A DNA stretch of 64,000 nucleotides. Source: an uncultured Candidatus Binatia bacterium (GTDB taxonomy: Bacteria; Desulfobacterota; Binatia; UBA9968; JAJDTQ01). The notes beneath the pieces are model-generated. The model made no database searches. It saw only the letters and a program-made list of their open reading frames with translations, and was not told where the DNA came from. The stretch lies in the NCBI GenBank assembly GCA_965219905.1, contig CBDCOS010000008.1, positions 640,183-704,182 of the forward strand, written 5' to 3'. Both the position numbers and the translations under genes were made by a program. This document shows, in pieces, positions 1 to 64,000 of this stretch (within the stretch, counting starts at the first letter, position 1; each line of letters starts with the position of its first letter).

Positions 1-45
1 GTCGATCACGGCGCCCAGGACCTGAGTAATCTTCCCCATCTGCAT
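1..45 (-). CDS. atpD: ATP synthase F1 beta subunit, N-terminal 15 codons only (gene continues beyond window start)
   Basis: Reverse complement of 1-60 reads ATG CAG ATG GGG AAG ATT ACT CAG GTC CTG GGC GCC GTG ATC GAC = MQMGKITQVLGAVID, the canonical AtpD N-terminus. It lies immediately downstream of atpG on the minus strand, in the expected operon order. Confidence 0.7.
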   Translation of the reverse strand, partial: MQMGKITQVLGAVID

Positions 46-97
46 AGCGTCTTCGTCCTTCCCTGACACGGACGGGTCTGAAGCCCGCCCCAAAATA

Positions 98-955
98 TCA
101 ACCGAGCGCCTCCGCGGTGGAGACCACTTCCAGCAGTTCCTTGGTGATGGCCGCCTGCCGCGCCCGGTTCATCTGGAGCGTGAGCGCGCTGATGAGGTCG
201 GAGGCGTTGTTGGTGGCGGACTCCATGGCCGTCATCCGCGCCCCGTGCTCGCCGGCGTTGGCCTCGAGGAGCGCCTGGTAGACCTGCACCTCCACGCTCT
301 TGGGCAGCAGGTTGGAAAGCAGGTCGCCGATGCTGGGCTCGAGCAGGTACTCGGTGAGCTGCTCCTCTTCGTCCACTTGCGAGGGCGCCACGGGAATGAT
401 CCGGGCGGCCGTGGGGACCTGTGACAGGGCCGAGCGGAACCGGCTGTATACGATGTAGGCGGCGTCGGATTCGCCGTTCAGGAAGCGCCCGATGAGGCGG
501 CCGGCCGCGCCCGAGGCAAGCTCGTCCGGCGACGCGTGCCACGTCACCGGGCCGTCGTCCATGGCGGTCACCTCCCGGCGGCGGAAATACTCCGAGCCCT
601 TGCGGCCGACGAAGCGGAAGGTCACTTCCTTCTCCCGTCGATCGGTACGAAAACTGTCGGCGAGACGGAGCACGTTGCTGTTGTAGGCGCCGCACAGGCC
701 GCGGTCGGCGGTGACCAGGAGCACGTCGATGCGCTTCTCCTCCCGCTCGATCAGCAGGGGGTGGCTGTCTTCCGACACTCGCGCGGAAAGGTTCGACAGC
801 AGCTCCCGCATCTTCTCCGCGTACGGCCGCGCCTCCACCGCCGCGTCGTGGGCCCGGCGCAGCTTGGCCGCCGCCACCGCCTTCATCGCCTTGGTGATCT
901 GTTGCGTGTTGCGGACCGAGGAGATCCGCTTCCTTATGTCCTTGAGCGAGGGCAC
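98..955 (-). CDS. atpG: ATP synthase F1 gamma subunit
   Basis: 285 aa. Starts MPSLKDIRKRISSVRNTQQITKAMKAVAAAKLRRA and ends LLEVVSTAEALG, typical of gamma subunits. Sits between atpA and atpD. Confidence 0.9.
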   Translation of the reverse strand: MPSLKDIRKRISSVRNTQQITKAMKAVAAAKLRRAHDAAVEARPYAEKMRELLSNLSARVSEDSHPLLIEREEKRIDVLLVTADRGLCGAYNSNVLRLADSFRTDRREKEVTFRFVGRKGSEYFRRREVTAMDDGPVTWHASPDELASGAAGRLIGRFLNGESDAAYIVYSRFRSALSQVPTAARIIPVAPSQVDEEEQLTEYLLEPSIGDLLSNLLPKSVEVQVYQALLEANAGEHGARMTAMESATNNASDLISALTLQMNRARQAAITKELLEVVSTAEALG

Positions 956-966
956 TCCGTGTCCTG

Positions 967-2475
967 TTACGCTTCAAACTGTTGGTTGAATTCCTTCAGC
1001 ACCGTCTCCACCTGCCCCTTGATGTCGTCGTCGATCTGGCGCTTCTCCGCGATGGCCGGGAACAGGTCCGGGTGTTTCGCCTCCACGAACTCGAACAGCT
1101 CGTTCTGGTACCTTTGCAGGTCCTCGGGGGCGACCTGGTCGACGAAGCCGTTGGTGCCGGCGTAGATGATGAACACCTGCTTCTCCACCGGCATGGGCTG
1201 GTACTGTCCCTGCTTGAGGATCTCCACCAGCCGGCTGCCGCGGGCGATCTGCCGCTGGGTGGCCACGTCGAGGTCCGACCCGAACTGGGCGAAGGCCGCC
1301 ATCTCGCGGTACTGGGCCAGGTCCAGCCGAAGCCCGCCGGCGACCTGCTTCATGGCCCGGATCTGCGCGTTGCCGCCGACACGGGAGACCGACAGGCCGA
1401 CGTTGATGGCCGGACGGACGCCCGAGTAGAAGAGGTCGGTCTCCAGATAGATCTGGCCGTCGGTGATGGAGATGACGTTGGTGGGGACGTAGGCGGAGAC
1501 GTCGCCCGCCTGGGTCTCGATGATCGGCAACGCCGTCAGCGAGCCGCCGCCCTGGGCATCGCTCATCTTGGCCGCCCGCTCCAACAGCCGTGAATGCAGG
1601 TAGAAGACGTCGCCCGGAAAGGCCTCGCGGCCCGGCGGTCGCCGCAGCAGCAGCGAGAGCTGGCGGTAGGCCACCGCGTGTTTCGAGAGGTCGTCGTAGA
1701 TGGCCAGGGCGTGGCCGCCGTTGTCGCGGATATGCTCGCCCATGGTGCAGCCGCTGTAGGGAGCGATGTACTGGAGCGGGGCCGACTCCGAGGCGGTGGC
1801 GGCCACCACGATGGTGTAGTCCATGGCGCCGTACTGCCGGAGCTGGTCCACCACCTGGGCCACGGTGGAGCGCTTCTGGCCCACGGCCACGTAGATACAG
1901 GTGACGTCGCCGCCCTTCTGGTTGATGATCGTGTCCAGGCAGACCGCGGTCTTGCCGGTCTGGCGGTCGCCGATGATCAGCTCCCGCTGGCCCCTACCGA
2001 TGGGGATCATGGAGTCGATGGCCTTGAGGCCGGTCTGCAGCGGCTGCGTCACGGGTTGGCGCTGGACGATGCCCGGAGCCTTGAGCTCGATCCGCCGCCG
2101 CTCCGTGGTCTCGATGGGACCGCGGCCGTCGAGCGGCTCTCCGAGCGGGGACACCACCCGGCCTCTCAACGCGTCGCCGACGGGGACCTCGACAATGCGA
2201 CCGGTGCGGTTGACGCGGTCGCCCTCCTTGATGAGATGCGACTCGCCGAAGAGGGCCGCGCCGACGTTGTCCTCCTCGAGGTTGAGCGCCATGCCGAACA
2301 CGTCGTTGGGGAACTCCAGGAGCTCTCCGGCGGCGGCGTTGTCCAGGCCGTAGACCCGGGCGATGCCGTCACCCGTGGACAGGACGGTGCCGATCTCCTC
2401 GACCGTGACGCCCTTGTCGTAGTCTTCGATCTGCTTCTTGATGATGCTGGTAATTTCGGCGGTGCCGATCTCCAT
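967..2475 (-). CDS. atpA: ATP synthase F1 alpha subunit
   Basis: 502 aa with P-loop GDRQTGKTA and conserved alpha-subunit blocks ([68 protein letters not shown]). Confidence 0.95.
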
Positions 2476-2514
2476 GGCTCGCTCCTTGAACTGACTTGGT
2501 CCTCGCGCTTGCGG

Positions 2515-3051
2515 CTAGAAAGTTCGTTCGATGCTCTTCCTGAGGGTCTGCAACTGCGTGCGTACGCTGCCGTCGTAGACCTTGCCGCCGACCTCGACGA
2601 CGATGCCGCCGATAATGCCCGGATCCACTTCTTCGGTCAGGACGGCGGTCTTGCCGGTCATTTCACCCACCACCGCGGCAAGGCTGTTGCGCCGGTCGTC
2701 GGCAAGGGACCGGGACACGGTGACCCTGACGTTCACACGGCCCGCCGACTCGTCCAGCAGCCGGTGGTAATGACGCGCGATGGAGGACAGCCCGTCGAGA
2801 CGGTCGCGGGTCACCAGCAGCGAGAGGAAATGGGTGGTCAGGTCCGAGAGGCCCATGCGTGCGGCCACCTCCGCCACAATGTCCTTGCGGCGGTCCTGGC
2901 CGAAGGCGGGGTTTCCCAGCACCTTCCTGAGGTCGGGATCCTCGTACAGCTTGAGAAAACCGTCCACCTCGGCGCCGACGGCCTCCTCCCGGCCGGCGGC
3001 GAGCTCAAAAATGGCCCTTGCGTAGCGGCGGCTGAGCTTTCCTTCAATCAT
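2515..3051 (-). CDS. atpH: ATP synthase F1 delta subunit (OSCP)
   Basis: 178 aa; MIEGKLSRRYARAIFELA N-terminus typical of delta. Position between atpF and atpA. Confidence 0.85.
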   Translation of the reverse strand: MIEGKLSRRYARAIFELAAGREEAVGAEVDGFLKLYEDPDLRKVLGNPAFGQDRRKDIVAEVAARMGLSDLTTHFLSLLVTRDRLDGLSSIARHYHRLLDESAGRVNVRVTVSRSLADDRRNSLAAVVGEMTGKTAVLTEEVDPGIIGGIVVEVGGKVYDGSVRTQLQTLRKSIERTF

Positions 3052-3106
3052 CGGTCATGAACCCGGTCTTACCCCGCTTGCCTGGCGGTTTGCGCGCGGC
3101 AAGTCG

Positions 3107-3649
3107 TCAGAGGTCCCGCAACTGTCGCGAGAAGTCGTCGACCATGCGATCCTGGTCGGCGGCCGCCATGTGCTGCTGGATTGCCCGCTCCGCGGCGGCC
3201 TCCGCCAGCAGCGCCATTTCCCCACGGATCTGCTGCCGCGCCATCTTGACTTCCTGCTCGGCCAGGAAGTCGGCGTCGGCCTTCAGCTTGGCTGCCGACT
3301 CTTCCGCCTCGGCCACGATACGCGCCCGTTCGCGCTCGCCCTCGGCTCTCAGCCCTTCCCGGATCCGCTCGCATTCATCATCGAGAACATTCAGCAATTC
3401 CCGGTACTTCCGGACGTACCCCTCGGCTTCGCCCTTGGCCTGCTGGGCCGTAGCCACGGCCTCGACGAGTCCCTGGCGGCGCTGCTTCAGGTGCTCACTT
3501 ACGAGCGGGAGGCCGTAGCGCTTGACCAGCCAGGCGAAGATCAGGAAGTTGATCAGCGGGAAGAGCAGCTCCGTGATGGAGGGGGTGTGGGCTCCGTCCG
3601 CGGAAGCGGCCCAGGCCGTGGACACGAGTATGTCGGTCAAGAGGGTCAT
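3107..3649 (-). CDS. atpF: ATP synthase Fo subunit b
   Basis: 180 aa with an N-terminal TM helix followed by a long charged Ala/Glu/Arg-rich helix. Has a 4-bp overlap with the upstream b' gene. Confidence 0.8.
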   Translation of the reverse strand: MTLLTDILVSTAWAASADGAHTPSITELLFPLINFLIFAWLVKRYGLPLVSEHLKQRRQGLVEAVATAQQAKGEAEGYVRKYRELLNVLDDECERIREGLRAEGERERARIVAEAEESAAKLKADADFLAEQEVKMARQQIRGEMALLAEAAAERAIQQHMAAADQDRMVDDFSRQLRDL

Positions 3650-4074
3650 GTCAGCTTCCGGCCCAGCACCTTCTCGGCCATCTCCTGAGCCAGCGCTTCG
3701 GCGTTGGCCGAGGCCACTCGGCGCGCCGCCTCCAGCTCGCTCCGGACCTCTTCCCGTATCTCCTGAATCTTCTGGGTGGCGGCGTCGCGGCCCTGGGAGA
3801 GGATGAGGTTGCGGGCCTTGAGCGCCTCTTCCCGGATTTCGCTCTTGATCGCCTCGCCCTCGGCCCGGGCAGTGGCGATGGCGGCGTTGTATTGTGCCTG
3901 CAACTCCTGCCCTTCTTCCGTCAGGGAACGGGCCTCGGCGTGGGAGCCCTCGGTCCTGCGCTCCCGTTCCGCCATCAGACGCCCCACGGGCCCGAACAGC
4001 ACCCGCCGGAGAATGCTCCAGAGGATCAGGAACAGGACGATTTGGACCACCAGGGAATAATCTATGCTGATCAT
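3646..4074 (-). CDS. ATP synthase Fo subunit b' (second b-type subunit)
   Basis: 142 aa with one N-terminal TM helix and a charged helical stalk, paralogous to the adjacent b subunit. This b/b' arrangement is as in alphaproteobacteria and cyanobacteria. Confidence 0.75.
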   Translation of the reverse strand: MISIDYSLVVQIVLFLILWSILRRVLFGPVGRLMAERERRTEGSHAEARSLTEEGQELQAQYNAAIATARAEGEAIKSEIREEALKARNLILSQGRDAATQKIQEIREEVRSELEAARRVASANAEALAQEMAEKVLGRKLT

Positions 4075-4369
4075 GCTACGCGTTCGGTGTTGATGACGCC
4101 GGACTCGGAGAGAGCCCCGGTCATGGAAGATTCGGAGATGGCGTGAACCGAGATGCCGTCAGGTCGTTCTATAAACTTCGTCCTTCCCCTTGTTGGCTTC
4201 ATGACGTCAACCGCAGGAACGGCGTGACGTTCCCAATCGGGAAAGCCTCGATAGCCTGCCCAGTAGCTTGTTTTTACGAAGGCGCGGCGCATGTCGCGTC
4301 GCGCCGGATGAGCCGCGGTCGCAGTCTGCGGAAAGGCACGCCTCTAACTGTCAACCAAGGTCAGGCTAT

Positions 4370-4398
4370 AGCATTCGCGCCCTTGCTTGTCAAAGCGA
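4370..4398 (-). promoter_or_regulatory. Candidate sigma70 promoter for the atp operon (-35 TTGACA, 17-bp spacer, -10 TATAGC on the minus strand)
   Basis: Minus strand reads TTGACAagcaagggcgcgaatgcTATAGC (plus-strand coordinates 4398..4370). It is in the parB-atpF' intergenic region, upstream of the atpF' start at 4074. Confidence 0.3.
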
Positions 4399-4431
4399 GT
4401 GCGGAGGCGAGGCGGAAGCCGGCGGCCGCCG

Positions 4432-5295
4432 CTACACGGTGCCCATCATCATGCTCGTTATCCGCTCCAGGTCTTCCTGCGAATAGTACTCGATCTCCAG
4501 CTTGCCCTTGTCGTCGCGGGCCCGATGCGTGAGCCGGACCCGGGTGCCGAGGCGGCGCTGCAACGTTTCGACCAGGTGGGAAAGGTCCGGATCCAGGCGG
4601 TCCTCGGTCCTGGTCCGCCTGGGGGCGTTCAGCCGCTTCACCAGCGCCTCGGTATCCCGGGTGGAGAGGTCCTTCGCCATGACCTCACGCGCGGCGGCGG
4701 CCGTCATCGAACGGTCCTTGAGGCCCAACAGGGCCCGTGCCTGGCCGGCGGGCAACTCGCCACGGGAGACATGTTCCTTGATCGGGTCGGGCAGCGACAA
4801 CAGCCGCAGGGCATTGGCGACCGCGGAACGGCTTCTACCGACCCTTTCGGCCACCTGTTCCTGGGTCAGGTTGAACTGTTCCTGCAGCTCCGCGAAAGCG
4901 GCAGCCTCTTCGATGGGGTTCAGGTCTTCGCGCTGCAGGTTCTCGATCAAGGCCAGCAGAAGCGAGTTCGGGTCGGCGGTTTCGTGAACGATTATAGGGA
5001 CTTCCGAGAGTCCCAACCGCCTCGCCGCGCGCAGGCGCCGCTCGCCCGCGATGAGCTCGTAGCCCCCGGCCGTGGAACGCACGACCAGTGGCTGCAGCAT
5101 GCCGCTGGCCTCGATGGAGCCGGCCAGCTCGTTGATCTTCTCGTCGTCGAAGACCCGCCGGGGCTGGTTCGGATTGGGTGCGATCAACAAAGGATCGACC
5201 ACCGTGGGAGACGCCGCCGAAGGAGCATCCTCCACCACGGGTTCGCTTCCGGGCAGCAGGGCATCGAGACCCCGTCCAAGTCTATTCTTCTGCAT
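4432..5295 (-). CDS. parB: Chromosome partitioning protein ParB (Spo0J)
   Basis: 287 aa. MQKNRLGRGLDALL start, ParB box GERRLRAARRLG, and an HTH region. Confidence 0.9.
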   Translation of the reverse strand: MQKNRLGRGLDALLPGSEPVVEDAPSAASPTVVDPLLIAPNPNQPRRVFDDEKINELAGSIEASGMLQPLVVRSTAGGYELIAGERRLRAARRLGLSEVPIIVHETADPNSLLLALIENLQREDLNPIEEAAAFAELQEQFNLTQEQVAERVGRSRSAVANALRLLSLPDPIKEHVSRGELPAGQARALLGLKDRSMTAAAAREVMAKDLSTRDTEALVKRLNAPRRTRTEDRLDPDLSHLVETLQRRLGTRVRLTHRARDDKGKLEIEYYSQEDLERITSMMMGTV

Positions 5296-6064
5296 GGCTT
5301 CGCTCCTTCCGGCCCATCAGTTCGGTCGCCAGGCTCAGGTAGCTCTGCGCTCCCGTCGAACGGGCGTCGTAGAGCAGCGCGGGCATTCCATGGCTGGGGC
5401 TCTCGCTCAGTCGGACGTTCCGCGGGATGACCGTCTCGAAGACGGCGTCCGGAAAATGATCGCGAACATCCTTGGCGACCTGGGCCGAGAGATTGCTCCG
5501 GCTATCGTACATGCAAAGGACCACGCCCTCGAGCCGAAGGTGCTGGTTGTACGACGTCCGGACGCGTTTCATGGTGTCCAGGACCGCGGTGAGGCCCTCG
5601 AGGGCGTAATACTCGCACTGAAGGGGGACCAGCAACGAATCGGCAGCCGCCAGGGCGTTGAGCGTCAGAAGACCCAGGGACGGCGGACAATCCAGCAGGA
5701 TGTAGTCGAATCTGTATCGGACGGTCTCCAATGCCTGCCTCAACCGGCCGATGCGGTCCTCCATGTCGATCATCTGGATCTCCGCGCTCACCAGGTCGCG
5801 GTTCGCGGGCAACAGGAACAGCGACGGCATCTCCGTGGCGCAGAGCGCTTCGGTGACGAAACAGTTCTCCAGCATCACGTCGTAGATGCTCTTGTTGAGA
5901 GACCTGGGCTCGACCCCGAAGCCGGTGGTGCTGTTGCCCTGAGGGTCCATGTCCACGATCAGCGTCTTTTTCGCGGCGATGGCCAGGGACGCGGCGAGAT
6001 TCACGGCCGTGGTGGTCTTTCCGACTCCGCCCTTCTGATTGGCTATGGCGATGATGGTTCCCAA
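5282..6064 (-). CDS. parA: Chromosome partitioning ATPase ParA (Soj)
   Basis: 260 aa. Deviant Walker A KGGVGKTT in MGTIIAIANQKGGVGKTTTAVNLAASLA. 14-bp overlap with parB. Confidence 0.9.
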   Translation of the reverse strand: MGTIIAIANQKGGVGKTTTAVNLAASLAIAAKKTLIVDMDPQGNSTTGFGVEPRSLNKSIYDVMLENCFVTEALCATEMPSLFLLPANRDLVSAEIQMIDMEDRIGRLRQALETVRYRFDYILLDCPPSLGLLTLNALAAADSLLVPLQCEYYALEGLTAVLDTMKRVRTSYNQHLRLEGVVLCMYDSRSNLSAQVAKDVRDHFPDAVFETVIPRNVRLSESPSHGMPALLYDARSTGAQSYLSLATELMGRKERSHAEE

Positions 6065-6182
6065 AAGATTTTATATTTCGGTAGGTTATGGCTTATCCGG
6101 CAACTTGATTTGTAGCACGACAGGGGCGGAAAAGGAAGTCCGGTGTTTCACGTGAAACACCGGCACACGCAAGGGTCGGGGG

Positions 6183-6848
6183 CTACGACTTCCGGAACAC
6201 GAGCACGGTTCTGCGCTCGCCGCCGAAGGGCAACTCGAAACTCACGTTTCTCTCTGGGCGGAGGGCGTATTCCGGTAGTTTCTCTCGGACTTGATCCTGG
6301 ACGGCGGCGCCCTTCGGCCCTTGCATCAAGACGCACAGCCCCCCTCGAGCCAGGAGGCTTCCGCTGACCCTGAGGAACCCGTGAATGTCCGAGAAGCCAC
6401 GGGTGACGGTTTCCTCAATGGCCGGCAACCCTTCGCCCGCCAGGTCCTCGATACGGCTCTCGATCACATGCAGGCCGGTCAGCTTGAGCTCGCGCGCGAC
6501 GTGCCTCAGGAAGTTCGCCCGTTTTCGGCGCGGTTCCACCAGGTAGACAGGTTTCCCGGGAAGCGCGAGCTTGATGGGGATACCGGGGAAACCGGCTCCA
6601 CTGCCGATGTCCAGGAGGCTGCCGTGACGGCTCACCAACGGAACGACGGAAAGCGAATCGATGAAGTGGCGCCGTACGACCAGGTCTTCGTCGTGGATGG
6701 CCGTGAGGTTCAGTCGCGCACCCCAGAACGAAAGCAGGGACAAGTAGTCCCGGAAGGCTTTCGTTTGATGCGGGGAAAGCTCGACATCGAAGCAAACGGC
6801 GCCGGCGGTCAGAAGTCGCTCGCTCCTGTCTGAATCCGTGGCGGCCAC
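6183..6848 (-). CDS. rsmG: 16S rRNA (guanine527-N7)-methyltransferase RsmG (GidB)
   Basis: 221 aa. SAM-binding motif DIGSGAGFPGIPIK. Classical position between parA and mnmG. Confidence 0.85.
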   Translation of the reverse strand: MAATDSDRSERLLTAGAVCFDVELSPHQTKAFRDYLSLLSFWGARLNLTAIHDEDLVVRRHFIDSLSVVPLVSRHGSLLDIGSGAGFPGIPIKLALPGKPVYLVEPRRKRANFLRHVARELKLTGLHVIESRIEDLAGEGLPAIEETVTRGFSDIHGFLRVSGSLLARGGLCVLMQGPKGAAVQDQVREKLPEYALRPERNVSFELPFGGERRTVLVFRKS

Positions 6849-6862
6849 GCGAGGAGACGGGA

Positions 6863-8761
6863 TCAGCCGGCCTTCATCTTGTAGAGATAAAGGGAAAGCA
6901 CGGAAATGGCCGCGGGGGTCACGCCGGAGATTCGGTAGGCCTGTCCCAATGAACGGGGCCGCACGTGGGAGAGCTTCTCCCTGATCTCACGCGAGAGCCC
7001 GTTGATTTGCCCGTAGTCCAGGTCCTCCGGGAGGGTCACGTTCTCCATCTTCTGAAACCGCTTGAGACCCTGGGTCTGGCGGTCGACGTAACCACTGTAC
7101 TTTATTGAAACTTCCGCTTGGAGCGCCACGTCCGACGGGACCGTTGCCAGCTCCGGACAGAACGCGGCCAGGCTCCCGAAAGCGATCTCCGGCCGGCGGA
7201 GCAACTGTGCCAACGACGTAATGTTCCGTACAGGCGCCGTTTCCATGGTGCGGAGCTGCTCCTGCACCGGCTGTGACGGCTGGATCCGGGTGTTCTCGAG
7301 CTTGTGGGTCAACTCGGTAATCTGCTCCTGTTTCCGGGCGGTCCGGGCGTAGGCCTCCGGGGTGGCGAGCCCGATACGGTGCCCCATCTCGGTCAGACGC
7401 AGGTCCGCGTTGTCCTCCCGGAGCAGCAGACGGTATTCGGCCCGGGAAGTGAACATCCGGTAGGGCTCGCCGTCGGTTCCCTTGGTGACCAGGTCGTCGA
7501 TCAGAACGCCGATGTACGCCTGGTCGCGGGAAAGGACCAGCGGCTCGTCCCCCTTGAGGCTGAGACACGCGTTGATGGCGGCCATCAGCCCCTGGCTGGC
7601 GGCCTCCTCGTACCCGGTGGTCCCGTTGATCTGACCGGCCAGATAGAGGTTGCCGACGGATTTCGTCTCCAGGGAAGGCTTGAGCTGGGTCGGCTCCACG
7701 TAGTCGTACTCGATGGCATAGCCGGGCCTCATGATCTCGGCCTCCTCCAGCCCTTCGATGCTGTGGACCAGGTCCACCTGGACATCGAGAGGGAGGCTCG
7801 TGGAGATTCCGTTCGGGTAGACCTCCACCGTGTCATACCCCTCGGGCTCCAGGAAGATCTGATGCCGCTGCTTGTCCGCGAAACGCACCACCTTGTCCTC
7901 GATGGACGGGCAGTAACGCGGTCCGCGGCTCTTGATGACACCGGAATACATGGGCGATCGGTGGATGGCCTCGCGGATGATCTCGTGCGTCCTGGGGTTC
8001 GTATAGGTGATGTGGCAGGGGATCTGCTTCTGCTCGATCCTCTCCGTGCCGAAGGAGAACGGTATCGGGGTTTCGTCGCCGTCTTGAACCGAAAGTCTTG
8101 AATAATCAATGGTGTGGGCGTTCAAACGCGGGCAGGTCCCGGTCTTGAGCCGGCCCAGCCGGAGCCCGAGCGCGCTCAACGAGGCGCTCAGTCCCTGGGC
8201 AGCGAAATCGCCGGCCCGGCCGGCCGAGTAGTTGCGGTCGCCCACGTGGATGACGCCCTGAAGAAAGGTCCCGGTCGTCAGTATGGTCTTCCTGGCCTCG
8301 AATACTTCCCCGATCTGCGACTCGACTCCCAAGACCCTTCCGTCACGGCACAGCAGCGCCTCGACGCTGGCCTGCTTGAGGGTCAGATTCTCGCAGTTCT
8401 CCACCACCCGTTTCATCCGCCGCCGGTACAGGGCCTTGTCCGCCTGAGCCCGGGAGGCCCTGACGGCCGGCCCCTTCTTCGTGTTCAGCATGCGGAACTG
8501 GATGCCGGTCTCGTCGATGGCGCGGGCCATCTCACCGCCGAGGGCGTCGATTTCCTTGACGAGATGCCCTTTCCCGATGCCGCCGATGGCTGGATTGCAC
8601 GACATCTGGCCGATGTGGTCGAGGTTCAACGTCAACATCAACGTGTCGAAACCCATGCGCGCGGCCGCCAGGGCGGCTTCGATGCCCGCGTGTCCGGCGC
8701 CGACGACGATGACGTCGTAGATTCTGCCGTTCCCCTTGTCCGACTGTTTCACGTGAAACAT
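6863..8761 (-). CDS. mnmG: tRNA uridine 5-carboxymethylaminomethyl modification enzyme MnmG (GidA)
   Basis: 632 aa. FAD motif YDVIVVGAGHAGIEAALAAARMG and conserved MnmG blocks (SCNPAIGGIGKGHLVKEIDALGG, GPRYCPSIEDKVVRF). Confidence 0.95.
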   Translation of the reverse strand: MFHVKQSDKGNGRIYDVIVVGAGHAGIEAALAAARMGFDTLMLTLNLDHIGQMSCNPAIGGIGKGHLVKEIDALGGEMARAIDETGIQFRMLNTKKGPAVRASRAQADKALYRRRMKRVVENCENLTLKQASVEALLCRDGRVLGVESQIGEVFEARKTILTTGTFLQGVIHVGDRNYSAGRAGDFAAQGLSASLSALGLRLGRLKTGTCPRLNAHTIDYSRLSVQDGDETPIPFSFGTERIEQKQIPCHITYTNPRTHEIIREAIHRSPMYSGVIKSRGPRYCPSIEDKVVRFADKQRHQIFLEPEGYDTVEVYPNGISTSLPLDVQVDLVHSIEGLEEAEIMRPGYAIEYDYVEPTQLKPSLETKSVGNLYLAGQINGTTGYEEAASQGLMAAINACLSLKGDEPLVLSRDQAYIGVLIDDLVTKGTDGEPYRMFTSRAEYRLLLREDNADLRLTEMGHRIGLATPEAYARTARKQEQITELTHKLENTRIQPSQPVQEQLRTMETAPVRNITSLAQLLRRPEIAFGSLAAFCPELATVPSDVALQAEVSIKYSGYVDRQTQGLKRFQKMENVTLPEDLDYGQINGLSREIREKLSHVRPRSLGQAYRISGVTPAAISVLSLYLYKMKAG

Positions 8762-8853
8762 CCTTCGCTGACTTGCGGATCAGAATTCCAATTCTGCCAA
8801 ATTCCCGAACAAACTTCCACGCGACCGAGCAACCCCGGCCACGGCCCGGAGCA

Positions 8854-10221
8854 CTACTTCCCGATGCAGAACTGAGAGAAAATACGGTCGAGGATGTCGT
8901 CGTTGGTCACCGTGCCGATGATCTCCTCCAGGCTGTCGCGGGCTTCCTGCAGGTCCACCGCAACGATATCCGGCGGCAAACCCCGGTCTATCGCCCTGCA
9001 CACCTCCACCAGGTGTGTCCGGGCCCGATCCAGGGCGGCCTTGTGGCGAACGTTGGTCACGACGATCTCCGGCTCCTCCGCGGAGTCGAGAAAACAGTCG
9101 CGCAAGGCGGCCTTCAGTCCGTCCAGCCCCTGGCTCGTCAACGCCGACACCTCGACCTGCTGAAGTTCCGGCAAGTAGTCCGAGACGGCCGATGGGTCGA
9201 TCTTCCGGGGCAAATCGGACTTGTTGATGACCACGAGCCCTTGCCTGGTCCGGACCTTCTCCATCACCGTCGCGTCTTCCGGGGTCAGCGGCGAAGACCC
9301 GTCGAGAACGAGCATGCATCCCTGGCTCTCCTCGAGCCGCTTCAGGGTCACGTCGATGCCGATCTGCTCCACATCCTGGGTGCCGTCCCTGATGCCCGCG
9401 GTGTCCCACAGGACCACGGGCAGGCCCTTGAGATTGACGGTTTCCTCGATGAAGTCCCGTGTCGTTCCGGGCGTCGCCGTGACGATGGCCCGCTCCACGC
9501 CCAGCAATGCATTCATCAGGCTCGACTTGCCGACATTGGGCCGTCCGACGATGCATACCCGGACGCCCTCGCGGATCAACCGTCCCCACGCGTAACTGTC
9601 AACGAGCGCCGAGGTCCTTTCCACCACTCCGGCGACCTTGCGCCCCAGCTCTTCGCGCTGGAGCAGCTCGATCTCTTCCTCCGGGAAGTCGATGGCCGCC
9701 TCCACCTGCACCAGCGTATCCACGAGCTGTTCGCGCAGGTCCTTTACCTCCCGCGACAGCCCGCCCTCCATCTGGCCCAACGCGACGCCGGCGGCCTTTT
9801 GCGTACGCGACCGGATGAGATCCAGCACGGCCTCGGCCTGGGATAAATCCAATCGACCGTTCAAATAAGCCCTCCTGGTGAACTCTCCCGGCTCCGCATG
9901 CCGCGCACCGTGCTCCAGCGCCAGCCCGAGCACCTGCCGCACCACGTAGGGCCCGCCGTGGCAATGGATTTCCACGGTATCCTCGCCGGTATAGCTTCCG
10001 GGCTCCTGGAGATACACAAACATCACCTCGTCCACCACGGCCCCATTAACCGGATCCCGGACCCGCCCGTGGTACAACCGGTGCGACTCCCACTCGGCAC
10101 CCTTGCGGGCGAGGAGCTCGGTCCCGATGCGTCTGGCATCCGGACCGCTCAGGCGCACCACCGCGATCCCTCCCTCTCCGGGAGGCGTCGCCACCGCTGC
10201 TATGGTATCGGCCCGGTACAT
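8854..10221 (-). CDS. mnmE: tRNA modification GTPase MnmE (TrmE)
   Basis: 455 aa. MYRADTIAAVATPPGEGGIAVVRLSG start, G-domain GRPNVGKSSLMNALL and DTAGIR, and the C-terminal CIGK motif (ends FCIGK). Confidence 0.95.
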   Translation of the reverse strand: MYRADTIAAVATPPGEGGIAVVRLSGPDARRIGTELLARKGAEWESHRLYHGRVRDPVNGAVVDEVMFVYLQEPGSYTGEDTVEIHCHGGPYVVRQVLGLALEHGARHAEPGEFTRRAYLNGRLDLSQAEAVLDLIRSRTQKAAGVALGQMEGGLSREVKDLREQLVDTLVQVEAAIDFPEEEIELLQREELGRKVAGVVERTSALVDSYAWGRLIREGVRVCIVGRPNVGKSSLMNALLGVERAIVTATPGTTRDFIEETVNLKGLPVVLWDTAGIRDGTQDVEQIGIDVTLKRLEESQGCMLVLDGSSPLTPEDATVMEKVRTRQGLVVINKSDLPRKIDPSAVSDYLPELQQVEVSALTSQGLDGLKAALRDCFLDSAEEPEIVVTNVRHKAALDRARTHLVEVCRAIDRGLPPDIVAVDLQEARDSLEEIIGTVTNDDILDRIFSQFCIGK

Positions 10222-10367
10222 CGAGAAGTCCCTTGACGGCGGCAGCCATTATAGCCCATCCGTCTCGGTCGCGCGTCCACTTCGGCGTTTCCTGACATGC
10301 CCCCCAAGCTCCATCCTCGAACCGCCGCGTATTCGCCTCCCCCGAAAAACTGTGTTACGTAAGGCGG

Positions 10368-11441
10368 TTGGACTGGAACGCCATGAACCAAACCACCGAC
10401 GACCTGCGAATCGAGACCCTGCGTCCACTGCTGCCGCCGATGATCCTGGTAAACGAAGAGTTGCCGATTACCGCGGACGCGACCGCGACCGTGACCACGG
10501 CCCGCCAAGAGATCGAAGCGGTCTTGAGCGGCGACGACCGCCGTCTGCTCGTGATTTCCGGCCCCTGTTCCATTCATGACTCGAACGCGGCCCTCGAGTA
10601 CGCCGGCCGCCTGAAGCATGAAGCCGCCCGCCTGGCGGACGATCTGCTGATCATCATGCGCGTCTACTTCGAGAAACCGCGCACGACGGTGGGCTGGAAG
10701 GGCCTCATCAACGACCCGGACCTCGACGGCAAGTGCAACATCAACAAGGGATTGCGGCTCGCCCGAGGCTTGCTGCTGGACCTCGCCAACATGGGCGTGC
10801 CCGCGGGGTCCGAGTTCCTTGACACCATCACCCCGCAATTCACCGCCGACCTGGTTTCATGGGGCGCCATCGGCGCCCGCACGGCGGAGAGCCAGGTGCA
10901 CCGGGAGCTGGCCTCCGGGCTGTCCATGCCGGTGGGGTTCAAGAACAGCACCGGCGGCTCCATCCAGATCGCCATCGATGGCGTACGCGCGGCGCAGCAC
11001 CCGCATCATTTCCTGGGCGTCACCCATCAGGGAATCGCCGCGGTCATCTCCACGTCCGGTAACGCGAGTTGCCACGTCATCCTGCGGGGCTCCAACCTCG
11101 GACCCAACTTCGACCGGACCGTGGTGGACGACACCGCCGAAGCCATGCGCAAGGCCCGCCTGCCGCACCGCGTGCTGGTGGACTGCAGCCACGGCAACAG
11201 CCAGAAGGACTACCGGCGGCAGCCCGAGGTCTGCGCCGACGTCTGCGAGCAGGTGGCCTCGGGGTCCGACAACATCTGCGGCATCATGATGGAAAGCCAC
11301 CTCGTGGCAGGGCGCCAGGACATCAAGCCCGACACCCCTCTCACCTACGGCCAGAGCGTCACCGACGCCTGCATCGACTGGGAAACCACGGTCCCCATGC
11401 TGGAAGACCTCGCCCGCGCGTCCGCGAAGCGGCGCTCCTGA
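10368..11441 (+). CDS. 3-deoxy-7-phosphoheptulonate (DAHP) synthase, class I
   Basis: 357 aa with class I AroG/AroF-type blocks (LLVISGPCSIHD, GWKGLINDP, LVDCSHGNS). The start may be the internal MNQTTDD. Confidence 0.85.
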   Translation: MDWNAMNQTTDDLRIETLRPLLPPMILVNEELPITADATATVTTARQEIEAVLSGDDRRLLVISGPCSIHDSNAALEYAGRLKHEAARLADDLLIIMRVYFEKPRTTVGWKGLINDPDLDGKCNINKGLRLARGLLLDLANMGVPAGSEFLDTITPQFTADLVSWGAIGARTAESQVHRELASGLSMPVGFKNSTGGSIQIAIDGVRAAQHPHHFLGVTHQGIAAVISTSGNASCHVILRGSNLGPNFDRTVVDDTAEAMRKARLPHRVLVDCSHGNSQKDYRRQPEVCADVCEQVASGSDNICGIMMESHLVAGRQDIKPDTPLTYGQSVTDACIDWETTVPMLEDLARASAKRRS

Positions 11442-11556
11442 ACGACTCCGCTCCGACGCCACGTCCGGGTGTCCCGTCCCGCCTCATTCCTCATCGGTCT
11501 GCCGGTCTTTCCCGTACAGGGAGATGAAGTACATGAGGGCGCCGGGGGTCGCTGTC

Positions 11557-13743
11557 TCACGCGTTCCTTGCGTTTTCTAGCGCATCGCCGTCGAGGCCCA
11601 GCGATTCGAGCACGGGACCGAAGTGCCCCGCGAAGCTCCCCGCCACGGGACCGTCGACAATCAGACGCTGGTCGCTGCCGCAATGGATAACCAGGGCATC
11701 CGCCAGGGTGCGTGACAACCGGCTGAAACGAACCTCGTCTCTCGGGTAGGTCCTCAACGCGCCGTCGTCGAGCGAGAGCTCCTCCTTCGGAACCTCCCCC
11801 ACAACGACGCGGTCAGGAAACAGGAGCACCCAGCCCGCCCGCCCGTTGCCGGACGACGCCTCGAACACCGCGACGGCCCGGCTCCGAACGCCGGAAGTGA
11901 CGGCGTGGTCCCCGGGCGCAAGGAGTTCCCGGTCGCCCATCTGCCGCAGGATAGCCGGCGCCGACCCTGACGGGACCTTCGACAGCGTCCCGTACTCCAG
12001 GCGGTCGCGCAGCCGCGACTCCAGCGCCTTCAGATATCCCGACCAGACCGCGGCGACCTGCTTGCGCTCCGGGAGCAACACCGAAGCATTGAACAGCACC
12101 ATGTGGTCGTGCTCGACCGGCCAGTCCACCGCGGCCTTCGTCGCCAGCAGATCGACCAAGGACGCCATCAACGGTTCGGCCAGGGGGTCTCCGACCAGGT
12201 CCCGCGGGGGCTCGATCAAGTGTCGCTCGCCTTCCGCAATGCGTTCGACGCCGAGGCCGCCATCGTCGAAGGCGGTCGCCATTGCCTTCTCCAGCAGCAC
12301 GCGGTTCACCTCATCACCGATGCGCTTGCGCGCCGCCACGGCGAACGCACTGTCTTCGATCACTCGCCGTGCTTCCCCCGTGTCGAGCCCACACCAGTCG
12401 CGGGCAAGCATCGCGAGCTGAATGAATCCCTCCTCGATCCGTATCTCCTCGCGGCTGCCGGCGCCGATGAGATCAACCTGAAGGCCTATCGACAGCGCCT
12501 TCTCCATTTCCTCGATCGCCTGGCTGGCCTTCGGCTCATTCAATCCACGCATGTCCCGCAGGATCGCGCCTAGACACTCGGCAATCGCCTGGCGTTGCGC
12601 GGGGCGCAAGGCCGCGAGGTCGACGGACGGCGTCAGGGTGGCGTCCGGTTCGCCGTCGTCGGCGAGTGCGCGCAGCAGCGCCAACTTGGCGAACTCGTCC
12701 GGAATCCGGGCGCGCAGGACGCGGTCCAGCAGGACCTTGCGGTTGTGGTCGATCCCCGGAACCAGCTTGTGAATGCGAAGCGCCTCGACGAGCCCCAGCC
12801 AATCCGCGCTCCGGTACGTGTGGTCCGGATCGTATGCGCGCGCCGCGTGCAGATAGACCAGCGCGACCGAACCTTCCAGCAGTTCCTTCAGCCAGGCCTC
12901 GGCGTACCTCTTGACGACGTGCTTGCCGACCCGCGAAAACGCCTCCCCGGCGAGAACCGACGCCGCCAGCGTAACCGGGTTCGCGCCGAGGGCAACGCGA
13001 GCGGCCAGCGTCGCGCCGCGCACATAATGCTGCCAGGGAGTGTACATCCGGTAGAGTCTGCGCGCCTTCTGCACTTGTTCGAGCCGCGTCACGACCTCCC
13101 TTACGGTCCACCCCGCGACGTTGACCACCGGCACCTGCTGGGCGACTTGCAGGAGGTCGCCGATCACGGACCGTGCAGCAAACGCGATGTCACCGATGCG
13201 CGCATCGAGTTCCGCCTTTTCGGCATCCTTCCCGTACAGCCGGGCCACTTCCCTCACCACATCGCGGATTTCCTCGAAAATGGCGCGGCCGTCGACGCCC
13301 TTGATCTCCCCGTCCTCTTGCTTCACGTAGCGCCGGTCGCGGATGCCGTCCCAGACGCGGTCGCAGCGGGCCTGGATCATTCTCCCGAGTTGAGCGTCCT
13401 GCTCCGACGGCGGCTCGTCCGTTTCGGGGCCGTGCGACCGCCGGAGCGCGCCCCAGGCCTGCTCCACCGGCGACACGCCCTCGGCCAGCCAGCGCTTCTC
13501 GACCTCTCTCAGATCGCGCTCACGCAGCTCGTCGATGTGCTGCTCGACGTCCGCGAGGAGCCTTCGGTCAACGGCAGCGGATCGCGTGAGGCCCGTCGCG
13601 AAACCCAGCGCGCCGGCGCCGAGCAGGGTGACCGCGATCCCCAATTCCGCCGAGACCATGAACAGGAGAGCGACCCCCGCGGCCGTGACGCTGCATCCTG
13701 CAAGTAACCAGCCGGCGGACGCGCTCATTCGGATCCATCGCAT
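11557..13743 (-). CDS. Large hypothetical protein with an N-terminal hydrophobic segment (two probable TM helices) and a ~650-aa predicted cytoplasmic alpha-helical domain, function unknown
   Basis: Long uninterrupted ORF with gene-like codon usage. I chose the internal Met MRWIRMSASAGWLLAGCSVTAAGVALLFMVSAELGIAVTLLGAGALGFATGL as the start because the track's upstream extension (to 13929) overlaps the neighbouring gene. No recognisable enzymatic motif. Confidence 0.55.
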   Translation of the reverse strand: MRWIRMSASAGWLLAGCSVTAAGVALLFMVSAELGIAVTLLGAGALGFATGLTRSAAVDRRLLADVEQHIDELRERDLREVEKRWLAEGVSPVEQAWGALRRSHGPETDEPPSEQDAQLGRMIQARCDRVWDGIRDRRYVKQEDGEIKGVDGRAIFEEIRDVVREVARLYGKDAEKAELDARIGDIAFAARSVIGDLLQVAQQVPVVNVAGWTVREVVTRLEQVQKARRLYRMYTPWQHYVRGATLAARVALGANPVTLAASVLAGEAFSRVGKHVVKRYAEAWLKELLEGSVALVYLHAARAYDPDHTYRSADWLGLVEALRIHKLVPGIDHNRKVLLDRVLRARIPDEFAKLALLRALADDGEPDATLTPSVDLAALRPAQRQAIAECLGAILRDMRGLNEPKASQAIEEMEKALSIGLQVDLIGAGSREEIRIEEGFIQLAMLARDWCGLDTGEARRVIEDSAFAVAARKRIGDEVNRVLLEKAMATAFDDGGLGVERIAEGERHLIEPPRDLVGDPLAEPLMASLVDLLATKAAVDWPVEHDHMVLFNASVLLPERKQVAAVWSGYLKALESRLRDRLEYGTLSKVPSGSAPAILRQMGDRELLAPGDHAVTSGVRSRAVAVFEASSGNGRAGWVLLFPDRVVVGEVPKEELSLDDGALRTYPRDEVRFSRLSRTLADALVIHCGSDQRLIVDGPVAGSFAGHFGPVLESLGLDGDALENARNA

Positions 13744-13882
13744 GTCGCCATCCTTCGGCAGGGTGTCCCGCCGGCAGGACCCAGTTCCATGCCTCGCAAT
13801 GGGTTCCTGCTTGCTCGGATCGTAGCGGGCAGGGGCAACCGGCCCGTCGTCCCTGCGGGAGAATCCACCCGAGCGTAGACAG

Positions 13883-14977
13883 CTAGAGATCCACGGCCCT
13901 TCCCTGATCCGACGACTCGACGATGGCATCCACCAGCCGGTGCAGGTCCACGGCCGTGTTGAAATCCGGCTCGCAGCCCGTGCCGTTGCGGATCGCGCCG
14001 GCGAACCTCACGTACATCTCCGCGACGTTCCAGGGCTCTTTCTCCGGCGTCCCGGCCGGCGCCTTCACGTACTCGGCCGGCACCGGCAGGTCCTGGAGAC
14101 CCGAGTCTCCCGCCCTGGCTCCCCGCAGACGGACCACCTCGAGCTGCGGCGTGTTGTCGGACGTGGCCACCAGGGTCCCCTCGCGGCCATAGATCTCCAT
14201 GCCGTACCCGTACGCCTTGAAGGGTATGGCGGACACGTAGACCGAGGCCACCGCGCCGCTGGCCAGCCGCCCGCTCACCAGCACGTTGTCCGGAGAGGTG
14301 ACGTCCACGTAACGTTGGGTATCGGTCTCGAGCCACTGACGTGCCTGGGAGCTCACCACCGCGGACACGGAGCTGAAATCACCTGCGATGAACCGCAGCG
14401 CGTCGATGGTGTGGCCGTGGGCGATGGTCAGGGTGTTGGCGCCCAGGGACGCGTCCTTTTGCCAGCTCCGGTCCGAGGGCCAGTTCAGTATGCCGCCACG
14501 CGCGACGCTCACGTGGCAGGCCATGACCTCGCCCACGTAGCCGTCCGCCACCAGGTCCCTCGCGTAGACGATGGCCGGGTTGGCCCTGGCCTGCAGACCC
14601 ACCATGTGCCTGAGGTCCCGGGCCTCGGCCAGGTCGCGCATCTCCACGGCCTCGGCCCGGGTCTTTCCCAACGGCCACTCGGTGAAGACATGCTTGCCGG
14701 CATTGAGGGCATCCATGGTCACCTGGTAGTGGGCCGGAACCCGCAGCACCACCGCCACCGCTTCGATGTCGGGACAGGCGAGCATCTCGTGGTAGTCGGC
14801 GAACGCCAGCTTCGCGCCGAACTTCGCGGCCGATTCCTCGGCGCTCTCCTTGCGGGTGGTGCAGACAGCCGTCAACTCCACGTCGCGGCTGGCGACGATG
14901 GCGCGCATGTGCGCCCTCGGACCCCATCCACGGGTGGGATTCGCGCCGATGACACCTAACTTTATCTTCTCGGCCAC
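13883..14977 (-). CDS. Gfo/Idh/MocA family NAD(P)-dependent oxidoreductase
   Basis: 364 aa. Rossmann N-terminus MAEKIKLGVIGANPTRGWG and a typical GFO_IDH_MocA C-terminal domain. Confidence 0.85.
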   Translation of the reverse strand: MAEKIKLGVIGANPTRGWGPRAHMRAIVASRDVELTAVCTTRKESAEESAAKFGAKLAFADYHEMLACPDIEAVAVVLRVPAHYQVTMDALNAGKHVFTEWPLGKTRAEAVEMRDLAEARDLRHMVGLQARANPAIVYARDLVADGYVGEVMACHVSVARGGILNWPSDRSWQKDASLGANTLTIAHGHTIDALRFIAGDFSSVSAVVSSQARQWLETDTQRYVDVTSPDNVLVSGRLASGAVASVYVSAIPFKAYGYGMEIYGREGTLVATSDNTPQLEVVRLRGARAGDSGLQDLPVPAEYVKAPAGTPEKEPWNVAEMYVRFAGAIRNGTGCEPDFNTAVDLHRLVDAIVESSDQGRAVDL

Positions 14978-15040
14978 TTTCTTTCCTTTCGAGTTAAAAC
15001 AAGAGGTTGTACGTCAATGACAACAGTCCAAGAACCGACC

Positions 15041-17083
15041 CTATGGCTCCAGGAGAGGCTTCAGCCCCTCCCAGTCCGTCACCGGCGCCGCACAGGTGAA
15101 GTTCCGGCAGACGTAGACCGTCGGCTTGCCGCCGACCTGCGACTTGCCCTCCAGCAGCGGAGAAATCTCCTCCAGCCTGGCGTCGGGGTCGACCCACTGG
15201 AGCGTCTTGTTGGGCAGGTAGCTGTCCTGCACCTGCTGCACGATTCCGCGCGCGTCCGCATCGTCCTTGTCCGCCACCATGACGATCTCCGCGGGCATCG
15301 ACAGGTGGAAGTCCAGGGCCCCGAGCATGGTGGCCAAGCCGAACGGCTCCTTCCCCATGGCGTCATAGTGAAGCCGCAGGACCTTCTCCGCCCGCTCCAG
15401 CAAGTCCTGCTCTCCGGTGTAGTGGTGGAGCCGCAGGAGCACCGAGGCGGCCACCGAGTTGCCCGACGGGATGGAGTGGTCGAACCCGGGCTTGGTGCGG
15501 CTGATGAGCTGCTCGTGGGACTTGCCGGTGTAGAAGAACCCGCCGTTGGCGTCGTCCCAGAACTCGTCCACCATGGTCCGGGCCAGGCCCTTGGCGCGCT
15601 CCAGGAGACCGGCCTCGAAGGTCGCCTCGAACAGGTCCAGCAGGCCGGCGATGAGGAAGGCGTAGTCGTCCAGGTAGCCCAGCAGCTTGGCCTGCCCGTC
15701 CTTGTACGTGTGCAGCAGGAGGCCCTTGTCGAACATGCGCGTGAAGATGAAGTCCACGGTCTTCGCCCCCGCCTCCCGGATGCGGGCGTCTCCGGTGATG
15801 GCATAGGCCGCGGCCAACCCCGACAGCATCAGGCCGTTCCAGGAGACGATGACCTTCTCGTCGCGGAAGGGCTTGACCCGCTTCTCCCGCTCCTCGAACA
15901 GACGCGCCCGGGACTCGCCCAGAACTGCCTCGATGTCCTGCTCGTCCTTGTTGAAGTACCGGGCCGCCTGCTCGACGGTCAGGATCGGGTGCAGGATGTT
16001 CTTGCCCTCGAAATTGCCGAGATCGGAGACGTCGTAGACCCGGCAGAAGATCTCGCCGTGCTCCTTGCCCAGCAGCTCCAGGACCTCCTCGCGGGTCCAC
16101 ACGAAGAACTTGCCTTCCTCGCCCTCGCTGTCCGCGTCCTGGGCCGAGTAGAAACCGCCTTCGGGCTGGCACATCTCCCGCAGCGCGTACTCCAGGGTCT
16201 CCTCGACGATGCGCTTGAAGAAGCCGTCCCCGGTGATGCGGTAGGCCTCGGCGTAGACCTGCGCGAGCTGGCCGTTGTCATAGAGCATCTTCTCGAAGTG
16301 GGGGACCAGCCACTTGTCGTCCACCGAGTAACGGTGGAAGCCGCCGCCGAGCTGGTCGTACATGCCGCCCTCGGCCATCTTGCGGAGGGTCTCGGTGATC
16401 ATCTCCAGGTAACGCTGGTTCCCCGACAGCCGGTAGGAGCGCAGGAACAGGTTGAACACCCCGGCGTTGGGAAACTTGGGCGCCCGGCCGAAGCCGCCGT
16501 GGTTGGCGTCGTAGGCCGGGGTCAACCCCGCGGCGCCCCCGGTGACGACATCCACGCTCAGTTCCTGGCCCGTCTCGCTGAGCACGCTCATGCGGTCCAG
16601 CGCCGCCACGAGCTGGTCGACGTTCTTGGCCACGTCCTGCGGCTTGTTGCGGTATGCCTCCACCACCGCCTTCAGCACCCTCGGAAACCCCGGCATGCCC
16701 TGCCGGTCCTCGGGCGGATAGTAGGTGCCGCCGAAAAAGGGCTTGCCCTCCGGGGTCAGGAACACGGTCATGGGCCAGCCGCCCCGGCGGATGAGCATCT
16801 GCACCGCGTTCATGTAGATCTCGTCCAGGTCCGGCCGCTCCTCCCGGTCCACCTTGATGCTGACGAAGTTCTCGTTCATCAGCGCGGCGATGGCCTCGTT
16901 CTCGAAGGACTCGTGCTCCATCACGTGACACCAGTGGCAGGCCGAATAGCCGATGCTCAGGAGGATCGGCTTGTCTTCCTCCCGGGCCTTGGCAAAGGCT
17001 TCCTCTCCCCAAGGGTACCAGTCCACCGGGTTGCCGGCGTGCTGCAGCAGATACGGGCTCGTCTCGTTGGCCAGGCGGTTCAT
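15041..17083 (-). CDS. Thioredoxin-domain protein (DUF255 / YyaL-like, with a six-hairpin glycosidase-like C-terminal domain)
   Basis: 680 aa. N-terminus [60 protein letters not shown] is the DUF255 thioredoxin-like signature. Confidence 0.85.
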
Positions 17084-17114
17084 TGGCAGGTTCTCCTATG
17101 GCACTTCTTCAACA

Positions 17115-17474
17115 TCAATACTTGCGGACCACCGCAACCACCACGCCGCGGACCTCCACGTCCGCTTCATCCGCCGCGATGGGGGCGAGCCCTTCGTCCG
17201 CGGACCGCAGCAGCACCTTCCCGCCCTGACGGTGGAACCGCCTGACCGTCGCCTCGCCTCGGACCGTGGCCACCACCGTGTCGCCGTCCCGCGCCTCCGG
17301 CGACGACTGCACCAGGATGAGGTCTCCGTCCCGGAGCTGCTCCTCCGCCATGGAATCGCCCCGGACGCGCAGAGCGAACGTGCCGGGGCTTTGCGCCAGC
17401 TCCCTGGGCAAGCCCGGGGCGTCTTTCGCCTCCACCGGCTCGAGGACAGGCTCCGGCCGTCCAGGGACGGTCAT
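17115..17474 (-). CDS. S24 family peptidase (LexA/UmuD-like catalytic domain only, no DNA-binding domain)
   Basis: 119 aa with the Ser-Lys dyad context RVRGDSM ... GGKVLL. There is no N-terminal HTH, so it is UmuD-like rather than LexA. Confidence 0.7.
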   Translation of the reverse strand: MTVPGRPEPVLEPVEAKDAPGLPRELAQSPGTFALRVRGDSMAEEQLRDGDLILVQSSPEARDGDTVVATVRGEATVRRFHRQGGKVLLRSADEGLAPIAADEADVEVRGVVVAVVRKY

Positions 17475-17483
17475 GGGATCAGC

Positions 17484-17789
17484 CTAGCAGGCTCGGGATT
17501 CCATTACACCTTTGGCCACGTCGACCATGCCCCGGGCCTTGAGGGCGTTGGAGTCCTCCGCACCGTAGAACTTCCCGAGGTAGGCCGCCACCTTGCGCAA
17601 CACCTCGTAATGGGCCTCGGCGCACGCGCTCCGGGCCTCGGACGGCAGCTCGTCGAACTCCCGCTCGATGTTCCCGAGCCAGCCCGGCAGGTACTCCACC
17701 TCGATGTCCTTCCCGGTATAGAGATATCCCTCCAGCGAGCCGACCCTGGCCGCCAGGCCGTAGACCCGCGTGATGTCGGATGCATCCAT
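17484..17789 (-). CDS. Small hypothetical protein co-transcribed with the S24 peptidase
   Basis: ORF ends 9 bp before the S24 peptidase start. Start taken at MDASDITRVYGLAARV; no recognisable domain. Confidence 0.45.
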   Translation of the reverse strand: MDASDITRVYGLAARVGSLEGYLYTGKDIEVEYLPGWLGNIEREFDELPSEARSACAEAHYEVLRKVAAYLGKFYGAEDSNALKARGMVDVAKGVMESRAC

Positions 17790-17852
17790 GATCGCGTCCT
17801 CCCTCCTGCCGCCGTCGGTGCGGCACACGCCGCCGGCGCCGGATTATCGACA

Positions 17853-18920
17853 CTAGCGCGTCTCCCGCGTACCCGAGCGACGGTTCTTCTGATATTTCCT
17901 CACCGCCTGGTTGTGGTCCCGCAGCCTCGCCGAGAAGTGGTGGCGGCCGTCGTTCGTGGACACGAAGTACAGGTATCCGACGTCCGCCGGATGGAGCGCC
18001 GCCTTCATGGCGGCCAGGCCGGGATTGGCGATGGGACCCGGAGGCAACCCCTTGATCGTGTAGGTGTTGTAGGGGCCGGGGGTGCGCAGGTGCTTGCGGG
18101 TCAGGTCGCCGTTGAAGTCCTCGAGGCCGTAGATGACCGTCGGATCGCTCTGGAGCCGCATGCGCCGCTTCAAGCGGTTGTGGAAGACGGCGGACACCAG
18201 CGGCATGTCCGCGACCGGGCCGCCTTCCTTCTCGATGATGGAGGCCAGCGTCACCACTTGATGCCGGGTCATCCCGAGCTCCCGGGCGCGCGCTTCCATT
18301 TCCGGAGTGAAGGTGTCCTTGAACTCGGCGAACATCGTCTTGGCGATCTCTTCCTCGGTGGCCAGCGCCCGGAAGTGATAGGTGGTGGGGAAGAGATAGC
18401 CTTCCATGCTTTCGGCCCCGAGGCGGGCGAGGGCGGCCGGATCGGTCACCGCCGCCGCGAACCGCTCCGGCGTCGCCAGTCCCTTCCGTTCCAGCAGGCT
18501 GCCGATCTGCCGGACCGTGAAGCCCTCGGGAATGGTCACCTTGTAGAACACGGTCCTGCCGCGGACCAGCCCGTCGAGCACCGACCGGGGCGACACCGCC
18601 CCCTCGAAGCGGTAGAGGCCCCGGTGCACTCTCGTATCGAGTCCGCGCAACCAGGCCCAGAACACCAAGAGCCGGGGCTGCGAGACGACCCCCTTTTCGC
18701 CGAGCTCGCGGGCCACCGACGCAAACGTGTCGCCGCGCCGGATCTCGATCTCCGCAACCGACGAATGGCCGTGGTAGGGGGTCAGGAGGAACGCGGCCAT
18801 GTAACCGAGGACGATGAGGGCGGCGAGCAGCAGGAAAGCGCCGGCAACCAGAAGGCCTCGACGACTGGAAAGCACGGAGTCGGGCACCTTTAGTTGTCGG
18901 TTACGTTCACCTTCATCCAT
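17853..18920 (-). CDS. mltG: Endolytic murein transglycosylase MltG (YceG family)
   Basis: 355 aa with an N-terminal TM anchor and YceG-like domain blocks (LYFVSTNDGRHHFSARL). Confidence 0.85.
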   Translation of the reverse strand: MDEGERNRQLKVPDSVLSSRRGLLVAGAFLLLAALIVLGYMAAFLLTPYHGHSSVAEIEIRRGDTFASVARELGEKGVVSQPRLLVFWAWLRGLDTRVHRGLYRFEGAVSPRSVLDGLVRGRTVFYKVTIPEGFTVRQIGSLLERKGLATPERFAAAVTDPAALARLGAESMEGYLFPTTYHFRALATEEEIAKTMFAEFKDTFTPEMEARARELGMTRHQVVTLASIIEKEGGPVADMPLVSAVFHNRLKRRMRLQSDPTVIYGLEDFNGDLTRKHLRTPGPYNTYTIKGLPPGPIANPGLAAMKAALHPADVGYLYFVSTNDGRHHFSARLRDHNQAVRKYQKNRRSGTRETR

Positions 18921-19462
18921 CCTTCGATCTGCTTCAGGAAACCGGAGAACGGATCGTCCTTTTTCGGCGAAGCCGCAAAGTAGGCCTTGTGCATGTAGTC
19001 GAGGGCTCCGGACAGGTACTCGAACTTCTCCGAGAGCTCCTGGAAGAGCAGGAATCCGGTCCGGTAGAGCGACAGGTCCACTTCGGAGACCTTCCAGTAG
19101 GACCGGCTGCCTTCCTGCAGGTAGTAGTCCAGGTACCCGCCGCGCTCCACGTAGGACCGGAAGAACCCGCTCATGAACAGGGTGTAGTCCCCCAGGTACT
19201 TCCGCATCCGCCGTTCCTGCATCAGGGGGTTCTCGCGCGAAACCGTAGCGTCGTCCGCCGCCAGCATCTCCACCACGCTGTCGAGCCGCTGGTTCCTGCG
19301 GGAACGCATGCGGTACAGCCGGTCGCTGCGGGCGAACTCCGTCAGCACGTCCGCCACGTAGCCCGTCACCTCGGCATCGCGGATCCCCAGCTCACCGAAG
19401 CATCGTTGCGTCGTATTCAGGAAGAACCCCTGCAATCGGTCTCTCGAAAGGATCTTTTTCAT
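18890..19462 (-). CDS. Hypothetical protein (no recognised domain)
   Basis: About 190 aa from MKKILSRDRLQGFF. Lies between mltG and the divergent thiD; coding-like composition. Confidence 0.45.
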   Translation of the reverse strand: MKKILSRDRLQGFFLNTTQRCFGELGIRDAEVTGYVADVLTEFARSDRLYRMRSRRNQRLDSVVEMLAADDATVSRENPLMQERRMRKYLGDYTLFMSGFFRSYVERGGYLDYYLQEGSRSYWKVSEVDLSLYRTGFLLFQELSEKFEYLSGALDYMHKAYFAASPKKDDPFSGFLKQIEGWMKVNVTDN

Positions 19463-19610
19463 GGCGTCACCCGTGGCAGCGTATGGCATCAGGAAACGGC
19501 GGGGATGTCAACTCGTTTCGCGCGGGGCATCGACCGCCGGCGCGGTGGCCGGGCGAGGCCTCTCGGCGTCCCCCGCGAGCTCGCCTTTCCGCGGCTTGAC
19601 GCTGCTCGCC

Positions 19611-20435
19611 ATGCCTCATAACCTGCGAAGATTCGTTTTGGGAAGCGCTTCGGTGAAGATCTACAAGGCACTCACCATCGCGGGATCGGATTCGGGGGCC
19701 GGAGCCGGCCTTCAGGCGGACCTCAAAACCTTTGCCGCGCTCGGGGTCTACGGCACGTCCGTGGTCACCGCCATCACCGCCCAGAACACCACCGGGGTCA
19801 CGCGCGTCCTCGAGACGCCGGCACCGGTGGTGGCCGCGCAGATCGACGCCGTCATGGACGACATCGGCGCCGACGCGGTCAAGACCGGCATGCTCGCCAA
19901 CGCCCGCATCATCCGCACCGTCGCCGACAAGGTCCGGCAGCACGGTATCCGGCGCCTGGTGGTGGACCCGGTGATGGTGGCCAAGGGCGGCCACGTCCTG
20001 CTGCGCCCGGACGCCGTCCGGACGCTGCGGACCCGGCTGTTGCCGCTGGCAACCGTGGTCACGCCGAACCTGCCCGAGGCGCAGGCCCTGACAGGAGTGG
20101 ACGGGACCGGGGTGCGCGCCATCCGGGAGATGGCCAAACGCATCGTCGATATGGGCGTCACGAGCGTCGTGGTGAAAGGGGGGCATCGAAGGGGAGCCGC
20201 CACTGACATCTTGTTTGACGGCGCGGCATTCCACGATTTCCCGGCTTCCCGGATACGGACGCGGAACACCCATGGAACAGGGTGCACGTACTCGGCGGCC
20301 CTGGCCTGCGGCCTGGCACGTAACAGGTCATTGGAAACCGCGGTCGCCGAAGCAAAGGCGTTCATTACCGAGGCCATCCGCCAAGCGTACTCCATCGGAG
20401 CGGGGCACAGCCCGGTGAATCATTCCCACCGGTAG
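19611..20435 (+). CDS. thiD: Hydroxymethylpyrimidine / phosphomethylpyrimidine kinase ThiD
   Basis: KIYKALTIAGSDSGAGAGLQADLKTFAALGVYGTSVVTAITAQNT is the ThiD/PdxK ribokinase-family signature. Start taken at MPHNLRR (19611). Confidence 0.85.
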   Translation: MPHNLRRFVLGSASVKIYKALTIAGSDSGAGAGLQADLKTFAALGVYGTSVVTAITAQNTTGVTRVLETPAPVVAAQIDAVMDDIGADAVKTGMLANARIIRTVADKVRQHGIRRLVVDPVMVAKGGHVLLRPDAVRTLRTRLLPLATVVTPNLPEAQALTGVDGTGVRAIREMAKRIVDMGVTSVVVKGGHRRGAATDILFDGAAFHDFPASRIRTRNTHGTGCTYSAALACGLARNRSLETAVAEAKAFITEAIRQAYSIGAGHSPVNHSHR

Positions 20436-20494
20436 AGGAATGCGGACGGTCTCGAGTGATCGTCCGGCTCATGGGTGAGCGCGGATCCCGTGAA

Positions 20495-21025
20495 TCAGCC
20501 CGGGAGGGGCCGGGACCGGCCATCTCCGATCCAACCGAAACTCAGGATGCCCAATCCGGTGAGCATCAGCGTGACCCCCGAACCCACCGTACGAACGGCA
20601 TTCCAGCGCTGCCACGGTTCGGAATAGGCCTGCCACACCGCTGCCGCGCGCGCCGTATCCAGTGGGGTCTCCACCAGCGCCAGTGTTTCATTGAGCGCGA
20701 CGTTGACGGTGACCGTAGGGACCATGGCACCCGAAACGTAGAGTATGCCGCCCGCTCCGAAGAAGAGAGCGGCCCATACTTCCCCGCATTTCCAGGCCAC
20801 CAGCGCCGTGACCATCAGGACGAGAGACGTCCCCCAGAACGCGGGAGCGAATACAAGGTTGCGCACGCTCGCGTTCATGGCCTGCATGGCGGCGATGGCG
20901 ACATTGGAGTCCGCCGCATCCAGGCCCCACATCGTCGAGCAGACCCAGGCATAGAAGAACCCGAAGATGGCTCCCGAAAACAGCAGGGCCAGCACCGCCA
21001 TCGGCTTCAGAAGGAATGTCACCAT
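20495..21025 (-). CDS. DUF1772 family membrane protein (anthrone-oxygenase-like)
   Basis: 176 aa with four predicted TM helices; pattern matches DUF1772. Confidence 0.65.
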   Translation of the reverse strand: MVTFLLKPMAVLALLFSGAIFGFFYAWVCSTMWGLDAADSNVAIAAMQAMNASVRNLVFAPAFWGTSLVLMVTALVAWKCGEVWAALFFGAGGILYVSGAMVPTVTVNVALNETLALVETPLDTARAAAVWQAYSEPWQRWNAVRTVGSGVTLMLTGLGILSFGWIGDGRSRPLPG

Positions 21026-21076
21026 GTCCAGTCTCTCCCTCTGTCCTGTGAATCCCGCCGCTGGCGGATTGCATGC

Positions 21077-22474
21077 CTACGCTGCGAGCCGCGCAACACA
21101 CCTGCGAGCCGCCTCGGCGATCGCAGCCGGATCCACGGTCGTCAGCATGCTGTCCCGCACGACCGGTCGTCCTTCCACCAGCAGATCGCGCACCGTGAAC
21201 GGGCCGCAAAGCACGAGAGCGGCCACCGGGTCCCAGGCGCCGGCGGCGCCCAGGCCGGAAACGTCCCAGATCGCAAGGTCGGCGCGCTTGCCCGGCTCGA
21301 TGGTTCCGAGATCGCCGGCGCGTCCGAGGACGGCCGCCCCGCCCAGGGTCGCCATCTGAAGGGCTTCGCGGGCGCTCATGGCGGCGGCGCCGTAACGGAC
21401 CCGCTGCAGCATCATGGCCTGCCGGGCTTCGGGCAGGAGGCTTCCCGAGTCGTTGCTGGCCGATCCGTCGACGCCCAGGCCGACGGCGACCCCGGCGTCG
21501 CGCATGGCGCGGACCGGCGCGATGCCCGACCCCAACCGGCAGTTGGACGACGGGCAGTGCGCGACGCCGGTCCCGGTCCGGGCGAAGAGGGCGATCTCGG
21601 CCGGGTCAAGCTGAACGCAGTGCGCGTGCCACACGTGCTCACCGACCCAGCCCAGCGACTCGGCATACTCGCCGGGCCGGCAGCCAAGATTATCGAGCGC
21701 CCAGGCGACGTCCTCGGTATTCTCGGCGAGGTGAGTGTGCAGACGCACTCCCTTGTCGGCCGCCAGCGCCGCGGCATCGCGCATCAGTTCCCGGGAGACG
21801 GAAAAGGGCGAGCAGGGAGCGATGCCGACGCGGACCATGGCGCCCTCGGACGGATCGTGAAAGGCGTCGATCACGCGGATACAGTCATCGAGGATGTCGG
21901 CCTCGCGCTCGGTCAGGCTGTCCGGCGGCAGGCCGCCGGAGCTTTCGCCGATGCTCATGGCGCCGCGGGTAGGGTGGAAGCGCAATCCGACGGAGCCCGC
22001 GGCCGCGATGGTGTCCTCCAGCCGGACGCCGTCGGGATAGAAATAGAGGTGGTCCGAGCTCATGCCGCAGCCGGACAGGGCCAGTTCCGCCAGCCCGAGC
22101 TGCGCCGAGACGAACATGTCCTCGGGCCGCATGCGCGCCCACACCGGATAGAGCGACCTGAGCCAGCCGAACAGCGACGCGTCCTGACAGGCCGGCACGG
22201 CCCGCGTCAGGGTCTGGAAGAGATGGTGATGGGTATTGACGAGCGCCGGCGTCACCACGCAGCCGCGGGCATCGATCACCTCCCAAGCGGCAGGGTCCTC
22301 CGGACCGCCGGCGCCCACGCTCTCGATGCGGCCGTCCACCGCAAGGATGTCCGCCCTCCCGAGTTCGCTTCGGTCGGCGTCCATCGTGACGACGATGTCG
22401 GCGTTGCGGATCCAGTGTTTACGGCCTGCCAATGGAGTTCTCCTGTTCAGCGACGGTCCGCATCGCCACATCAC
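21077..22474 (-). CDS. Metal-dependent amidohydrolase / nucleobase deaminase family (8-oxoguanine deaminase / SsnA / chlorohydrolase-like)
   Basis: 465 aa with the HHHLFQTLTRA metal-binding motif and the amidohydrolase_1 fold pattern. Confidence 0.8.
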   Translation of the reverse strand: MMWRCGPSLNRRTPLAGRKHWIRNADIVVTMDADRSELGRADILAVDGRIESVGAGGPEDPAAWEVIDARGCVVTPALVNTHHHLFQTLTRAVPACQDASLFGWLRSLYPVWARMRPEDMFVSAQLGLAELALSGCGMSSDHLYFYPDGVRLEDTIAAAGSVGLRFHPTRGAMSIGESSGGLPPDSLTEREADILDDCIRVIDAFHDPSEGAMVRVGIAPCSPFSVSRELMRDAAALAADKGVRLHTHLAENTEDVAWALDNLGCRPGEYAESLGWVGEHVWHAHCVQLDPAEIALFARTGTGVAHCPSSNCRLGSGIAPVRAMRDAGVAVGLGVDGSASNDSGSLLPEARQAMMLQRVRYGAAAMSAREALQMATLGGAAVLGRAGDLGTIEPGKRADLAIWDVSGLGAAGAWDPVAALVLCGPFTVRDLLVEGRPVVRDSMLTTVDPAAIAEAARRCVARLAA

Positions 22475-22500
22475 CCGAATGACCCTTTGGCCGCACGGGG

Positions 22501-22899
22501 TCAGCCCGTCCGCTCAACGGCGAGGAGGGTATATGCACGGTGACCCAGCCAGACCGCGACGAGACACAATGCGACCGACAGGGCGATGTTGCCGAGAGCC
22601 TGGGGCCATTGGCCGGCCCGCAGGAGGTCCAACGTCTGCAGGCTGAAGGCCGAGAAGGTCGTGTAGCCTCCACACACGCCCACCATGAGGAACGCGCGCG
22701 CCTCCGGTCCCGGCAATCCAAAGCGGTCCGGAAAGGAATCCATCGACGCCAGGACCCCGATGAGGAACGACCCCGAGACGTTCACGGCAATCGTGCCCCA
22801 TGGGAACGCCTGCCCGAACGCTCCGGCGACCAGGTTGTTGCACCCGTAGCGTGCTACGCCCCCGATGGCGCTACCGAGCGCAATCCACAAATAGATCAT
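22501..22899 (-). CDS. crcB: Fluoride ion channel CrcB/FluC
   Basis: 132 aa. MIYLWIALGSAIGGVARYGCNN ... GTIAVNVSGSFLIGVL is the classic CrcB pattern. Confidence 0.85.
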   Translation of the reverse strand: MIYLWIALGSAIGGVARYGCNNLVAGAFGQAFPWGTIAVNVSGSFLIGVLASMDSFPDRFGLPGPEARAFLMVGVCGGYTTFSAFSLQTLDLLRAGQWPQALGNIALSVALCLVAVWLGHRAYTLLAVERTG

Positions 22900-25100
22900 G
22901 TCGTGGAATCTGTACCGTCACGACCTGAAAGCACCACCAGGGCATCGAGGGCGACACCGCCCCGGCGTCGCAGCACAAAGGGATTGACGTCGATGGACTC
23001 GAGCCGGTCGCCCAGGTCACGGGCGAGCCGCGACACCGCCATCAACGCCTTGACTACCGCGCTCCGGTCCAGCGCCGGCGCCCCGCGATAGCCGTCGATC
23101 AACCGGGCGGCCCCGGTGCGCGCGATCAATGCCTCGGCCGCAGTCTCATCGAGGGTCGGGGCGGCGAAGGCAACGTCACGATAAAGCTCCAGCGCCACCC
23201 CGCCCGATCCGAACATCACCACGGGGCCCATCTCCGGATCGCGCGAGGCGCCGACCACCAGCTCCAGCCCCCCGGCTACCTGCTCGGCCACCAGCACGCC
23301 GTCCACGGTGACTCCCGTGGCCTTGCGCGCGACGTTGCGCAGGATGGCGCCGTAGCCTTGGCGCACGGCACCGGCGTTACCGTTGTTCAACAAGACGCCG
23401 CCGGCGTCCGACTTGTGGGTCAGCTCGGCACCCGCGGCCTTCAGCACCACCGGGAATCCGACGGCGCGGGCAATCCGCACCGCCTCGGCCGCGCTGCCGG
23501 CCAGCCGCTCCCTGGGCGTCCGCAGCCCGTAGGCCCGAAGCAGCGCCTTGGACTCGATCTCCGACAGCGGCGACGGCCCCGGGCCGTCGGCGGTCCTCGC
23601 CAACAGCCTCCGGACCGCCGGCGGCGGCGCCAACCGCCCGCCTCGCTTCGTGTCCGCCTTCCTCGACAACCGCTCCGCGTAGGAGATCACCGAGCGCACC
23701 GTGCGCAGCGACTTGTCCGCTTCCTGCATGAAGGCGACGTTCCGAAGGCCGTCGCGCAGGTCGCGGGCATAGTCGTTCAGACCGTGCGAGATCATGGTGA
23801 CGAAGGCGATGGGTTTCCTCGCCCGGGCTGCCAGCTCGTTGACCGCCCGCATGTTGGTTTCCTTGTTCCCGCCCTCCGGCGCCCTCAGCAGCTCCTCCTG
23901 CAACAGCAACGTGTCGACCCCGGGATCGTCCAGCATGGTCTCGACGCACTGCACGTAGGTCTCGTGGCTGCTCAGGCCGGCAAATCCGGAATCCAGCGGA
24001 TTGCCGATGACCGTGCCCACGCCGAGCAGCTTCTCCAGGCGCTTGCGGGTCTTGCGGGCGAGGGGCGGAAAGGACAGGCCGTTGGCTTCCGCCTGGTCCA
24101 ACAGCACGCCGCGCAGGCCGCCGGAGAAGGTCATGGCGCCCAATCCTTCGCCCTTGGGCAGCCGGGCGTGCAGCAGGTACTCCGCCATCTCCACCACGTC
24201 GTCGAGGGTGTTGACGCGAACCGCGCCGTAGTCGCCGGCAATGGCGTCGAAGGCGGCGATGGATCCCGCCAGCCCTCCCGTGTGGGCCAGCGCGGCCGCC
24301 CGGCCGTTGTCCGAGGTGCCGAGCTTGACCACGATCACCGGCTTGCCCGCCTTTTTCGCGGTGGCGCAGGCGGCCAGGAACCGGTCCGGCTCGCGCACCG
24401 CTTCCAGGTAGGACACGATCACCCGGGTCTGCGGATCGGCCGCGAAATACTCGATGTAGTCCGCGGTCTTGAGCCCGGCCTCGTTCCCGCTGGAGACGAT
24501 GTAGCCCACGTCCATGCCGCGCTCTTCGAGGGTGCGCTTGAGCGCCATCACCAGCCCGCCGGACTGCCCGACGACGGCAACGGGGCCGGGCTCGGTGCGC
24601 TGCGGCCGGTTGTCGCTCATGGTGACGAACCTGGCGCCGCCGTTGAAGTTGCCGATACAGTTAGGGCCGGAGACGGCGATTCCCAGTTCCGCGATGGCGG
24701 CGGCGAGGGCCTCACCTCGCGCAATGGCGGCGGGATCGGGCGATTCGCCGAAACCCGCGGAGACCACGGTGGCGCTGCGCGCCCCGGCGGCCGCCCCTTC
24801 GCGCAGGGTCGCCTCCACGTAGGGCGCGGGCACGAACACGACCAGGTGGTCGGGCGGCTCGGGCAACTCCGCGTAGCTCCGGTAGCACCGGGTCCCCCAC
24901 ACCTCCTCGCGTCTCGGGTTGAGCGGATAGACCGGGCCGCCGTAGCCGTAGCGGGCGAGGTTGCGTGCGCAGCGCTGGGGCCAGTTCCCCGGCCTCTCGG
25001 TGGCGCCGACGATGACGGCGTTGTGCGGGTTCAGCAGCGCCTCCACGTCAGAACGGGGGTTGGATTCGGGTCGTGATGCTCGGGTTCCTCGGGAGCTCAT
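22896..25100 (-). CDS. Acetyl-CoA synthetase (ADP-forming) / NDP-forming acyl-CoA synthetase, fused alpha-beta (CoA-binding + succinyl-CoA-synthetase-like + ATP-grasp)
   Basis: 734 aa. N-terminal CoA-binding NAVIVGATERPGNW...GGPVYPLNPRREEVWG, a central ligase-CoA domain and a C-terminal ATP-grasp. The stop overlaps the crcB start (ATGA). Confidence 0.85.
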   Translation of the reverse strand: MSSRGTRASRPESNPRSDVEALLNPHNAVIVGATERPGNWPQRCARNLARYGYGGPVYPLNPRREEVWGTRCYRSYAELPEPPDHLVVFVPAPYVEATLREGAAAGARSATVVSAGFGESPDPAAIARGEALAAAIAELGIAVSGPNCIGNFNGGARFVTMSDNRPQRTEPGPVAVVGQSGGLVMALKRTLEERGMDVGYIVSSGNEAGLKTADYIEYFAADPQTRVIVSYLEAVREPDRFLAACATAKKAGKPVIVVKLGTSDNGRAAALAHTGGLAGSIAAFDAIAGDYGAVRVNTLDDVVEMAEYLLHARLPKGEGLGAMTFSGGLRGVLLDQAEANGLSFPPLARKTRKRLEKLLGVGTVIGNPLDSGFAGLSSHETYVQCVETMLDDPGVDTLLLQEELLRAPEGGNKETNMRAVNELAARARKPIAFVTMISHGLNDYARDLRDGLRNVAFMQEADKSLRTVRSVISYAERLSRKADTKRGGRLAPPPAVRRLLARTADGPGPSPLSEIESKALLRAYGLRTPRERLAGSAAEAVRIARAVGFPVVLKAAGAELTHKSDAGGVLLNNGNAGAVRQGYGAILRNVARKATGVTVDGVLVAEQVAGGLELVVGASRDPEMGPVVMFGSGGVALELYRDVAFAAPTLDETAAEALIARTGAARLIDGYRGAPALDRSAVVKALMAVSRLARDLGDRLESIDVNPFVLRRRGGVALDALVVLSGRDGTDSTT

Positions 25101-25362
25101 GGGGTTCCGTGGGTCGAGTCGGCAGGATGCCCACCACCACCAGGAAGACCGAGAACAAGCTGGCGTGGCTGACGTCCAGAGGCACCGCGTCCGACAGATC
25201 GGGATGGACGTCGTTGTTGGGGTTTGGTCTTTCCCGTCCCGAATGTCTGAGAGCTCACACTATGAGTGCGTCCATACGTCCATGTTGCTGGATTGTCAAC
25301 GGGAGCAGTTGGACGGTCCCTGGAGAAAAAAGGATAGCCCCGACTAAAGAAATGGATTATGA

Positions 25363-25388
25363 TACCGATCAATATAATATGATCGGTA
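25363..25388. promoter_or_regulatory. Inverted repeat TACCGATCA-n8-TGATCGGTA (candidate operator) in an AT-rich islet upstream of the coiled-coil gene
   Basis: 9-bp perfect arms with an 8-bp AT spacer (atataata). Located ~75 bp upstream of the 25462 start, in the locally low-GC stretch 25300-25460. Confidence 0.3.
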
Positions 25389-25461
25389 GAATCGGCCGGG
25401 AGCCGGTTGCCGGGGTTGGGGCCGAGAGCAGTTCCGGGAACCGAGAAGGAGCCGACGAAGA

Positions 25462-25764
25462 GTGAACGCAGAGACGATTAGCATCATCGTATCCGTCATA
25501 GCGGCAAGCGCCACCGTCGGGACTCTCGCAATGACCGGCATCAGGCAGGTGCGCCAAGACATGGACCGGCGTTTCACCGAGCTACGTGAAGACCTGCGTG
25601 AAGTGCGACAGGACGTGAATTCCCTGCGTGAAGAAGTAGGCGCCCTCAAGAGCGATGTGGCCGCTCTCAAGAGCGACGTGGCTATCCTAAAGGGGAACGT
25701 GGCCACTCTCCAGAGTGACGTCGCCATGCTCAAGAGGCGGGATGGGGCCGCAGTCGCGAACTGA
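25462..25764 (+). CDS. Small membrane-anchored coiled-coil protein with four tandem heptad repeats (SDVAALK / SDVAILK / GNVATLQ / SDVAMLK)
   Basis: 100 aa with an N-terminal TM helix (ISIIVSVIAASATVGTLAMTG), then a charged helix and a 7-aa periodic repeat encoded by 21-bp tandem DNA repeats. Confidence 0.5.
   Translation: MNAETISIIVSVIAASATVGTLAMTGIRQVRQDMDRRFTELREDLREVRQDVNSLREEVGALKSDVAALKSDVAILKGNVATLQSDVAMLKRRDGAAVAN
25642..25737 (+). repeat. 4.5 tandem copies of a 21-bp in-frame coding repeat (gccctcaagagcgatgtggcc-like)
   Basis: Direct inspection: units at 25642, 25663, 25684 and 25705, plus a partial unit at 25726. Confidence 0.8.
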
Positions 25765-26490
25765 TGTCCCGGACGGCGATGATGTACCCCTCGGCGTGGT
25801 CGCCGATGATCTCGCAGCGCGTCTCGCCCCAAGTCCAGAAGTATACTGCCATGTAGGCGCAAAGCAGCGCGTCCAGCCGGTCCTCCAGCGACTTGAGGGC
25901 CAAGCCGCGGAGTTCTCCAGGGTTTTCATCAAGCACCGGGAGAGCTCGGGCGACGGCAGCAGGGGAGGGTCCTGGCGGGTCAGGTGGGTGCCGATGGCCG
26001 TCTGAAAGTCGGCCAGACCGGCCTGCCGGACCGCCACGGGGCCTTTCTTGTACTTGATGATGCGCGGCCGCTCGAAGAATGCCACCTGCACCAGATGGGG
26101 GAAGATCTCGAGCTGCCGGCAGCCGGCGCGGCCGGGCAGGAACGGGTTCGACGAGAAACCCCTTCGCCGAAGCTTGCGGCACAACCGGACCGGCCGTTCG
26201 CAACGGACCCGGTTGGCCGGATAGGCTCCAGCGTGATAGCGGCCGAACCGGGACGAGACCATCTTGTCCGCGGGCCGGGACGTCCCCGGCGGGTTCCTGG
26301 CGATGATCGGTGCGTCAATGCCCAGCCAGACATCCTTCCCGCCGCACGTCTCCACCCACTCAAGAATCTCCGTGTCGGTCGTGCGCCGGGCCGAACTCAC
26401 GAGGCGGTAGCCGTCGCCCTCGGACACCAGAAGGGCCAGTCCGGTCGGATTGCGGTTGCCCCATGCCAGGTCGATGCCGATGAAGTTCAT
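25687..26490 (-). CDS. DUF429 domain protein (predicted RNase H-like fold nuclease)
   Basis: Real start is the internal MNFIGIDLAWGNRNPTGLALLVSEGDGYRL, the characteristic DUF429 N-terminus. The 248 codons upstream of it in the track ORF (to 27234) are a shadow frame over plsY. The C-terminal ~26 codons overlap the convergent coiled-coil gene, so the true 3' end is uncertain. Confidence 0.7.
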   Translation of the reverse strand: MNFIGIDLAWGNRNPTGLALLVSEGDGYRLVSSARRTTDTEILEWVETCGGKDVWLGIDAPIIARNPPGTSRPADKMVSSRFGRYHAGAYPANRVRCERPVRLCRKLRRRGFSSNPFLPGRAGCRQLEIFPHLVQVAFFERPRIIKYKKGPVAVRQAGLADFQTAIGTHLTRQDPPLLPSPELSRCLMKTLENSAAWPSSRWRTGWTRCFAPTWQYTSGLGARRAARSSATTPRGTSSPSGTSVRDCGPIPPLEHGDVTLESGHVPL

Positions 26491-26543
26491 GAGCGAGGGA
26501 GGGGAAAGACCACAAGCCCTTTCGGTAGGCCCATTGGGACCGG

Positions 26544-27149
26544 CTATTTCCCGGAACCCGACCGGCGCAGATGGAAGGGCGCCTCCTCTCCCGCCATCAG
26601 CCGGCGGATGTTCTCCCGGTGGCGCACCACCACCAGGGTCCCGACGACCAGGCTCATCCAGACGACTTCCTGGGGATAGGACAGCGCCCACGCCGCCACC
26701 GGGCCGGCCACGCCCGCGGCCATGGAAGCCGGGGAGACCCGGCGGCTCACCAGCATCACCAAGGCGAAGACACCCAGCAGCACAAGAATGCCCAGGGGCA
26801 TGACGCCGACGTAGACCCCGGCGGCGGTGGCCACCCCCTTGCCGCCCTTGAACTTCAGGAAAACCGGGTAGAGGTGCCCCGCGAAGGCGGCCAGACCTCC
26901 CGCGGCCGCCGCGGCCACTCCGAGATCCAGGAGGTGTGCCGCCAACACCGGCAGGAAACCCTTGGCGACGTCGAAAAACAGGGTCAGGAGGCCCTTCTTC
27001 CACCCCAGGGTCCGCGCCACGTTGGTGGCGCCGATGTTGCCGCTGCCGGCGCTGCGCACGTCCACGCCCGCGGACGAGCCCACCAGGAAGCCGCTTGGGA
27101 CGGATCCCAGGAGATAGGACAGTATTGTCAGGACGATAGGTGCCAGCAT
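26544..27149 (-). CDS. plsY: Glycerol-3-phosphate acyltransferase PlsY
   Basis: MLAPIVLTILSYLLGSVPSGFLVG ... GSGNIGATNVAR ... FKGGKGVATAAG are classic PlsY motifs. Confidence 0.9.
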   Translation of the reverse strand: MLAPIVLTILSYLLGSVPSGFLVGSSAGVDVRSAGSGNIGATNVARTLGWKKGLLTLFFDVAKGFLPVLAAHLLDLGVAAAAAGGLAAFAGHLYPVFLKFKGGKGVATAAGVYVGVMPLGILVLLGVFALVMLVSRRVSPASMAAGVAGPVAAWALSYPQEVVWMSLVVGTLVVVRHRENIRRLMAGEEAPFHLRRSGSGK

Positions 27150-27244
27150 GGCGTCGGGCCGGCATCCGGCCGGCATATCCCTTGCTCGGACAAAAAAAGG
27201 GAGGAAGCGCGCGGGCTTCCTCCCTTGGTCCCAAGCCCTCTTCG

Positions 27245-28342
27245 TCAGGCGGCGGGCTTCACGTACACGTTCGAGTCCATTCTCGACTCGGCCCCGAGCC
27301 TAGTCATGTCAGACTCGAACATCTCGCGGATGTACGCCGGCTGGTCGTAGTACTCGATCTGGTTGCCGCCGGACTTCACGTCCTTGTCGACCTTGGAGAT
27401 GTCTCCGTAGCCCTCGCCCATGCTGTGCTTGATGCCGCCGAAACGCAAAGGCAGGTAGCGCGCGCCGGTGGGGCCGAGGTTGAAGTGCTGGTGGAACATC
27501 ATCTCCGGCGGCACGAACACGCTGCCGTCCTGCCAGTCGTAGCGCTTGGGCTCCTCGCCCTCCCACCAGAACAGCGAGAAACCCTGCCCCTTGATGATGA
27601 TGACGTTGAAGCCCGGCCCGTGGCGGTGGGCCTTCTTGTACGTCCCCACCGGGAACTCGGAGATGTGCGCCGCCATGGTGCCGTCGCACATTTCCAGGAA
27701 GACGTTCTTGCCGCCCGCGCCGCGCTCCTTCCACTCCTGCAGGTTGAAGGTGCGGGTGTCGGCGATGAAGTTGGTCTCCCAGATGCGGCCGGGATGCTGC
27801 GTGCCCGTGCTGGAGAAGTAGTCCGGCCGCCCGTCGAAGCGGTCGAGGAAGTCGTAGGGCGCGTTGAAGATGAAGTCCTCGCTGTGGAACAGGCTGAAGA
27901 TGATCGGCATGTTGTTGACCGAGAACAGCCGCGCAGGCTTGTCGCCCTGGCCGTTGAAGTGCTGGTGATGCACGTTCAACGGCACCGAGATGAGGCTCCC
28001 TTCCTGCCACTCGAAGGTCTGCTTGGCGCCGTTGTCGTTCCAGATGGTGGTCGCGCCGCGCCCCTGCACCACCAGGATCAGCTCCTCGTAGAGGTGGCGC
28101 ATGGGGTTCAGGCTCTTGCCCGGCGCGATCTCGACGATGTAGGCGCCGGTGGCGTCGCCCGCTCCCTCCATGTTGAACAGCGTCCCGTCTCCGCCCATGC
28201 GGTCCCACCACTTGAGCGGCACCTCCTTCAGGTCCTTGATGAAGAAAGTCTCGACGACGTCAACTCCCTCGCCCTTCTGCCACTTGTAGAAGAAGGGGAT
28301 GTTGTCCATCGTGGTCTCGATCTCTTGCGCCGGCTTGGCCAT
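27245..28342 (-). CDS. Bicupin domain protein (putative metal-dependent dioxygenase; two HQHFN cupin motifs)
   Basis: 365 aa with two cupin metal motifs (PLNVHHQHFNGQG and MMFHQHFNLGPTG). Confidence 0.65.
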   Translation of the reverse strand: MAKPAQEIETTMDNIPFFYKWQKGEGVDVVETFFIKDLKEVPLKWWDRMGGDGTLFNMEGAGDATGAYIVEIAPGKSLNPMRHLYEELILVVQGRGATTIWNDNGAKQTFEWQEGSLISVPLNVHHQHFNGQGDKPARLFSVNNMPIIFSLFHSEDFIFNAPYDFLDRFDGRPDYFSSTGTQHPGRIWETNFIADTRTFNLQEWKERGAGGKNVFLEMCDGTMAAHISEFPVGTYKKAHRHGPGFNVIIIKGQGFSLFWWEGEEPKRYDWQDGSVFVPPEMMFHQHFNLGPTGARYLPLRFGGIKHSMGEGYGDISKVDKDVKSGGNQIEYYDQPAYIREMFESDMTRLGAESRMDSNVYVKPAA

Positions 28343-28501
28343 GGGCTCCTCCCAATCTCAATGAAATTCAAGAGCTACCTTCTACATGAGGCGCTTTGAA
28401 AATACAACCAACCTTTGCGGCTTCAGGCTCCTGCAAGCAACCACCCGCGACCACGGACCTGGCGAAGCAGCTGAAGGTATTGTGACCCAATTACTAATTT
28501 A

Positions 28502-28535
28502 TAAACAAATTAGTAGAAATTAGTATTTTGAAAGA
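28502..28535. promoter_or_regulatory. Perfect palindrome TACTAATTT-ATAAAC-AAATTAGTA, followed by a third direct copy of AAATTAGTA: candidate repressor operator in the bicupin / M24-peptidase divergent promoter region
   Basis: Direct inspection of the locally AT-rich sequence aattactaatttataaacaaattagtagaaattagtattttg in the intergenic 28343-28614. Confidence 0.4.
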
Positions 28536-28635
28536 GTGCACGGTCCGACACACCCTTGTTTGACACCCCGGATTCAGCTTCCCTATAGTCAGTGCCTTCA
28601 CGGCATCTTCATTCTTGTCCCCAGGGAGACCTTTC

Positions 28636-29823
28636 ATGTGGATCAACGAACCGCGGGCCAAGCGGGTGCTGGCCGCGCATGACCTCGACGCCCTGCTGGC
28701 CGCCACCAACATCCCCAACGTCTTCTACCTGAGCGGCGTGTGGCGGAGGCAGGACATCGCCGCCGTGGTCACCCGGGACGCGGTGACCGCGCCGTGGCTG
28801 GTGATTCCCCGGGCCGAGGTGGATTACATGGTGGACACGGTGCCCCCGGCCGGCGTGGTCACCTACGGCACGTTCTTCCGCGTGATGGAGGACAACGGGC
28901 CGCTGACGCCGCGCGAGCAGCGCATCCGCGAGTTGGGCATCGACCTGGAGCCGGTGACCAACTTCTTCGAGGGGCTCGTCCGCACGCTGGAGAACGCGGG
29001 GCTCGACCGGAGCCGGCTCGGCTACGACGAGCGGGGTCTGGACCCGGCGCTGGCCGAGCGGCTTCGGGAACGGTTCCCGCACCTGGAGCTGGTGCCGGCC
29101 ATGGCCGTGTTCCGTGAGATCCGCATGGTCAAGAGCCCGGCGGAGATCGAGCGCATGACCGAGGCCGTGCGGGTCACCGAGCAGTCCATCTACGAAGCCG
29201 CCCACGAGGCGCGCGAGGGCATGACCGAGGCCGAGATGTGCATGGCTTTCGACCTGGGACAGGTGCGGCGCGGCGCCGAGCCCAACATGAACCACGTGGG
29301 CTTCGGCCGGAGCGCCGCCCTGGGCATGACCAACGTGCCGGACGACACGCTCAAGGTCGGCGACATGATCCGTTTCGACGTGGGATGCCTCTACAAGGGC
29401 TACCTCACCGACATGTCGCGGACCTTTTCGTTCGGTCCTCCGGACGACAAATTCTCCAGATATTACAACGCTGTACTCAAAGGCCAAGATCTGGCCCTGA
29501 GCCTCGTCAAGCCGGGCAAGGTCGCCTCCGAGATCTTCCACGAGACCGTGGCCGAAGTACGCGAGACCGGCATCCCCCACTACGGCCGTCAGCACGTCGG
29601 CCACGGCATCGGCCTGGGCCTGGGCGGCTACGACCGGCCCACCATCGCGCCCAGCGACGACACCCCGCTGGAGGCCGACATGGTGCTGTGCATCGAGACC
29701 CCCTACTACGAAATGGGCTGGGGCAGCGTCCAGGTGGAGGACATGATCGTGGTCACCGAGGACGGCTACCGGCGCCTCACCTCCGTGCCGCGCCACCTCC
29801 AGGTGCTGGAGCCCCGTTCGTGA
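28636..29823 (+). CDS. M24 family metallopeptidase (Xaa-Pro aminopeptidase / creatinase-like)
   Basis: Creatinase_N-like N-terminus and a C-terminal pita-bread fold with the metal ligands (HGIGLGLGGYDRP ... VLCIETPYYEM). Start taken at MWINEPRAKRVLAAHDLDALL. Confidence 0.85.
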   Translation: MWINEPRAKRVLAAHDLDALLAATNIPNVFYLSGVWRRQDIAAVVTRDAVTAPWLVIPRAEVDYMVDTVPPAGVVTYGTFFRVMEDNGPLTPREQRIRELGIDLEPVTNFFEGLVRTLENAGLDRSRLGYDERGLDPALAERLRERFPHLELVPAMAVFREIRMVKSPAEIERMTEAVRVTEQSIYEAAHEAREGMTEAEMCMAFDLGQVRRGAEPNMNHVGFGRSAALGMTNVPDDTLKVGDMIRFDVGCLYKGYLTDMSRTFSFGPPDDKFSRYYNAVLKGQDLALSLVKPGKVASEIFHETVAEVRETGIPHYGRQHVGHGIGLGLGGYDRPTIAPSDDTPLEADMVLCIETPYYEMGWGSVQVEDMIVVTEDGYRRLTSVPRHLQVLEPRS

Positions 29824-29844
29824 CCGTGTGCCCCGCCCAACACT

Positions 29845-29876
29845 CCGTCATTCCCGCGCAAGCGGGAATCCAGGGG
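29845..29876. repeat. Single unit of the palindromic interspersed repeat family (ccgtcattcccgcgcaagcgggaatccagggg)
   Basis: Core hairpin TTCCCGCG-caa-GCGGGAA. Same family as 31308.., 32641.., 45285.., 53778.. and 55159... Confidence 0.8.
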
Positions 29877-29894
29877 TGGTGGTGACGTTTTGAC

Positions 29895-31163
29895 ATGAGC
29901 CAACTCATCGGCCTCTCGTGCATCCGCTGCGGCGCGTCCTTCGGCATCGAGCCCCGCTTCGACGGTTGCCCTGAATGCCGGGCGCAGGCACCCGCCAACC
30001 TGACGCCGCGCTACGACCTCGACGCCGTTGCGCGGACCCTCTCCGCCGAGTCACTCGGGGACCGGCCTCCGGACATGCGGCGTTACCGCGAGTTGCTGCC
30101 CCCGGACGTCCAGGACGCCGCCACCCTGGGCGAGGGCGGTACGCCGCTGCTCCACTGCGGGCGCTACGGCCGCCGGCTCGGACTCGAACGTCTCTTCCTC
30201 AAGGACGAGTCACGGAACCCGTCGGGCTCCTTCAAGGACCGGCTCGCGTTCACCGCCCTGGCCATGGCCGGGCGCTTTGGCGCCAAGGCCGTGGGGGTCA
30301 GCTCCACCGGCAACGCCGGCGCCGCGGCCGCGGCCTACGCCGCCCGCGCCGGGCTGCCCTGCATCGTGCTCACCGTCCAGGGCGCGGCCTCCGCCATCGT
30401 CACCCAGATGCAGGCCTACGGCGCCATGGTGGTGGCCACCCGCACCAAGGCCGACCGCTGGAAGCTCCTGCAGACAGGAGTGGCCGAGTGGGGCTGGTAT
30501 CCGACCTCGCCCTACTTCGGCCCGCCCGTGGGCAGCAACCCCTACGGCGTGGACGGCTACAAGACCCTCGCCTACGAGGTGTGCGAACAGATGGAATGGG
30601 AACCGCCCGACTGGTGCGTGCTGCCGGTGGCCTACGGCGACGCGCTCTTCGGCATGTGGAAGGGCTTCGAGGAGTTGGCCGCCTTGGGGTTGATCGCCAG
30701 GAAGCCGCGCATGGTGGCCGCCGAGATGGCCGGCTGCCTCTCGGCCGCCCTCGTCTCCGGTGACGACGCCATCCCCGAGGTCGCGGCGCCTTCCCCCTAC
30801 GTGGCCGGCTCCATCAGCGTGAACCAGAGCACGTACCAGGCGCTGCGCGCCCTGCGCGCTTCCGGCGGCACCGCGCGGGTGGCGCGGAATGACGAGTTGC
30901 TGGGACTGCAACGGGACCTCGCCGCCGACGAAGGCGTCTACGCCGAGCCCTCATCCCTGGCCGCCCTTGCCGCATTGCACCGGCTGTGCGAAGAAGGCCG
31001 CATCGCCCGAAACGACACGGTGATGTTGCTGAACACCGCCAGCGGCCTCAAGGACACCGCCGCCACCGCCGCGGCCGCACCCGAAATCCCCACCGTGGAC
31101 GGCGACACCGCGCGGTTCCGGGAGACATTGAAGGATGCCTACGGCTACCGCGCGGAGACATGA
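29895..31163 (+). CDS. Threonine-synthase-like PLP-dependent enzyme (tryptophan synthase beta superfamily) with an N-terminal zinc-ribbon
   Basis: 422 aa. N-terminal CIRCGASFGIEPRFDGCPEC four-Cys ribbon. PLP lysine context SFKDR and glycine-rich loop GVSSTGNAGAAAAAYA. Confidence 0.75.
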   Translation: MSQLIGLSCIRCGASFGIEPRFDGCPECRAQAPANLTPRYDLDAVARTLSAESLGDRPPDMRRYRELLPPDVQDAATLGEGGTPLLHCGRYGRRLGLERLFLKDESRNPSGSFKDRLAFTALAMAGRFGAKAVGVSSTGNAGAAAAAYAARAGLPCIVLTVQGAASAIVTQMQAYGAMVVATRTKADRWKLLQTGVAEWGWYPTSPYFGPPVGSNPYGVDGYKTLAYEVCEQMEWEPPDWCVLPVAYGDALFGMWKGFEELAALGLIARKPRMVAAEMAGCLSAALVSGDDAIPEVAAPSPYVAGSISVNQSTYQALRALRASGGTARVARNDELLGLQRDLAADEGVYAEPSSLAALAALHRLCEEGRIARNDTVMLLNTASGLKDTAATAAAAPEIPTVDGDTARFRETLKDAYGYRAET

Positions 31164-31307
31164 GACAACCACGAGGACACATTGCCCTCACCGTTGGTAC
31201 GAAATGGCGACAGCCCCCACGCGGTCATTCTCCCACTCTCCGTCATGCTCGCGAAACAGTCTGTGGCAACACCCCGCTCACACAGAACATGGCACAGCCA
31301 CCCCGAA

Positions 31308-31590
31308 CCGTCATTCCCGCAGCTTTTCCGTCATTCCCGCGGAAGCGGGAATCCAGGGGCGGAGAGGGGCCAAACGGGCGTATTCCCCGCCTCACCCCGC
31401 CTGGATTCCCGCTTTCGCGGGAATGACGGAGGGGAGCGGAGGATGACGGCTCGGGGCGTTAGCGACACTTCGTATCCGAGTGGAGTCTTGACACAGCTTC
31501 TTCGCGGGAATGACGGCAAGAGCCGTCGATGCTATCTCCTATCCGAGCGCAGTCTTGGTACAGCCTGGGAAGCGGGAATCCTGGGACGCG
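31308..31590. repeat. Cluster of the palindromic repeat family: a partial unit plus one complete ~100-bp palindromic element (31330-31429), followed by further half-units
   Basis: ccgtcattcccgcggaagcgggaatccaggggcgg ... ccgcctggattcccgctttcgcgggaatgacgg. The arms are reverse complements and each arm has its own TTCCCGCG/CGCGGGAA hairpin. Confidence 0.8.
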
Positions 31591-31612
31591 GAGGAAGGGC
31601 AAGCAACGCATC

Positions 31613-32617
31613 ATGAAATTCAGCATCCAACTCCCCACCTGCACCGAGGGCCTCGTGAACCCGGTGCCGTTCGTGGAACCGGAAGAATTCGTGCGCATGG
31701 CCCAGGAAGCCGAACGGCTGGGCTACGACGCGGTGTGGGGCAACGACCATATCACCCCGGCGGCCTACGCGCGGCAGAAGTGGCCCGAGCCGCCCAACTT
31801 CTACGAGGTGCTGGTGACACTGGCCGCGGTCGGCGCCCGCACCACGCACATCCGGCTGGGCACGGCCGTGCTGGTGCTGCCCCTGCGGGACCCCGTGCTG
31901 CTGGCCAAGCAGGTGAGCACGCTGGACCGGTTCACCAACGGCCGGGTGATCCTGGGCACCGGCATCGGCGCCTACCGCGAGGAGTTCGACGCCCAGTGGC
32001 CGCGACGCAAGGCGGAGCGGCGCGGCGACCTGCTGGATGAGAGCCTGGAGGCGCTGCGGTGCCTCTTCCGGGACACGGACGCCACCTATGAGGGCAGGCA
32101 CATCGCGTTCCGGAACATCGCCATGCGCCCGAAACCGTTGCAGGACCCGCTGCCCATCTTCGTGGGCGGCCACAACGAGGCCATGATCCGGCGCGCTGCC
32201 AAGGTCGGGCAGGGTTGGCTCCCGGGCTGGCGCCCCTTCGACCAGATCGTGGAACGCGTGGCGCTGCTGCGCCGCCTCACAGAGGAGGCAGGCAGGGAAC
32301 CCCGGGCCGTGGAGGCCTGCTCTCAGTTCACCCTCTGCGTCGGCAAGACCGTGGAGGAGGCGCGCGCCCGCTACCGCAAGACCGGCATGGTCCAGCACCG
32401 GGTATCGCTGGCACACACCGGCCGCGACCCGGCCCTGGCCGAGACCCACAACCTCATCGGCAGCCCGGCGAGCATCCTGGAACAGGTGGCGTTCCTGGAC
32501 AAGGCCGGCATCGACCACATCTGCGCCTTGCAGTTTCCTTCGGATACGGGAGAGGAGATGCTGGAACAGATCCAGTGGCTGGCCGAAGAAGTGATGAAGC
32601 CGTTCAACGGCGGATAA
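31613..32617 (+). CDS. LLM-class flavin-dependent oxidoreductase (luciferase-like monooxygenase family)
   Basis: MKFSIQLPTC start; TIM-barrel LLM blocks (GYDAVWGNDH, LGTAVLVLPLRDPVLLAKQVSTLDRFTNGRVILGTGIG). Confidence 0.85.
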   Translation: MKFSIQLPTCTEGLVNPVPFVEPEEFVRMAQEAERLGYDAVWGNDHITPAAYARQKWPEPPNFYEVLVTLAAVGARTTHIRLGTAVLVLPLRDPVLLAKQVSTLDRFTNGRVILGTGIGAYREEFDAQWPRRKAERRGDLLDESLEALRCLFRDTDATYEGRHIAFRNIAMRPKPLQDPLPIFVGGHNEAMIRRAAKVGQGWLPGWRPFDQIVERVALLRRLTEEAGREPRAVEACSQFTLCVGKTVEEARARYRKTGMVQHRVSLAHTGRDPALAETHNLIGSPASILEQVAFLDKAGIDHICALQFPSDTGEEMLEQIQWLAEEVMKPFNGG

Positions 32618-32640
32618 CCACCTGATGAACCTGTCCTTTC

Positions 32641-32712
32641 CCGTCATTCCCGCGGCTTTTCCGTCATTCCGGCAGCTTTTCCGTCATTCCCGCGGAAGCG
32701 GGAATCCAGGGG
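32641..32712. repeat. Palindromic repeat family: three tandem partial units (ccgtcattcccgcggcttttcc x3), the last complete through gaagcgggaatccagggg
   Basis: Direct inspection. Confidence 0.8.
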
Positions 32713-32731
32713 AAGGGAGGGAGGTAGTTTC

Positions 32732-33694
32732 ATGTCACAGCAGAAGACCGCGGTAGGATACCTGCTGCCCACGCGCGAAGTCGTGATGGCGCAGGCGACC
32801 CCCGATTGCAGCCGCATCGTACAACTGGCCGAAAGCGCCGAAACTCTGGGTTTCGACTCCATCTGGGTGGGCGACAGCATCCTGGCCCGGCCGCGCCTGG
32901 AGCCGTTGACCACGCTGGCCGCGGCGGCCTCCCGCACCAGCCGCGTAAAGCTCGGCACCGCGGTGCTGCTGCCGGCCCTGCGCCACCCCGTGGTGCTGGC
33001 CAACGAGATCGCCAACCTCGACCTCCTGTGCGGCGGCCGGCTCATCCTGGGCCTCGGCATCGCTGGCAACAACCAGCTCACCGAGCGCGAGTTCGCCGGC
33101 TGCGGCGTCGATTTCCGGCGCCGCATCGGCCTCTTCGAGGAAGGCGTCGCCCTCATGCGCCGCCTGTGGACCGAGGAGGAGGTGACCTTCCACGGGAACC
33201 ACTTCCAGCTCGACGGCGTGCGCCTCGGGCTCCACCCGGCACAACCTTCCGGCATTCCGCTGTGGCTCGCCGGCAGCGTGGACAACGCGCTCCGTCGGGT
33301 GCTGCGGCTCGGCGACGGCTGGTTCCCGCTGCCCAACTCGCCGGAAAGCTTCGCCCGCAACTGGCAGCGGATCGAATCCCTGGCCCAGGAAATGGGGCAG
33401 GACGCCGCCCGTCTCGCCCGCGCCGTGTACGTCACCGTCAACCTGAACGACGACACCGCCCAGGCCGAGCGCGAGATGCGCGCGTTCATGGAAGGCTATT
33501 ACAAGGTGTCTTACGAGACCATGGTGGCCGTGCAGCCCCCGTGCAACGGCCCGGCCGCCCGATGCATCGAATGGCTCCAGGCCTTCGTCGAAAAGGGCGC
33601 AGAGACCATCGTCGTGCGCTTCGGCAGCCCCGACCAGACCGCCCAGCAGGAACGCTTCGCCGCCGAGGTGCTGCCCGCGCTGCGCGCGGGGTAG
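32732..33694 (+). CDS. LLM-class flavin-dependent oxidoreductase (second paralog)
   Basis: 320 aa. LGFDSIWVGDSILARPRLEPLTTLAAAASRTSRVKLGTAVLLPALRHPVVLANEIANLDLLCGGRLILGLGIAGN. Confidence 0.85.
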   Translation: MSQQKTAVGYLLPTREVVMAQATPDCSRIVQLAESAETLGFDSIWVGDSILARPRLEPLTTLAAAASRTSRVKLGTAVLLPALRHPVVLANEIANLDLLCGGRLILGLGIAGNNQLTEREFAGCGVDFRRRIGLFEEGVALMRRLWTEEEVTFHGNHFQLDGVRLGLHPAQPSGIPLWLAGSVDNALRRVLRLGDGWFPLPNSPESFARNWQRIESLAQEMGQDAARLARAVYVTVNLNDDTAQAEREMRAFMEGYYKVSYETMVAVQPPCNGPAARCIEWLQAFVEKGAETIVVRFGSPDQTAQQERFAAEVLPALRAG

Positions 33695-33781
33695 CCGGCC
33701 GCTGAACCGTCGGTCTCGCGCGGCTTCCTCCGGTGAAACGCCGTGGAGAGCCGGCTAAACCCGGTAAGGGAACACCAACGA

Positions 33782-34825
33782 ATGAGCGAGATTCAATTCG
33801 ACCTGGGCTTCAGCTCGCGGACCGTCGCCTCCTACCCGCTGGACCGGCGCATCGCCATCATCAAGAGCGCGGAGGCCCTCGGGTTCGACCGGCTGTGGCA
33901 TTCCAACGAGAAGTTCGGCCGCGACATGGTGGCCAACATGACCCTCAGCGCCGCCCACACCGAGCGCATCGGCATCGGCGCCGCTGTCACCGACCCCTAC
34001 AGCGTCCATCCCGCGCTGACCGCCGCCGCCATGGCCACGGTGGACGACATCTCCTCCGGCCGCGTCATCGTCGGCATCGGCGCCGGCGGCTCCGGCTTTC
34101 CGGCCATGGGCATCCAGCGGGAACGCCCGGTGGCCGCCATGGCCGACGCCATCACCATCATGCGGGGCATGTGGGCCGGCAAGCCCGCGACGGTGGACGG
34201 CCAGGTGGTGAGCGTGACGAACGGCGTGCTGGGTTTTTCCGCCCGCCCCGATATCCGCATCGTCATCGCCAGCCGCGGCCCGGCGGTCTTCCGCCTGACC
34301 GGACGCATCGCCGACGGCGCCATGATAGCCACCATGGCCACCCCCGAAGGCGTCGGCACCGCCTGGGAATTCGTGCGGGAAGGGGCCCGACTGGCCGGCC
34401 GCGACCCCGAGGAGATCGAGGTCATCTCACGGGTCGACACCTGCGTGGACCGGGACCGGGACAAGGCCCGGGCCGGGGTCAAGCAGATGATCGCCTTCCT
34501 GTTGTGGAGCAGCTACCCCAACCGCGACTTCGTCACCCAGTTGGGCATGGAGGTCCCCGCCGAGCTGGAGGCCATGATCGCCAAGCGGGACTACGAGCTC
34601 ATGTTCGAGGCCGGCCCGCTGGTGCCCGAAGAGTTCGTGGACGCCTTCGCCTGGGCCGGCACCCCCGAGGAGGTCGCCGCCAAGATCACCCGCATCGCCG
34701 AAATGGGCATCCGCCGCTTCGGCACGTGGGTCCTGGCCCCGCCGAGAGGCGGCATCGAGTCGGTGATCCGGCTCATCGCCGAAGAAGTGATGCCGCGGGT
34801 GCGGGTGGGCGCGGGCCGTCCTTGA
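33782..34825 (+). CDS. LLM-class flavin/F420-type oxidoreductase (third paralog)
   Basis: Start taken at MSEIQFDLGF. Blocks LGFDRLWHSNEKFGRD and GRVIVGIGAGGSGF. Confidence 0.85.
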   Translation: MSEIQFDLGFSSRTVASYPLDRRIAIIKSAEALGFDRLWHSNEKFGRDMVANMTLSAAHTERIGIGAAVTDPYSVHPALTAAAMATVDDISSGRVIVGIGAGGSGFPAMGIQRERPVAAMADAITIMRGMWAGKPATVDGQVVSVTNGVLGFSARPDIRIVIASRGPAVFRLTGRIADGAMIATMATPEGVGTAWEFVREGARLAGRDPEEIEVISRVDTCVDRDRDKARAGVKQMIAFLLWSSYPNRDFVTQLGMEVPAELEAMIAKRDYELMFEAGPLVPEEFVDAFAWAGTPEEVAAKITRIAEMGIRRFGTWVLAPPRGGIESVIRLIAEEVMPRVRVGAGRP

Positions 34826-34980
34826 ACCACTGCCCGCACGAGTCTCCGACAACCTGGTTTGATGCGAAGATCTCGCTGCCCTGTTCATCAATCAGGGTAC
34901 GGAGCCTGCTCTTGCAATACTGGAAGTCCTTGTCCGGGTCTCCCGTGAGTAACCGCACGAGCACCGAGGTATCAATCCCG
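34773..34980 (-). pseudogene. Truncated PIN-domain (VapC-like) toxin remnant downstream of the AbrB-type antitoxin; no start codon; only ~70 residues (RYGIDTSVLVRLLTGDPDKDF...) before the stop
   Basis: Translating the minus strand right after the antitoxin stop, in a different frame, gives ...TIRRYGIDTSVLVRLLTGDPDKDFQYCKSRLRTLIDEQGSEIFASNQVV..., a PIN N-terminal signature. There is no ATG/GTG/TTG start, and it is far too short for a functional PIN domain. The track labels this ORF '+', but the sequence shows it is on the minus strand. Confidence 0.4.
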
Positions 34981-35214
34981 TAGCGACGGATTGTAGCGTT
35001 GTTCCCGGAAGGCTTCGGTGTCGAACGGCGGGTGTCCCGGTGGGATCTTGTCGCGCAATGTCCCGAGGCGGGAATAGTCGGTGCGCCTGGGTCGCAGAAT
35101 GAAGCCGCCCGCTGCTTCTTCCAGTTCAAGTTGATCGCCGGGACCGACGCCCAACGCATCCAATACCCGTGCCGGGAACGTGACTTGTCGCTTCGATGTA
35201 ATCTTGACGATCAT
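34972..35214 (-). CDS. AbrB/MazE/SpoVT-family antitoxin (VapB-like)
   Basis: 80 aa. MIVKITSKRQVTFPARVLDALGVGPGDQLELEEAAGGFILRP is the swapped-hairpin AbrB-type antitoxin signature. Confidence 0.75.
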   Translation of the reverse strand: MIVKITSKRQVTFPARVLDALGVGPGDQLELEEAAGGFILRPRRTDYSRLGTLRDKIPPGHPPFDTEAFREQRYNPSLRD

Positions 35215-35293
35215 GACCCTCTCTTTACTGATATCCTGATCTAGTAAGGCGACCGATTCAAGTCGATCTGGGGCATGACTACGGACGGCCTTC

Positions 35294-36343
35294 TCAAAGT
35301 CCCCCGAACGCCGAAAGCACCATCTCGACCAGAATCCGCGGGGGCCGGGTCAGCGGGTCGGTGACGGGGATGCCGAGCTGGTCCTGGTACCGGGCGATGG
35401 CGGCGCTGACATCGGCGTCGGTCATGTCCTCGTGGTTGATGGTGAGGCCGATGACCTTGGTGTCGGAGAAGGTCTGGATGAGATGGATCTCGTCGGCGGG
35501 TTCCGGCATCGGCATGTCTTCGAAGTCGCAACGGTGGGCTCGTGCGGGGGCGTGCTGCAGCACGACGCCGTCGGGGCGGGCGCCCCGGAGGATCAGGGCC
35601 GAGGTCGGGTAGGCCGGGTGGCTGAGAGCGCCTTGCCCTTCGACGATGATCACGTCGGGCTTCTCGGCCTCGAACGCTTCGATGATCGTCCCTTCGAGCT
35701 CGCCGGCGCAGAACTGTGAAGGAACCGCGTCGAGGGCGACCCCGTAGCGGGCGCCCTGGATCAGGCCGGTCTGGCCGGTGCCGATCATGACCGCCTTGAT
35801 GCCGCGGTCATTGAGTGCCCGGGTCAGGACGGTTGCGGTGGTCCGCTTGCCGACGGAGCAATCCGTGCCGAGAACGGTGATGCGCGGACAGGTGACCTCT
35901 GCGATGCGTCCGCTGAAGGTCCGCAGGCCTTCCCTGGGAGGAGGTTTTCGGACATCGAGGATGTTGACGTTTCGCGCGGCGCTTGCCGCCACGAACTCCG
36001 GGTCGTCGGTCAGGAACTCGTGAAGCCCGTTCACGACGTTCATTCCCAGGTCGATGGCCTCGAGCAGAACCCCCCGGTCCCGGTCCGACAACCTGCCGCT
36101 CGCGGGAGCCATCCCGAAGATAAAGTAGTCGGGCGTGGCGCCGGCGCGCGCCAGTGCATCGCCCAGGTCGCGGCAGACGGGAATGCCGTTCGGCGGCCCG
36201 CCGAGCACGGCGCCGGCATCGAGTCCCGCCTTCTCGCTGTCGATGACCGAAAGGATTTCGTAGAGCTCGGAGTGCCTGACGAGGCCGTTGGCGGTCTTCC
36301 CGTCAACGGCGCCGAAGTTCGCTTCGCAGTAGACGATGGCCGT
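35294..36343 (-). CDS. DUF1611 domain protein (COG3367); N-terminal start codon uncertain
   Basis: The in-frame extension upstream of the track ORF reads TAIVYCEANFGAVDGKTANGLVRHSELYEILSVIDSEKAGLDAGAVLGG, the conserved DUF1611 N-terminal block. The frame is closed by TAA ~25 codons further up, with no ATG/GTG/TTG in between. Confidence 0.65.
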   Translation of the reverse strand, partial: TAIVYCEANFGAVDGKTANGLVRHSELYEILSVIDSEKAGLDAGAVLGGPPNGIPVCRDLGDALARAGATPDYFIFGMAPASGRLSDRDRGVLLEAIDLGMNVVNGLHEFLTDDPEFVAASAARNVNILDVRKPPPREGLRTFSGRIAEVTCPRITVLGTDCSVGKRTTATVLTRALNDRGIKAVMIGTGQTGLIQGARYGVALDAVPSQFCAGELEGTIIEAFEAEKPDVIIVEGQGALSHPAYPTSALILRGARPDGVVLQHAPARAHRCDFEDMPMPEPADEIHLIQTFSDTKVIGLTINHEDMTDADVSAAIARYQDQLGIPVTDPLTRPPRILVEMVLSAFGGL

Positions 36344-36489
36344 CGCGCCTTCGGCCGGGGATCGTGCAGCCTTGTGAGCGGTCGGTGCGATAGTGTCCCC
36401 TTTTCTGGAAAGCCCAAATTAGCTTCGGGACGCTCGCCCGAGAGGCCGGATTCGACTCGCCCGTATCGCGTGCCGAACACTCTTGACGA

Positions 36490-38406
36490 TCAATGGAGCT
36501 CCGGTCCGGCGGCGGCCGCCTCCCGCGCCCGCGCCCGCATCCACTCCCACCCGGTCAGGGCAAGTCCCACCACCAGGCCGACGATGTTCCACTGGAGCCA
36601 CGGGGTGACCATGCCCAGGCTGGCGGCCAGGAAGAGAAGGCGGGTTATTCCGTCGAGGTTCCTGAAGCAGTAGCCCTGCACGGCCATGCCCATGGCGATC
36701 ATGCTCAACACCGCGAAGGCAACGGTCACGGTGACCTCCACGGCGTTGCCGATGGTGATCAGCGCGGAGTTGGCCACGAACGCGTAGGGGAGCACGAAGG
36801 CGGGCAGGGCCAGCTTGACGGCCTCGATGGACGTGGGCACCACCGGCGACTGGGCGATGGCCGCGGCCGCGTAGCTCGTGGGCGCGGTGGGCGGGGTGAT
36901 GGCCGAGATGGCGCAAAAAAAGATCACGAACAGGTGCGCCTGGGGCACGATGGCGTCGGCGTCGAGACCCATGTTCCTGAGCATCACCACCAGCGCCGGG
37001 ATCGCGATGCCTACCTGCACGATGTAGGCGGACGACAGCGGCAGGCCCATGCCGAGGATGATGGCGGTGATCATGACGAAGACCAGGGCCAGCAGGAGGT
37101 GCCCGCCCGCCAGGTCCACGATGACGCCGGAGAACTTGATGGCGACGCCGGTGAGGTCGAAGATGCCCACCATGATGCCGGAGGTGATGATGGCCACGGA
37201 CACCACCGTGGACTGGATGCCGCCCTGCACCAGCGCGTCCCAGATGTCCTTGAGGCCCATGCGGGTGGCCTTGCGGAACCAACTCACGATCACGATGCCG
37301 ACGATGCAGCGCACCACCGCGTAGCCGGGGCTGAAGCCCGCCACCAGGAGATAGATCAGGATAATGAGGGGCAGCGCCAGGTGGCCCCGTTGGATGATGG
37401 TCTTCTTGAGGCTCGGCAGCTCCTCCCGCGGCACCGTGGGGATCTTCTCCTTGACCGCGTAGATGTGCACCATGATGCCCACGGCGAGGAAGTACAGCAC
37501 CGCGGGCACCAGGATGTACTGCATCACGTTGACGTAGGGGATGCCGGTGTACTCCGACATCAGGAAGCCCGCGGACGCCATCACCGGGGGCATGATCAGA
37601 CCGCCGGTGGAGGCCGACGCTTCCACCGCGCCGGCCATGTAGTCCCTGAAGCCGATCTTCTTCATCATCGGGATGCTGAACGACCCGGTGATGACGGCGT
37701 TGGCGGTGCTGCTGCCGGAGATGGAGCCCATGAGGCCGCTGGACACCACCGCGATCTTGGCCGGCCCGCCCCGGAAGCGCCCCGCCAGCGCGGTGGCGAA
37801 CTCGATGGTGAACTGGCCGAAGCCCGACTTCTCGAGGAAGGCTCCGAACACGATGAACAGGAAGATGAAGTTGGCCGAAATGTGGGTCGGCAGCCCGAAC
37901 AGCCCGTCGGTGAGGAAGTACTGGTTGTCCGCCACCTCCGATGCCGAGTAACCCAGGTGGTTCAGGAACCCGGGCAAGTAGGGCCCCAGGAACGCGAACA
38001 GGAAAATGATCAGGGCCAACGCCGCCAGCGGCCAGCCGACGGCGCGCCGGCACGCCTCCAGCGTCAGCGCCACCGCACCGAATGCCAGCACGAACTGGAA
38101 GGGAGCGAAGTCCTCCGTGTACCCGATGTGCTGGATGATCCACTCGTACTCGTAGAAGAGATAGCCCATGGTCACGAGCCACAGGCCGATAATGACGACG
38201 TCGTACCAGGGAAGCTTCCCGTCATCCGGCCGGCGGAACGCCGGGAAGCTCAGGAAGGTAATGACGATCATCAACGTGACGTGGAGCACGCGATGCAGGT
38301 ACGCTTCGGGTTGCCCGAAAAAGCCCGTGTAGATGTGGTAGGCCGAGGTCGCGAAAGCCACCAGGGTAAGGATGATCCCGGCAGGACCTGTCAGTTTGCG
38401 CTCCAT
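36490..38406 (-). CDS. TRAP transporter fused 4TM/12TM permease (TAXI-type TRAP-T, DctQM fusion)
   Basis: 638 aa, ~16-18 predicted TM helices with DctM-like blocks. Adjacent to the TAXI receptor gene. Confidence 0.9.
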   Translation of the reverse strand: MERKLTGPAGIILTLVAFATSAYHIYTGFFGQPEAYLHRVLHVTLMIVITFLSFPAFRRPDDGKLPWYDVVIIGLWLVTMGYLFYEYEWIIQHIGYTEDFAPFQFVLAFGAVALTLEACRRAVGWPLAALALIIFLFAFLGPYLPGFLNHLGYSASEVADNQYFLTDGLFGLPTHISANFIFLFIVFGAFLEKSGFGQFTIEFATALAGRFRGGPAKIAVVSSGLMGSISGSSTANAVITGSFSIPMMKKIGFRDYMAGAVEASASTGGLIMPPVMASAGFLMSEYTGIPYVNVMQYILVPAVLYFLAVGIMVHIYAVKEKIPTVPREELPSLKKTIIQRGHLALPLIILIYLLVAGFSPGYAVVRCIVGIVIVSWFRKATRMGLKDIWDALVQGGIQSTVVSVAIITSGIMVGIFDLTGVAIKFSGVIVDLAGGHLLLALVFVMITAIILGMGLPLSSAYIVQVGIAIPALVVMLRNMGLDADAIVPQAHLFVIFFCAISAITPPTAPTSYAAAAIAQSPVVPTSIEAVKLALPAFVLPYAFVANSALITIGNAVEVTVTVAFAVLSMIAMGMAVQGYCFRNLDGITRLLFLAASLGMVTPWLQWNIVGLVVGLALTGWEWMRARAREAAAAGPELH

Positions 38407-38490
38407 AGGACCGTTCTCTGCCGCGTGTCCGTGGCGGCGCGGACACCCGGGCGTACGCTCACGTCAGGTTGGTTGGAGGTGTGGAGGTGA

Positions 38491-38524
38491 CAGGGAGGGC
38501 CGGCGTCCCGGCCGGCCCTCCCTG
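38491..38524 (-). terminator. Perfect 15-bp-stem GC hairpin (cagggagggccggcc-ggga-cgccggccctccctg) 14 nt after the TAXI stop; no U-tract
   Basis: Direct inspection. It may be an attenuator or mRNA-stabilising stem between the receptor and permease genes rather than a full terminator. Confidence 0.3.
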
Positions 38525-38537
38525 CATGGGGGTCCGT

Positions 38538-39806
38538 CTAGTTGACGCCCTTCTCCTTCAGGTACTTGTCCAGGCCGGCGTGCCGCGGCGCGCCCACGTT
38601 GAGGGTGGCGTTGGCCAGCTTGACCCGCTCGAAGGCCTTCACGGCTCCGGCGAAGTCACCCAGGTTGTCGTAGACGTTCTTCATCGCCTCGATCATGGGC
38701 TGCAACTGCTAGACTGGTCGCTGCCGCTGTCGGTCAGCCCGTGGGCCACGATCACCTGGTGTCCCGCATCCGCCGCCGCCTGGGCGTTGTAGCCCTGGAT
38801 GAAGCCGTCCCCGGTCTTGAGGATGCGGCTCTGCGGGTCCGTGAAGTTCCGCTGTGCCTTCTCCGGCACCCTGGGCTCCTCCCCGGTCTTCCCCGGCCCT
38901 CCCTTCTCCCTGGCCTGCGCCTCCAGCGCCTCCTTCGCCTCCCGTATCCGCGCCAGCCGCTGCTGCTTGTCCGCCACCCACTCCGGCATCTCGTCTCACG
39001 AGCTTGTAGACGCGCTCTTCCGGAACGTCCTCGTTCGTGATGATGAGCAGGAAGGTCTGGACGGTGTTTATGTCCTTTTCCTGGTCGTAGTTCTTCTTGT
39101 CCAGCGTAAACGGCACGACGCCGGGATTGGCCGCGTTCATCTTCGCCACGTCCTCCTTGGAGAACGAGAGGATGCGGATGGGCGCGTGCGCCGCCAACTG
39201 GACGATGGGCGCGTAGTTCTCCTCGCCGGGTCCCAGGTAGGCGTCGATGTGGTTGTCCTTCATCTGCGCCACGGCATCGTTGAAGCCGAGATAGTTGACC
39301 TTGGAGAAGTCTTCGTAGCTGATGCCGAGGGCGCCCAGCATCTGCTGGTTCAGCGCCTGGAACGAGAACCGCTTGGGCATGACGTTGACCCGCTTGCCCT
39401 TGAGCTGCTCGTGCGACGTCACGTCGGACTTGGCCCACACCAGCCAGAACAGGTAGTTGGGGTAAAGGACCGCGGCCACGCGCACCTTCTTGGCCTGCGC
39501 CTCCTTGCCCTTGAACATCTTCGCCCCCTTGAGGGCCTCCTGAATGCTCGTGGCGCTGGAGAGGCCAAAGCTCATCTTGCCGGCCATGACGTTCAGCAGG
39601 TTGGACGTCCCGCCGCCGATTTCGACGGTCACCTTGTCGCCATCGTTCTTTTCAGCCAACCGCTGCACCACGGTCCCGATGGGGTACCAGGAACCGCCCG
39701 GCTTCGAGGCGCCGAACTTGTAGCTCTCCGCCACGGCCGCCGGTGCGAGCGTCGCGACAAAAACCGCGATCAGGGAAACTACCAGAAACCTGTGAAATCG
39801 ACTCAT
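38538..39806 (-). pseudogene. TAXI-family TRAP solute-binding protein gene, interrupted by a ~300-bp transposase fragment (N-part 39000-39806, C-part 38538-38696 in a different frame)
   Basis: The N-part up to ...TFLLIITNEDVPEERVYKL is TAXI-like, with a signal peptide MSRFHRFLVVSLIAVFVATLAPAAVA. The C-part ...MKNVYDNLGDFAGAVKAFERVKLANATLNVGAPRHAGLDKYLKEKGVN is a typical TAXI C-terminus (xHPGAxKYxKEKG). The two parts are in different frames and are separated by IS-like sequence. Confidence 0.6.
38697..38999 (-). mobile_element. Internal fragment of an IS1182/IS5-like DDE transposase gene inserted in the TAXI gene (no ends, no complete ORF)
   Basis: Reads MPEWVADKQQRLARIREAKEALEAQAREK...EKAQRNFTDPQSRILKTGDGFIQGYNAQAAADAGHQVIVAHGLTDSGSDQ...QLQPM. 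The blocks NFTDPxSRxxK, GFxQGYNAQAAVD, QxIVA and QLxPM resemble the conserved middle of IS1182-family transposases as I remember them. Confidence 0.55.
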
Positions 39807-39932
39807 CGTGATCTCCTTTCGCTGCTCCATCCGGTGCCCCATACGCCGGTGCCCGGACCATCAAGGTAGCTGAAACTACTTGCGCCGCCTGTAAATGTCA
39901 AGGAGGATAACGGCAGGAGGACAGGCACCGAA

Positions 39933-41492
39933 ATGAGCATGACAAGACGCAATTTCATCCAGTCCCTGGGCGCGGTTGCCGGGGTAGAAGCCGTTCACCG
40001 GACCATGCAGGCGCTGGGGTTGTCGGGGGTGGGCGAGGCCCACGCGGCGGCGCCCGATCTGCCCCGCGGCGCCGGGAAGGGGAAGAGCGTCGTCATTCTC
40101 GGGGCCGGCATTTCCGGCATGACGGCCGCCTACGAGCTGTCGAAGGCCGGCTACCGCTGCACGATCCTGGAGGCCACCGGCCGCGCCGGTGGGCGCAACC
40201 GGACGGCGCGCGGCGGCGACGTGATCGAAGAGACCGGCGGCCGGCAACGGGTGGACTTCGACCGCGGGGACCACCTCTACGCCAACCTCGGCCCGGCCCG
40301 CATTCCCTACCATCACCGGGAGATCCTCGGTTACTGCAAGGAATTCGGGGTCGAGCTCGAGGTCTTCACCAACGACAACCGCGCGGCGCTCTTCCACAAC
40401 CGGGAACGCTTCGGCGGCAAGCCGGTGGTGGCCCGCCAGGTCCTCACCGACACCCGCGGCTATATCGCGGAGCTGCTCGCAAAAGCGGTCAACGGCAACG
40501 CCCTGGACAGCGAGCTGACGGGCGAGGACAAGGAGCGCATCCTGGAGATGCTGGTCAGGTACGGCGGCCTGGATCCGGATCGCCTCTACAAAGGCTCGAA
40601 CCGCGGCGGCTATCGCGGCGATCAGGTCCACGCGGGCCTCAAGGCGGGAGACGTAAACGCCCCTCTGGACCTGAGCGAGCTTCTCAAGGCGGACTTCTGG
40701 CAGTACAAGCTCCACTTCAGCCAATTCCTCAACCAGAACCCGACGCTGTTCCAGCCCGTCGGCGGCATGGACGCCATCACCAACGCCTTCGAGCGGCAAG
40801 TCCGGCCACTCATCCGCTATCGCAGCGTCACCAAGGAGATTCGCAAGACGCCCGCGGGCGTTCGCATCGTCTACCGGCAGGCGGGAAAGGGCGCCGACGA
40901 CGCCATCGACGCCGATTTCGCCATCTGCACCATACCCGCGCCCGTTCTGAAGGACATCGCCAACGACTTCTCCGCGGAGACGCGGGCGGTCATCGAGTCG
41001 ATCGAGTTCGTGCGGGCCGTCAAGATCGCCTTCCAGGCCCGCCGCTTCTGGGAGGAAGACCACGCCATCTACGGCGGCATCTCGTGGACCGACCAGGACA
41101 TCACGCAGATCTGGTATCCGCCCTACGGCTACCACCGCGAGAAGGGGATCATCGTCGGCGCCTACATCTGGGACGAAAAGCCCGGACTGCGCTACGGCGG
41201 CATGACCCCGGCCGAGCGGCTGCGGGCCGCCGTCGCCGAGGGCGAGCGCATCCACCCCGGTTACGCCGCGGAGATCGAGTCCGGGGTCAGCGTGGCCTGG
41301 GCCGAGACCCCCTTCCAGAAGGGCGGCTGGCCGAAAAGCCGCCACGAGTCGCCCGAAGCGCTCCAGAGGCCCGACGGGCCCATCCACTTCGCCGGCGACC
41401 AGGTCAGCGGGTTGCCCGGATGGCAGGAGGGCGCGGTGCTGGGAGCCCACATGGCGGTCCGTGCCATCAACGAGCGGGTGATGGGGAAGTAG
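39933..41492 (+). CDS. Flavin-containing amine oxidase family protein with a Tat signal peptide
   Basis: Tat motif MSMTRRNFIQSLGAV; FAD dinucleotide fold VVILGAGISGMTAAYELSKAGYRCTILEATGRAGGR; amine-oxidase C-terminal blocks. Confidence 0.85.
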   Translation: MSMTRRNFIQSLGAVAGVEAVHRTMQALGLSGVGEAHAAAPDLPRGAGKGKSVVILGAGISGMTAAYELSKAGYRCTILEATGRAGGRNRTARGGDVIEETGGRQRVDFDRGDHLYANLGPARIPYHHREILGYCKEFGVELEVFTNDNRAALFHNRERFGGKPVVARQVLTDTRGYIAELLAKAVNGNALDSELTGEDKERILEMLVRYGGLDPDRLYKGSNRGGYRGDQVHAGLKAGDVNAPLDLSELLKADFWQYKLHFSQFLNQNPTLFQPVGGMDAITNAFERQVRPLIRYRSVTKEIRKTPAGVRIVYRQAGKGADDAIDADFAICTIPAPVLKDIANDFSAETRAVIESIEFVRAVKIAFQARRFWEEDHAIYGGISWTDQDITQIWYPPYGYHREKGIIVGAYIWDEKPGLRYGGMTPAERLRAAVAEGERIHPGYAAEIESGVSVAWAETPFQKGGWPKSRHESPEALQRPDGPIHFAGDQVSGLPGWQEGAVLGAHMAVRAINERVMGK

Positions 41493-41559
41493 CGCGGGCG
41501 TGTTCTTGACAACCCGGGGGTAATTGGCTACGCACCCCCAGAAAGCAGCATCCACCCCC

Positions 41560-42435
41560 ATGAAACCCGCACCGTTTACCTACTACTGTCCGGCGACCCT
41601 GGATGAGGCCGTCCGGCTGCTCGACGAGCACGGCGACGACGGCAAGATCCTCGCCGGCGGACAGAGCCTGATGCCGCTCATGAGCCTGCGTCTGGCCCGG
41701 CCCGCCGTGATCGTGGACATGAACCGGGTCCCCGGCCTCGACGCCGTCGCGGTCAACGGCGACGGCATCTTGAGCATCGGCGCGATGACGCGCCAGCGGG
41801 CGCTGGAGCGCGACCCCGGTCTCGCCCAACGGAATCCGCTGCTGGCGGCGGCGGTGCCCCTCATCGGCCACTTCCAGATCCGCAACCGCGGCACGGTGGG
41901 CGGCAGCCTGGTGCATGCCGATCCGGCCTCCGAGCTGCCGGCGGTGGCCGTGACCCTGGGCGCCGACTTCGTGCTCGCCAGCGCCGCCGGCGAGCGGGTG
42001 GTGAGCGCGGAAGACTTCTACCTGGGCTACATGGCCACGGCCTGCGAGGCCAACGAGGTGCTCACCGAGGTCCGCGTGCCGGCGTGGAAGGCCGGCCGCC
42101 TCTGGGCCATCGACGAGGTGGCCCGGCGCAAGGGCGACTTCGCCATGGTGGGCGTGGCGCTCTGGGCGGACATGAACGGCGGCGCATGCGAGGACGCCCG
42201 CGTCACGCTGTTCGGCGTGGGCGGCCGGCCTGTCCGGGTGGAGAAGGCGGAGCAGCGGCTCAAGGGCGCGGCCCTGGACGGCGCCACCCTCGAGGAGGTC
42301 GAACGCATCGTGTTCGAGGAGCTGGACCCCGACTCCGACATTCACGCATCGGCGCTGTACCGCAAGGAGGTGGGCGGCGTCCTCACCCGGCGCGCGTTGA
42401 GCGCGGCCGCGGCGAGGGGCACGGAGGCCGCATGA
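41560..42435 (+). CDS. Molybdenum hydroxylase FAD-binding subunit (CoxM / xanthine dehydrogenase family medium subunit)
   Basis: Start at MKPAPFTYYCPATLDEAVRLL. FAD_binding_5 motifs (ILAGGQSLMPLM...). Stop overlaps the coxS-like start (ATGA). Confidence 0.85.
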   Translation: MKPAPFTYYCPATLDEAVRLLDEHGDDGKILAGGQSLMPLMSLRLARPAVIVDMNRVPGLDAVAVNGDGILSIGAMTRQRALERDPGLAQRNPLLAAAVPLIGHFQIRNRGTVGGSLVHADPASELPAVAVTLGADFVLASAAGERVVSAEDFYLGYMATACEANEVLTEVRVPAWKAGRLWAIDEVARRKGDFAMVGVALWADMNGGACEDARVTLFGVGGRPVRVEKAEQRLKGAALDGATLEEVERIVFEELDPDSDIHASALYRKEVGGVLTRRALSAAAARGTEAA

Positions 42436-42923
42436 GCACCAAGAGCATCCTCAACCTGACGGTCAACGGCAAGGCCTACGAGAAGCTGGTGGAAGTGCGC
42501 ATGACCCTGGCGGACTTCCTCCGGAACGAGCTGGACCTCACCGGCACGCACCTGGGCTGCGAGCACGGCGTGTGCGGCGCCTGCACGGTGATCATGAACG
42601 GCGAGGCGGTGCGCTCCTGCCTGCTGCTGGCGGTGCAGGCGGAAGGAGCGACGCTGGAGACGGTCGAGGGGCTGGCGGACGGCGACCGACTGCACCCGCT
42701 CCAGGCGGCTTTCCAGGACCGGCACGCGCTCCAGTGCGGCTTCTGCACCCCGGGGTTCCTCATGACCGCATCGGCCTTCCTCAAGGAGAACCCCCGGCCT
42801 ACGGAAGCCGAGATCCGCGAGGCCATCTCCGGAAACATCTGCCGCTGCACCGGCTACCAACCCATCATCGAGGCCATCGCCCAGGCGGCCCCGGAGGTGC
42901 GCGGCGGATCGGACGCGGACTGA
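42432..42923 (+). CDS. (2Fe-2S)-binding small subunit of molybdenum hydroxylase (CoxS-like)
   Basis: MSTKSILNLTVNGKAYE...CEHGVCGACTV...CGFCTPGF...CRCTGY: both [2Fe-2S] cysteine clusters present. Confidence 0.9.
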   Translation: MSTKSILNLTVNGKAYEKLVEVRMTLADFLRNELDLTGTHLGCEHGVCGACTVIMNGEAVRSCLLLAVQAEGATLETVEGLADGDRLHPLQAAFQDRHALQCGFCTPGFLMTASAFLKENPRPTEAEIREAISGNICRCTGYQPIIEAIAQAAPEVRGGSDAD

Positions 42924-45235
42924 TGGCGGAATCATACATCGGCGCCCCCATCAGGCGGCGCGAGGACGTCCGGTTCATCACCGGCGCCGGCACCTACGTG
43001 GACGACATCAAGCTGCCCCACATGGTCCACGCCGCGATCCTGCGCAGCCCCCACGCCCACGCCCGCATCCTGAACATCGACACCAGCCGGGCCGAGGCCC
43101 TGCCCGGAGTCGTCTCCGTGTTCACGCTGAAGGACATCGGCGAGCTGGACGCCACCGTCCCCATCCGCATGTACAAGATCCCGGGGCTGGACAAGTACCT
43201 CCAGCCGTCGCTGGCCCGGGACGTGGTGCGCTACGTGGGCGAGCCCGTGGCGGTGGCCGTGGCCGAGAGCCGCTACCTGGCCGAGGACGCGCTGGACGCC
43301 ATCGACGTCGACTACGACGTGCTGCAGGAAGTGATGGACGTGCGCGAGGCCCTGGAAGACAAGGTGCTGGTGCATGAACACAACGGCACCAACCTGGCAG
43401 GGGTCCACCTTGTCGACATCGGCGATGTCGACAAGGCCTTCGCAGAGGCCGACTACACCCGCCGGGAGGAGTTCCGGGTCCACCGCTTCACCGGCAACCC
43501 CATGGAGACCCGCGGCATCCTCGCCCACTTCGACCGCGGCAAGGGCGAGCTCAAGGTCTACGGCGCCACCAAGCTGCCGCACCTGAACCGCCAGACCATC
43601 GCCGCCTTCCTGCAACTGCCCGAGCACAAGTGCCACTTCGAGGAGAACGACGTGGGCGGCGGCTTCGGCATCCGCGGCGAGCTCTACCCCGAGGACTTCC
43701 TGATCCCCTTCGCCACCATGCGGCTCGGTCTGCCGGTGAAGTGGATCGAGGACCGGCGCGAGCACCTGCTGGCGGCCAACCACTCGCGGCAGGTCACCTG
43801 CGAGCTGGAGATCGCGGCGCGCAAGGACGGCACCCTGCTGGCCCTGCGGGCGCAGGTCTACGGCGACATGGGCGCCTACGTGCGCACCCACGGCGGGCTG
43901 GTGCCCTGCTCCACGGCGGCGCTGATGACCGGCCCCTACCGGATCCCCAACTACGAGGCCAACATCCACTGCGTCATGACCAACAAGACCGGCATGGGCA
44001 CGCTGCGGGCCCCCGGACGGGTGGAGTCGTGCTTCTACCGCGAGCGCATGCTGGACATGATGGCCCGGGACCTGGACCTCGACCCGGTGGAGCTGCGGCG
44101 GAAGAACCTGGTGACGCCCGAAGAGATCCCCTACGAGATCGGCTTTACCCGGCCCAGCAGCCACCCCACCATCCTGGACAGCGGAGACTATGCGAGCGCG
44201 CTCCGGCAGGCCCTGGAACGGTTCGAGTACGACGAGATGCTGGCGCAACAGGGCCTCGGGGACGATGGCCGGTATTACGGCGTCGGCCTGTCCTACTTCG
44301 TCAAGAACACCGGCGGGCTGGAGCCCTACGAGGGCGCCCGCATGGTGGTGGGCGAGGGCGGCGGGGTGAGTGTGTTCCTGAGCATCGCCCAGCTCGGACA
44401 GGGGCACGAGACCGCCATGGCCCAGATCTGCGGCGACGCCCTGGGCGTTTCCATGGACGCCATCTCCGTGTTCCACGGCAACACCGACCTCTCGCCCTTC
44501 GGCTGGGGCACCTTCGCCAGCCGCGGCACGGTCATGGCCGGCAACGCGGTGCACCTGACCGCGCTACAACTGAAGGACAAGATCCTGGAGGCCGCCGCCC
44601 GGCACCTGGAGGTGGACGCCGCCACCCTCTCGCTGGAGGACGGCAACATCGTCCAGCCCGGCACCGAGGCGCCGGCGCTTCCCCTGGGAGAGCTGGTGGC
44701 GCACATGCGCGAGTCCATCACCCCCGAGCAGGGCGTCCCCGAGCTGGAAGCCACCGCCTACTACAACTCCAACAACATCACCCACACCTACGGCGTGCAC
44801 CTGGCCCACGTCGCCGTGGACCCCGAGACCGGCATCCTGGAGGTGCTCAAGTACCTGGTGGTGGAAGATGTCGGCCGGGTGGTCAACCCGCTCATGGTGC
44901 ACGGCCAGACCGTCGGCGCCGCGGTGCAGGGCATCGGCGGCGTGGTGCTGGAAGAGCTCGTGTACGGCGAAGGCGGCCAGCTCCTCACCACCACGTTCCT
45001 GGACTACCTGCTGCCCACCAGCACCGACGTCCCCCCCATCGACGACCTCGTGCTGGAAGAAGCCCCCTCCCCCTACAACCCCTTGGGCGTCAAGGGCGCC
45101 GGAGAAGGCGGCATCGTCGGCACCGCCGGCGCCCTCGGCAACGCCGTCAGCAACGCCCTCGGCATCGAAGTCAAGGACCTCCCCCTCAGCCCCGACCGCA
45201 TCCGAGCCTGGATCCGGGCGCGCAACGACGGCTAG
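42923..45235 (+). CDS. Molybdopterin-binding large subunit of a xanthine-dehydrogenase-family hydroxylase (CoxL-like; no AYRGAGR/VAYRCSFR CODH active-site motif seen, so probably not a true CO dehydrogenase)
   Basis: 770 aa. MAESYIGAPIRRREDVRFITGAGTYVDDIKLPHMVHAAILRSPHAHARI is the aldehyde-oxidase/xanthine-dehydrogenase a/b hammerhead start, with large MoCo-binding domains. Confidence 0.9.
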   Translation: MAESYIGAPIRRREDVRFITGAGTYVDDIKLPHMVHAAILRSPHAHARILNIDTSRAEALPGVVSVFTLKDIGELDATVPIRMYKIPGLDKYLQPSLARDVVRYVGEPVAVAVAESRYLAEDALDAIDVDYDVLQEVMDVREALEDKVLVHEHNGTNLAGVHLVDIGDVDKAFAEADYTRREEFRVHRFTGNPMETRGILAHFDRGKGELKVYGATKLPHLNRQTIAAFLQLPEHKCHFEENDVGGGFGIRGELYPEDFLIPFATMRLGLPVKWIEDRREHLLAANHSRQVTCELEIAARKDGTLLALRAQVYGDMGAYVRTHGGLVPCSTAALMTGPYRIPNYEANIHCVMTNKTGMGTLRAPGRVESCFYRERMLDMMARDLDLDPVELRRKNLVTPEEIPYEIGFTRPSSHPTILDSGDYASALRQALERFEYDEMLAQQGLGDDGRYYGVGLSYFVKNTGGLEPYEGARMVVGEGGGVSVFLSIAQLGQGHETAMAQICGDALGVSMDAISVFHGNTDLSPFGWGTFASRGTVMAGNAVHLTALQLKDKILEAAARHLEVDAATLSLEDGNIVQPGTEAPALPLGELVAHMRESITPEQGVPELEATAYYNSNNITHTYGVHLAHVAVDPETGILEVLKYLVVEDVGRVVNPLMVHGQTVGAAVQGIGGVVLEELVYGEGGQLLTTTFLDYLLPTSTDVPPIDDLVLEEAPSPYNPLGVKGAGEGGIVGTAGALGNAVSNALGIEVKDLPLSPDRIRAWIRARNDG

Positions 45236-45284
45236 CGCATCTCGGCGCCGCCGCCCCGATTTCGGTCATCCGCCGCCCCTTCCT

Positions 45285-45533
45285 CCGTCATTCCCTTGCA
45301 CTTCCTCCGTCGCTCCCGCGAAGAGGCTGTGACAAAACTCGCCACGCGACGACCTTACGAAACCGTCATTCCCGCGAAACAGGGTGGTCAATACCCCATC
45401 CGAGAGAGACAACGTCGCCCAAAACCGTCATTCCCGCGAAAGCGGGAATCCAGGGGCGGGGAAGGGTGTGGCGGCCGCGCACCCCGCTCCACCCCACCTG
45501 GTTTCCCGCTTTCGCGGGAATGACGGAGTATGG
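45285..45533. repeat. Cluster of the palindromic repeat family: two degenerate half-units plus one complete ~100-bp palindromic element (45425-45526)
   Basis: ccgtcattcccgcgaaagcgggaatccaggggcgg ... ggtttcccgctttcgcgggaatgacgg. Arms are reverse complements. Confidence 0.8.
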
Positions 45534-45597
45534 GGCGGGAAGGACGATTCGGTAGCCGTTGCCCTCCCCCTCACACCGCGGGCTGCGGCCGGTATCG

Positions 45598-45882
45598 CTA
45601 TACATGGAGCCGGTCCTGGTTCTTGCGCGCCTGCACGAGATCGTAGGTAGTCTGGCGTCGCAGCCAGAACTCGGCATTCGACCAGCCTGCCTTCTCCAGC
45701 CGGAGAGCCATCTCCGGAGAGATCGCCGCGTGGCCGTTGAGAACCCGGGACAGGGTGTGACGGGCCACGCCCAGCACCCGCGCCGCTTCGGTCACGCTCA
45801 AACCGAGCGGTTCCAGGCAGTTCTCGCGGACGCTGCGTCCGGGATGCGGAGGATCGATCATCGCCATTCTCATGCCTCCCAT
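45598..45882 (-). CDS. higA: HigA-family antitoxin (XRE-type HTH)
   Basis: [77 protein letters not shown] is the canonical HigA sequence pattern. Confidence 0.8.
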
Positions 45883-45883
45883 T

Positions 45884-45997
45884 TCAGTGGTAGTCGGTCA
45901 GGTCGACGTCGTACGCGTCACCGTCCTCAATGCGAAATGTCGCTCGCCAGTTGCCAGAGATCGAGATGCAACGACGCAGCAGTGAATTTATGCTGAA
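45884..45997 (-). pseudogene. higB: HigB toxin remnant: only the C-terminal ~25 residues ([24 protein letters not shown]) survive, preceded by an in-frame stop
   Basis: Minus-strand translation just upstream of higA ends ...[25 protein letters not shown], matching the HigB/RelE-fold C-terminus ([23 protein letters not shown]). A TGA sits 38 codons upstream with no start codon between. Confidence 0.5.
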
Positions 45998-46028
45998 TCA
46001 CCGTGGCTGGAAGAGAAGGGCCGATCCC

Positions 46029-48239
46029 TCAACCCCCATCCCTGAGCGCGCGCCACACCCGTTCTGGAGTCAGCGGCAGGTCGCGGATTCGCACCCCGGT
46101 GGCCCGGGCGAGGGCGCTGACCACGGACGGGGCGACGGAGAAGATGCCGCCTTCGCCCATGCCGCGGCTGCCGTAGGGGCCGATGCCGTCACGGTTCTCC
46201 ACCAGGTACGTGTGGTACTCCGCCGGCAAGTCTTCGAATTTCGGAACGCGGTAGTCGACGAGGTTGGAGTTCAGCAACTGGTGGTCGTCGTGCACCATCT
46301 GCTCCATGAAGGTGTGGCCGATGCCCATCATGGCCGCCCCTTCCTCCTGCCCGATGCAGTGTTGCGGGTGGATGGCCTTTCCGACATCCGCCGCGGAAAC
46401 ATAGCTCACGAGCTTCAGCGCGCCGGTGTCGCGGTCGATGTCCAGCTCGGCGACCCCCATGCCCACCTCCCAGAGCACCGGCGTCTTCCACGCGACCATC
46501 TCGGGGCCCATGGTGCCGCGCCCGACGATCTCGCCGGCGACGGCGCCGAAGCGCCGGGCGAGCGCGTCGGTGAAGGACATCGCCTGTTCCCCGGCGACAA
46601 GCCGCCCCTCCGACAGCTCCACCTTTCCCGCCGCGACCCCGAACGCCTTCCCGGCAATCGCGCGCAACTGCCGCTTGAGGTCCCGGGCGGCGGCCTGGAC
46701 CGCCCGCCCCATGACCGTGGTGGAGCGGCTGGCCCCGGTGGAGTGGTCATAGGGCGTGACGGTGGTGTCCACGGGCACCGCCTGGACCCGGTCGCGCGGC
46801 AACGCCAGCTCCTCGGCGACGATCTGGGTGAACGTCGTCTTGACGCCTTGCCCCATCTCCGTGCTGCCGGCCAGTATCGACACGTAGCCGTCGGCGCCCA
46901 GCCGCACCAGCGCCACCGACACCGGCAATACGCCGCCGGCGTTGGTGGAGCCGCAGGCCAGGCCCAGCGGCGCCTTGCGGTCGCGGGCGCGCCGCCGCCA
47001 GCGGGACCCCGAGACGAGCCGCCGGAGACTGGAATGCAGGTTCACGTCCACGGGCCGGAGCTTCGGCTGGAGCCTCTCGCCCCTCGTGAGCAGGTTCCGG
47101 TCGCGCAGCTCCACCGGGTCCATCCCCAGCTCCGCCGCGATCTCGTCCATCTGCGACTCGCCGGCGAAGATGGTCTGGGGCGCGGCCACGGAGCGGAACG
47201 AGCCCGCGGAACCGGCGTTGGTGTGGACCGAGTAGACATCGCTCCGGAGGTGCGGGATCCGGTAGGCGCCCAGCACCCGGGTGGCGGCGAGCTGCGCCAC
47301 CATCCGAGTGTTCTCGGTGAATGCGCCGGTATCGAGGTGGATCTCCGCCTGCCGGGCCACCAGGGCGCCGTCGTTCATCACCCCGGTCTTGAGCTTCACC
47401 CCGGCGCCGTGGCGCCGCACCGTCACCATGGCCTCGGGGACCGACAGGCAAAGGCGCACCGGACGGCCCGCCTTGCGCGAGAGCAGCACCACCAGCGGCT
47501 CGAACTTGCTGTAGGACTTGCCGCCGAACCCCCCGCCCAGAAACGACACCTGCAGGCGCACCCGGGAGCGGGTCAGGCCGAAGATGCGCGCGATGTCCCC
47601 CTGCACCAGGAACGGGTGCTGCGCCGAGGACCACAGATCGATGCCGTCCGCGCCCCATCGGGCCACGGCGCCATGGGGCTCCATGCTGTAGTGGTAGACC
47701 GAGGGGAACGTGTAGCGGGCCTCGAAGATTCGGTCCGCGGCGGCGAAGCCCTCTTCCACGTCGCCCTGTTCCACCCGCTCATGGGCGCATACGTTTCCGG
47801 GGGCGTCTTCGTGGACCAGCGGCGCCCCCGGCGCCAGGGCCGCGTCCGTGCCCAGCACCGACGGCAGCTCCTCGTAGTCCACCTCGATCAGCGCCAGGGC
47901 CGCCTCGGCGGTGTGCTCGTCCTCCGCCGCCACCGCCGCCACCGGCTCGCCCACGTAGCGCGCCTTGTCCATGGCCACCACCGGGCGCCCGTTGTAGAAC
48001 GGGTCCAGGCCGCCCAGGTCGTCCGCGGTGACGACCGCGCGCACGCCGGCAAGCGCCTCCGCGCGGCTGGTGTCCATGGCCCGGATGCGCGCGTGCGGCA
48101 ACGGGCTTCGCAGGATCCGCCCCTCGAGCATCCCCGGCAGCACGATGTCGCCCGTGTACCTGGCACGCCCAGTCACCTTGTCAACGCCGTCCACCCGGGG
48201 AACATTGCGGCCCACGTGCCGGAAACTCGATTGCGGCAT
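46029..48239 (-). CDS. Second xanthine-dehydrogenase-family molybdopterin-binding large subunit (lone CoxL-like paralog, no adjacent M/S subunits)
   Basis: 736 aa. MPQSSFRHVGRNVPRVDGVDKVTGRARYTGDIVLPGMLEGRILRSPLPHARI; full MoCo-binding architecture. Confidence 0.85.
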   Translation of the reverse strand: MPQSSFRHVGRNVPRVDGVDKVTGRARYTGDIVLPGMLEGRILRSPLPHARIRAMDTSRAEALAGVRAVVTADDLGGLDPFYNGRPVVAMDKARYVGEPVAAVAAEDEHTAEAALALIEVDYEELPSVLGTDAALAPGAPLVHEDAPGNVCAHERVEQGDVEEGFAAADRIFEARYTFPSVYHYSMEPHGAVARWGADGIDLWSSAQHPFLVQGDIARIFGLTRSRVRLQVSFLGGGFGGKSYSKFEPLVVLLSRKAGRPVRLCLSVPEAMVTVRRHGAGVKLKTGVMNDGALVARQAEIHLDTGAFTENTRMVAQLAATRVLGAYRIPHLRSDVYSVHTNAGSAGSFRSVAAPQTIFAGESQMDEIAAELGMDPVELRDRNLLTRGERLQPKLRPVDVNLHSSLRRLVSGSRWRRRARDRKAPLGLACGSTNAGGVLPVSVALVRLGADGYVSILAGSTEMGQGVKTTFTQIVAEELALPRDRVQAVPVDTTVTPYDHSTGASRSTTVMGRAVQAAARDLKRQLRAIAGKAFGVAAGKVELSEGRLVAGEQAMSFTDALARRFGAVAGEIVGRGTMGPEMVAWKTPVLWEVGMGVAELDIDRDTGALKLVSYVSAADVGKAIHPQHCIGQEEGAAMMGIGHTFMEQMVHDDHQLLNSNLVDYRVPKFEDLPAEYHTYLVENRDGIGPYGSRGMGEGGIFSVAPSVVSALARATGVRIRDLPLTPERVWRALRDGG

Positions 48240-48468
48240 GGCTTCTCCTGGCTGTCTCGCACGATTGAGTGACTACGGACCGTCAACCATACCACAGTTC
48301 CGGTACACGCGGTCGCCGCCGGGGTCGGAAGCCGCATTCTTCTTGAATCGCGGATTGAGTTGCGGTAATTCGAAGTACGTCAACGGTCGTGTCCAGGTGG
48401 AGTGGTCGGCGGTGGTTGCACCTTTACCCGCGCGGTCCAAATGATCTCAAAGACGATAGGAATGCGAG

Positions 48469-49626
48469 ATGGCACAATCAACTGAATCCAGCCGGCCTCG
48501 ATGGCTCGGCATCGTGCAATTGGCCGCAATCCTCCTCGTAATCGTGATCGCCCTTTACTTCGCCCGCGCTCCCAGTCGCGTGGCCCTCGACGCCGCGCCG
48601 GACCTGACCGCGGAGAAAGGCAAGCCCACCGTCAGCGTGATCACGCCCCAGCCGGTCAAACAGGCGCTGACCGTCCGGTTGACGGGTTCCGTCCGGGTCG
48701 AAGAACGGGCGAAGGTGAGGTCCGAGGTAACCGGCCGCGTGGTGTGGATTTCGCCGAAGTTCAGCAACGGCGGATCGATACCGGCCAACGAGACGTTCAT
48801 CAGGATCGACCCCGTCGAACACGAGATCCGGGTGGAAAGGGCGGAGCTGGCGGTAAAGGCGGCGGAAGCCCGGGTGTGGGTGGAGAAGGCCGGCGGCGAA
48901 GAGGACGCGAGGGCATTCTTGCGCGAGAACCCCGGCGCCGAGGTTTCCGACTCGGTCCGCCGCCTGCCGTCGATAGCGGAAGCGGAAGCCGAGTTGGCGC
49001 AGGCCCACGCGGTGCTGAAGCTCGCGAAGCTGCGGCTGGAACAGACGAACATCTCCCTGCCGTACGACAGCCGCGTGCTGGCAACCGAGCTGGAGGTGGG
49101 CGAGTTCGTGGGGCCCGCCAGATCGGTGGTGGGGCCCGCGGCGAACCTGGGCACCGTGTATCGGACCGACGGGATCCGGGTGAGAGTGCCGGTGGACCCG
49201 AAGGACCTGGCGTACCTCTCCCCGGTGATCGGGCGTTCCGCCCGCGTCCTGACCCGGTTGGGGGCGTACGACGCGAAGGTGGTGGGTGTGTCGGCGGCCG
49301 TGGCCCCGAGCACGCGTCTCGCCGGGTTGTTCCTCAAGTTCCCGGACGACGTGCCCAGGCAGGCACTGCCGCTGCCGGGCATGTTCGCGGAAGTCCGGAT
49401 CGAGGGGCCGTCCTATGAAAACGTCTACGTGCTGCCGGAATCCGCTCTTCAGGAAGGCGGCAGCGTCTGGGTGGTCGACAAGGGCGCGCTGAAGTCGGTC
49501 GTGCCCAGGAACCTGGGGCGAACGGACACGGGCTGGATCGTGGAGGCGTTCGACGCGGGCGAAGGCGTGGTCGTGGGCGCACCGCCGGGAGCCCGAAAGG
49601 GTCTGGCGGTGGCGGTGGCGAAGTAA
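48469..49626 (+). CDS. Efflux RND transporter periplasmic adaptor subunit (membrane fusion protein)
   Basis: 385 aa with an N-terminal TM anchor, a coiled-coil hairpin and a beta-barrel, with an HlyD_D23-like pattern. Immediately upstream of the RND permease. Confidence 0.85.
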   Translation: MAQSTESSRPRWLGIVQLAAILLVIVIALYFARAPSRVALDAAPDLTAEKGKPTVSVITPQPVKQALTVRLTGSVRVEERAKVRSEVTGRVVWISPKFSNGGSIPANETFIRIDPVEHEIRVERAELAVKAAEARVWVEKAGGEEDARAFLRENPGAEVSDSVRRLPSIAEAEAELAQAHAVLKLAKLRLEQTNISLPYDSRVLATELEVGEFVGPARSVVGPAANLGTVYRTDGIRVRVPVDPKDLAYLSPVIGRSARVLTRLGAYDAKVVGVSAAVAPSTRLAGLFLKFPDDVPRQALPLPGMFAEVRIEGPSYENVYVLPESALQEGGSVWVVDKGALKSVVPRNLGRTDTGWIVEAFDAGEGVVVGAPPGARKGLAVAVAK

Positions 49627-49638
49627 CGGAGTCCGGTC

Positions 49639-52600
49639 ATGAGCACCAACGACGCTGGAGCCGGGGCTGCCGAAAGAGGACCGATCGCCTGGTTCGCCCG
49701 CAATCCGGTCGCCGCCAACCTGCTGCTGCTGTTCCTGATCATCGGCGGCATCATCGCCGGACGGCATCTCGCCGTCCAGCTCTATCCCTACTTCGATCTC
49801 CGGGCGATTACCGTGACCGTGCCCGCGCCGGGTTCGTCGGCCAAGGAGGTGGAGGAAGACATAAACCGCCGCATCGAGGAGGCCATCGTCGGGCTGAGAG
49901 GGGTGGAAAGGGTCGTGGGTACGGCCACCCAGGGGCGCGGCCGGCTCCGGGTCGAGCTGGCAACCTTTGCCGATCCCGACACCGTCCTGAACGATGTCCA
50001 GAACGCCGTGGACGGCATCGAGAACTTCCCGCCGCTGAACGCCGAAAGACCGGAGGTCGAGCTCCACCGAATCGCCATCGAGGTCCTGACGCTGGCGGTG
50101 TCGTCTTCCCGCGCCTCGGAGAACGAGTTGCGCCTCGCCGCCGAGAACGTGCGCGACGAGCTGCTGGCGCTGCCGGCGGTTTCACAGGTGACGCTGCTGG
50201 GCACCCGCGACCGGGAGATCACCATCGAGCTGAGCGAGGAAGAGCTGCGGCGGCACAATCTCTCCATTGCCCAGATCTCCCGCATCGTGCGACGGGCCTC
50301 GCTCAACCTCACTTTCGGTGAGCTGCGAACCGAGGGCGGCGGCGTCATCCTGCACACCGTCACCAAGCGGCGCACCGGCGACGAGTTCAGGGACATCCCC
50401 CTGATCACGCGCCTCAGCGGCGCCATCGTCACCCTCGGCGACGTCGCCACCATCCGCGACGGGTTCGTCGACGAGGACATCGTCTCCGAGGTCAACGGCC
50501 GGTCCACCGTGTTCGTCCGGGTCAACGCCGTGGAACAGGAGTCGGTGGTCGAGATCGGCGAAGAGATCAGGAGGTGGCTCGCCGGCCGCAAGGCTCCCGG
50601 GAACGTCACGGTCAGCATCTGGAACGACCGGGCGGCCCCCGCCCTGGACCGGCTGCAGGAGATCATCCGCAACGGCATCCTCGGCGCGTTGCTGGTTTTC
50701 CTGACCCTGGTCCTGGTGTTCGACCTGCGCGTCGCCACCTGGATCACCATAGGCATCCCCTTGTCCTTCATCGGCTCGCTGATCTTCTTCGGCGCCGCCG
50801 ACCTGACCCTGAACATCGGCACGATCTTCGCCTTCTTCCTGCTTATCGGCATCGTCGTGGACGACTCGGTGGTGGTCGGAGAGAGCATCGCGGCCGAACG
50901 CGAGAGCGGGAAGAGCGCGGCGGACGCGGCCATCTCGGGCGCCAGGGCGATGGTGGGTCCGATAACGGTGGGGGCGGCCACCACCCTGCTGGCCTTCGTG
51001 CCGCTTCTCTTCGTCACCTCGGGCGCCTACCAGCTCACCACCGTCTTTCCCTACGTGGCGCTCTTCGTCCTCCTGGTCTCGCTTGTCGAGTCCTTCTTCG
51101 TCCTGCCCGCGCACCTGTCCCACGACCGCCCGTGGAGCCTGCCGCCGTTGAGCAACATCCAAGGCCGCGTGGACGGACTGATCGACCGGACCCGGGACTA
51201 CGTCGTGGCCCCGTCGGTGGCGCGGGCCGTGCAACATCCCTGGCTCACCCTGGCGATCGGAGCGGCCGTCGTGCTCATCGGGGTGCTGCTCCTGCGGTCC
51301 GACAACGTCCGGGTGGTCATCATCGACCAGGACGCGCTCGCCTCCGACAGCATTCAGGCGGACCTGCATCTGCCCCCGGGGACGCCGTTCGAACAGACTC
51401 TCACCGCGGCCGGGCGTTTCGCGGACGCCGCCCGCTCCATCAACGACCAGCTCGATGGAACGTCGGTGAAAACCATCGCTATCATCGCCGGTAATCAGTC
51501 AGCCGTCCGGACGACCGACCTCCGGGCCAACCGCAGCAACGTGGCCTCGGTGCGGATTCATCTCAACCCGCGCCCGGTGCGCACCGCATCGTCCCGGGAC
51601 ATCGAGCGGGTCTGGCGCCGGAACGTCGGCGAGACGTCGGAACTGGAGAAAGTCGAATTCCATGGCGCGCGGGTAAAAGCCAAGCCGCCTGTTTCGTATG
51701 CGCTGAAGCACTCCGACGCGGCCGTGCTGAAAAACGCCGCCACGGAGCTGAAAGCCTCCCTGGGGACCGTGCCGGGGGTCTTCGGCATCTCCGACAGCCT
51801 GTCCGCCGGCAAGCGGCACTTCGAGATCCAGCTCACGCGGGCCGGAAAGGCGGCGGGATTGACGCCGGCGGGCATCGGCGCCCAGTTGCGCGCCAGCTTC
51901 CACGGCGTGGAAGTGCAGCGGATCCAGCGCGGGCGGGAGGAAGTCAAGGTCGTGGTCCGGTACCCGGCCGAGCGGCGGCAAAGCCTGGGAGAGCTGTCCA
52001 GCGAACGGATCCGCCGGCCCACGGGCAAGAACGGGCGACGGGGCCGGGACCGTGGCGCGCCCGGCGGCGGTGAGGTGCCGCTGTCCACGGTGGCGAGGCT
52101 CACCGAGAAACGCGAGTTGACCACGCTGACGCGTATCGACGGCAAGCAGGCCGCGTTCGTCGAAGCGCGTACCGACGCCGTCTTGACGACCCCCCGCCAG
52201 GCCAGGCGGGAGGTCGGGGAAAGGATCATCCCCGGCCTGCTCGCCAAGTACCCCCGCCTCAAGATCGAACCCGACGGGGCCGCCCGGGACGAGAAGGAGA
52301 TGTTGGGCACGCTGGGGCTGCTGGTCCCCATCGTGCTGCTGGCAATGTACGCGCTGATGGCCGCGTTCCTGCGCAGCTACTGGAAGCCCCTGGTGGCGGT
52401 GGTGGGGATCCCCATCTCCTTCGCCGGAGCGGTGCTGGCCCACTGGATACTCGGGTGGGACTTCGCGGCCATGTCGCTGTTCGGGATCGTCGCGGTGGGC
52501 GGGATCATCGTGAACGACGCGCTGGTGCTGCTGGACCGTTACAACGGGCTGCGCAAGGCAAACGACATGATGCCGGCCATCGCGGCGGCGTCCGCGGCGA

Positions 52601-52803
52601 CCCGCCACCGCTTCCGAGCGGTGTTGCTGACCAGCCTGACCACGGTGGTGGGGTTGTCACCGCTGCTCTACGAACGCAGCGACGAGCTGATCTTCCTGGT
52701 GCCTTTCGTGGTCAGCATGCTCGGCGGCCTCGTGTTGTCGACGATATTCATCCTGTTCCTCCTGCCGGCCCTGGTGATGATCGTTGACGGCCGCTACGAA
52801 TAG
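49639..52803 (+). CDS. Efflux RND transporter permease (AcrB/AcrD/AcrF family)
   Basis: 1054 aa with 12 TM helices in 2x(1+5) arrangement and two large periplasmic loops. Confidence 0.9.
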   Translation: MSTNDAGAGAAERGPIAWFARNPVAANLLLLFLIIGGIIAGRHLAVQLYPYFDLRAITVTVPAPGSSAKEVEEDINRRIEEAIVGLRGVERVVGTATQGRGRLRVELATFADPDTVLNDVQNAVDGIENFPPLNAERPEVELHRIAIEVLTLAVSSSRASENELRLAAENVRDELLALPAVSQVTLLGTRDREITIELSEEELRRHNLSIAQISRIVRRASLNLTFGELRTEGGGVILHTVTKRRTGDEFRDIPLITRLSGAIVTLGDVATIRDGFVDEDIVSEVNGRSTVFVRVNAVEQESVVEIGEEIRRWLAGRKAPGNVTVSIWNDRAAPALDRLQEIIRNGILGALLVFLTLVLVFDLRVATWITIGIPLSFIGSLIFFGAADLTLNIGTIFAFFLLIGIVVDDSVVVGESIAAERESGKSAADAAISGARAMVGPITVGAATTLLAFVPLLFVTSGAYQLTTVFPYVALFVLLVSLVESFFVLPAHLSHDRPWSLPPLSNIQGRVDGLIDRTRDYVVAPSVARAVQHPWLTLAIGAAVVLIGVLLLRSDNVRVVIIDQDALASDSIQADLHLPPGTPFEQTLTAAGRFADAARSINDQLDGTSVKTIAIIAGNQSAVRTTDLRANRSNVASVRIHLNPRPVRTASSRDIERVWRRNVGETSELEKVEFHGARVKAKPPVSYALKHSDAAVLKNAATELKASLGTVPGVFGISDSLSAGKRHFEIQLTRAGKAAGLTPAGIGAQLRASFHGVEVQRIQRGREEVKVVVRYPAERRQSLGELSSERIRRPTGKNGRRGRDRGAPGGGEVPLSTVARLTEKRELTTLTRIDGKQAAFVEARTDAVLTTPRQARREVGERIIPGLLAKYPRLKIEPDGAARDEKEMLGTLGLLVPIVLLAMYALMAAFLRSYWKPLVAVVGIPISFAGAVLAHWILGWDFAAMSLFGIVAVGGIIVNDALVLLDRYNGLRKANDMMPAIAAASAATRHRFRAVLLTSLTTVVGLSPLLYERSDELIFLVPFVVSMLGGLVLSTIFILFLLPALVMIVDGRYE

Positions 52804-52830
52804 CTCGATCCTTCGGGTAAGCTTCCCGTC

Positions 52831-53739
52831 ATGCCTTCCCTGACGCCGGTCCGGCTCATCCAGTTCCGCGCCGCCTACAACCTGCCGGTGCATGCGGCCA
52901 TGGAGAACGGCGCGTTCGCCGCCGCGGGCCTGGCGGTGGAGGCCGAGTACACGCCGGGCTCGGCGTTTCTCATGGAGGCGGTGCGCACCGGGCGCTGCAC
53001 CATCGGCCACGCGGCCGTGGACGACGTGGTCTGCGACGTGGAGAACCAGCCCGGCTCGGACCTGTTCGCGTTCATGGGGCTCCACAGCGGCCTGTTGAGC
53101 CTCGTCGGCGCGCCGGGGTGTCCCACCATGGAGTCGTTGCGCGGCAAGCCGCTGGCGGTGGACGCACGCGACAGCGGCTTCGTCTTCATCCTCGAGAAAG
53201 CCCTGCGCGACCACGGCTTCGGCCCCGACGACTGCGATCTCGTGGAGGTGGGCGGCTGGGAGAGCCGCTACCAGACGCTCATCGAGGGCAAGCTCTTCGC
53301 CACGCTGCTCACCCCGCCCTTTGTCGGAGCCGCCCTGGAACGGGGCTGCCACGTCATCGCCCGCGGCGAGGAGATGGCGCCGGTCTACCAGGCGACCGTG
53401 GGCTTGGCCGGGCGCTCCTGGGCGGAAGCGAACCGGACGCACCTGGTCGACTACATCCGCTGCTACGTGGCCGCCACCGAGTGGTGCTTCGCACCCGAAA
53501 ACCGCCCCCACTGCCTCGACATCCTGGAGCGGCACAACGGCCTCACCGGCTCCGCCGCCGAAGAGACCCTGGACGCGCTGCTGCACCCCGAACACGGCCT
53601 CTACCCCAGGGCCGCCCTGAACGTCCCCGGCATCGCCGGCGCCCTCGATCTCCGGGCCGGCATGAGCTACATCGCCTCCCCCCCGCCCCCGCCGGAGAAG
53701 TATATCGACGATTCCTACTACAACGCCGCCGTCCGCTGA
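52831..53739 (+). CDS. NMT1/THI5-like (SsuA/TauA/ThiY-type) substrate-binding-fold protein, no obvious signal peptide
   Basis: 302 aa with type II periplasmic-binding-protein-fold blocks. The N-terminus MPSLTPVRLIQFRAAYNLPVHAAMENG lacks a hydrophobic signal segment. Confidence 0.6.
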   Translation: MPSLTPVRLIQFRAAYNLPVHAAMENGAFAAAGLAVEAEYTPGSAFLMEAVRTGRCTIGHAAVDDVVCDVENQPGSDLFAFMGLHSGLLSLVGAPGCPTMESLRGKPLAVDARDSGFVFILEKALRDHGFGPDDCDLVEVGGWESRYQTLIEGKLFATLLTPPFVGAALERGCHVIARGEEMAPVYQATVGLAGRSWAEANRTHLVDYIRCYVAATEWCFAPENRPHCLDILERHNGLTGSAAEETLDALLHPEHGLYPRAALNVPGIAGALDLRAGMSYIASPPPPPEKYIDDSYYNAAVR

Positions 53740-53777
53740 CCCGACCCCCAAAGCCCGCCCTCATCCTCTCCCCGCAC

Positions 53778-53843
53778 CCGTCATTCCCGCCTCCCCTCCC
53801 GTCATTCCCGCCTCCCTCCCGTCATTCCCGCGGAAGCGGGAAT
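53778..53843. repeat. Palindromic repeat family: two degenerate units plus the left 25 bp of a full element cut by the IS3 insertion
   Basis: ccgtcattcccgcctcccctcccgtcattcccgcctccctcccgtcattcccgcggaagcgggaat | IS. Confidence 0.8.
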
Positions 53844-53882
53844 TGAACCGCTCCGGGTTTACCGGAGACGGAATAGAGTGAG

Positions 53883-55108
<1,226 letters not shown>

Positions 55109-55158
55109 GACCCCATCCTCTCAAAGAGTTGGGTCTCCGGTAAACCCGGGGCGGTTCA

Positions 55159-55280
55159 GAATCCAGAGGCGGTGGTGTGGCGGCTCAATTACCCCGGCCC
55201 CACTCAGCCTGGATTCCCGCTTGCGCGGGAATGACGGAGGATGCGCGATCAGGGGCGGCAATCCAGGGGCGGCGGAGGGG
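55159..55280. repeat. Palindromic repeat family: right ~79 bp of the element split by the IS3 (55159-55237), plus an extra partial unit
   Basis: gaatccagaggcgg...cctggattcccgcttgcgcgggaatgacgg then ...caggggcggcaatccaggggcgg. Confidence 0.8.
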
Positions 55281-55385
55281 CAAAACGCGGGTCCGTACAA
55301 AATGGGCGACATTTCACGGTGTTAGCCGGTGCCCACTTCGCGTCGGCGCGACAGAGTCAGCCTTGCGGCGTCCTTTGACTTTCTC

Positions 55386-55582
55386 GTGTTGACATGTATG
55401 GTGATTCTTGAAGCACCGTTCGGATGCACGTCACCAATGTCGGTACAGGCCGGGAAGCGCACCGCATACATCAAGGTAACCCGTGTTGACATGTATGGTG
55501 ATTTTTTGAAGCCCCGTTCAGGAGGAGGGCACCAATGTCGGCACCGGCCGGGAAGCGCACCGCATACGTCAAGGTAACGCTC
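55386..55582 (+). repeat. Tandem direct duplication (97 bp + ~100 bp, ~85% identical) of the integrase promoter / 5' coding region
   Basis: Copy 1 is gtgttgacatgtatggtgattcttgaagcaccgttcggatgcacgtcaccaatgtcggtacaggccgggaagcgcaccgcatacatcaaggtaacccg. Copy 2 is gtgttgacatgtatggtgattttttgaagccccgttcaggaggagggcaccaATGtcggcaccggccgggaagcgcaccgcatacgtcaaggtaacgctc. Only copy 2 keeps the AGGAGG RBS. Confidence 0.8.
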
Positions 55583-56917
55583 AACAAGCGCAACGTCGAG
55601 TCCCTCAAATCCGCGGAGAAACCCTTCATCGCGTGGGACGACAAATTGACCGGTTTCGGCCTTCGAGTCCAGCCTACCGGCGTTCGCTCCTATATCGTCA
55701 ACTACCGTGTCGGCGCCGGCGGGCGAAAGGCCGCCAACCGGCGCCTGGTCATAGGACGCCACGGACGTGTGACCGCCGACCAGGCGCGGCGCCTCGCCCA
55801 GGAGACGCTGGGGCGCGTTGCCGCCGGTGACGATCCCGCAACGGAGCGTAGCCATAGCAGAACTGTTCCCACCTTGCGCGAGGCCTTCGAGGAGTACCTC
55901 GCCGCCGGGCCGAAGCGCAAGGAGAGTACTGTCGCCGTTTACCGCCGCATCGTTTACTACAATCTTGGCGCGTGGGTCGACCGCACGCTGGACAGCATTG
56001 ACCGGCGCGACGTGGAGAAGTGCTTCCTCCGGCTCACGAGCGAATCCGGATGGGTGCAGGCCAACAGCGCCATGAAGATGCTGCGTGTGCTCTACCGCCG
56101 CCATTGCATCGACTTCCAGGGGCTGCACAACCCGGTCGACCAGTGGCGCGCGGCCGGCGGGCGGCCCCACCGCCCGCGGCGGCGCACGATCCAGCCCCCG
56201 GCCGAGGTGCTGCCGCGCTGGTACCGGGGCATCGAGACCGCGGTGCCCAACCCGGTCGCACGCGATGCCTTCCGTTTCGGCCTTTACACCGGCATGCGGC
56301 GAGCCGAGGTCTTCGGCCTGGAATGGGCCCGCATCGACCTGGACGGGATGACTTTCCGGGTCGAGGACACCAAGACCGGCGAGCCGTTGGAACTCCCCGT
56401 CACCCGCCAACTCACCGCCATCCTTCAGCACCGTTTCGCCGAGCGCGAGCGTTTTCCCGAGCATAGCCGGAGTTGGGTGTTCCCGTCCGAAACTGCCGGG
56501 TCGGGACACATCAACAGCGGAACGCAGTACCTGAATGCGCGGATCAGCGAGGCGGGCGGGGCGAAGTTCTGGTTCCATGCGTTGCGCAACTGCTTCATCA
56601 CCGTCGCCAACCGCGACCTGATGCTGCCGGTGAGCCTGACCAAGCGGCTGGTCAACCATGCGAGGTCTCATGACGTGACCGAAGGCTACGCCGCCGACTG
56701 GACGACGGAGCAGCTTCGCGACGCCGCCCAACGCATCGCCGATCGTATCGACGAGTTGATTCGCGCGGGCGTCCCGACGCGGGAGGCTGGTTCGCGGGCT
56801 GAGAACGTCGTACCCGGGTATGGCGACCTTGCCGTCGGAAGCACCGCAGGACTGGCCCAAGTTTCAGTGCGCGAACCCTCTCGCTCATCGCCCGGTTCCC
56901 CGACCGGCCCCCTCTAG
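55535..56917 (+). CDS. int: Tyrosine-type site-specific recombinase / phage P4-like integrase (N-terminal DUF4102 arm-binding domain)
   Basis: 460 aa. The N-terminus LTGFGLRVQPTGVRSYIVNYRVGAGGRKAANRRLVIGRHGRVTADQARRLAQE is the P4-type integrase arm-binding domain. The C-terminal catalytic region has FHALRNCFIT (active-site R) and LVNHARSHDVTEGY (H and catalytic Y). Confidence 0.85.
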   Translation: MSAPAGKRTAYVKVTLNKRNVESLKSAEKPFIAWDDKLTGFGLRVQPTGVRSYIVNYRVGAGGRKAANRRLVIGRHGRVTADQARRLAQETLGRVAAGDDPATERSHSRTVPTLREAFEEYLAAGPKRKESTVAVYRRIVYYNLGAWVDRTLDSIDRRDVEKCFLRLTSESGWVQANSAMKMLRVLYRRHCIDFQGLHNPVDQWRAAGGRPHRPRRRTIQPPAEVLPRWYRGIETAVPNPVARDAFRFGLYTGMRRAEVFGLEWARIDLDGMTFRVEDTKTGEPLELPVTRQLTAILQHRFAERERFPEHSRSWVFPSETAGSGHINSGTQYLNARISEAGGAKFWFHALRNCFITVANRDLMLPVSLTKRLVNHARSHDVTEGYAADWTTEQLRDAAQRIADRIDELIRAGVPTREAGSRAENVVPGYGDLAVGSTAGLAQVSVREPSRSSPGSPTGPL

Positions 56918-57046
56918 AAGTCTTCGATCGCCCAGGGCGGCCTGATCGTCGCGCCCCTCAAATTTCTCTAACCACACGCATCCCTCCAAAGGCACCGAGG
57001 TTCGCGGCTCCGCGCCGTGAAGCCACGCGTCTGCGCCCTGTTTGGT

Positions 57047-57149
57047 GTTGACAAGGTGTTTACTTATCTTTAATTTTATATTGGAATGCTTATCTAAGAA
57101 GGTAATTTCATTAAGAAAATTTATGAAAAGTATATTGTTTTAACATAAA
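57047..57149 (+). promoter_or_regulatory. Sharply AT-rich (~25% GC) ~100-bp island upstream of lipoprotein gene 1, containing TTGACA and several TATA-like hexamers: likely promoter / nucleoid-protein-binding region
   Basis: ttgacaaggtgtttacttatctttaattttatattggaatgcttatctaagaaggtaatttcattaagaaaatttatgaaaagtatattgttttaacataaa, which contrasts with ~68% GC on both sides. Confidence 0.4.
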
Positions 57150-57338
57150 CATAATGTTTTGGTTAAGGAGCCGTCACGGCACTGGAAACGGAAATGAAAA
57201 GATCAACAAGGAGGTCGCGATGCCAGTGTTCATAGCGAATAGACAGTGGGTGGCCGTTCTCTTGGCGGTGTTCATGGCGGTCGCTTTGAGCGCTTGCGGT
57301 GGCGGCGGCAGCACTAGTGCCCCTCAGATGCCGGAGCC
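57150..57338 (+). repeat. Inverted repeat arm A: 189 bp, 100% identical to 63565-63753 (reverse complement); covers a CATAAT -10-like hexamer, the AAGGAGG RBS, the ATG and the first 40 codons (signal peptide + lipobox) of the lipoprotein
   Basis: Base-by-base comparison of 57150-57338 with the reverse complement of 63565-63753. Both flanks diverge immediately outside. Confidence 0.85.
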
Positions 57339-58938
57339 GGGGCCGATGCCTGACCCGCAAATGGCCTGCGAGGATGCGGGCGGCCGGTATAACGCCGACG
57401 GAACGTGCACCTCGGCTGAGGATCTCGCGGCGGAACAACTGGCGATGGAGCGCGGGGCTATCAGCACGGCCATCACGGCGGCAAGCACCGCGGTCAACGC
57501 CGTGAACAACGACTCCACCGATGCCCAGGTGACCGCCGCCGATACGGCGATCACGAACGCCATAAACGCAATCGCGGCCGCGGCCAATGTTCCGGCCGAA
57601 GAGAAAGCCGCGAACACCGAGACGGTCAATGCGCTCGCAACCCAACTTTCCGGTGCCAAGATGGCCCGCATGACCGCCATGGATGACGCCCAGAAGGCCG
57701 CGGATATGGCCATGGCCGTCACAGCGGCGAAGCTGTATGCGGGGATCGATCCGCAGAATGGCGCCACCGCAACTGTGGCCGCCGGTACTGCTCTGCTCGC
57801 AGGGGAGCGGGCCGCCGCCTACAACAACGCCGACCAGCCCAGCGCCGGCACCAGTGCCGACACACGCATCATGGTGGGCATCGAGACCGCTGCCGTCGTC
57901 GCCCTGTCGGAAGACAAAAAGACGATGGTCGCCGACAACCACGGCTGGGCAGGCAAGCGGTACGCCGACCCCGCCGGCGGTGACAGCTATGAGGCTGTCG
58001 TATACTCGAATGTCGGCGAGCCGACGATGGGCAAGAAGTTCGGCGGCGCGGCAGCAAACGACGAGTTCGAGTACGCATTGACCAACGGAGCGCTCCCGTC
58101 CAACACAGCTTGGGTGGCCTCGAGAGTAGCTCTCACGGGCGTCACCCGGACTGCCGGCACGGAAACGTTCAAGTTGCCGACCCCAAATCCGAGCGGCGCG
58201 GTGAACATCCTCGTCCCCGGCAGCTATCACGGCGTGTCCGGCACCTACAGTTGCGTGCCTAGCGCTCCCGCCAACGGTTGTTCGGCTGCGGTAGCCGCAA
58301 AAGGCTTCACGCTTGTGACCACCGGCGGCGACGCCTGGACCTTCACGCCCACCGACGCAAACGCCAGAGTCACAGACACCCCGGACGCCGCTTACGCCTC
58401 GTACGGCTGGTGGATCCACAAGACCGAGAACGGCAAGACCTTCATCGCGAGCGCATTCACGGATGAAAAGGGTACGGTTGATGCTGCCTCAGGTCTCGAC
58501 ACCTTGCAGGGAACGGCGACGTACATGGGCGGCGCGGCCGGCAAGTACGCTCTCAGCAGTTCGACAGGCGGCACCAACGACGCCGGTCACTTCACCGCGA
58601 AGGCGACGCTTGAGGCCGATTTCAGTGACAACTCGGTCACGGGCACCATCGACAACTTCATGGGTGCGGATGGTGAGACGCGAGACTGGTCAGTCGAGTT
58701 GAAGAAAAACACGATCGGAGCTACTGGGCCGATCAGTAGCGACGGTACCGCCGCCGCCGATGGAGCGAAAACGGTCTGGACCATCGGCGGAACGGCCGCT
58801 GGTGCTGCCGGCGGGTGGACCGGGGCTCTCAGGGACAACGGTACCGACGGGGTTCCGAAGGTCGCGACCGGAACGTTCTACTCGGAGTTCGAAACAGCAG
58901 GCAAAATGGTTGGCGCGTTCGGTGTGAATAAGCAGTAG
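57220..58938 (+). CDS. Surface lipoprotein with a TbpB/fHbp-like C-terminal beta-barrel domain (paralog 1)
   Basis: Strong RBS aaggaggtcgcgATG. Signal MPVFIANRQWVAVLLAVFMAVALSAC with lipobox LSAC plus a GGGGS linker. The mid region is Ala-rich and helical. The C-terminal ~150 aa (GTATYMGGAAGKY...GHFTAKATLEADFSDNSVTGTIDNFMG...TFYSEFETAGKMVGAFGVNKQ*) resembles the 8-strand barrel of neisserial fHbp/TbpB-type SLAM-dependent lipoproteins. Confidence 0.65.
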   Translation: MPVFIANRQWVAVLLAVFMAVALSACGGGGSTSAPQMPEPGPMPDPQMACEDAGGRYNADGTCTSAEDLAAEQLAMERGAISTAITAASTAVNAVNNDSTDAQVTAADTAITNAINAIAAAANVPAEEKAANTETVNALATQLSGAKMARMTAMDDAQKAADMAMAVTAAKLYAGIDPQNGATATVAAGTALLAGERAAAYNNADQPSAGTSADTRIMVGIETAAVVALSEDKKTMVADNHGWAGKRYADPAGGDSYEAVVYSNVGEPTMGKKFGGAAANDEFEYALTNGALPSNTAWVASRVALTGVTRTAGTETFKLPTPNPSGAVNILVPGSYHGVSGTYSCVPSAPANGCSAAVAAKGFTLVTTGGDAWTFTPTDANARVTDTPDAAYASYGWWIHKTENGKTFIASAFTDEKGTVDAASGLDTLQGTATYMGGAAGKYALSSSTGGTNDAGHFTAKATLEADFSDNSVTGTIDNFMGADGETRDWSVELKKNTIGATGPISSDGTAAADGAKTVWTIGGTAAGAAGGWTGALRDNGTDGVPKVATGTFYSEFETAGKMVGAFGVNKQ

Positions 58939-58963
58939 TTGCTGATCATCCTTCCTGCTCAGG

Positions 58964-59002
58964 TGAGGGCGGCGGCTTTGGTCGCCGCCCTTTCTCTTTC
59001 CT
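58964..59002 (+). terminator. Intrinsic terminator of lipoprotein gene 1 (gggcggcggctttggtcgccgccc stem-loop followed by a T-rich tract tttctctttcc)
   Basis: Direct inspection. A homologous copy follows lipoprotein gene 2. Confidence 0.55.
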
Positions 59003-59120
59003 CCAATGGCCGCCGTCGCTTGAACCTCGCCTGATCCCGTTTAGCGTGGCTGCAACCCTCGGAGTCCTCTCGCTCTGAGCGTCCGGCACCGAACCCATCG
59101 GCCCCGGGTTCCGCGAACCC

Positions 59121-59410
59121 TGTCGTGTCATATATGGTCCGCTCCGCTTGGCAAGGATCTGTTTGGGTGAGGAGGCAGGTCAGTTGCAGTCATATATCCG
59201 GCCTCTCGATGGGAGCGTCTCCGCTTCCGGGCCCTGATGGATTCCGCACACGCCCGCCTCAACAACTGAGCGGTCTCGAAGACCGTGACATTGACCAGGC
59301 TCTGGGCGTGCCGGATCGACCTGTCTGCCATCATTCCACTGCACCTTGCGCAACTTGGAGGTTTCCGAGTTCTTCCCATCTTGCTGGGCGTTTCTGGGTT
59401 GACACTGACA
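59121..59410 (+). repeat. 290-bp element X copy A with ~10-bp terminal inverted repeats (TGTCrrTGTC ... GACACTGACA); ~95% identical to copy B in inverted orientation; MITE-like or IS-terminus-derived
   Basis: Left end tgtcgtgtcatatatggtcc, right end ctgggttgacactgaca. The reverse complement of 61039-61313 aligns over ~275 bp with a few mismatches. Confidence 0.5.
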
Positions 59411-59615
59411 CTCCGCAACAACCGAATCCACTGTTGTCAATGGCAACCGAAAACTGCTCATTTTTGGCAATCAAAAACTGCACATTCCGAGAAGGGCGCC
59501 GGTACGGGTCTGACGCTCTTCGGTTGGTTTCGGTGGGGCGAGAGGGGTTGGACGGAGGAAGCGTAGCGACCGGAGTCCAATCCCTCTCGCGTGCCGGATC
59601 GGCAGGCCCAGCCGT

Positions 59616-60413
59616 TCACAGCGCGACCCCCTGGCCGGACTGCTCGGACTCGGGTCGCATCAGGTTCCGATGCTCTCGCATCCGGTAGCTGTTGCCGCGG
59701 ATGTTGACGATGTGGCAGTGGTGCAGCAGCCGATCGATGAGGGCCGCGGCCATCACCTCGTCGCCGAGGACACTGCCCCATTCCTCGAAGCCCTTGTTGG
59801 AGGTGAGCACGGTGGAGGCGCGCTCGTGGCGGGCGTTGATGAGCTGGAAGAAGAGCACGGCGCCGTCCTGGTTCACCGGCAGGTAGCCGATCTCGTCCAC
59901 CACGAGCAAAGCGGGATGAGTGAGGACCCGCAGCCGGCGGGACAACTCGCCGGCTGCCTTGGCCTCCATCAGGGACTCGATCAGTCCCGCGAGGGTTCCG
60001 TAGTAGACGCGGCGGCCGGCCTGGGCGGCGGTGATGGCGAGGCTTATGGCGAGATGGGTCTTCCCGACACCTGGCGGGCCGAGCAGGATGACGTTCTCGC
60101 GTCGGTCCACGAACCCGAGTTCGTGCAGGCTCTCGATCTGCTCACGCTTGATGCTGGGCTGGAAGGCGAAGTCGAACTGGCCCAGGGTCTTCACGGCCGG
60201 CAGCCGCGACGAGCGCATGGCGGCCTGCAGGCGGCGGTTGTTGCGAAGCCCTATCTGGGCGTCCAGCAACTGCTCGATGGCCTCGGCCGCGGACACCGCG
60301 CCGCCGTCGGCCTGGGCCAGGATGCCGTCCACGGCTTCCAGAGCGCCGGGCATCTTGAGGTCGGCGAGCATCTCCCGCAGCCGGTCGCGCCGGGTGCCTG
60401 TCTCGGCCCTCAT
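59616..60413 (-). CDS. istB: IS21-family helper ATPase IstB
   Basis: 266 aa. Walker A NVILLGPPGVGKTHLAISLA and Walker B LLVVDEIGYLP. The start overlaps the istA stop. Confidence 0.85.
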   Translation of the reverse strand: MRAETGTRRDRLREMLADLKMPGALEAVDGILAQADGGAVSAAEAIEQLLDAQIGLRNNRRLQAAMRSSRLPAVKTLGQFDFAFQPSIKREQIESLHELGFVDRRENVILLGPPGVGKTHLAISLAITAAQAGRRVYYGTLAGLIESLMEAKAAGELSRRLRVLTHPALLVVDEIGYLPVNQDGAVLFFQLINARHERASTVLTSNKGFEEWGSVLGDEVMAAALIDRLLHHCHIVNIRGNSYRMREHRNLMRPESEQSGQGVAL

Positions 60414-61038
60414 GACACGGCCTCCGCATAGACGCTGAGCGGGCGGCGCTCGACGTCGACGGTGACGGGCAGGGGGCGCCGAGCCGGTTGCGGTGCCCTG
60501 CGGGCGCCGAGACGCCGGTAGGGAGCGCTCGCCAGCGGCAGCAGCGCCTGGCGCTCGTCGCGTTCGAAGCGATCCACCGGGCGTTCTCCGGTGGTGCCGT
60601 GCCGGCGCACGTTGGCGGTCCCCTTGAGCCACGACAGTGCCTGCTCGTTGAGATCCTCGTCGCTGGCGAACTCCCGGCCGTAGAAGAAGCTGTCGCGGAG
60701 GTAGCGGATCGGCCGCTCCACCTTGCCCTTGGTCTGGGCTCGGTAGGGCCGGCAGGCCCGCGGCCGGAACCCCCAGTGGGCGGCGAAGCGCAGGAAGTCC
60801 GCGTTCAGCACCAGCTGGCCCCCGCCTACGCGGCCGTCCGACAGCACCACCGAACGCATCTGGTCGAACAGCAACTCCTGCGGCACCCCGCCGAACCACC
60901 CGAAGGCGCTCTCCAGCCCCTCGATCAGCACCTCCATCGTCTGTCGCCGGTAGAAGCGCAGCCACAACAGCCGCGAGTGGCTCAGGACCGTCACCAGCGC
61001 ATGCCGCCGGCCCCAGGGCAGCGTGAACGAGAATGTAC
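60410..61038 (-). pseudogene. istA: IS21-family transposase IstA, N-terminally truncated (DDE core and C-terminal part only)
   Basis: Reads ...RRHALVTVLSHSRLLWLRFYRRQTMEVLIEGLESAFGWFGGVPQELLFDQMRSVV.... The first 16 codons of the track ORF are encoded by element X, so they are not IstA. Confidence 0.7.
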
Positions 61039-61313
61039 GAAACGCCCAGCAAGATGGGAAGAACTCGGAAACCTCCAAGTTGCGCAAGGTGAAGTGGAAT
61101 GATGGCAGACAGGTCGATCCGGAACGCCCAGAGCCTGGTCAATGTCACGGTCTTCGAGACCGCTCGGTTGTCGAGGCCGGCGTGTGAGAAATCCATCAGG
61201 GCCCGGAAGCGGAGACGCTCCCATCGAGGGGCCGGATATATGACTGCAACTGACCTGCCTCCTCACCCAAACAGATCCTTGCCAAGCGGAGCGGACCATA
61301 TACGACACTGACA
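61039..61313 (-). repeat. Element X copy B (inverted relative to copy A); right end truncated by ~16 bp at the junction with istA
   Basis: The plus strand ends ...ggaccatatacgacactgaca, which as a reverse complement is tgtcagtgtcgtatatggtcc, matching the copy A left end. Confidence 0.5.
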
Positions 61314-61454
61314 AGCGTCCTGCGCGCAGCTTGCTCCTGGGGTTCGCTGAAACGGGCGCCAATGGGATCGGCGGTGGAGGTCCAGAGCAGAAGGACCGCG
61401 AGGGTTACGCCCGCGATGAACTGGATGAGGCGGCAGTTCAAGCGGTGTGTAATT

Positions 61455-61495
61455 GGAGGAAAGGGAAAGGGCGGCGACCGAAGCCGCCGCCCTCA
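61455..61495 (-). terminator. Intrinsic terminator of lipoprotein gene 2 (gggcggcggcttcggtcgccgccc stem-loop + T-rich tract on the minus strand), homologous to 58964-59002
   Basis: Plus strand reads ggaggaaagggaaagggcggcgaccgaagccgccgccctc; its reverse complement matches the gene-1 terminator apart from 2-3 substitutions. Confidence 0.55.
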
Positions 61496-61520
61496 AGCGC
61501 CCGGGAAGGATGATAAGAGA

Positions 61521-63683
61521 CTACTGCTTGTCCGCGCCGAACGCGCCGACCATCCGACCGACGGAGTCGTACTCAGAATAGAACGTGCCGGTTGCAGTGG
61601 TAGGGACGTCGCTGCCGTCTCCGGCCGGGGGGTCTCCGAGCATTTCATCGTACATCTGACCGGACCAAGTGCCAGACCTCGGTGCCGAGGTTCCGTCGAT
61701 CGACCACGTCGTGCCCATCGTCTCGTTAGCGGCAGTGTTGGTATCATCAGTTGTAGGAGTGGCAAACGCACCAGTAGTGCCCCAAGGAGCACGGTGCAGT
61801 GACACGCTCCATGGCACCGACTCACCGTTGGCCATGAAGTTGTTGAGCGTGCCGGTGACACCTGCGGTGGCGCCATTCCCGAACTTGGCCGTCAACTCAG
61901 CATCCGCCGTGAAGTGGCCGCCGTCGCTGGTGCCGTCGAGCACTTTATTCTTCGAGTAATCCAGCGCGAACTTGCCGGCGGCGTGGCCGGTGTAGGTGGC
62001 GCTGCCTTCGAACGTGGCGGCGGCGGGATCAGTAGTCAGAGCGGTAGTACCATCGCCCGCTACCGTGCCAACCACACCCCTGAACACGCTGGCTGCCGTC
62101 GGCATGCCGTCCTTGTCCTTGCTCACCCACCAGCCATAATACAGGTAGTTGGCATCGGGCTGATGCGCCATCGCGCTCTCACCGGCGTCGGGCTTGAAGT
62201 GCCAGGTTCCGCCCAATGAAGTCGGGCTGCCCTTGCCGTCGTTGCTCGAGGAGCAAGCCCCCGTGCAACGGTATATGCCCGGCGCACCGTCGTAGGTGCC
62301 TCGGGTGGTGAACGCAGAATCATCAACGTCATTATACGAATGATTCTGGATTCCGGGGTGCAGGAAGTCGTCTGCCATAACCTTCGAGAGGGCGGCGCCT
62401 GTGTCGACAGTGCCGCCGTTGACCACGGTCACATAACCCTTGATCGCGGTGTACGCTGGCCCGGTACCGGCGTTTGCGTCTGCGAGGACATTCCCCGCAT
62501 CGGCATATGAGACCGTCTTTCCGGGACCCTTGTTGTTGTACACCACGGCCGCGTTCATCACCTTCGATTCGGCGTTCGTGTGGGCGTAGTTCGTGCCCGT
62601 CCAACTGCCCAACGAGCCGGCGGGATCACCCGCCTTGAGTGTCACCGAGGCTGGGTTGGTGGCGCCGGGCAGCGCTCCCGCGCCTAGAGCGGCATCAATC
62701 ACGAGGCCGGACGACGACAGGGATACCGGCGTAGTAGCCGAATCGATGTTGTCTAGCGCGGTCGTGCCAGTTGTGGGAGTCCCCGCCAGCGCCGCGAACA
62801 ACTCCTTGCCCGTCTTCGCCATGGCCACCTTCGCGGCCTTTTCGGCCTCGTCCTCAGCCTCCTCGAAGGCCATTTGCGCCGTGCTGATCGGCGCCGCCGC
62901 ATTGTTCGCCTCTCTCTGATACGGAGCCTTTTCGTCGTCGGTCAGGTCCGCGCCGCTCGTGATCGCGTTGTTCAGGGCGGTGAGAGCGTTGTTGGCGGCG
63001 TCGAGTTGCGCCTGCGTGGGGGTCGAGCCGGAAAGCGCCGCCAGTGCGGTCTGAAGCATCGTGGAAGCACTATCCAACTCCGCCATCTGGTTCGTCCGGC
63101 GCGTCGCGGTGTCGATCCCGCCCTGCGCCATGTCCACGGCCTCCACAGCGTTGTCCAGCATCATCTGGTACATCGACGTGTCGTCGACGTCGACCGCATC
63201 GGCGATCGCCTGCCGAAGCCCCACGATGGCGGCCCGGGCAGCGTCAACCAAAGCCTGGGTCGACAGGTCGGACGTGTCGATCATGCCAGCGGCGTCCATC
63301 AGGGCCTGTTTCTGCTCGTCCGCGCGGGCCGCCATGTTGATCGCCATGATCCGGGCATCGACCGCTGCCTGGAGCGTTTCGCCCTGTGCGGCGGTAACGT
63401 CGGCCTTCACCGCGTCGTAGGCCGCCTGGGCGTCTTCCGCCGTGACCGCCGCCGCGATGCTCGCGAGCGTCATGTTAACCGTGTTCTCTTGGGGCGTCAG
63501 GCATGCACCATCCACCCAATGATTGCCCGCGTCCGTGCACATCTCCTCCGCCGTCGGCGGCATCGGCTCCGGCATCTGGGGGGCACTAGTGCTGCCGCCG
63601 CCACCGCAAGCGCTCAAAGCGACCGCCATGAACACCGCCAAGAGAACGGCCACCCACTGTCTATTCGCTATGAACACTGGCAT
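61521..63683 (-). CDS. Surface lipoprotein with a TbpB/fHbp-like C-terminal beta-barrel domain (paralog 2, 720 aa, larger variable mid-region)
   Basis: The first 40 codons are identical at the DNA level to paralog 1. The C-terminus ...GSATYTGHAAGKFALDYSKNK...GHFTADAELTAKFGNGATAGVTGTLNNFMANG...TGTFYSEYDSVGRMVGAFGADKQ* is ~50% identical to the paralog 1 barrel. The central region is diverged, Ala/Thr/Asp-rich and helical. Confidence 0.65.
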   Translation of the reverse strand: MPVFIANRQWVAVLLAVFMAVALSACGGGGSTSAPQMPEPMPPTAEEMCTDAGNHWVDGACLTPQENTVNMTLASIAAAVTAEDAQAAYDAVKADVTAAQGETLQAAVDARIMAINMAARADEQKQALMDAAGMIDTSDLSTQALVDAARAAIVGLRQAIADAVDVDDTSMYQMMLDNAVEAVDMAQGGIDTATRRTNQMAELDSASTMLQTALAALSGSTPTQAQLDAANNALTALNNAITSGADLTDDEKAPYQREANNAAAPISTAQMAFEEAEDEAEKAAKVAMAKTGKELFAALAGTPTTGTTALDNIDSATTPVSLSSSGLVIDAALGAGALPGATNPASVTLKAGDPAGSLGSWTGTNYAHTNAESKVMNAAVVYNNKGPGKTVSYADAGNVLADANAGTGPAYTAIKGYVTVVNGGTVDTGAALSKVMADDFLHPGIQNHSYNDVDDSAFTTRGTYDGAPGIYRCTGACSSSNDGKGSPTSLGGTWHFKPDAGESAMAHQPDANYLYYGWWVSKDKDGMPTAASVFRGVVGTVAGDGTTALTTDPAAATFEGSATYTGHAAGKFALDYSKNKVLDGTSDGGHFTADAELTAKFGNGATAGVTGTLNNFMANGESVPWSVSLHRAPWGTTGAFATPTTDDTNTAANETMGTTWSIDGTSAPRSGTWSGQMYDEMLGDPPAGDGSDVPTTATGTFYSEYDSVGRMVGAFGADKQ

Positions 63684-63753
63684 CGCGACCTCCTTGTTGA
63701 TCTTTTCATTTCCGTTTCCAGTGCCGTGACGGCTCCTTAACCAAAACATTATG
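63565..63753 (-). repeat. Inverted repeat arm B: 189 bp, 100% identical (reverse complement) to 57150-57338
   Basis: See arm A. Upstream of this copy (63754-64000) the sequence is GC-rich and coding-like, not AT-rich as upstream of copy A. Confidence 0.85.
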
Positions 63754-64000
63754 CTATGGCTGCTCTGGAGGAGGCGGCGGTGCGCCCGTCGTCAGCTGCA
63801 TCACGGTGCACGGTGGCGATTGCATTACGCCGGAGGCATTCGCGGAGTCGGCGGTGGAGCGCGCGCACGCGTACCGGTCCATTGATGGTTTCCGGAACCA
63901 GTGGGGGTTGGAGCACATCAAGGCGGACGTGGCCTATCGCCATCTCGAGCTGCTCAAGGGCCCGGACGCCCAGCCCGGCGCCGGAGTGACCCTCGGCTTC

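Follow-up and report, generated by a model that had tools for sequence, protein, structure and literature searches.

We analyzed a 64,000-nucleotide stretch of DNA (hereafter, the window) from an uncultured Candidatus Binatia bacterium, in which two convergent genes for paralogous surface lipoproteins, here termed LpA and LpB, share their 5' ends as a long inverted repeat. The features considered, in order of position, are the following.

53844-55158, minus strand: IS3-family insertion sequence (Pfam HTH_Tnp_1 and rve/HTH_21), left border of the plastic region
55535-56917, plus strand: P4-type tyrosine integrase of 460 aa, oriented towards LpA (Pfam Arm-DNA-bind_3, 1.4e-15; Phage_integrase, 7.7e-12)
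57047-57149, plus strand: AT-rich island (21% GC), candidate promoter/UP region, abutting arm A
57150-57339, plus strand: arm A, shared 5' block, 190 bp with one mismatch against arm B
57220-58938, plus strand: LpA, surface-lipoprotein paralog, 572 aa
58965-58992, plus strand: intrinsic terminator of LpA, a 12-bp GC-rich stem followed by a T-rich tract, the hairpin being kept in related loci L024, L027 and L029
59125-59394, plus strand: inner 270-bp repeat, copy A (3' anchor block), 97% complementary to 61039-61308
59395-61038, minus strand: truncated IS21-family element (Pfam), centre of the palindrome-like structure
61039-61308, minus strand: inner 270-bp repeat, copy B, pairing with copy A
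61470-61488, minus strand: intrinsic terminator (hairpin) of LpB
61521-63683, minus strand: LpB, 720-aa paralog on the same plan as LpA (41% identity; AF2 model and Foldseek search)
63564-63753, minus strand: arm B, shared 5' block of LpB, pairing with arm A
63754-64000, plus strand: 5'-truncated S8 (subtilase) lipoprotein gene fragment, seen in the frame-0 translation and running off the window

When arm A (57150-57339) was aligned to arm B (63753-63564) by blastn, the identity was 99.5% (E 5e-98), with a longest perfect run of 174 bp and a sole mismatch at 57324 (T versus C) that is synonymous for Pro. An earlier, sequence-only reading of this DNA had described an inverted repeat at the 5' ends of two convergent lipoprotein genes, of 189 bp and 100% identity; the repeat is real and lies where it was described, and its near-identity stands, but the exact figures do not. 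The outer end of the arm is exactly CATAAT, from which a 70-nt leader (5' UTR) and 120 nt of coding sequence follow, and the arm contains all of the elements that had been read in it, namely the AAGGAGG RBS, the ATG (57220 and 63683), the signal peptide, the lipobox LSAC (with Cys26) and the GGGGS linker, as well as 10 more residues, so that residues 1-40 of LpA and LpB are identical. Past the arm end, DNA similarity between the two genes vanishes at once and their bodies are unalignable at the nucleotide level. The segment between the arms measures about 6.2 kb, and a homology of 190 bp is the type of substrate used by general homologous recombination. A structured riboregulator in the leader was also considered and dropped, as the folding of the leader RNA is unremarkable (z -0.9).

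Homology returns at the 3' ends of the genes. Identity is 79% over the C-terminus and terminator (58864-59007 versus 61595-61452), about 76% over the following ~115 bp, and reaches 97% over the inner 270-bp block (59125-59394 versus 61308-61039), in inverted orientation. The homology that had been read at ~90-95% over the terminators and a downstream 290-bp element is thus present but uneven. A further copy of the 270-bp repeat, 94% identical, is found downstream of an LpA-like gene in a related locus, L004. In the window, the last bases of copy A are ...CTTGCTGGGCGTTTC, directly followed by the IS21 terminus, and both copies stop at the same nucleotide, one of them abutting the IS end and the other abutting the middle of istA. 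The IS21 element, which had not been mentioned earlier, carries an intact istB (59616-60431; Pfam IstB_IS21, 6e-81) and the C-terminal part only of istA (60410 to about 61038; rve on a 225-aa fragment). That the 270-bp repeats are the terminal repeats of this IS21 was considered and dropped, because the homology runs on outwards at 76-79%. The truncated IS21 probably reflects the origin or remodelling of the inverted arrangement and stands outside the mechanism discussed below.

On the left, the IS3 element comprises orfA (54788-55108), orfB (53883-54788), 26-bp terminal inverted repeats (53844-53869 and 55133-55158) and an ALIL frameshift pseudoknot (54714-54830; Rfam ALIL, 112.6 bits), the latter being the only Rfam match. 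The Pfam domains listed above bear out the P4-type tyrosine recombinase, with an upstream IS, that had been noticed earlier. The 5' end of the integrase gene is duplicated in tandem (55385-55480 and 55482-55578; direct repeats D1/D2), and the gene ends 230 bp from arm A. As no tRNA gene was found in the 64-kb window, and as a repeat search around the integrase and the arms found no short dyad or att-like direct or inverted repeats from which a core site could be defined, the integrase could not be linked to the edge of an island or to the arms. A Pfam scan of ORFs between 52 and 64 kb showed no serine or Piv-type invertase. The surroundings as a whole are crowded with IS elements and gene fragments, and fortuitous rearrangement is expected there.

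The two arms differ in what lies outside them, as had been pointed out. Arm A is preceded by the AT-rich island, which has a lower GC content than any other part of the 64-kb window (100-bp windows) and is missing from all related loci, while outside arm B lies a GC-rich gene remnant. The latter, described earlier as coding-like DNA, is here identified as a 5'-truncated gene for an S8 peptidase lipoprotein, with the frame-0 translation ...YGCSGGGGGAPVVSC...WGLEHIKADVAY...GAGVTLGF. It is cut just short of its own lipobox Cys and is without a start codon or signal peptide; an intact S8 N-terminus (MLLRNPAAIRFAVLFLSFALGGCSGGGG...) is found in L004, and a Peptidase_S8 gene lies near a related gene in another locus, L005. 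A consensus scan found no sigma-70-type promoter upstream of LpA or LpB and did not pick up the TTGACA-17-TAATTT at 57049-57077 in the AT-rich island. On base composition, a promoter asymmetry between the two copies is therefore to be considered a candidate.

As to the proteins, the layout of LpA consists of a signal peptide and linker, a Cys-loop, a three-helix bundle (66-175), a beta handle and a C-terminal 8-stranded barrel (432-571); in LpB the helical region is longer (64-298), and the handle and barrel differ from those of LpA. Both begin with MPVFIANRQWVAVLLAVFMAVALSAC-GGGGS, that is, a lipoprotein signal peptide with the lipobox Cys and a flexible linker, and Cys26 is invariant across 75 homologues. 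Both are full-length and fold confidently in structure prediction (LpB, AF2 pLDDT 82.9), residues 1-42 being low-confidence or disordered in the model. The two proteins can be aligned over the C-terminal ~240 aa only, with 41% identity (E 9e-46), less than the ~50% that had been put forward for the barrel. LpB, which is identical to homologue P0122 on an 807,910-bp contig that also contains P0001, matched the TbpB C-lobe and fHbp in Foldseek with a probability of 1.00 each. The sequence-only reading had called the proteins TbpB/fHbp-like and had proposed profile searches as a check. The fold assignment holds, as a handle and an 8-stranded barrel of the TbpB/fHbp/NHBA type, by structure prediction and fold search and not by Pfam: no Pfam TbpB_B_D/fHbp-type or NCBIfam family was assigned to either protein, with no Pfam match even at E 10, a single sub-threshold NCBIfam match at E 10 that lies within the signal peptide, and nothing in a sequence-profile search of the PDB. 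Among about 240 homologues, no SLP-type Pfam domain was found, and the single precomputed Pfam entry was PF06810 on P0208.

Slam-dependent surface lipoproteins are built of a beta-rich handle and a C-terminal eight-stranded beta-barrel (Hooda et al. 2017, PMC5449769), and LpA and LpB present this same succession. LpA and LpB are thus best explained, on their predicted structures, as Slam-type (type XI secretion) surface lipoproteins, for which Slam-dependent surface display is predicted. Genomic linkage in relatives points the same way: of 24 related metagenome loci, 14 have a Slam gene (DUF560/SlipAM) immediately downstream, and in the genome contig L001 the LpB orthologue is situated downstream of a SlipAM + TPR_Slam gene. 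The proposed Slam association thus stands for the relatives but not for the 64-kb window, in which tblastn found no Slam gene; a degenerate Slam remnant downstream of LpA or LpB was dropped on the same search. Compared with the known cargo of this system (TbpB, LbpB, fHbp, HpuA, NHBA, the hemophilin HphA and PmSLP), LpA and LpB differ in escaping the Pfam, NCBIfam and PDB sequence profiles, in adding an N-terminal Cys-loop and a long helical bundle, in having several paralogs per genome with both window copies lacking a Slam neighbour, and in their host, which is Binatia-like, apparently sponge-associated and not a Proteobacterium, whereas Slam/type XI secretion has been described as proteobacterial (Hooda et al. 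2017, PMC5449769; Grossman et al. 2021, PMC8406197).

The family to which both proteins belong comprises ~3,300 clusters at 50% identity, in several copies per genome, in uncultured and apparently sponge-associated bacteria, and protein comparison shows it to be mosaic throughout. It is thus large, unannotated, highly mosaic and not recognised by profile libraries. As no relatives were found in viral contigs or plasmids, there is no evidence of these genes being phage or plasmid cargo. A literature search on sponge or Slam links gave nothing usable. The DNA pattern of the signal peptide within the arm matched one genome contig, L001, and gave no match in JGI metagenomes. Similarity between the window and L001 begins about 20 nt upstream of the ATG.

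The related genomes contain alternative junctions at the shared 5' block. L004, an independent short-read assembly from another sample, reproduces the arm B junction: its positions 1270-1710 correspond to window positions 64000-63564 at 95% identity, with the same breakpoint between the S8 fragment and CATAATG, after which an LpA-type body follows (87.5-88.5%). As its further-left flank (an IS3 end and REP repeats) resembles the A side of the window, L004 is no simple inversion product. In L005, an integrase remnant (about 90% identical to 56335-56742) precedes a chimeric gene, in which the N-terminal half is of the LpB type (83%) and the C-terminal half of the LpA type (78%). LpB-type bodies are found behind three different flanks in three genomes, and the closest cross-genome relatives are also chimeric. 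These junctions support the arm as a site at which flanks and bodies have been exchanged, as had been suggested. It should be noted that the swapped junctions were compared between genomes that are 5-20% diverged, not within one population, and they may therefore record rare ancient events.

The same architecture recurs elsewhere in the family. Four same-contig pairs have an N-terminus that is identical or nearly so over 40-280 aa, followed by an abrupt fall to 15-45% identity, and at the protein level the same-contig pairs P0129/P0169 and P0150/P0231 (the latter NCBI OXK82_07790/OXK82_07780) combine a shared N-terminus with a variable rest. Inverted pairs with shared 5' ends are found in L002, L013 and L030. 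Two of these three loci adjoin P4-type integrases, with homologous tandem integrase pairs lying head-to-head with family members at L002 (both arms) and L030, while L013 presents, as in the window, a conserved upstream and 5' coding block with a variable remainder. In the tandem Lp-Slam-Lp locus L025, no 5' block is shared. Counting against the explanation favored below, paralogs that are dispersed across other genomes carry signal peptides that resemble one another without being identical.

As gene bodies have been swapped at the shared start in related genomes, the locus reads as a recombination hotspot that varies a cell-surface protein, and a programmed switch should be considered a separate proposal. 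The explanation that we favor, and to which we give about an even chance, is homologous recombination between the blocks conserved at the 5' and 3' ends, with inversion or gene conversion as its outcome. Each gene would then fall into three parts: at the 5' end, a block typical of its lineage, from the leader and RBS through the signal peptide and lipobox to the Gly linker; in the middle, a body that varies, with the helical bundle, the beta handle and the 8-stranded barrel; and at the 3' end, a conserved block of last barrel strand, terminator and downstream sequence. The two outer blocks would serve as homology anchors for general (RecA-type) recombination. Gene conversion would hold both 190-bp arms near-identical, a crossover between the arms would invert the 6.2-kb segment such that the bodies trade upstream contexts (the AT-rich island by the integrase versus the dead S8 peptidase gene), and crossovers within the bodies would yield reciprocal chimeras. 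Were exchange still ongoing and the two sites unequal in expression, the displayed variant may change with it.

The locus could, instead, consist of static paralogs in a decaying plasticity zone, with the arm identity being the scar of one recent event, for example an inverted duplication associated with IS21 or one tract of gene conversion. This event would have pasted the 5' end of one gene onto the other and destroyed the S8 gene, with no continuing exchange or functional consequence. The truncated IS21 at the centre, with both 270-bp repeats stopping at the same nucleotide, the IS3, duplicated integrase 5' end and truncated S8 gene around the locus, and the many single-copy family members without partners (e.g., L003) all agree with such a history. 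Nonetheless, we consider it somewhat unlikely, as the junction between the S8 fragment and the arm is older than the split from L004, across which the pseudogene has diverged by 6%, and the arms, differing at 1 of 190 positions, must thus have been kept alike long afterwards. Moreover, the same junction bears different bodies in the window genome and in L004, and independent lineages repeatedly show the combination of a common 5' end and diverged bodies. Between the window and L004 the arm shows one substitution up to a 3-nt indel ~165 nt in, i.e., 4 differing columns (1 substitution and the 3-nt indel) where 10 would be expected from the adjoining pseudogene (Poisson P 0.03), although this conservation between genomes could stem from selection on the leader and signal peptide instead of recombination.

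Programmed, site-specific inversion, which was the model of the sequence-only reading, would have the neighboring tyrosine recombinase flip the 6.2-kb segment at high frequency at a core site in the arms, in the manner of a shufflon, placing either body behind a single AT-island promoter. The proximity of the P4-type integrase to arm A, the presence of the AT-rich island on one side only, and the occurrence of integrases beside family members (L002 and L030, with fragments upstream of family members in L005, L007 and L011), far above chance adjacency, speak for a link of this kind. However, the integrase carries an arm-type DNA-binding domain, which is typical of integration/excision enzymes and not of invertases, and it is only about 30% identical to the integrases of L002 and L030, which are also oriented differently. 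No short dyad or att-like repeats accompany it, many family loci are without an integrase, and the blocks that other pairs share vary in length, from 111 nt up to about 900 nt, and are graded in identity, which fits homology-driven exchange and not a fixed core. Programmed inversion is, accordingly, a reading that we regard with considerable doubt. Finally, the inverted structure could be spurious, created in the assembly by a repeat that was collapsed or chimeric or by a read that folded back, as long-read fold-back chimeras can yield inverted duplications. To our knowledge, the halves of such artefacts are never strongly diverged, whereas here they are (41% protein identity), and with both proteins being full-length and confidently folded and the arm B junction recurring in an independent short-read assembly, an artefact is hardly credible.

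Homology-driven exchange can be compared with known systems. At the Campylobacter fetus sap locus, studied by Dworkin and Blaser, RecA-dependent inversion reportedly takes place among sapA homologues that have a conserved 5' region and one promoter. Like sap, the locus described here has a conserved block that spans upstream non-coding and N-terminal coding DNA before the copies diverge, the copies lie in opposite orientations, the segment is of similar size (about 6.2 kb), and exchange would use homologous recombination. A long upstream and 5' coding block with a variable remainder, as in sap and Neisseria pilE/pilS-type systems, is found here as 70 nt plus 120 nt at 99.5% identity. In sap, however, the promoter sits between divergent cassettes, within the segment that inverts, while here the genes are convergent and the segment does not include the candidate promoter; the length of the conserved block is about 600 bp in C. 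fetus and 190 bp here, and C. fetus has eight or so copies as against two in view in a locus known from sequence alone. In the phage Mu G and P1 C segments and in the Moraxella Piv pilin inversion, recombination takes place at short sites of 26-34 bp and is carried out by dedicated invertases, either serine enzymes (Gin/Cin) or Piv. These systems share with the sequence-only reading the logic of a constant 5' part, alternative opposite-facing 3' parts and inversion, but their constant part lies outside the segment, whereas here it is the 190-bp repeat itself, and the neighboring enzyme, with Arm-DNA-bind_3 and Phage_integrase domains over 460 aa, has an integration/excision architecture instead of that of an invertase. 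In the Bacteroides Tsr shufflons at SusC/SusD-like outer-membrane protein genes, inversion swaps bodies behind one promoter. There, too, a tyrosine recombinase lies beside paralogous surface-protein genes whose 5' ends form inverted repeats, but the sites are short and the recombinases are without a P4-type arm-binding domain, while here the integrase association is statistical and the shared-block length varies.

What is known of Slam-dependent surface lipoproteins comes mainly from proteobacterial pathogens, in which they act in iron piracy and immune evasion and serve as vaccine antigens. Here, a TbpB/fHbp-type fold occurs in a very large family unseen by profile libraries, with clear signs of cassette-like recombination; an alignment of this family could seed a new profile and end its annotation as 'hypothetical'. 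The broader proposal, which we put forward as speculation that is unlikely to hold, is that sponge-associated bacteria, including Binatia, possess a dedicated system for diversifying Slam-type lipoproteins, consisting of inverted pairs with homogenised 5' cassettes, often beside tandem P4-type integrases, in which inversion or conversion would be frequent and possibly recombinase-assisted. If true, such a system would both switch the body at the expressed site and make new chimeric lipoproteins, amounting to shufflon-like antigenic variation in an animal symbiont and not in a pathogen. If exchange is ongoing, these symbionts could vary their surface against host recognition, phagocytosis or phages, and the Slam/TXISS system would reach beyond Proteobacteria.

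The inverted structure is built on two surface-lipoprotein genes:
57220-58938, + strand: LpA, an open reading frame of 572 aa
63683-61521, - strand: LpB, an open reading frame of 720 aa, convergent to LpA

By repeat search and blastn, their 5' blocks, arm A (57150-57339) and arm B (63753-63564), form an inverted repeat of 190 bp with 1 mismatch (E 5e-98), a synonymous T/C at 57324; the sequence-only reading had described this repeat as 189 bp at 100% identity. Each arm starts exactly at CATAAT and runs through a 70-nt leader, the AAGGAGG ribosome-binding site (RBS), the ATG, the signal peptide, the lipobox LSAC, a GGGGS linker and ten further codons. Past the arm end, DNA similarity between the genes is gone, and the proteins can be aligned over their final ~240 residues only, at 41% identity, where ~50% had been proposed for the C-terminal barrels. 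Homology at the 3' side, put earlier at ~90-95%, does extend through the terminators and downstream sequence but is uneven: the C-terminus and terminator, with a hairpin at both genes, are 79% identical, the adjoining stretch about 76%, and an inner 270-bp block (59125-59394 / 61308-61039) 97%. With these small corrections to the numbers, the original observation is confirmed. That the inverted structure is an assembly artefact is very unlikely, as the two halves are strongly diverged, both genes are intact with good predicted folds, and the arm B junction recurs in a different sample that was assembled independently.

The space between the 270-bp blocks is taken up by a truncated IS21, in which IstB is intact but IstA is reduced to its C-terminal part; both block copies stop at the same nucleotide, one abutting the IS terminus and the other mid-istA. 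Two different IS21-like termini, both with GGCAACCGAAAACTGC, are found in the window (59388-59460) and in the related contig L004 (3681-3733), and these insertions, at most 7 nt apart where the 270-bp block ends, suggest either a hotspot for IS21 targeting or one old insertion that both share. To the left of arm A stand an IS3 element and the expected P4-type integrase (Arm-DNA-bind_3 and Phage_integrase domains), its 5' end tandemly duplicated. The duplicated unit of 97 bp (55385-55578, 86-96% identity) covers the start codon and upstream sequence and may be the remnant of a deleted second integrase, as in the tandem pairs at other loci. As the sequence-only reading had it, the AT-rich island is confined to the LpA copy: these 103 bp before arm A have 21% GC, the lowest of the window, whereas arm B adjoins an S8 peptidase lipoprotein gene whose 5' end is missing up to a point just short of its lipobox Cys, with start codon and signal peptide gone. 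No tRNA gene was found in the window. A family of REP-like GC-rich repeats of 40-130 nt (29843-29882, 31302-31516, 32640-32724, 45362-45566, 53770-53843 and 55174-55243) also occurs in L004 and in the Candidatus Binatia MAG contig L001, in support of a common (Binatia-like) lineage. Six long window ORFs of 561-790 aa (11557-13929, 15017-17245, 16953-18893, 20456-22543, 39876-41561 and 45930-48272) had no Pfam match at E 1e-5 and were not lipoprotein-like by tblastn; some may be spurious frames, the DNA being 66% GC.

Related contigs carry the same parts in other combinations. L004 is 88-95% identical to the window, and its positions 1270-1710 correspond to window 64000-63564 (95%) and share the S8-fragment|CATAATG breakpoint of arm B; after the arm, however, comes a body of LpA type (87.5-88.5% to 57447-58031 and 58333-59387), followed by the 270-bp block. 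L005 carries, downstream of a remnant integrase (about 90% to 56335-56742), a chimeric lipoprotein gene with an LpB-type N-terminal half (83% to 63713-62810) and an LpA-type C-terminal half (about 78%). L001 has an LpB-type gene behind a MEKHLA gene, and its similarity to the window starts about 20 nt before the ATG. The same body types thus stand behind different flanks, and both junctions predicted by inversion between the arms are present in relatives. L004 is no clean product of such an inversion: the flank further to its left (IS3 end, REP repeats) resembles the A side of the window. Whatever the history, an identical S8-fragment|arm junction bears different bodies in the two contigs. Between L004 and the window, the arm has 1 substitution over its first stretch of about 165 nt, as far as a 3-nt indel, while the adjoining S8 pseudogene is 6% diverged, so that 4 differing columns stand against 10 expected (Poisson P 0.03). 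Together with the 1/190 difference between arms A and B, this indicates that the arms remained alike long after the junction formed, and these comparisons support a role of the arm as a recombination boundary.

Similar patterns recur in the family. In same-contig protein pairs, a (near-)identical N-terminus of 40 aa (window pair), about 80 aa (P0150/P0231, NCBI loci OXK82_07790/07780, separated by one gene), about 240 aa (P0007/P0018) or about 280 aa (P0129/P0169) is followed by an abrupt fall to 15-45% identity. The closest cross-genome relatives are chimeric too: LpA and P0175 share 75-97% identity for 160 aa, then 20-50%, and LpB shares 65-90% with P0129, P0170 and P0184 for 280 aa, then 10-57%. 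Locus L002 holds an inverted duplication of 9.6 kb (integrase-integrase, two convergent lipoprotein genes, integrase-integrase) with identity of 98-100% outside, down to 72-84% in the gene 3' halves. In L013, the block common to the mirrored lipoprotein-Slam modules is limited to 111 nt of RBS and signal peptide (93%). The tandem lipoprotein-Slam-lipoprotein locus L025 has no shared 5' block, which fits the expectation that long identical blocks last best when inverted, the DNA then being inverted and not deleted. In L030, 15405-17301 and 19798-21692 are divergent (head-to-head) inverted copies of a more distant, 766-aa family member; their identity of 92-98% takes in the upstream region, and unrelated genes over about 2.5 kb separate them.

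Whether the integrase itself carries out the exchange or inversion should be considered, as P4-type integrases adjoin family members much above chance (the window, L002 with four copies, L005, L007, L011 and L030), and L030 has tandem integrases head-to-head with a lipoprotein gene. The tandem Arm-DNA-bind_3 pairs of L002 (7339-9692 and 14586-16815) and L030 (7194-9750) are homologous, at 55-61% identity; they lie head-to-head with lipoprotein genes that have short AT-rich patches just upstream of their start. The window integrase is, however, only ~30% identical to these enzymes and oriented differently, and has an arm-binding domain typical of integration/excision enzymes; moreover, no att-like or core repeats were found, and the shared blocks vary in length with graded identity. 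We thus keep direct recombinase action as a minority hypothesis. General homologous recombination explains the locus most economically; it would be anchored on the conserved 5' block and on a conserved 3' block of last barrel strand, terminator and downstream sequence. Under general homologous recombination, conversion would keep the arms identical, crossovers in the arms would invert the 6.2-kb segment and swap the bodies between the two upstream contexts, and crossovers within bodies would give reciprocal chimeras like P0044. A regulatory outcome would follow only if the AT-rich side alone is transcribed. A TTGACA-17-TAATTT can be read at 57049-57077, in the candidate promoter island; a consensus promoter scan found none upstream of LpA or LpB, and the leader RNA has no unusual structure.

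The TbpB/fHbp-like fold proposed from the sequence finds agreement in predicted structures, although Pfam and NCBIfam gave no match even at E 10, and a PDB sequence search with a profile of 75 homologues found nothing. The AlphaFold model of LpA on the 75-homologue alignment is confident (pLDDT 87.8): a disordered lipid-anchor linker leads to a small Cys-loop and a helical bundle (66-175), and a beta-rich handle and a barrel make up the C-terminal side. The best 14 Foldseek matches of this model in the PDB are all NHBA, TbpB, fHbp or LbpB. The LpB model (pLDDT 82.9) shares this plan, except that its helical region is longer, and matches the TbpB C-lobe and fHbp (probability 1.00). These models support a TbpB/fHbp-type assignment for both. 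Slam-dependent surface lipoproteins are defined by lipobox, handle, eight-stranded barrel and Slam linkage (Hooda et al. 2017, PMC5449769). No Slam gene is found in the 64-kb window; L001 has a SlipAM and TPR_Slam gene upstream of its LpB orthologue (87% nucleotide identity), the MEKHLA-domain gene (836-1303) lying between, and a Slam gene directly follows the lipoprotein gene on the same strand in 14 of 24 related JGI metagenome loci.

Genes for S8 subtilase lipoproteins, or fragments of them, adjoin surface-lipoprotein genes in the window (63754-64000), L004 (3-386, 935-1515) and L005 (4312-5268). In Neisseria, the S8 lipoprotein protease NalP releases NHBA and LbpB from the cell surface by cleavage; by analogy, a functional pairing with the family lipoproteins is possible.

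The family is large: a word-indexed search scored >900 matches, and clusters at 50% identity number 3,299 with E ≤ 1e-3 and 846 with E ≤ 1e-30. Among the homologues listed, only one (P0208) has any precomputed Pfam entry, PF06810. Members with a name are few, and their MAGs are labelled Paracoccaceae, Rhodospirillales, Rhodospirillaceae and Deltaproteobacteria. The MKWU01 contigs are presumably from a sponge metagenome, and association of Binatota with sponges is documented. LpA and LpB belong to a new, unannotated branch of Slam-type surface lipoproteins, with putatively recombining inverted paralog pairs.

Follow-up and report, generated by a model that had tools for sequence, protein, structure and literature searches.

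Probable remnants of a bridge RNA-guided IS1111-group element around an IS21-family remnant in an uncultured Candidatus Binatia bacterium

Results

An IS21-family remnant bracketed by an inverted repeat

We analysed a 64-kb stretch of DNA from an uncultured Candidatus Binatia bacterium (the window). In the centre of a palindrome of lipoprotein genes lies an insertion sequence (IS) remnant, bracketed by two copies, one on each side and inverted, of a unit of about 290 bp, here called element X. The remnant consists of the following features.

59435..59488, minus strand: intact IS21 right terminal repeat (IRR), with the tip TGTCAATGGCAACCGAAAACTGCTCA and, next to it, a second binding-site repeat
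59616..60413, minus strand: istB, intact, 265 aa (PF01695, E=6e-81)
60410..61029, minus strand: istA fragment, residues 135-340 of 340, with an rve domain (PF00665)

Judging from its genes and right end, this is an IS21-family element on the minus strand, about 2.12 kb long when intact, that has kept its right end, istB and 206 codons from the C-terminal part of istA. The coding features of the family are present: an IstA with an rve DDE domain, an IstB AAA+ ATPase, and overlapping genes, joined by the usual ATGA. The IstB protein is 97% identical over its full length to that of locus L122, the istA fragment is 96% identical to residues 135-340 of P0001, and the remnant shares 96.2% nucleotide identity with positions 3404-5002 of L122. 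An earlier note on this DNA had described an IS21 remnant with a truncated istA and an intact istB, and this holds. The central element resembles the IS21 family in its overlapping istA and istB; of the TGT... termini with repeated binding-site motifs, the window keeps the right one, and a 6-bp target duplication is seen in L122. It differs in that the left terminal repeat and 134 istA codons (523 bp) are missing and in that X is no part of it. Because this left portion is lost, the remnant should be unable to transpose by itself.

L122 is an intact relative (IstA 96% identical) with both terminal repeats, its left end reading TGTAGCGGGCAAC... and its right end ...GGTTGCCATTGACA. L122 also has a 6-bp target duplication, CATGCG, by which the tip of its right end is defined, and the IRR in the window aligns collinearly with that end. 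In the window, the tip, at position 59435, is 24 nt from X and outside it. In three intact or near-intact relatives (L122, L125 and L126) the left end is TGTAGCGGGCAACTGTAAA... and the right end TGTCAATGGCAACCGAAAAC...; the IstA proteins of the intact relatives are 86-96% identical to that in the window.

The remaining features belong to X and its surroundings, where Z denotes the IS1111-group element whose remnant, as argued below, would form most of X.

59121..59130, plus strand: outer tip of copy A, TGTC-GTGT plus the core CA; matches guide 1 of the RNA
59131..59389, minus strand: Z fragment of copy A, with the right-end extension TATAT, a subterminal repeat (59136-59147), the bridge RNA gene and a 3' untranslated stretch
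59390..59410, minus strand: 21-nt IS21-type tip, TGTCAGTGTCAACCCAGAAAC, inverted relative to 59121-59130 and without homology to the relatives of Z
59411..59434, plus strand: spacer, CTCCGCAA, then CA-ACCGAATCCACTGT
61030..61038, no strand assigned: 9-nt junction filler, GTACATTCT on the minus strand, neither X nor clearly istA
61039..61302, plus strand: copy B of the Z fragment, whose first 5 nt (61039-61043) derive from the 21-nt IS21-type tip
61303..61313, minus strand: outer tip of copy B, a mutated core (CG) plus ACACTGACA; the minus strand reads TGTCAGTGT-CG

The arms of the inverted repeat (59125-59394 and 61039-61308) are 270 nt long and 97% complementary, and form by a wide margin the longest repeat within the window. 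They bear out the two inverted copies of a ~290-bp unit proposed in the earlier note. The unit common to both copies, tips included, measures 274 and 275 nt (59121-59394 vs 61039-61313) and differs by nine substitutions and one 1-nt indel. The near-identity of the copies had thus been recognized correctly, but the figure given, ~95%, should be ~97%. Copy B ends 16 nt before the inner end of copy A, in agreement with the loss of ~16 bp described for it where it meets istA. The terminal inverted repeats are likewise present as a 10-nt pair (TGTCAGTGTC / GACACTGACA), reading TGTC-GTGTC in copy A, TGTCAGTGTC in copy B and GACACTGACA at 59401-59410, and a perfect 10-nt inverted repeat at the ends of X is improbable by chance. 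The similarity of the two copies stops exactly at the IS21-type tips. The flanks of copy A are GAACCC / CTCCGC, and the block as a whole lies between GAACCC and AAGCGT. A search for target-site duplications around X revealed none.

Most of element X corresponds to the right end of an IS1111-group element

Homology makes it highly probable that ~260 bp of each 290-bp X come from the right end, which is non-coding, of an insertion sequence of the IS110 family (IS1111 group). In total, 259 of the 290 bp of X are homologous to right ends of IS1111-group elements that adjoin DEDD transposases. Positions 12-134 of X match plasmid sequences of Agrobacterium and Microvirga that are unannotated and adjoin IS110-family transposases, and the Z fragment is 73-75% identical to these plasmid copies. 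Its closest relatives (L021, L123, L127 and L128), which occur in metagenome-assembled genomes labelled Deltaproteobacteria or Gammaproteobacteria, have right ends that are 86-88% identical over 240-270 nt. All of the right ends compared sit downstream of IS110-family transposases. A search with the family pattern identified at least 118 loci, and 75 of the 84 with enough flank have an IS110-type transposase in the expected orientation and on the expected side, nine loci being without one. A DEDD transposase (PF01548 and PF02371) is also present in L123/L124.

The fragment itself is organized as expected for such a right end. The right-end copy of the subterminal repeat, GGTCCGCTCCGC, occupies its conserved position (59136-59147), and the stop codon of the Z transposase would fall ~15 nt past the fragment in copy A. 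The left-end copy of this repeat is absent from X; L123, L071 and 24 full-length relatives have both copies. With the L123 transposase as the query, tblastn found no DEDD transposase in the window. Owing to this absence, we regard X as a fragment and not as a member element; a complete Z at this site, lacking as the window does both the transposase and the left-end subterminal repeat, is deduced and not seen. A Pfam search with a 97-aa ORF spanning X and with both lipoproteins gave no match, a protein search with the same ORF for X-like DNA hidden in spurious gene calls gave no candidate, and a blastn search of plasmids with the inner 61 nt of X returned only noise.

The alignments also bear on the outer tips. 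In L123, L127, L128 and L021, the position homologous to the outer tip of copy A is the tip of an IS21 right end, (T/C)GTCAATGG-CA. By this homology, the outer tip of copy A is taken to be the outermost 9-10 nt of a terminal repeat of IS21 type, that is, the target flank of an IS1111-type insertion. Just 9-10 nt of the terminal repeat are kept here, and the repeated IstA-site motif is absent. The flank TGTCAGTGT has two mismatches to the canonical tip TGTCAATGG and one mismatch to guide 1.

A predicted bridge RNA and its guides in both copies

Elements of this kind are mobilized by a DEDD recombinase programmed by a bridge or seek RNA that is encoded in their long right end. In one internal loop of this RNA, two segments base-pair with the two target halves; the ends of the element itself are bound by a second loop. 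The IS1111 group has been described as having subterminal repeats and, in its long right end, a bridge RNA (PMC11208160, PMC11187229). The corresponding features of X are as follows.

59178..59321, minus strand: core of the bridge (seek) RNA, copy A, with seven helices and two internal loops (predicted target-binding and donor-binding loops)
59260..59272, minus strand: guide 2, RNA CGCUCAGUUGUUG, plus strand CAACAACTGAGCG; predicted to specify the left-end flank
59284..59296, minus strand: guide 1, RNA GGUCAAUGUCACG; predicted to specify the right-end flank
61112..61255, plus strand: core of the bridge RNA, copy B, with two helix positions broken (61123/61178; 61187)

The structure was examined with RNAalifold and pair counts in 26 diverse homologues. 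It comprises 29 pairs, with 94.7% of the cells paired (27-46% when the partners were slid) and compensatory changes at 14 pairs, values that were reached by none of 500 shuffles. The G-U pairs are compatible only with the transposase-sense strand. This covariation backs a model in which X encodes a complete bridge/seek RNA downstream of the position of the transposase. An Rfam search of 58900-61500 (E<=1) returned noise and matched no family, and a simple scan found no promoter-like site for the RNA.

The guides were assigned from their relation to flanking DNA. When the outside flank was compared with the reverse complement of the RNA, its longest match lay at one and the same offset, that of guide 1, in 49 of 77 loci, and this segment covaries with the flank. 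Guide 1 matches of at least 8 nt were present at 28% of the loci, vs 4% with permuted flanks. The offset of guide 2 matches the left-end junction and its flank in 19 of the 24 full-length relatives; between copies A and B, guide 2 differs at two positions. It is from this covariation between guides and flanks that we infer a guiding function for the RNA.

The predicted RNA resembles the IS621-type bridge RNA and the IS1111 seekRNA (Durrant et al. 2024; Siddiquee et al. 2024) in being structured with two internal loops, in paired guides that would read the target halves on opposite strands, and in a second loop that matches the ends of the element; as in the IS1111 group, it is encoded in a long right end. 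It differs in that the RNA genes in the window are orphaned and mutated, with a function deduced only from covariation and no Rfam match. With no recombinase in the window, no left end in either copy and mutations in both RNA genes, both copies of X now appear inert.

Insertion of relatives of Z into IS21 right ends

The guide segments of X spell GTCAATGT-CA / CA-ACCGAG, the tip of an IS21 right end. We consider it very likely that the guides of the Z subfamily spell an IS21-type terminal-repeat tip (GTCAATGG/T-CA-ACCGA). Since the guides spell that tip, Z would insert 9 nt from the tip of an IS21 right end, with its own right end facing the tip. Such an arrangement is seen in L123, a full-length element that occupies the right end of an IS21 of the same family at exactly the position spelled by the guides. 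The locus reads IS21 3' end ...CGGT-TG / left end, transposase, RNA, right end / TG-CCATTGACA (IS21 tip), and the left-end flank, CA-ACCGAAG, is part of the IS21 right end. An IS21 tip, (T/C)GTCAATGGCA, also adjoins the right ends of L021, L127 and L128, and five loci of the Z subfamily are at an IS21-type tip. In L123, L127 and L128, the right end of the Z-type element points toward the IS21 tip. IS21 and Z nest in each other (L123, L127), and in L127 it is the IS21 that sits inside a Z-type element. These sequences suggest that a lineage of IS1111-type elements is directed by its bridge RNA to the right terminal repeat of an IS21 family. We found no report of this pairing in the part of the literature searched. 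An IS21 left end as the target of Z in copy B was considered and rejected, as the left end of the family, TGTAGCGGGCA, mismatches guide 1.

The inner tip, spacer and filler

The homology of copy A to L127 and L128 ends at 59389-59393. Beyond this lies the 21-nt tip, which matches the IS21 right end better than any other non-self sequence in the whole window (19/26). On these comparisons, one 10-nt tip of X represents the flank of the target into which the IS1111-type element inserted, and the second belongs to this putative IS21-type tip. The 10-nt inverted repeat is explained only if both are IS21-type tips, the backing for the second being just the 19/26 identity. In the spacer, CA-ACCGAATCCACTGT matches guide 2 of L021 at 10 of 11 nt, starting exactly at the CA core. 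It resembles an IS21-type terminal repeat from nt 10 on and may represent the other half of the target of Z.

Two other assignments were considered. The sequence CTCCGCAA may not be a left terminus of Z, as it matches neither ATTCCAT, the left terminus of L123, nor the donor loop of the RNA. The assignment of the last 50 bp of X to an IS21 end with two repeats was rejected for their inner ~29 bp, which correspond in L127 and L128 to the 3' untranslated region of Z. The inverted 21-nt tip, the 8 nt CTCCGCAA and the 9-nt filler (61030-61038) require extra ad hoc events.

Possible history of the region

In all likelihood, two unrelated IS families are nested in the region, and X represents leftover right ends of Z. 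In the history that we propose, Z would once have inserted into an IS21-type terminal repeat. It would then have decayed to its last ~260 bp (RNA gene, subterminal repeat and right terminus), still joined to a 9-10-nt outer piece of the split repeat, and this piece would be the left terminal inverted repeat of the earlier note, TGTCAGTGTC. The right one would be the separate 21-nt IS21-type tip, joined by a non-transpositional event to the 3' untranslated region of Z. The unit consisting of tip, Z fragment and part of the 21-nt tip would later have been copied in inverted orientation onto the truncated istA, generating the 274-nt inverted repeat, either by illegitimate or template-switch recombination or by gene conversion between two originally independent insertions. 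The order of these events, the origin of the 21-nt tip and spacer, and the mode of duplication are presumptive. With no target duplication visible anywhere, no insertion event can be dated.

For the second copy, we tentatively favour a non-transpositional inverted duplication of the decayed unit, by template switching, fold-back repair or illegitimate recombination. Where copy B meets istA, both partners are cut at non-terminal positions and the 9-nt filler lies between them, the internal deletion junction is common to both copies, and the locus is already a large imperfect palindrome. However, the outer boundary of copy B is exactly an IS21-type tip, which a random template switch leaves unexplained. 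Alternatively, the two copies may be independent RNA-guided insertions of Z into both terminal repeats of an older IS21-type element, inside which the present IS21 would lie, that were subsequently gene-converted. The orientation rule of L123, L127 and L128 predicts the observed layout with both right ends outward, the similarity of the copies terminates at the tips, and the IS21-type repeat fragment in the spacer begins at the core. We nevertheless find this rather unlikely: copy B carries a junction between the Z 3' region and the 21-nt tip identical to that of copy A, and an abnormal junction shared in this way implies that both copies derive from one decayed unit, unless conversion moved the junction. 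Moreover, no target duplication flanks 59121/61313, and there is no other trace of an older element. As to an inversion by the bridge recombinase between two IS21-type repeats, working it through on paper failed to give the observed order of segments.

It is highly doubtful that the RNA modules of X are not dead but used in trans by a Z recombinase elsewhere, or moved by an IS21 transposase. In that event, another transposon family would be disseminating a programmable guide RNA, and the centre of the surface-lipoprotein palindrome could have a recombination switch in the form of the 274-nt inverted pair.

The distribution of X is relevant to whether it is a mobile unit. There is no third copy in the window, and the single X-specific 21-mer scanned had no exact match in 185,579 representative genomes. 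Exact matches to three proteins of the window (IstB, lipoprotein A and the integrase), which might have led to an empty site, were not on record. The 21-mer of the inner tip had one metagenome match (L121), in an unrelated intergenic region where the similarity ends after 23 nt; at approximately the estimated chance level, this was not accepted as a copy of X. We hold it very improbable that X is a hybrid non-autonomous cassette mobilized by IS21 and carrying the bridge RNA gene as its cargo. The 290-bp unit has a perfect 10-nt inverted tip of IS21 type at either end, and IS21 and Z nest repeatedly, but target duplications and dispersed copies are lacking, the outer end has no IstA-site repeats, and copy B is truncated at a non-terminal position. 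The earlier note had offered X as a terminus of the IS21-like element or as a MITE, and that X is either such a terminus or an IS21-derived MITE moved by IstA/IstB is likewise very improbable. Both tips read TGTCAGTGTC, of the first 16 nt 14 agree with the IS21 right end, and X flanks the remnant on both sides in inverted orientation. Against this, the intact relatives (IstA 86-96% identical) differ at the left end, an intact right end is already present at 59435, 259 of 290 bp are an IS1111-type right end with a bridge RNA, the outer tip is limited to 9-10 nt devoid of the repeated IstA-site motif, and neither a target duplication, nor a third copy in the window, nor an exact match of the scanned 21-mer in the 185,579 genomes was seen. 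The part of that proposal that survives is the IS21-type character of the 10-nt tips; X itself is not an IS21 terminus, because the intact relatives have a different left end (TGTAGCGGGCAAC...), and a MITE is not supported, because X has no target duplication and, in the sequences scanned, no independent copy.

Discussion

The closest parallel known to us is provided by IS4321 and IS5075 (IS1111 group, IS110 family), which insert into the 38-bp terminal repeats of Tn21-family transposons with site and orientation specificity, a few bp inside the repeat and with no target duplication (PMC11208160, PMC11187229). The full-length relatives of Z are similar in being IS elements with a DEDD transposase and subterminal inverted repeats, and L123 behaves alike toward the IS21 right end; the target of Z, in contrast, is an IS21-family right end and not a Tn3/Tn21-family repeat. 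The transposase and RNA of Z are also of another lineage, and the window keeps the RNA/right-end module alone. A second comparison concerns MITEPpu9 and the stand-alone ssr9 copies of ISPpu9 in Pseudomonas putida, in which both end-like boxes are kept and circles are formed (PMC12288879). These are IS110-family RNA-gene modules without a transposase gene, as are X and nine loci in the Z family, but X has no left-end box at all. Since this box is absent, X should be seen as a truncated remnant and not as a mobilizable module.

These observations carry a lesson for annotation, in that a short repeat with IS-like tips beside an IS is easily misfiled as a MITE or as the end of that IS, when, as is probable for X, it is the remnant of a different, RNA-guided IS. 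The natural target classes already known are REP sequences, attC sites and Tn21 ends. The IS21 right end would be an added class, and the guide/target pair GTCAATGG-CA-ACCGA is ready-made for testing an IS1111-group recombinase. Overall, the nested remnants are an instructive yet essentially ordinary heap of dead mobile DNA.

With the IS21 remnant and the copies of X, the centre of the lipoprotein palindrome does consist of decayed mobile DNA, as had been noted. Nothing found in this analysis shows that transposition gave rise to the palindrome or maintained it, as had also been suggested, and the nested IS remnants have no bearing on its origin. The arms of the palindrome are ~75-83% alike up to the insertion point, vs ~97% for X.

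Inverted repeat around an IS21 remnant

The one outstanding inverted repeat of the window has 270-nt arms, 59125-59394 and 61039-61308, that are 97% complementary. The unit common to both copies of this ~290-bp element, X (copy A, 59121-59410; copy B, 61039-61313), spans 59121-59394 and 61039-61313 when the tips are included, with nine substitutions and one 1-nt indel. The earlier note had described two inverted X copies bracketing a truncated istA and an intact istB, and this description was confirmed by the repeat arms and the gene content. The inverted near-identity also held, its value being ~97% rather than the ~95% proposed. The inner end of copy A is 16 nt longer than that of copy B, reaching 59410, and reads GACACTGACA. 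Its inverse is found at the outer tip, TGTCAGTGTC, which is exact in copy B and lacks one base in copy A. No target duplication was found flanking X or the whole 59121-61313 block. The genes between the two copies are as follows.

Between the X copies, minus strand: istB, intact, 265 aa (PF01695, E=6e-81)
Between the X copies, minus strand: istA fragment, C-terminal part with rve domain
Between the X copies, minus strand: istA/istB overlap of the usual type, ATGA

A search with the window IstA fragment gave full-length IstA proteins of 333-340 aa, at most 96% identical. The contig encoding the best match (L122) carries an intact 2.12-kb IS21 element with left end TGTAGCGGGCAACTGTAAAACTCCCATTAGTGGCAACCGAAAACTGCCCACA, right end ...GAGCAGTTTTCGGTTGCCATTGACA and a 6-bp target duplication, CATGCG. 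The window IS21 (59435-61029) is 96.2% identical to this element across 1,599 nt, and the IstB proteins are 97% identical over their whole length. The window IstA covers residues 135-340; 59435 is the tip of an intact right end, and the left 523 bp, comprising the left end and 134 codons, are missing. Two further IS21 relatives (L125 and L126) have a left end of the same kind as L122. As all three left ends are unlike X, X is not the normal terminus of the window IS21, and the proposal that it represents the terminal sequence of the IS21-like element was abandoned.

X corresponds to the right end of an IS1111-group element

A sensitive blastn search of plasmids with X gave matches in Agrobacterium and Microvirga; these lie in unannotated DNA, with an IS110-family transposase gene ~130 bp upstream. 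A degenerate pattern built from conserved blocks was scanned against representative genomes, and the X-type right-end module was detected at at least 118 loci. Neighbouring transposases were counted at those loci among the matches listed that had 900 bp of flank or more, 84 in all; 75 had an IS110-type transposase on the expected strand and side, its end 150-250 bp away, and 9 were transposase-less orphans resembling X. Full-length members of this family are ~1.35 kb long with an 11-13-nt subterminal inverted repeat near either end; the member from which X would derive is here designated Z. The IS1111 group is defined by subterminal inverted repeats, and its long right end encodes a bridge (seek) RNA (PMC11208160; PMC11187229). 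Judged from their sequences, the full-length Z relatives carry the defining traits of this group.

The closest relatives found, L021, L123, L127 and L128, are 86%, 87%, 86% and 88% identical to X, respectively. L127 and L128 are homologous to X from its right terminus at 59131 as far as 59389-59393, ~15 nt short of the position of their transposase stop codon. No IS110-type transposase was found in the window, and the left-end copy of the subterminal repeat is absent from X. The window feature is a pair of decaying remnants and, with neither recombinase nor left end, the X copies are most likely inert. The stretch that separates the transposase stop from the RNA gene varies: L021 (about 1700-1959) and L123 (1196-1460) have an extra ~260-nt segment here that is absent from X, L127 and L128, and in another locus, L071, an IS66-family element is inserted (1269-2882).

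Predicted bridge RNA and its guides

An alignment of 26 diverse homologues, read in the transposase sense (minus strand for copy A, plus strand for copy B), gave a consensus fold of 7 helices with 29 pairs; standard pairs fill 94.7% of cells, against 27-46% when partners were slid by 1-3 columns. Compensatory double changes occur at 14 pairs, none of 500 column shuffles matched the observed values, and recurrent G-U pairs are compatible with the transposase-sense strand only. No matching family was found in Rfam. The predicted fold has two internal loops, and in the first a small hairpin is flanked by two single-stranded segments, the putative guides.

59284-59296, minus strand: guide 1 of copy A, first internal loop
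59260-59272, minus strand: guide 2 of copy A, first internal loop

The DNA immediately outside the right end reads as the reverse complement of guide 1. Among the matches listed, the longest match between guide 1 and flank fell at this same offset, varying with the flank, at 49 of 77 loci, and matches of at least 8 nt were present at 28% of loci, compared with 4% when flanks were permuted among loci. For guide 2, 19 of the 24 full-length elements among the matches listed showed a match spanning the final 3 nt of the left end, the CA core and the adjoining flank. In X the second loop reads CCAUCAG / GGAUAUAUGAC; this loop varies in step with the termini of the element itself. The pattern predicted here is that of the published bridge-RNA logic. 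In copy B two helix positions are broken; guide 2 differs at two positions between the copies, each departing from the L021 form at one.

The probable target is the tip of the IS21 right end

The guides of X read GGTCAATGT-CA-C and CAA-CA-ACYGAG, and those of the four closest relatives GGTCAATGG... and CAA-CA-ACCGAG. Combined, the two guides specify GTCAATGG-CA-ACCGA; the tip of the IS21 right end is TGTCAATGGCAACCGAAAAC. L123 opens with 75 nt from the 3' end of an IS21 of the same family, reaching ...CAGTCTTCGGT-TG. Next come the Z left end (ATGGAAT and the subterminal repeat), a 345-aa DEDD transposase, the RNA and the right end ...GGAGCGGACCATATA. The IS21 right end then resumes with its final 9 nt, TG-CCATTGACA, before unrelated DNA begins. 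At the sequence level, L123 directly shows insertion of Z into an IS21 right end. The right ends of L127, L128 and L021 likewise adjoin (T/C)GTCAATGGCA. The flank of X is TGTCAGTGT-CA (TGTC-GTGT-CA in copy A, core mutated to CG in copy B), a variant IS21-type tip with one mismatch to guide 1. The left "TIR", previously regarded as an end of X, is thus the outermost piece left of an IS21-type terminal repeat after Z had split it.

IS4321/IS5075, found in Tn21 terminal repeats, provide a close parallel to this behaviour, and IS621 bridge RNAs and IS1111 seekRNAs follow the same RNA logic. For ISPpu9, RNA modules that lack a transposase are known (PMC12288879). In the part of the literature that was searched, there was no report of an IS1111-group element targeting IS21 ends. 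It is this specificity, revealed by the relatives of X, that is of main interest.

L127 (ENA ERZ25084348 contig_60) shows, by its sequence, that IS21 copies do land in Z. At 3340-3400 a complete IS21 right-end tip adjoins codon ~13 of the IS1111-type transposase, and the right end of the latter element again adjoins an IS21 tip. The two families are reciprocally nested, arranged as in the window, where an IS21 end is followed by a Z remnant and a second IS21 tip. They are also associated in L044, where an IS1111-type copy has, ~85 bp outside its left end, a solitary IS21-type end, TGTCAATGGCAACTGAAAACTGCAC (about 4950-4992, minus strand), with no istAB nearby. Among full-length Z transposases, the closest found (P0121) is 93% identical to that of L021, and an IstA (P0002) is 94% identical to the window IstA; both are listed with a longest contig of 1,578,988 bp, which suggests a single NCBI/ENA contig. 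L122 and a Z relative, L124, come from the same ENA sample (ERZ25068633). It appears that genomes with one of the two elements, IS21 or Z-type, tend to have the other as well.

Many other IS1111-type members sit in short palindromes, REP-like targets whose two flanks are mutually inverted repeats. L015, L022, L030, L065, L069, L086 and L119 are centred in such palindromes (for example, GGTGCAAAATT-CA...CA-AGATTTATGCACC). Inverted flanks of this kind could pass for element TIRs.

Possible origin of the two copies

At the inner end of copy A, the Z 3' untranslated region is joined at ~59389/59390 to 21 nt, TGTCAGTGTCAACCCAGAAAC on the minus strand; self-matches aside, nothing else in the window resembles the IS21 right end as closely (19/26). 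As the joint lies at an internal position of the IS21-type repeat, it is a deletion or illegitimate junction and not a transposition junction. The spacer 59411-59434 consists of CTCCGCAA and then CA-ACCGAATCCACTGT. Starting from its CA core, the second part resembles an IS21-type repeat; it agrees with guide 2 at 10 of 11 positions and is plausibly the remaining half of the site that Z originally targeted. We infer a workable history in which Z would have inserted into an old IS21-type repeat, a second IS21-type element would have inserted 8 nt from the left terminus of Z, a deletion would have joined the 21st nucleotide of this second element to the Z 3' untranslated region, and the present IS21 would have inserted 25 nt into the old repeat.

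Copy B has the same abnormal junction and 5 nt beyond, which suggests that it derives from an already decayed copy-A-like unit. We tentatively consider a non-transpositional inverted duplication, in line with this shared junction and with the inner junction to istA, where both partners are cut internally around a 9-nt filler, although on its outer side copy B ends precisely at the IS21-type tip. Somewhat less likely, two guided insertions would have occurred independently in the inverted repeats of one older element and been homogenised later by gene conversion; against this stands the abnormal junction present in both copies.

Lipoprotein palindrome and neighbourhood

X lies within an imperfect palindrome whose arms (lipoprotein 3' ends, terminators and spacers) align at ~75-83%, up to 59120 on side A and to 26 nt short of copy B on side B. 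The X copies (~97%) would be either much younger than these arms or held alike by conversion. For the suggestion of the earlier note that transposition lay behind the palindrome, we found no evidence.

The two convergent lipoprotein-like genes, 57154-58938 (plus strand, 594 aa) and 61521-63749 (minus strand, 742 aa), have the lipobox ...LSACGG, and neither matched Pfam. Their first ~196 nt are 98% identical (57150-57345 and 63558-63753), the last ~75 nt and terminators ~79% identical, and the middles not alignable, a mosaic that points to recombination or conversion between surface-protein paralogues at their 5' ends. Ahead of a tyrosine integrase gene (55535-56917, plus strand; Arm-DNA-bind_3 and Phage_integrase) lies a tandem duplication of ~97 bp (55385-55480 and 55482-55578, 86-96% identical) that overlaps the gene start. 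The lipoprotein/IS block may therefore be on an integrated island; ARAGORN found no tRNA genes in 50000-64000. A REP-like dispersed repeat forming a small hairpin, CCGTCATTCCCGCGGAAGCGGGAATCCAGGGG, is present in at least six copies (29825, 31308, 32641-32721, 45405 and 53799), some of them in tandem or inverted pairs (31261-31496).
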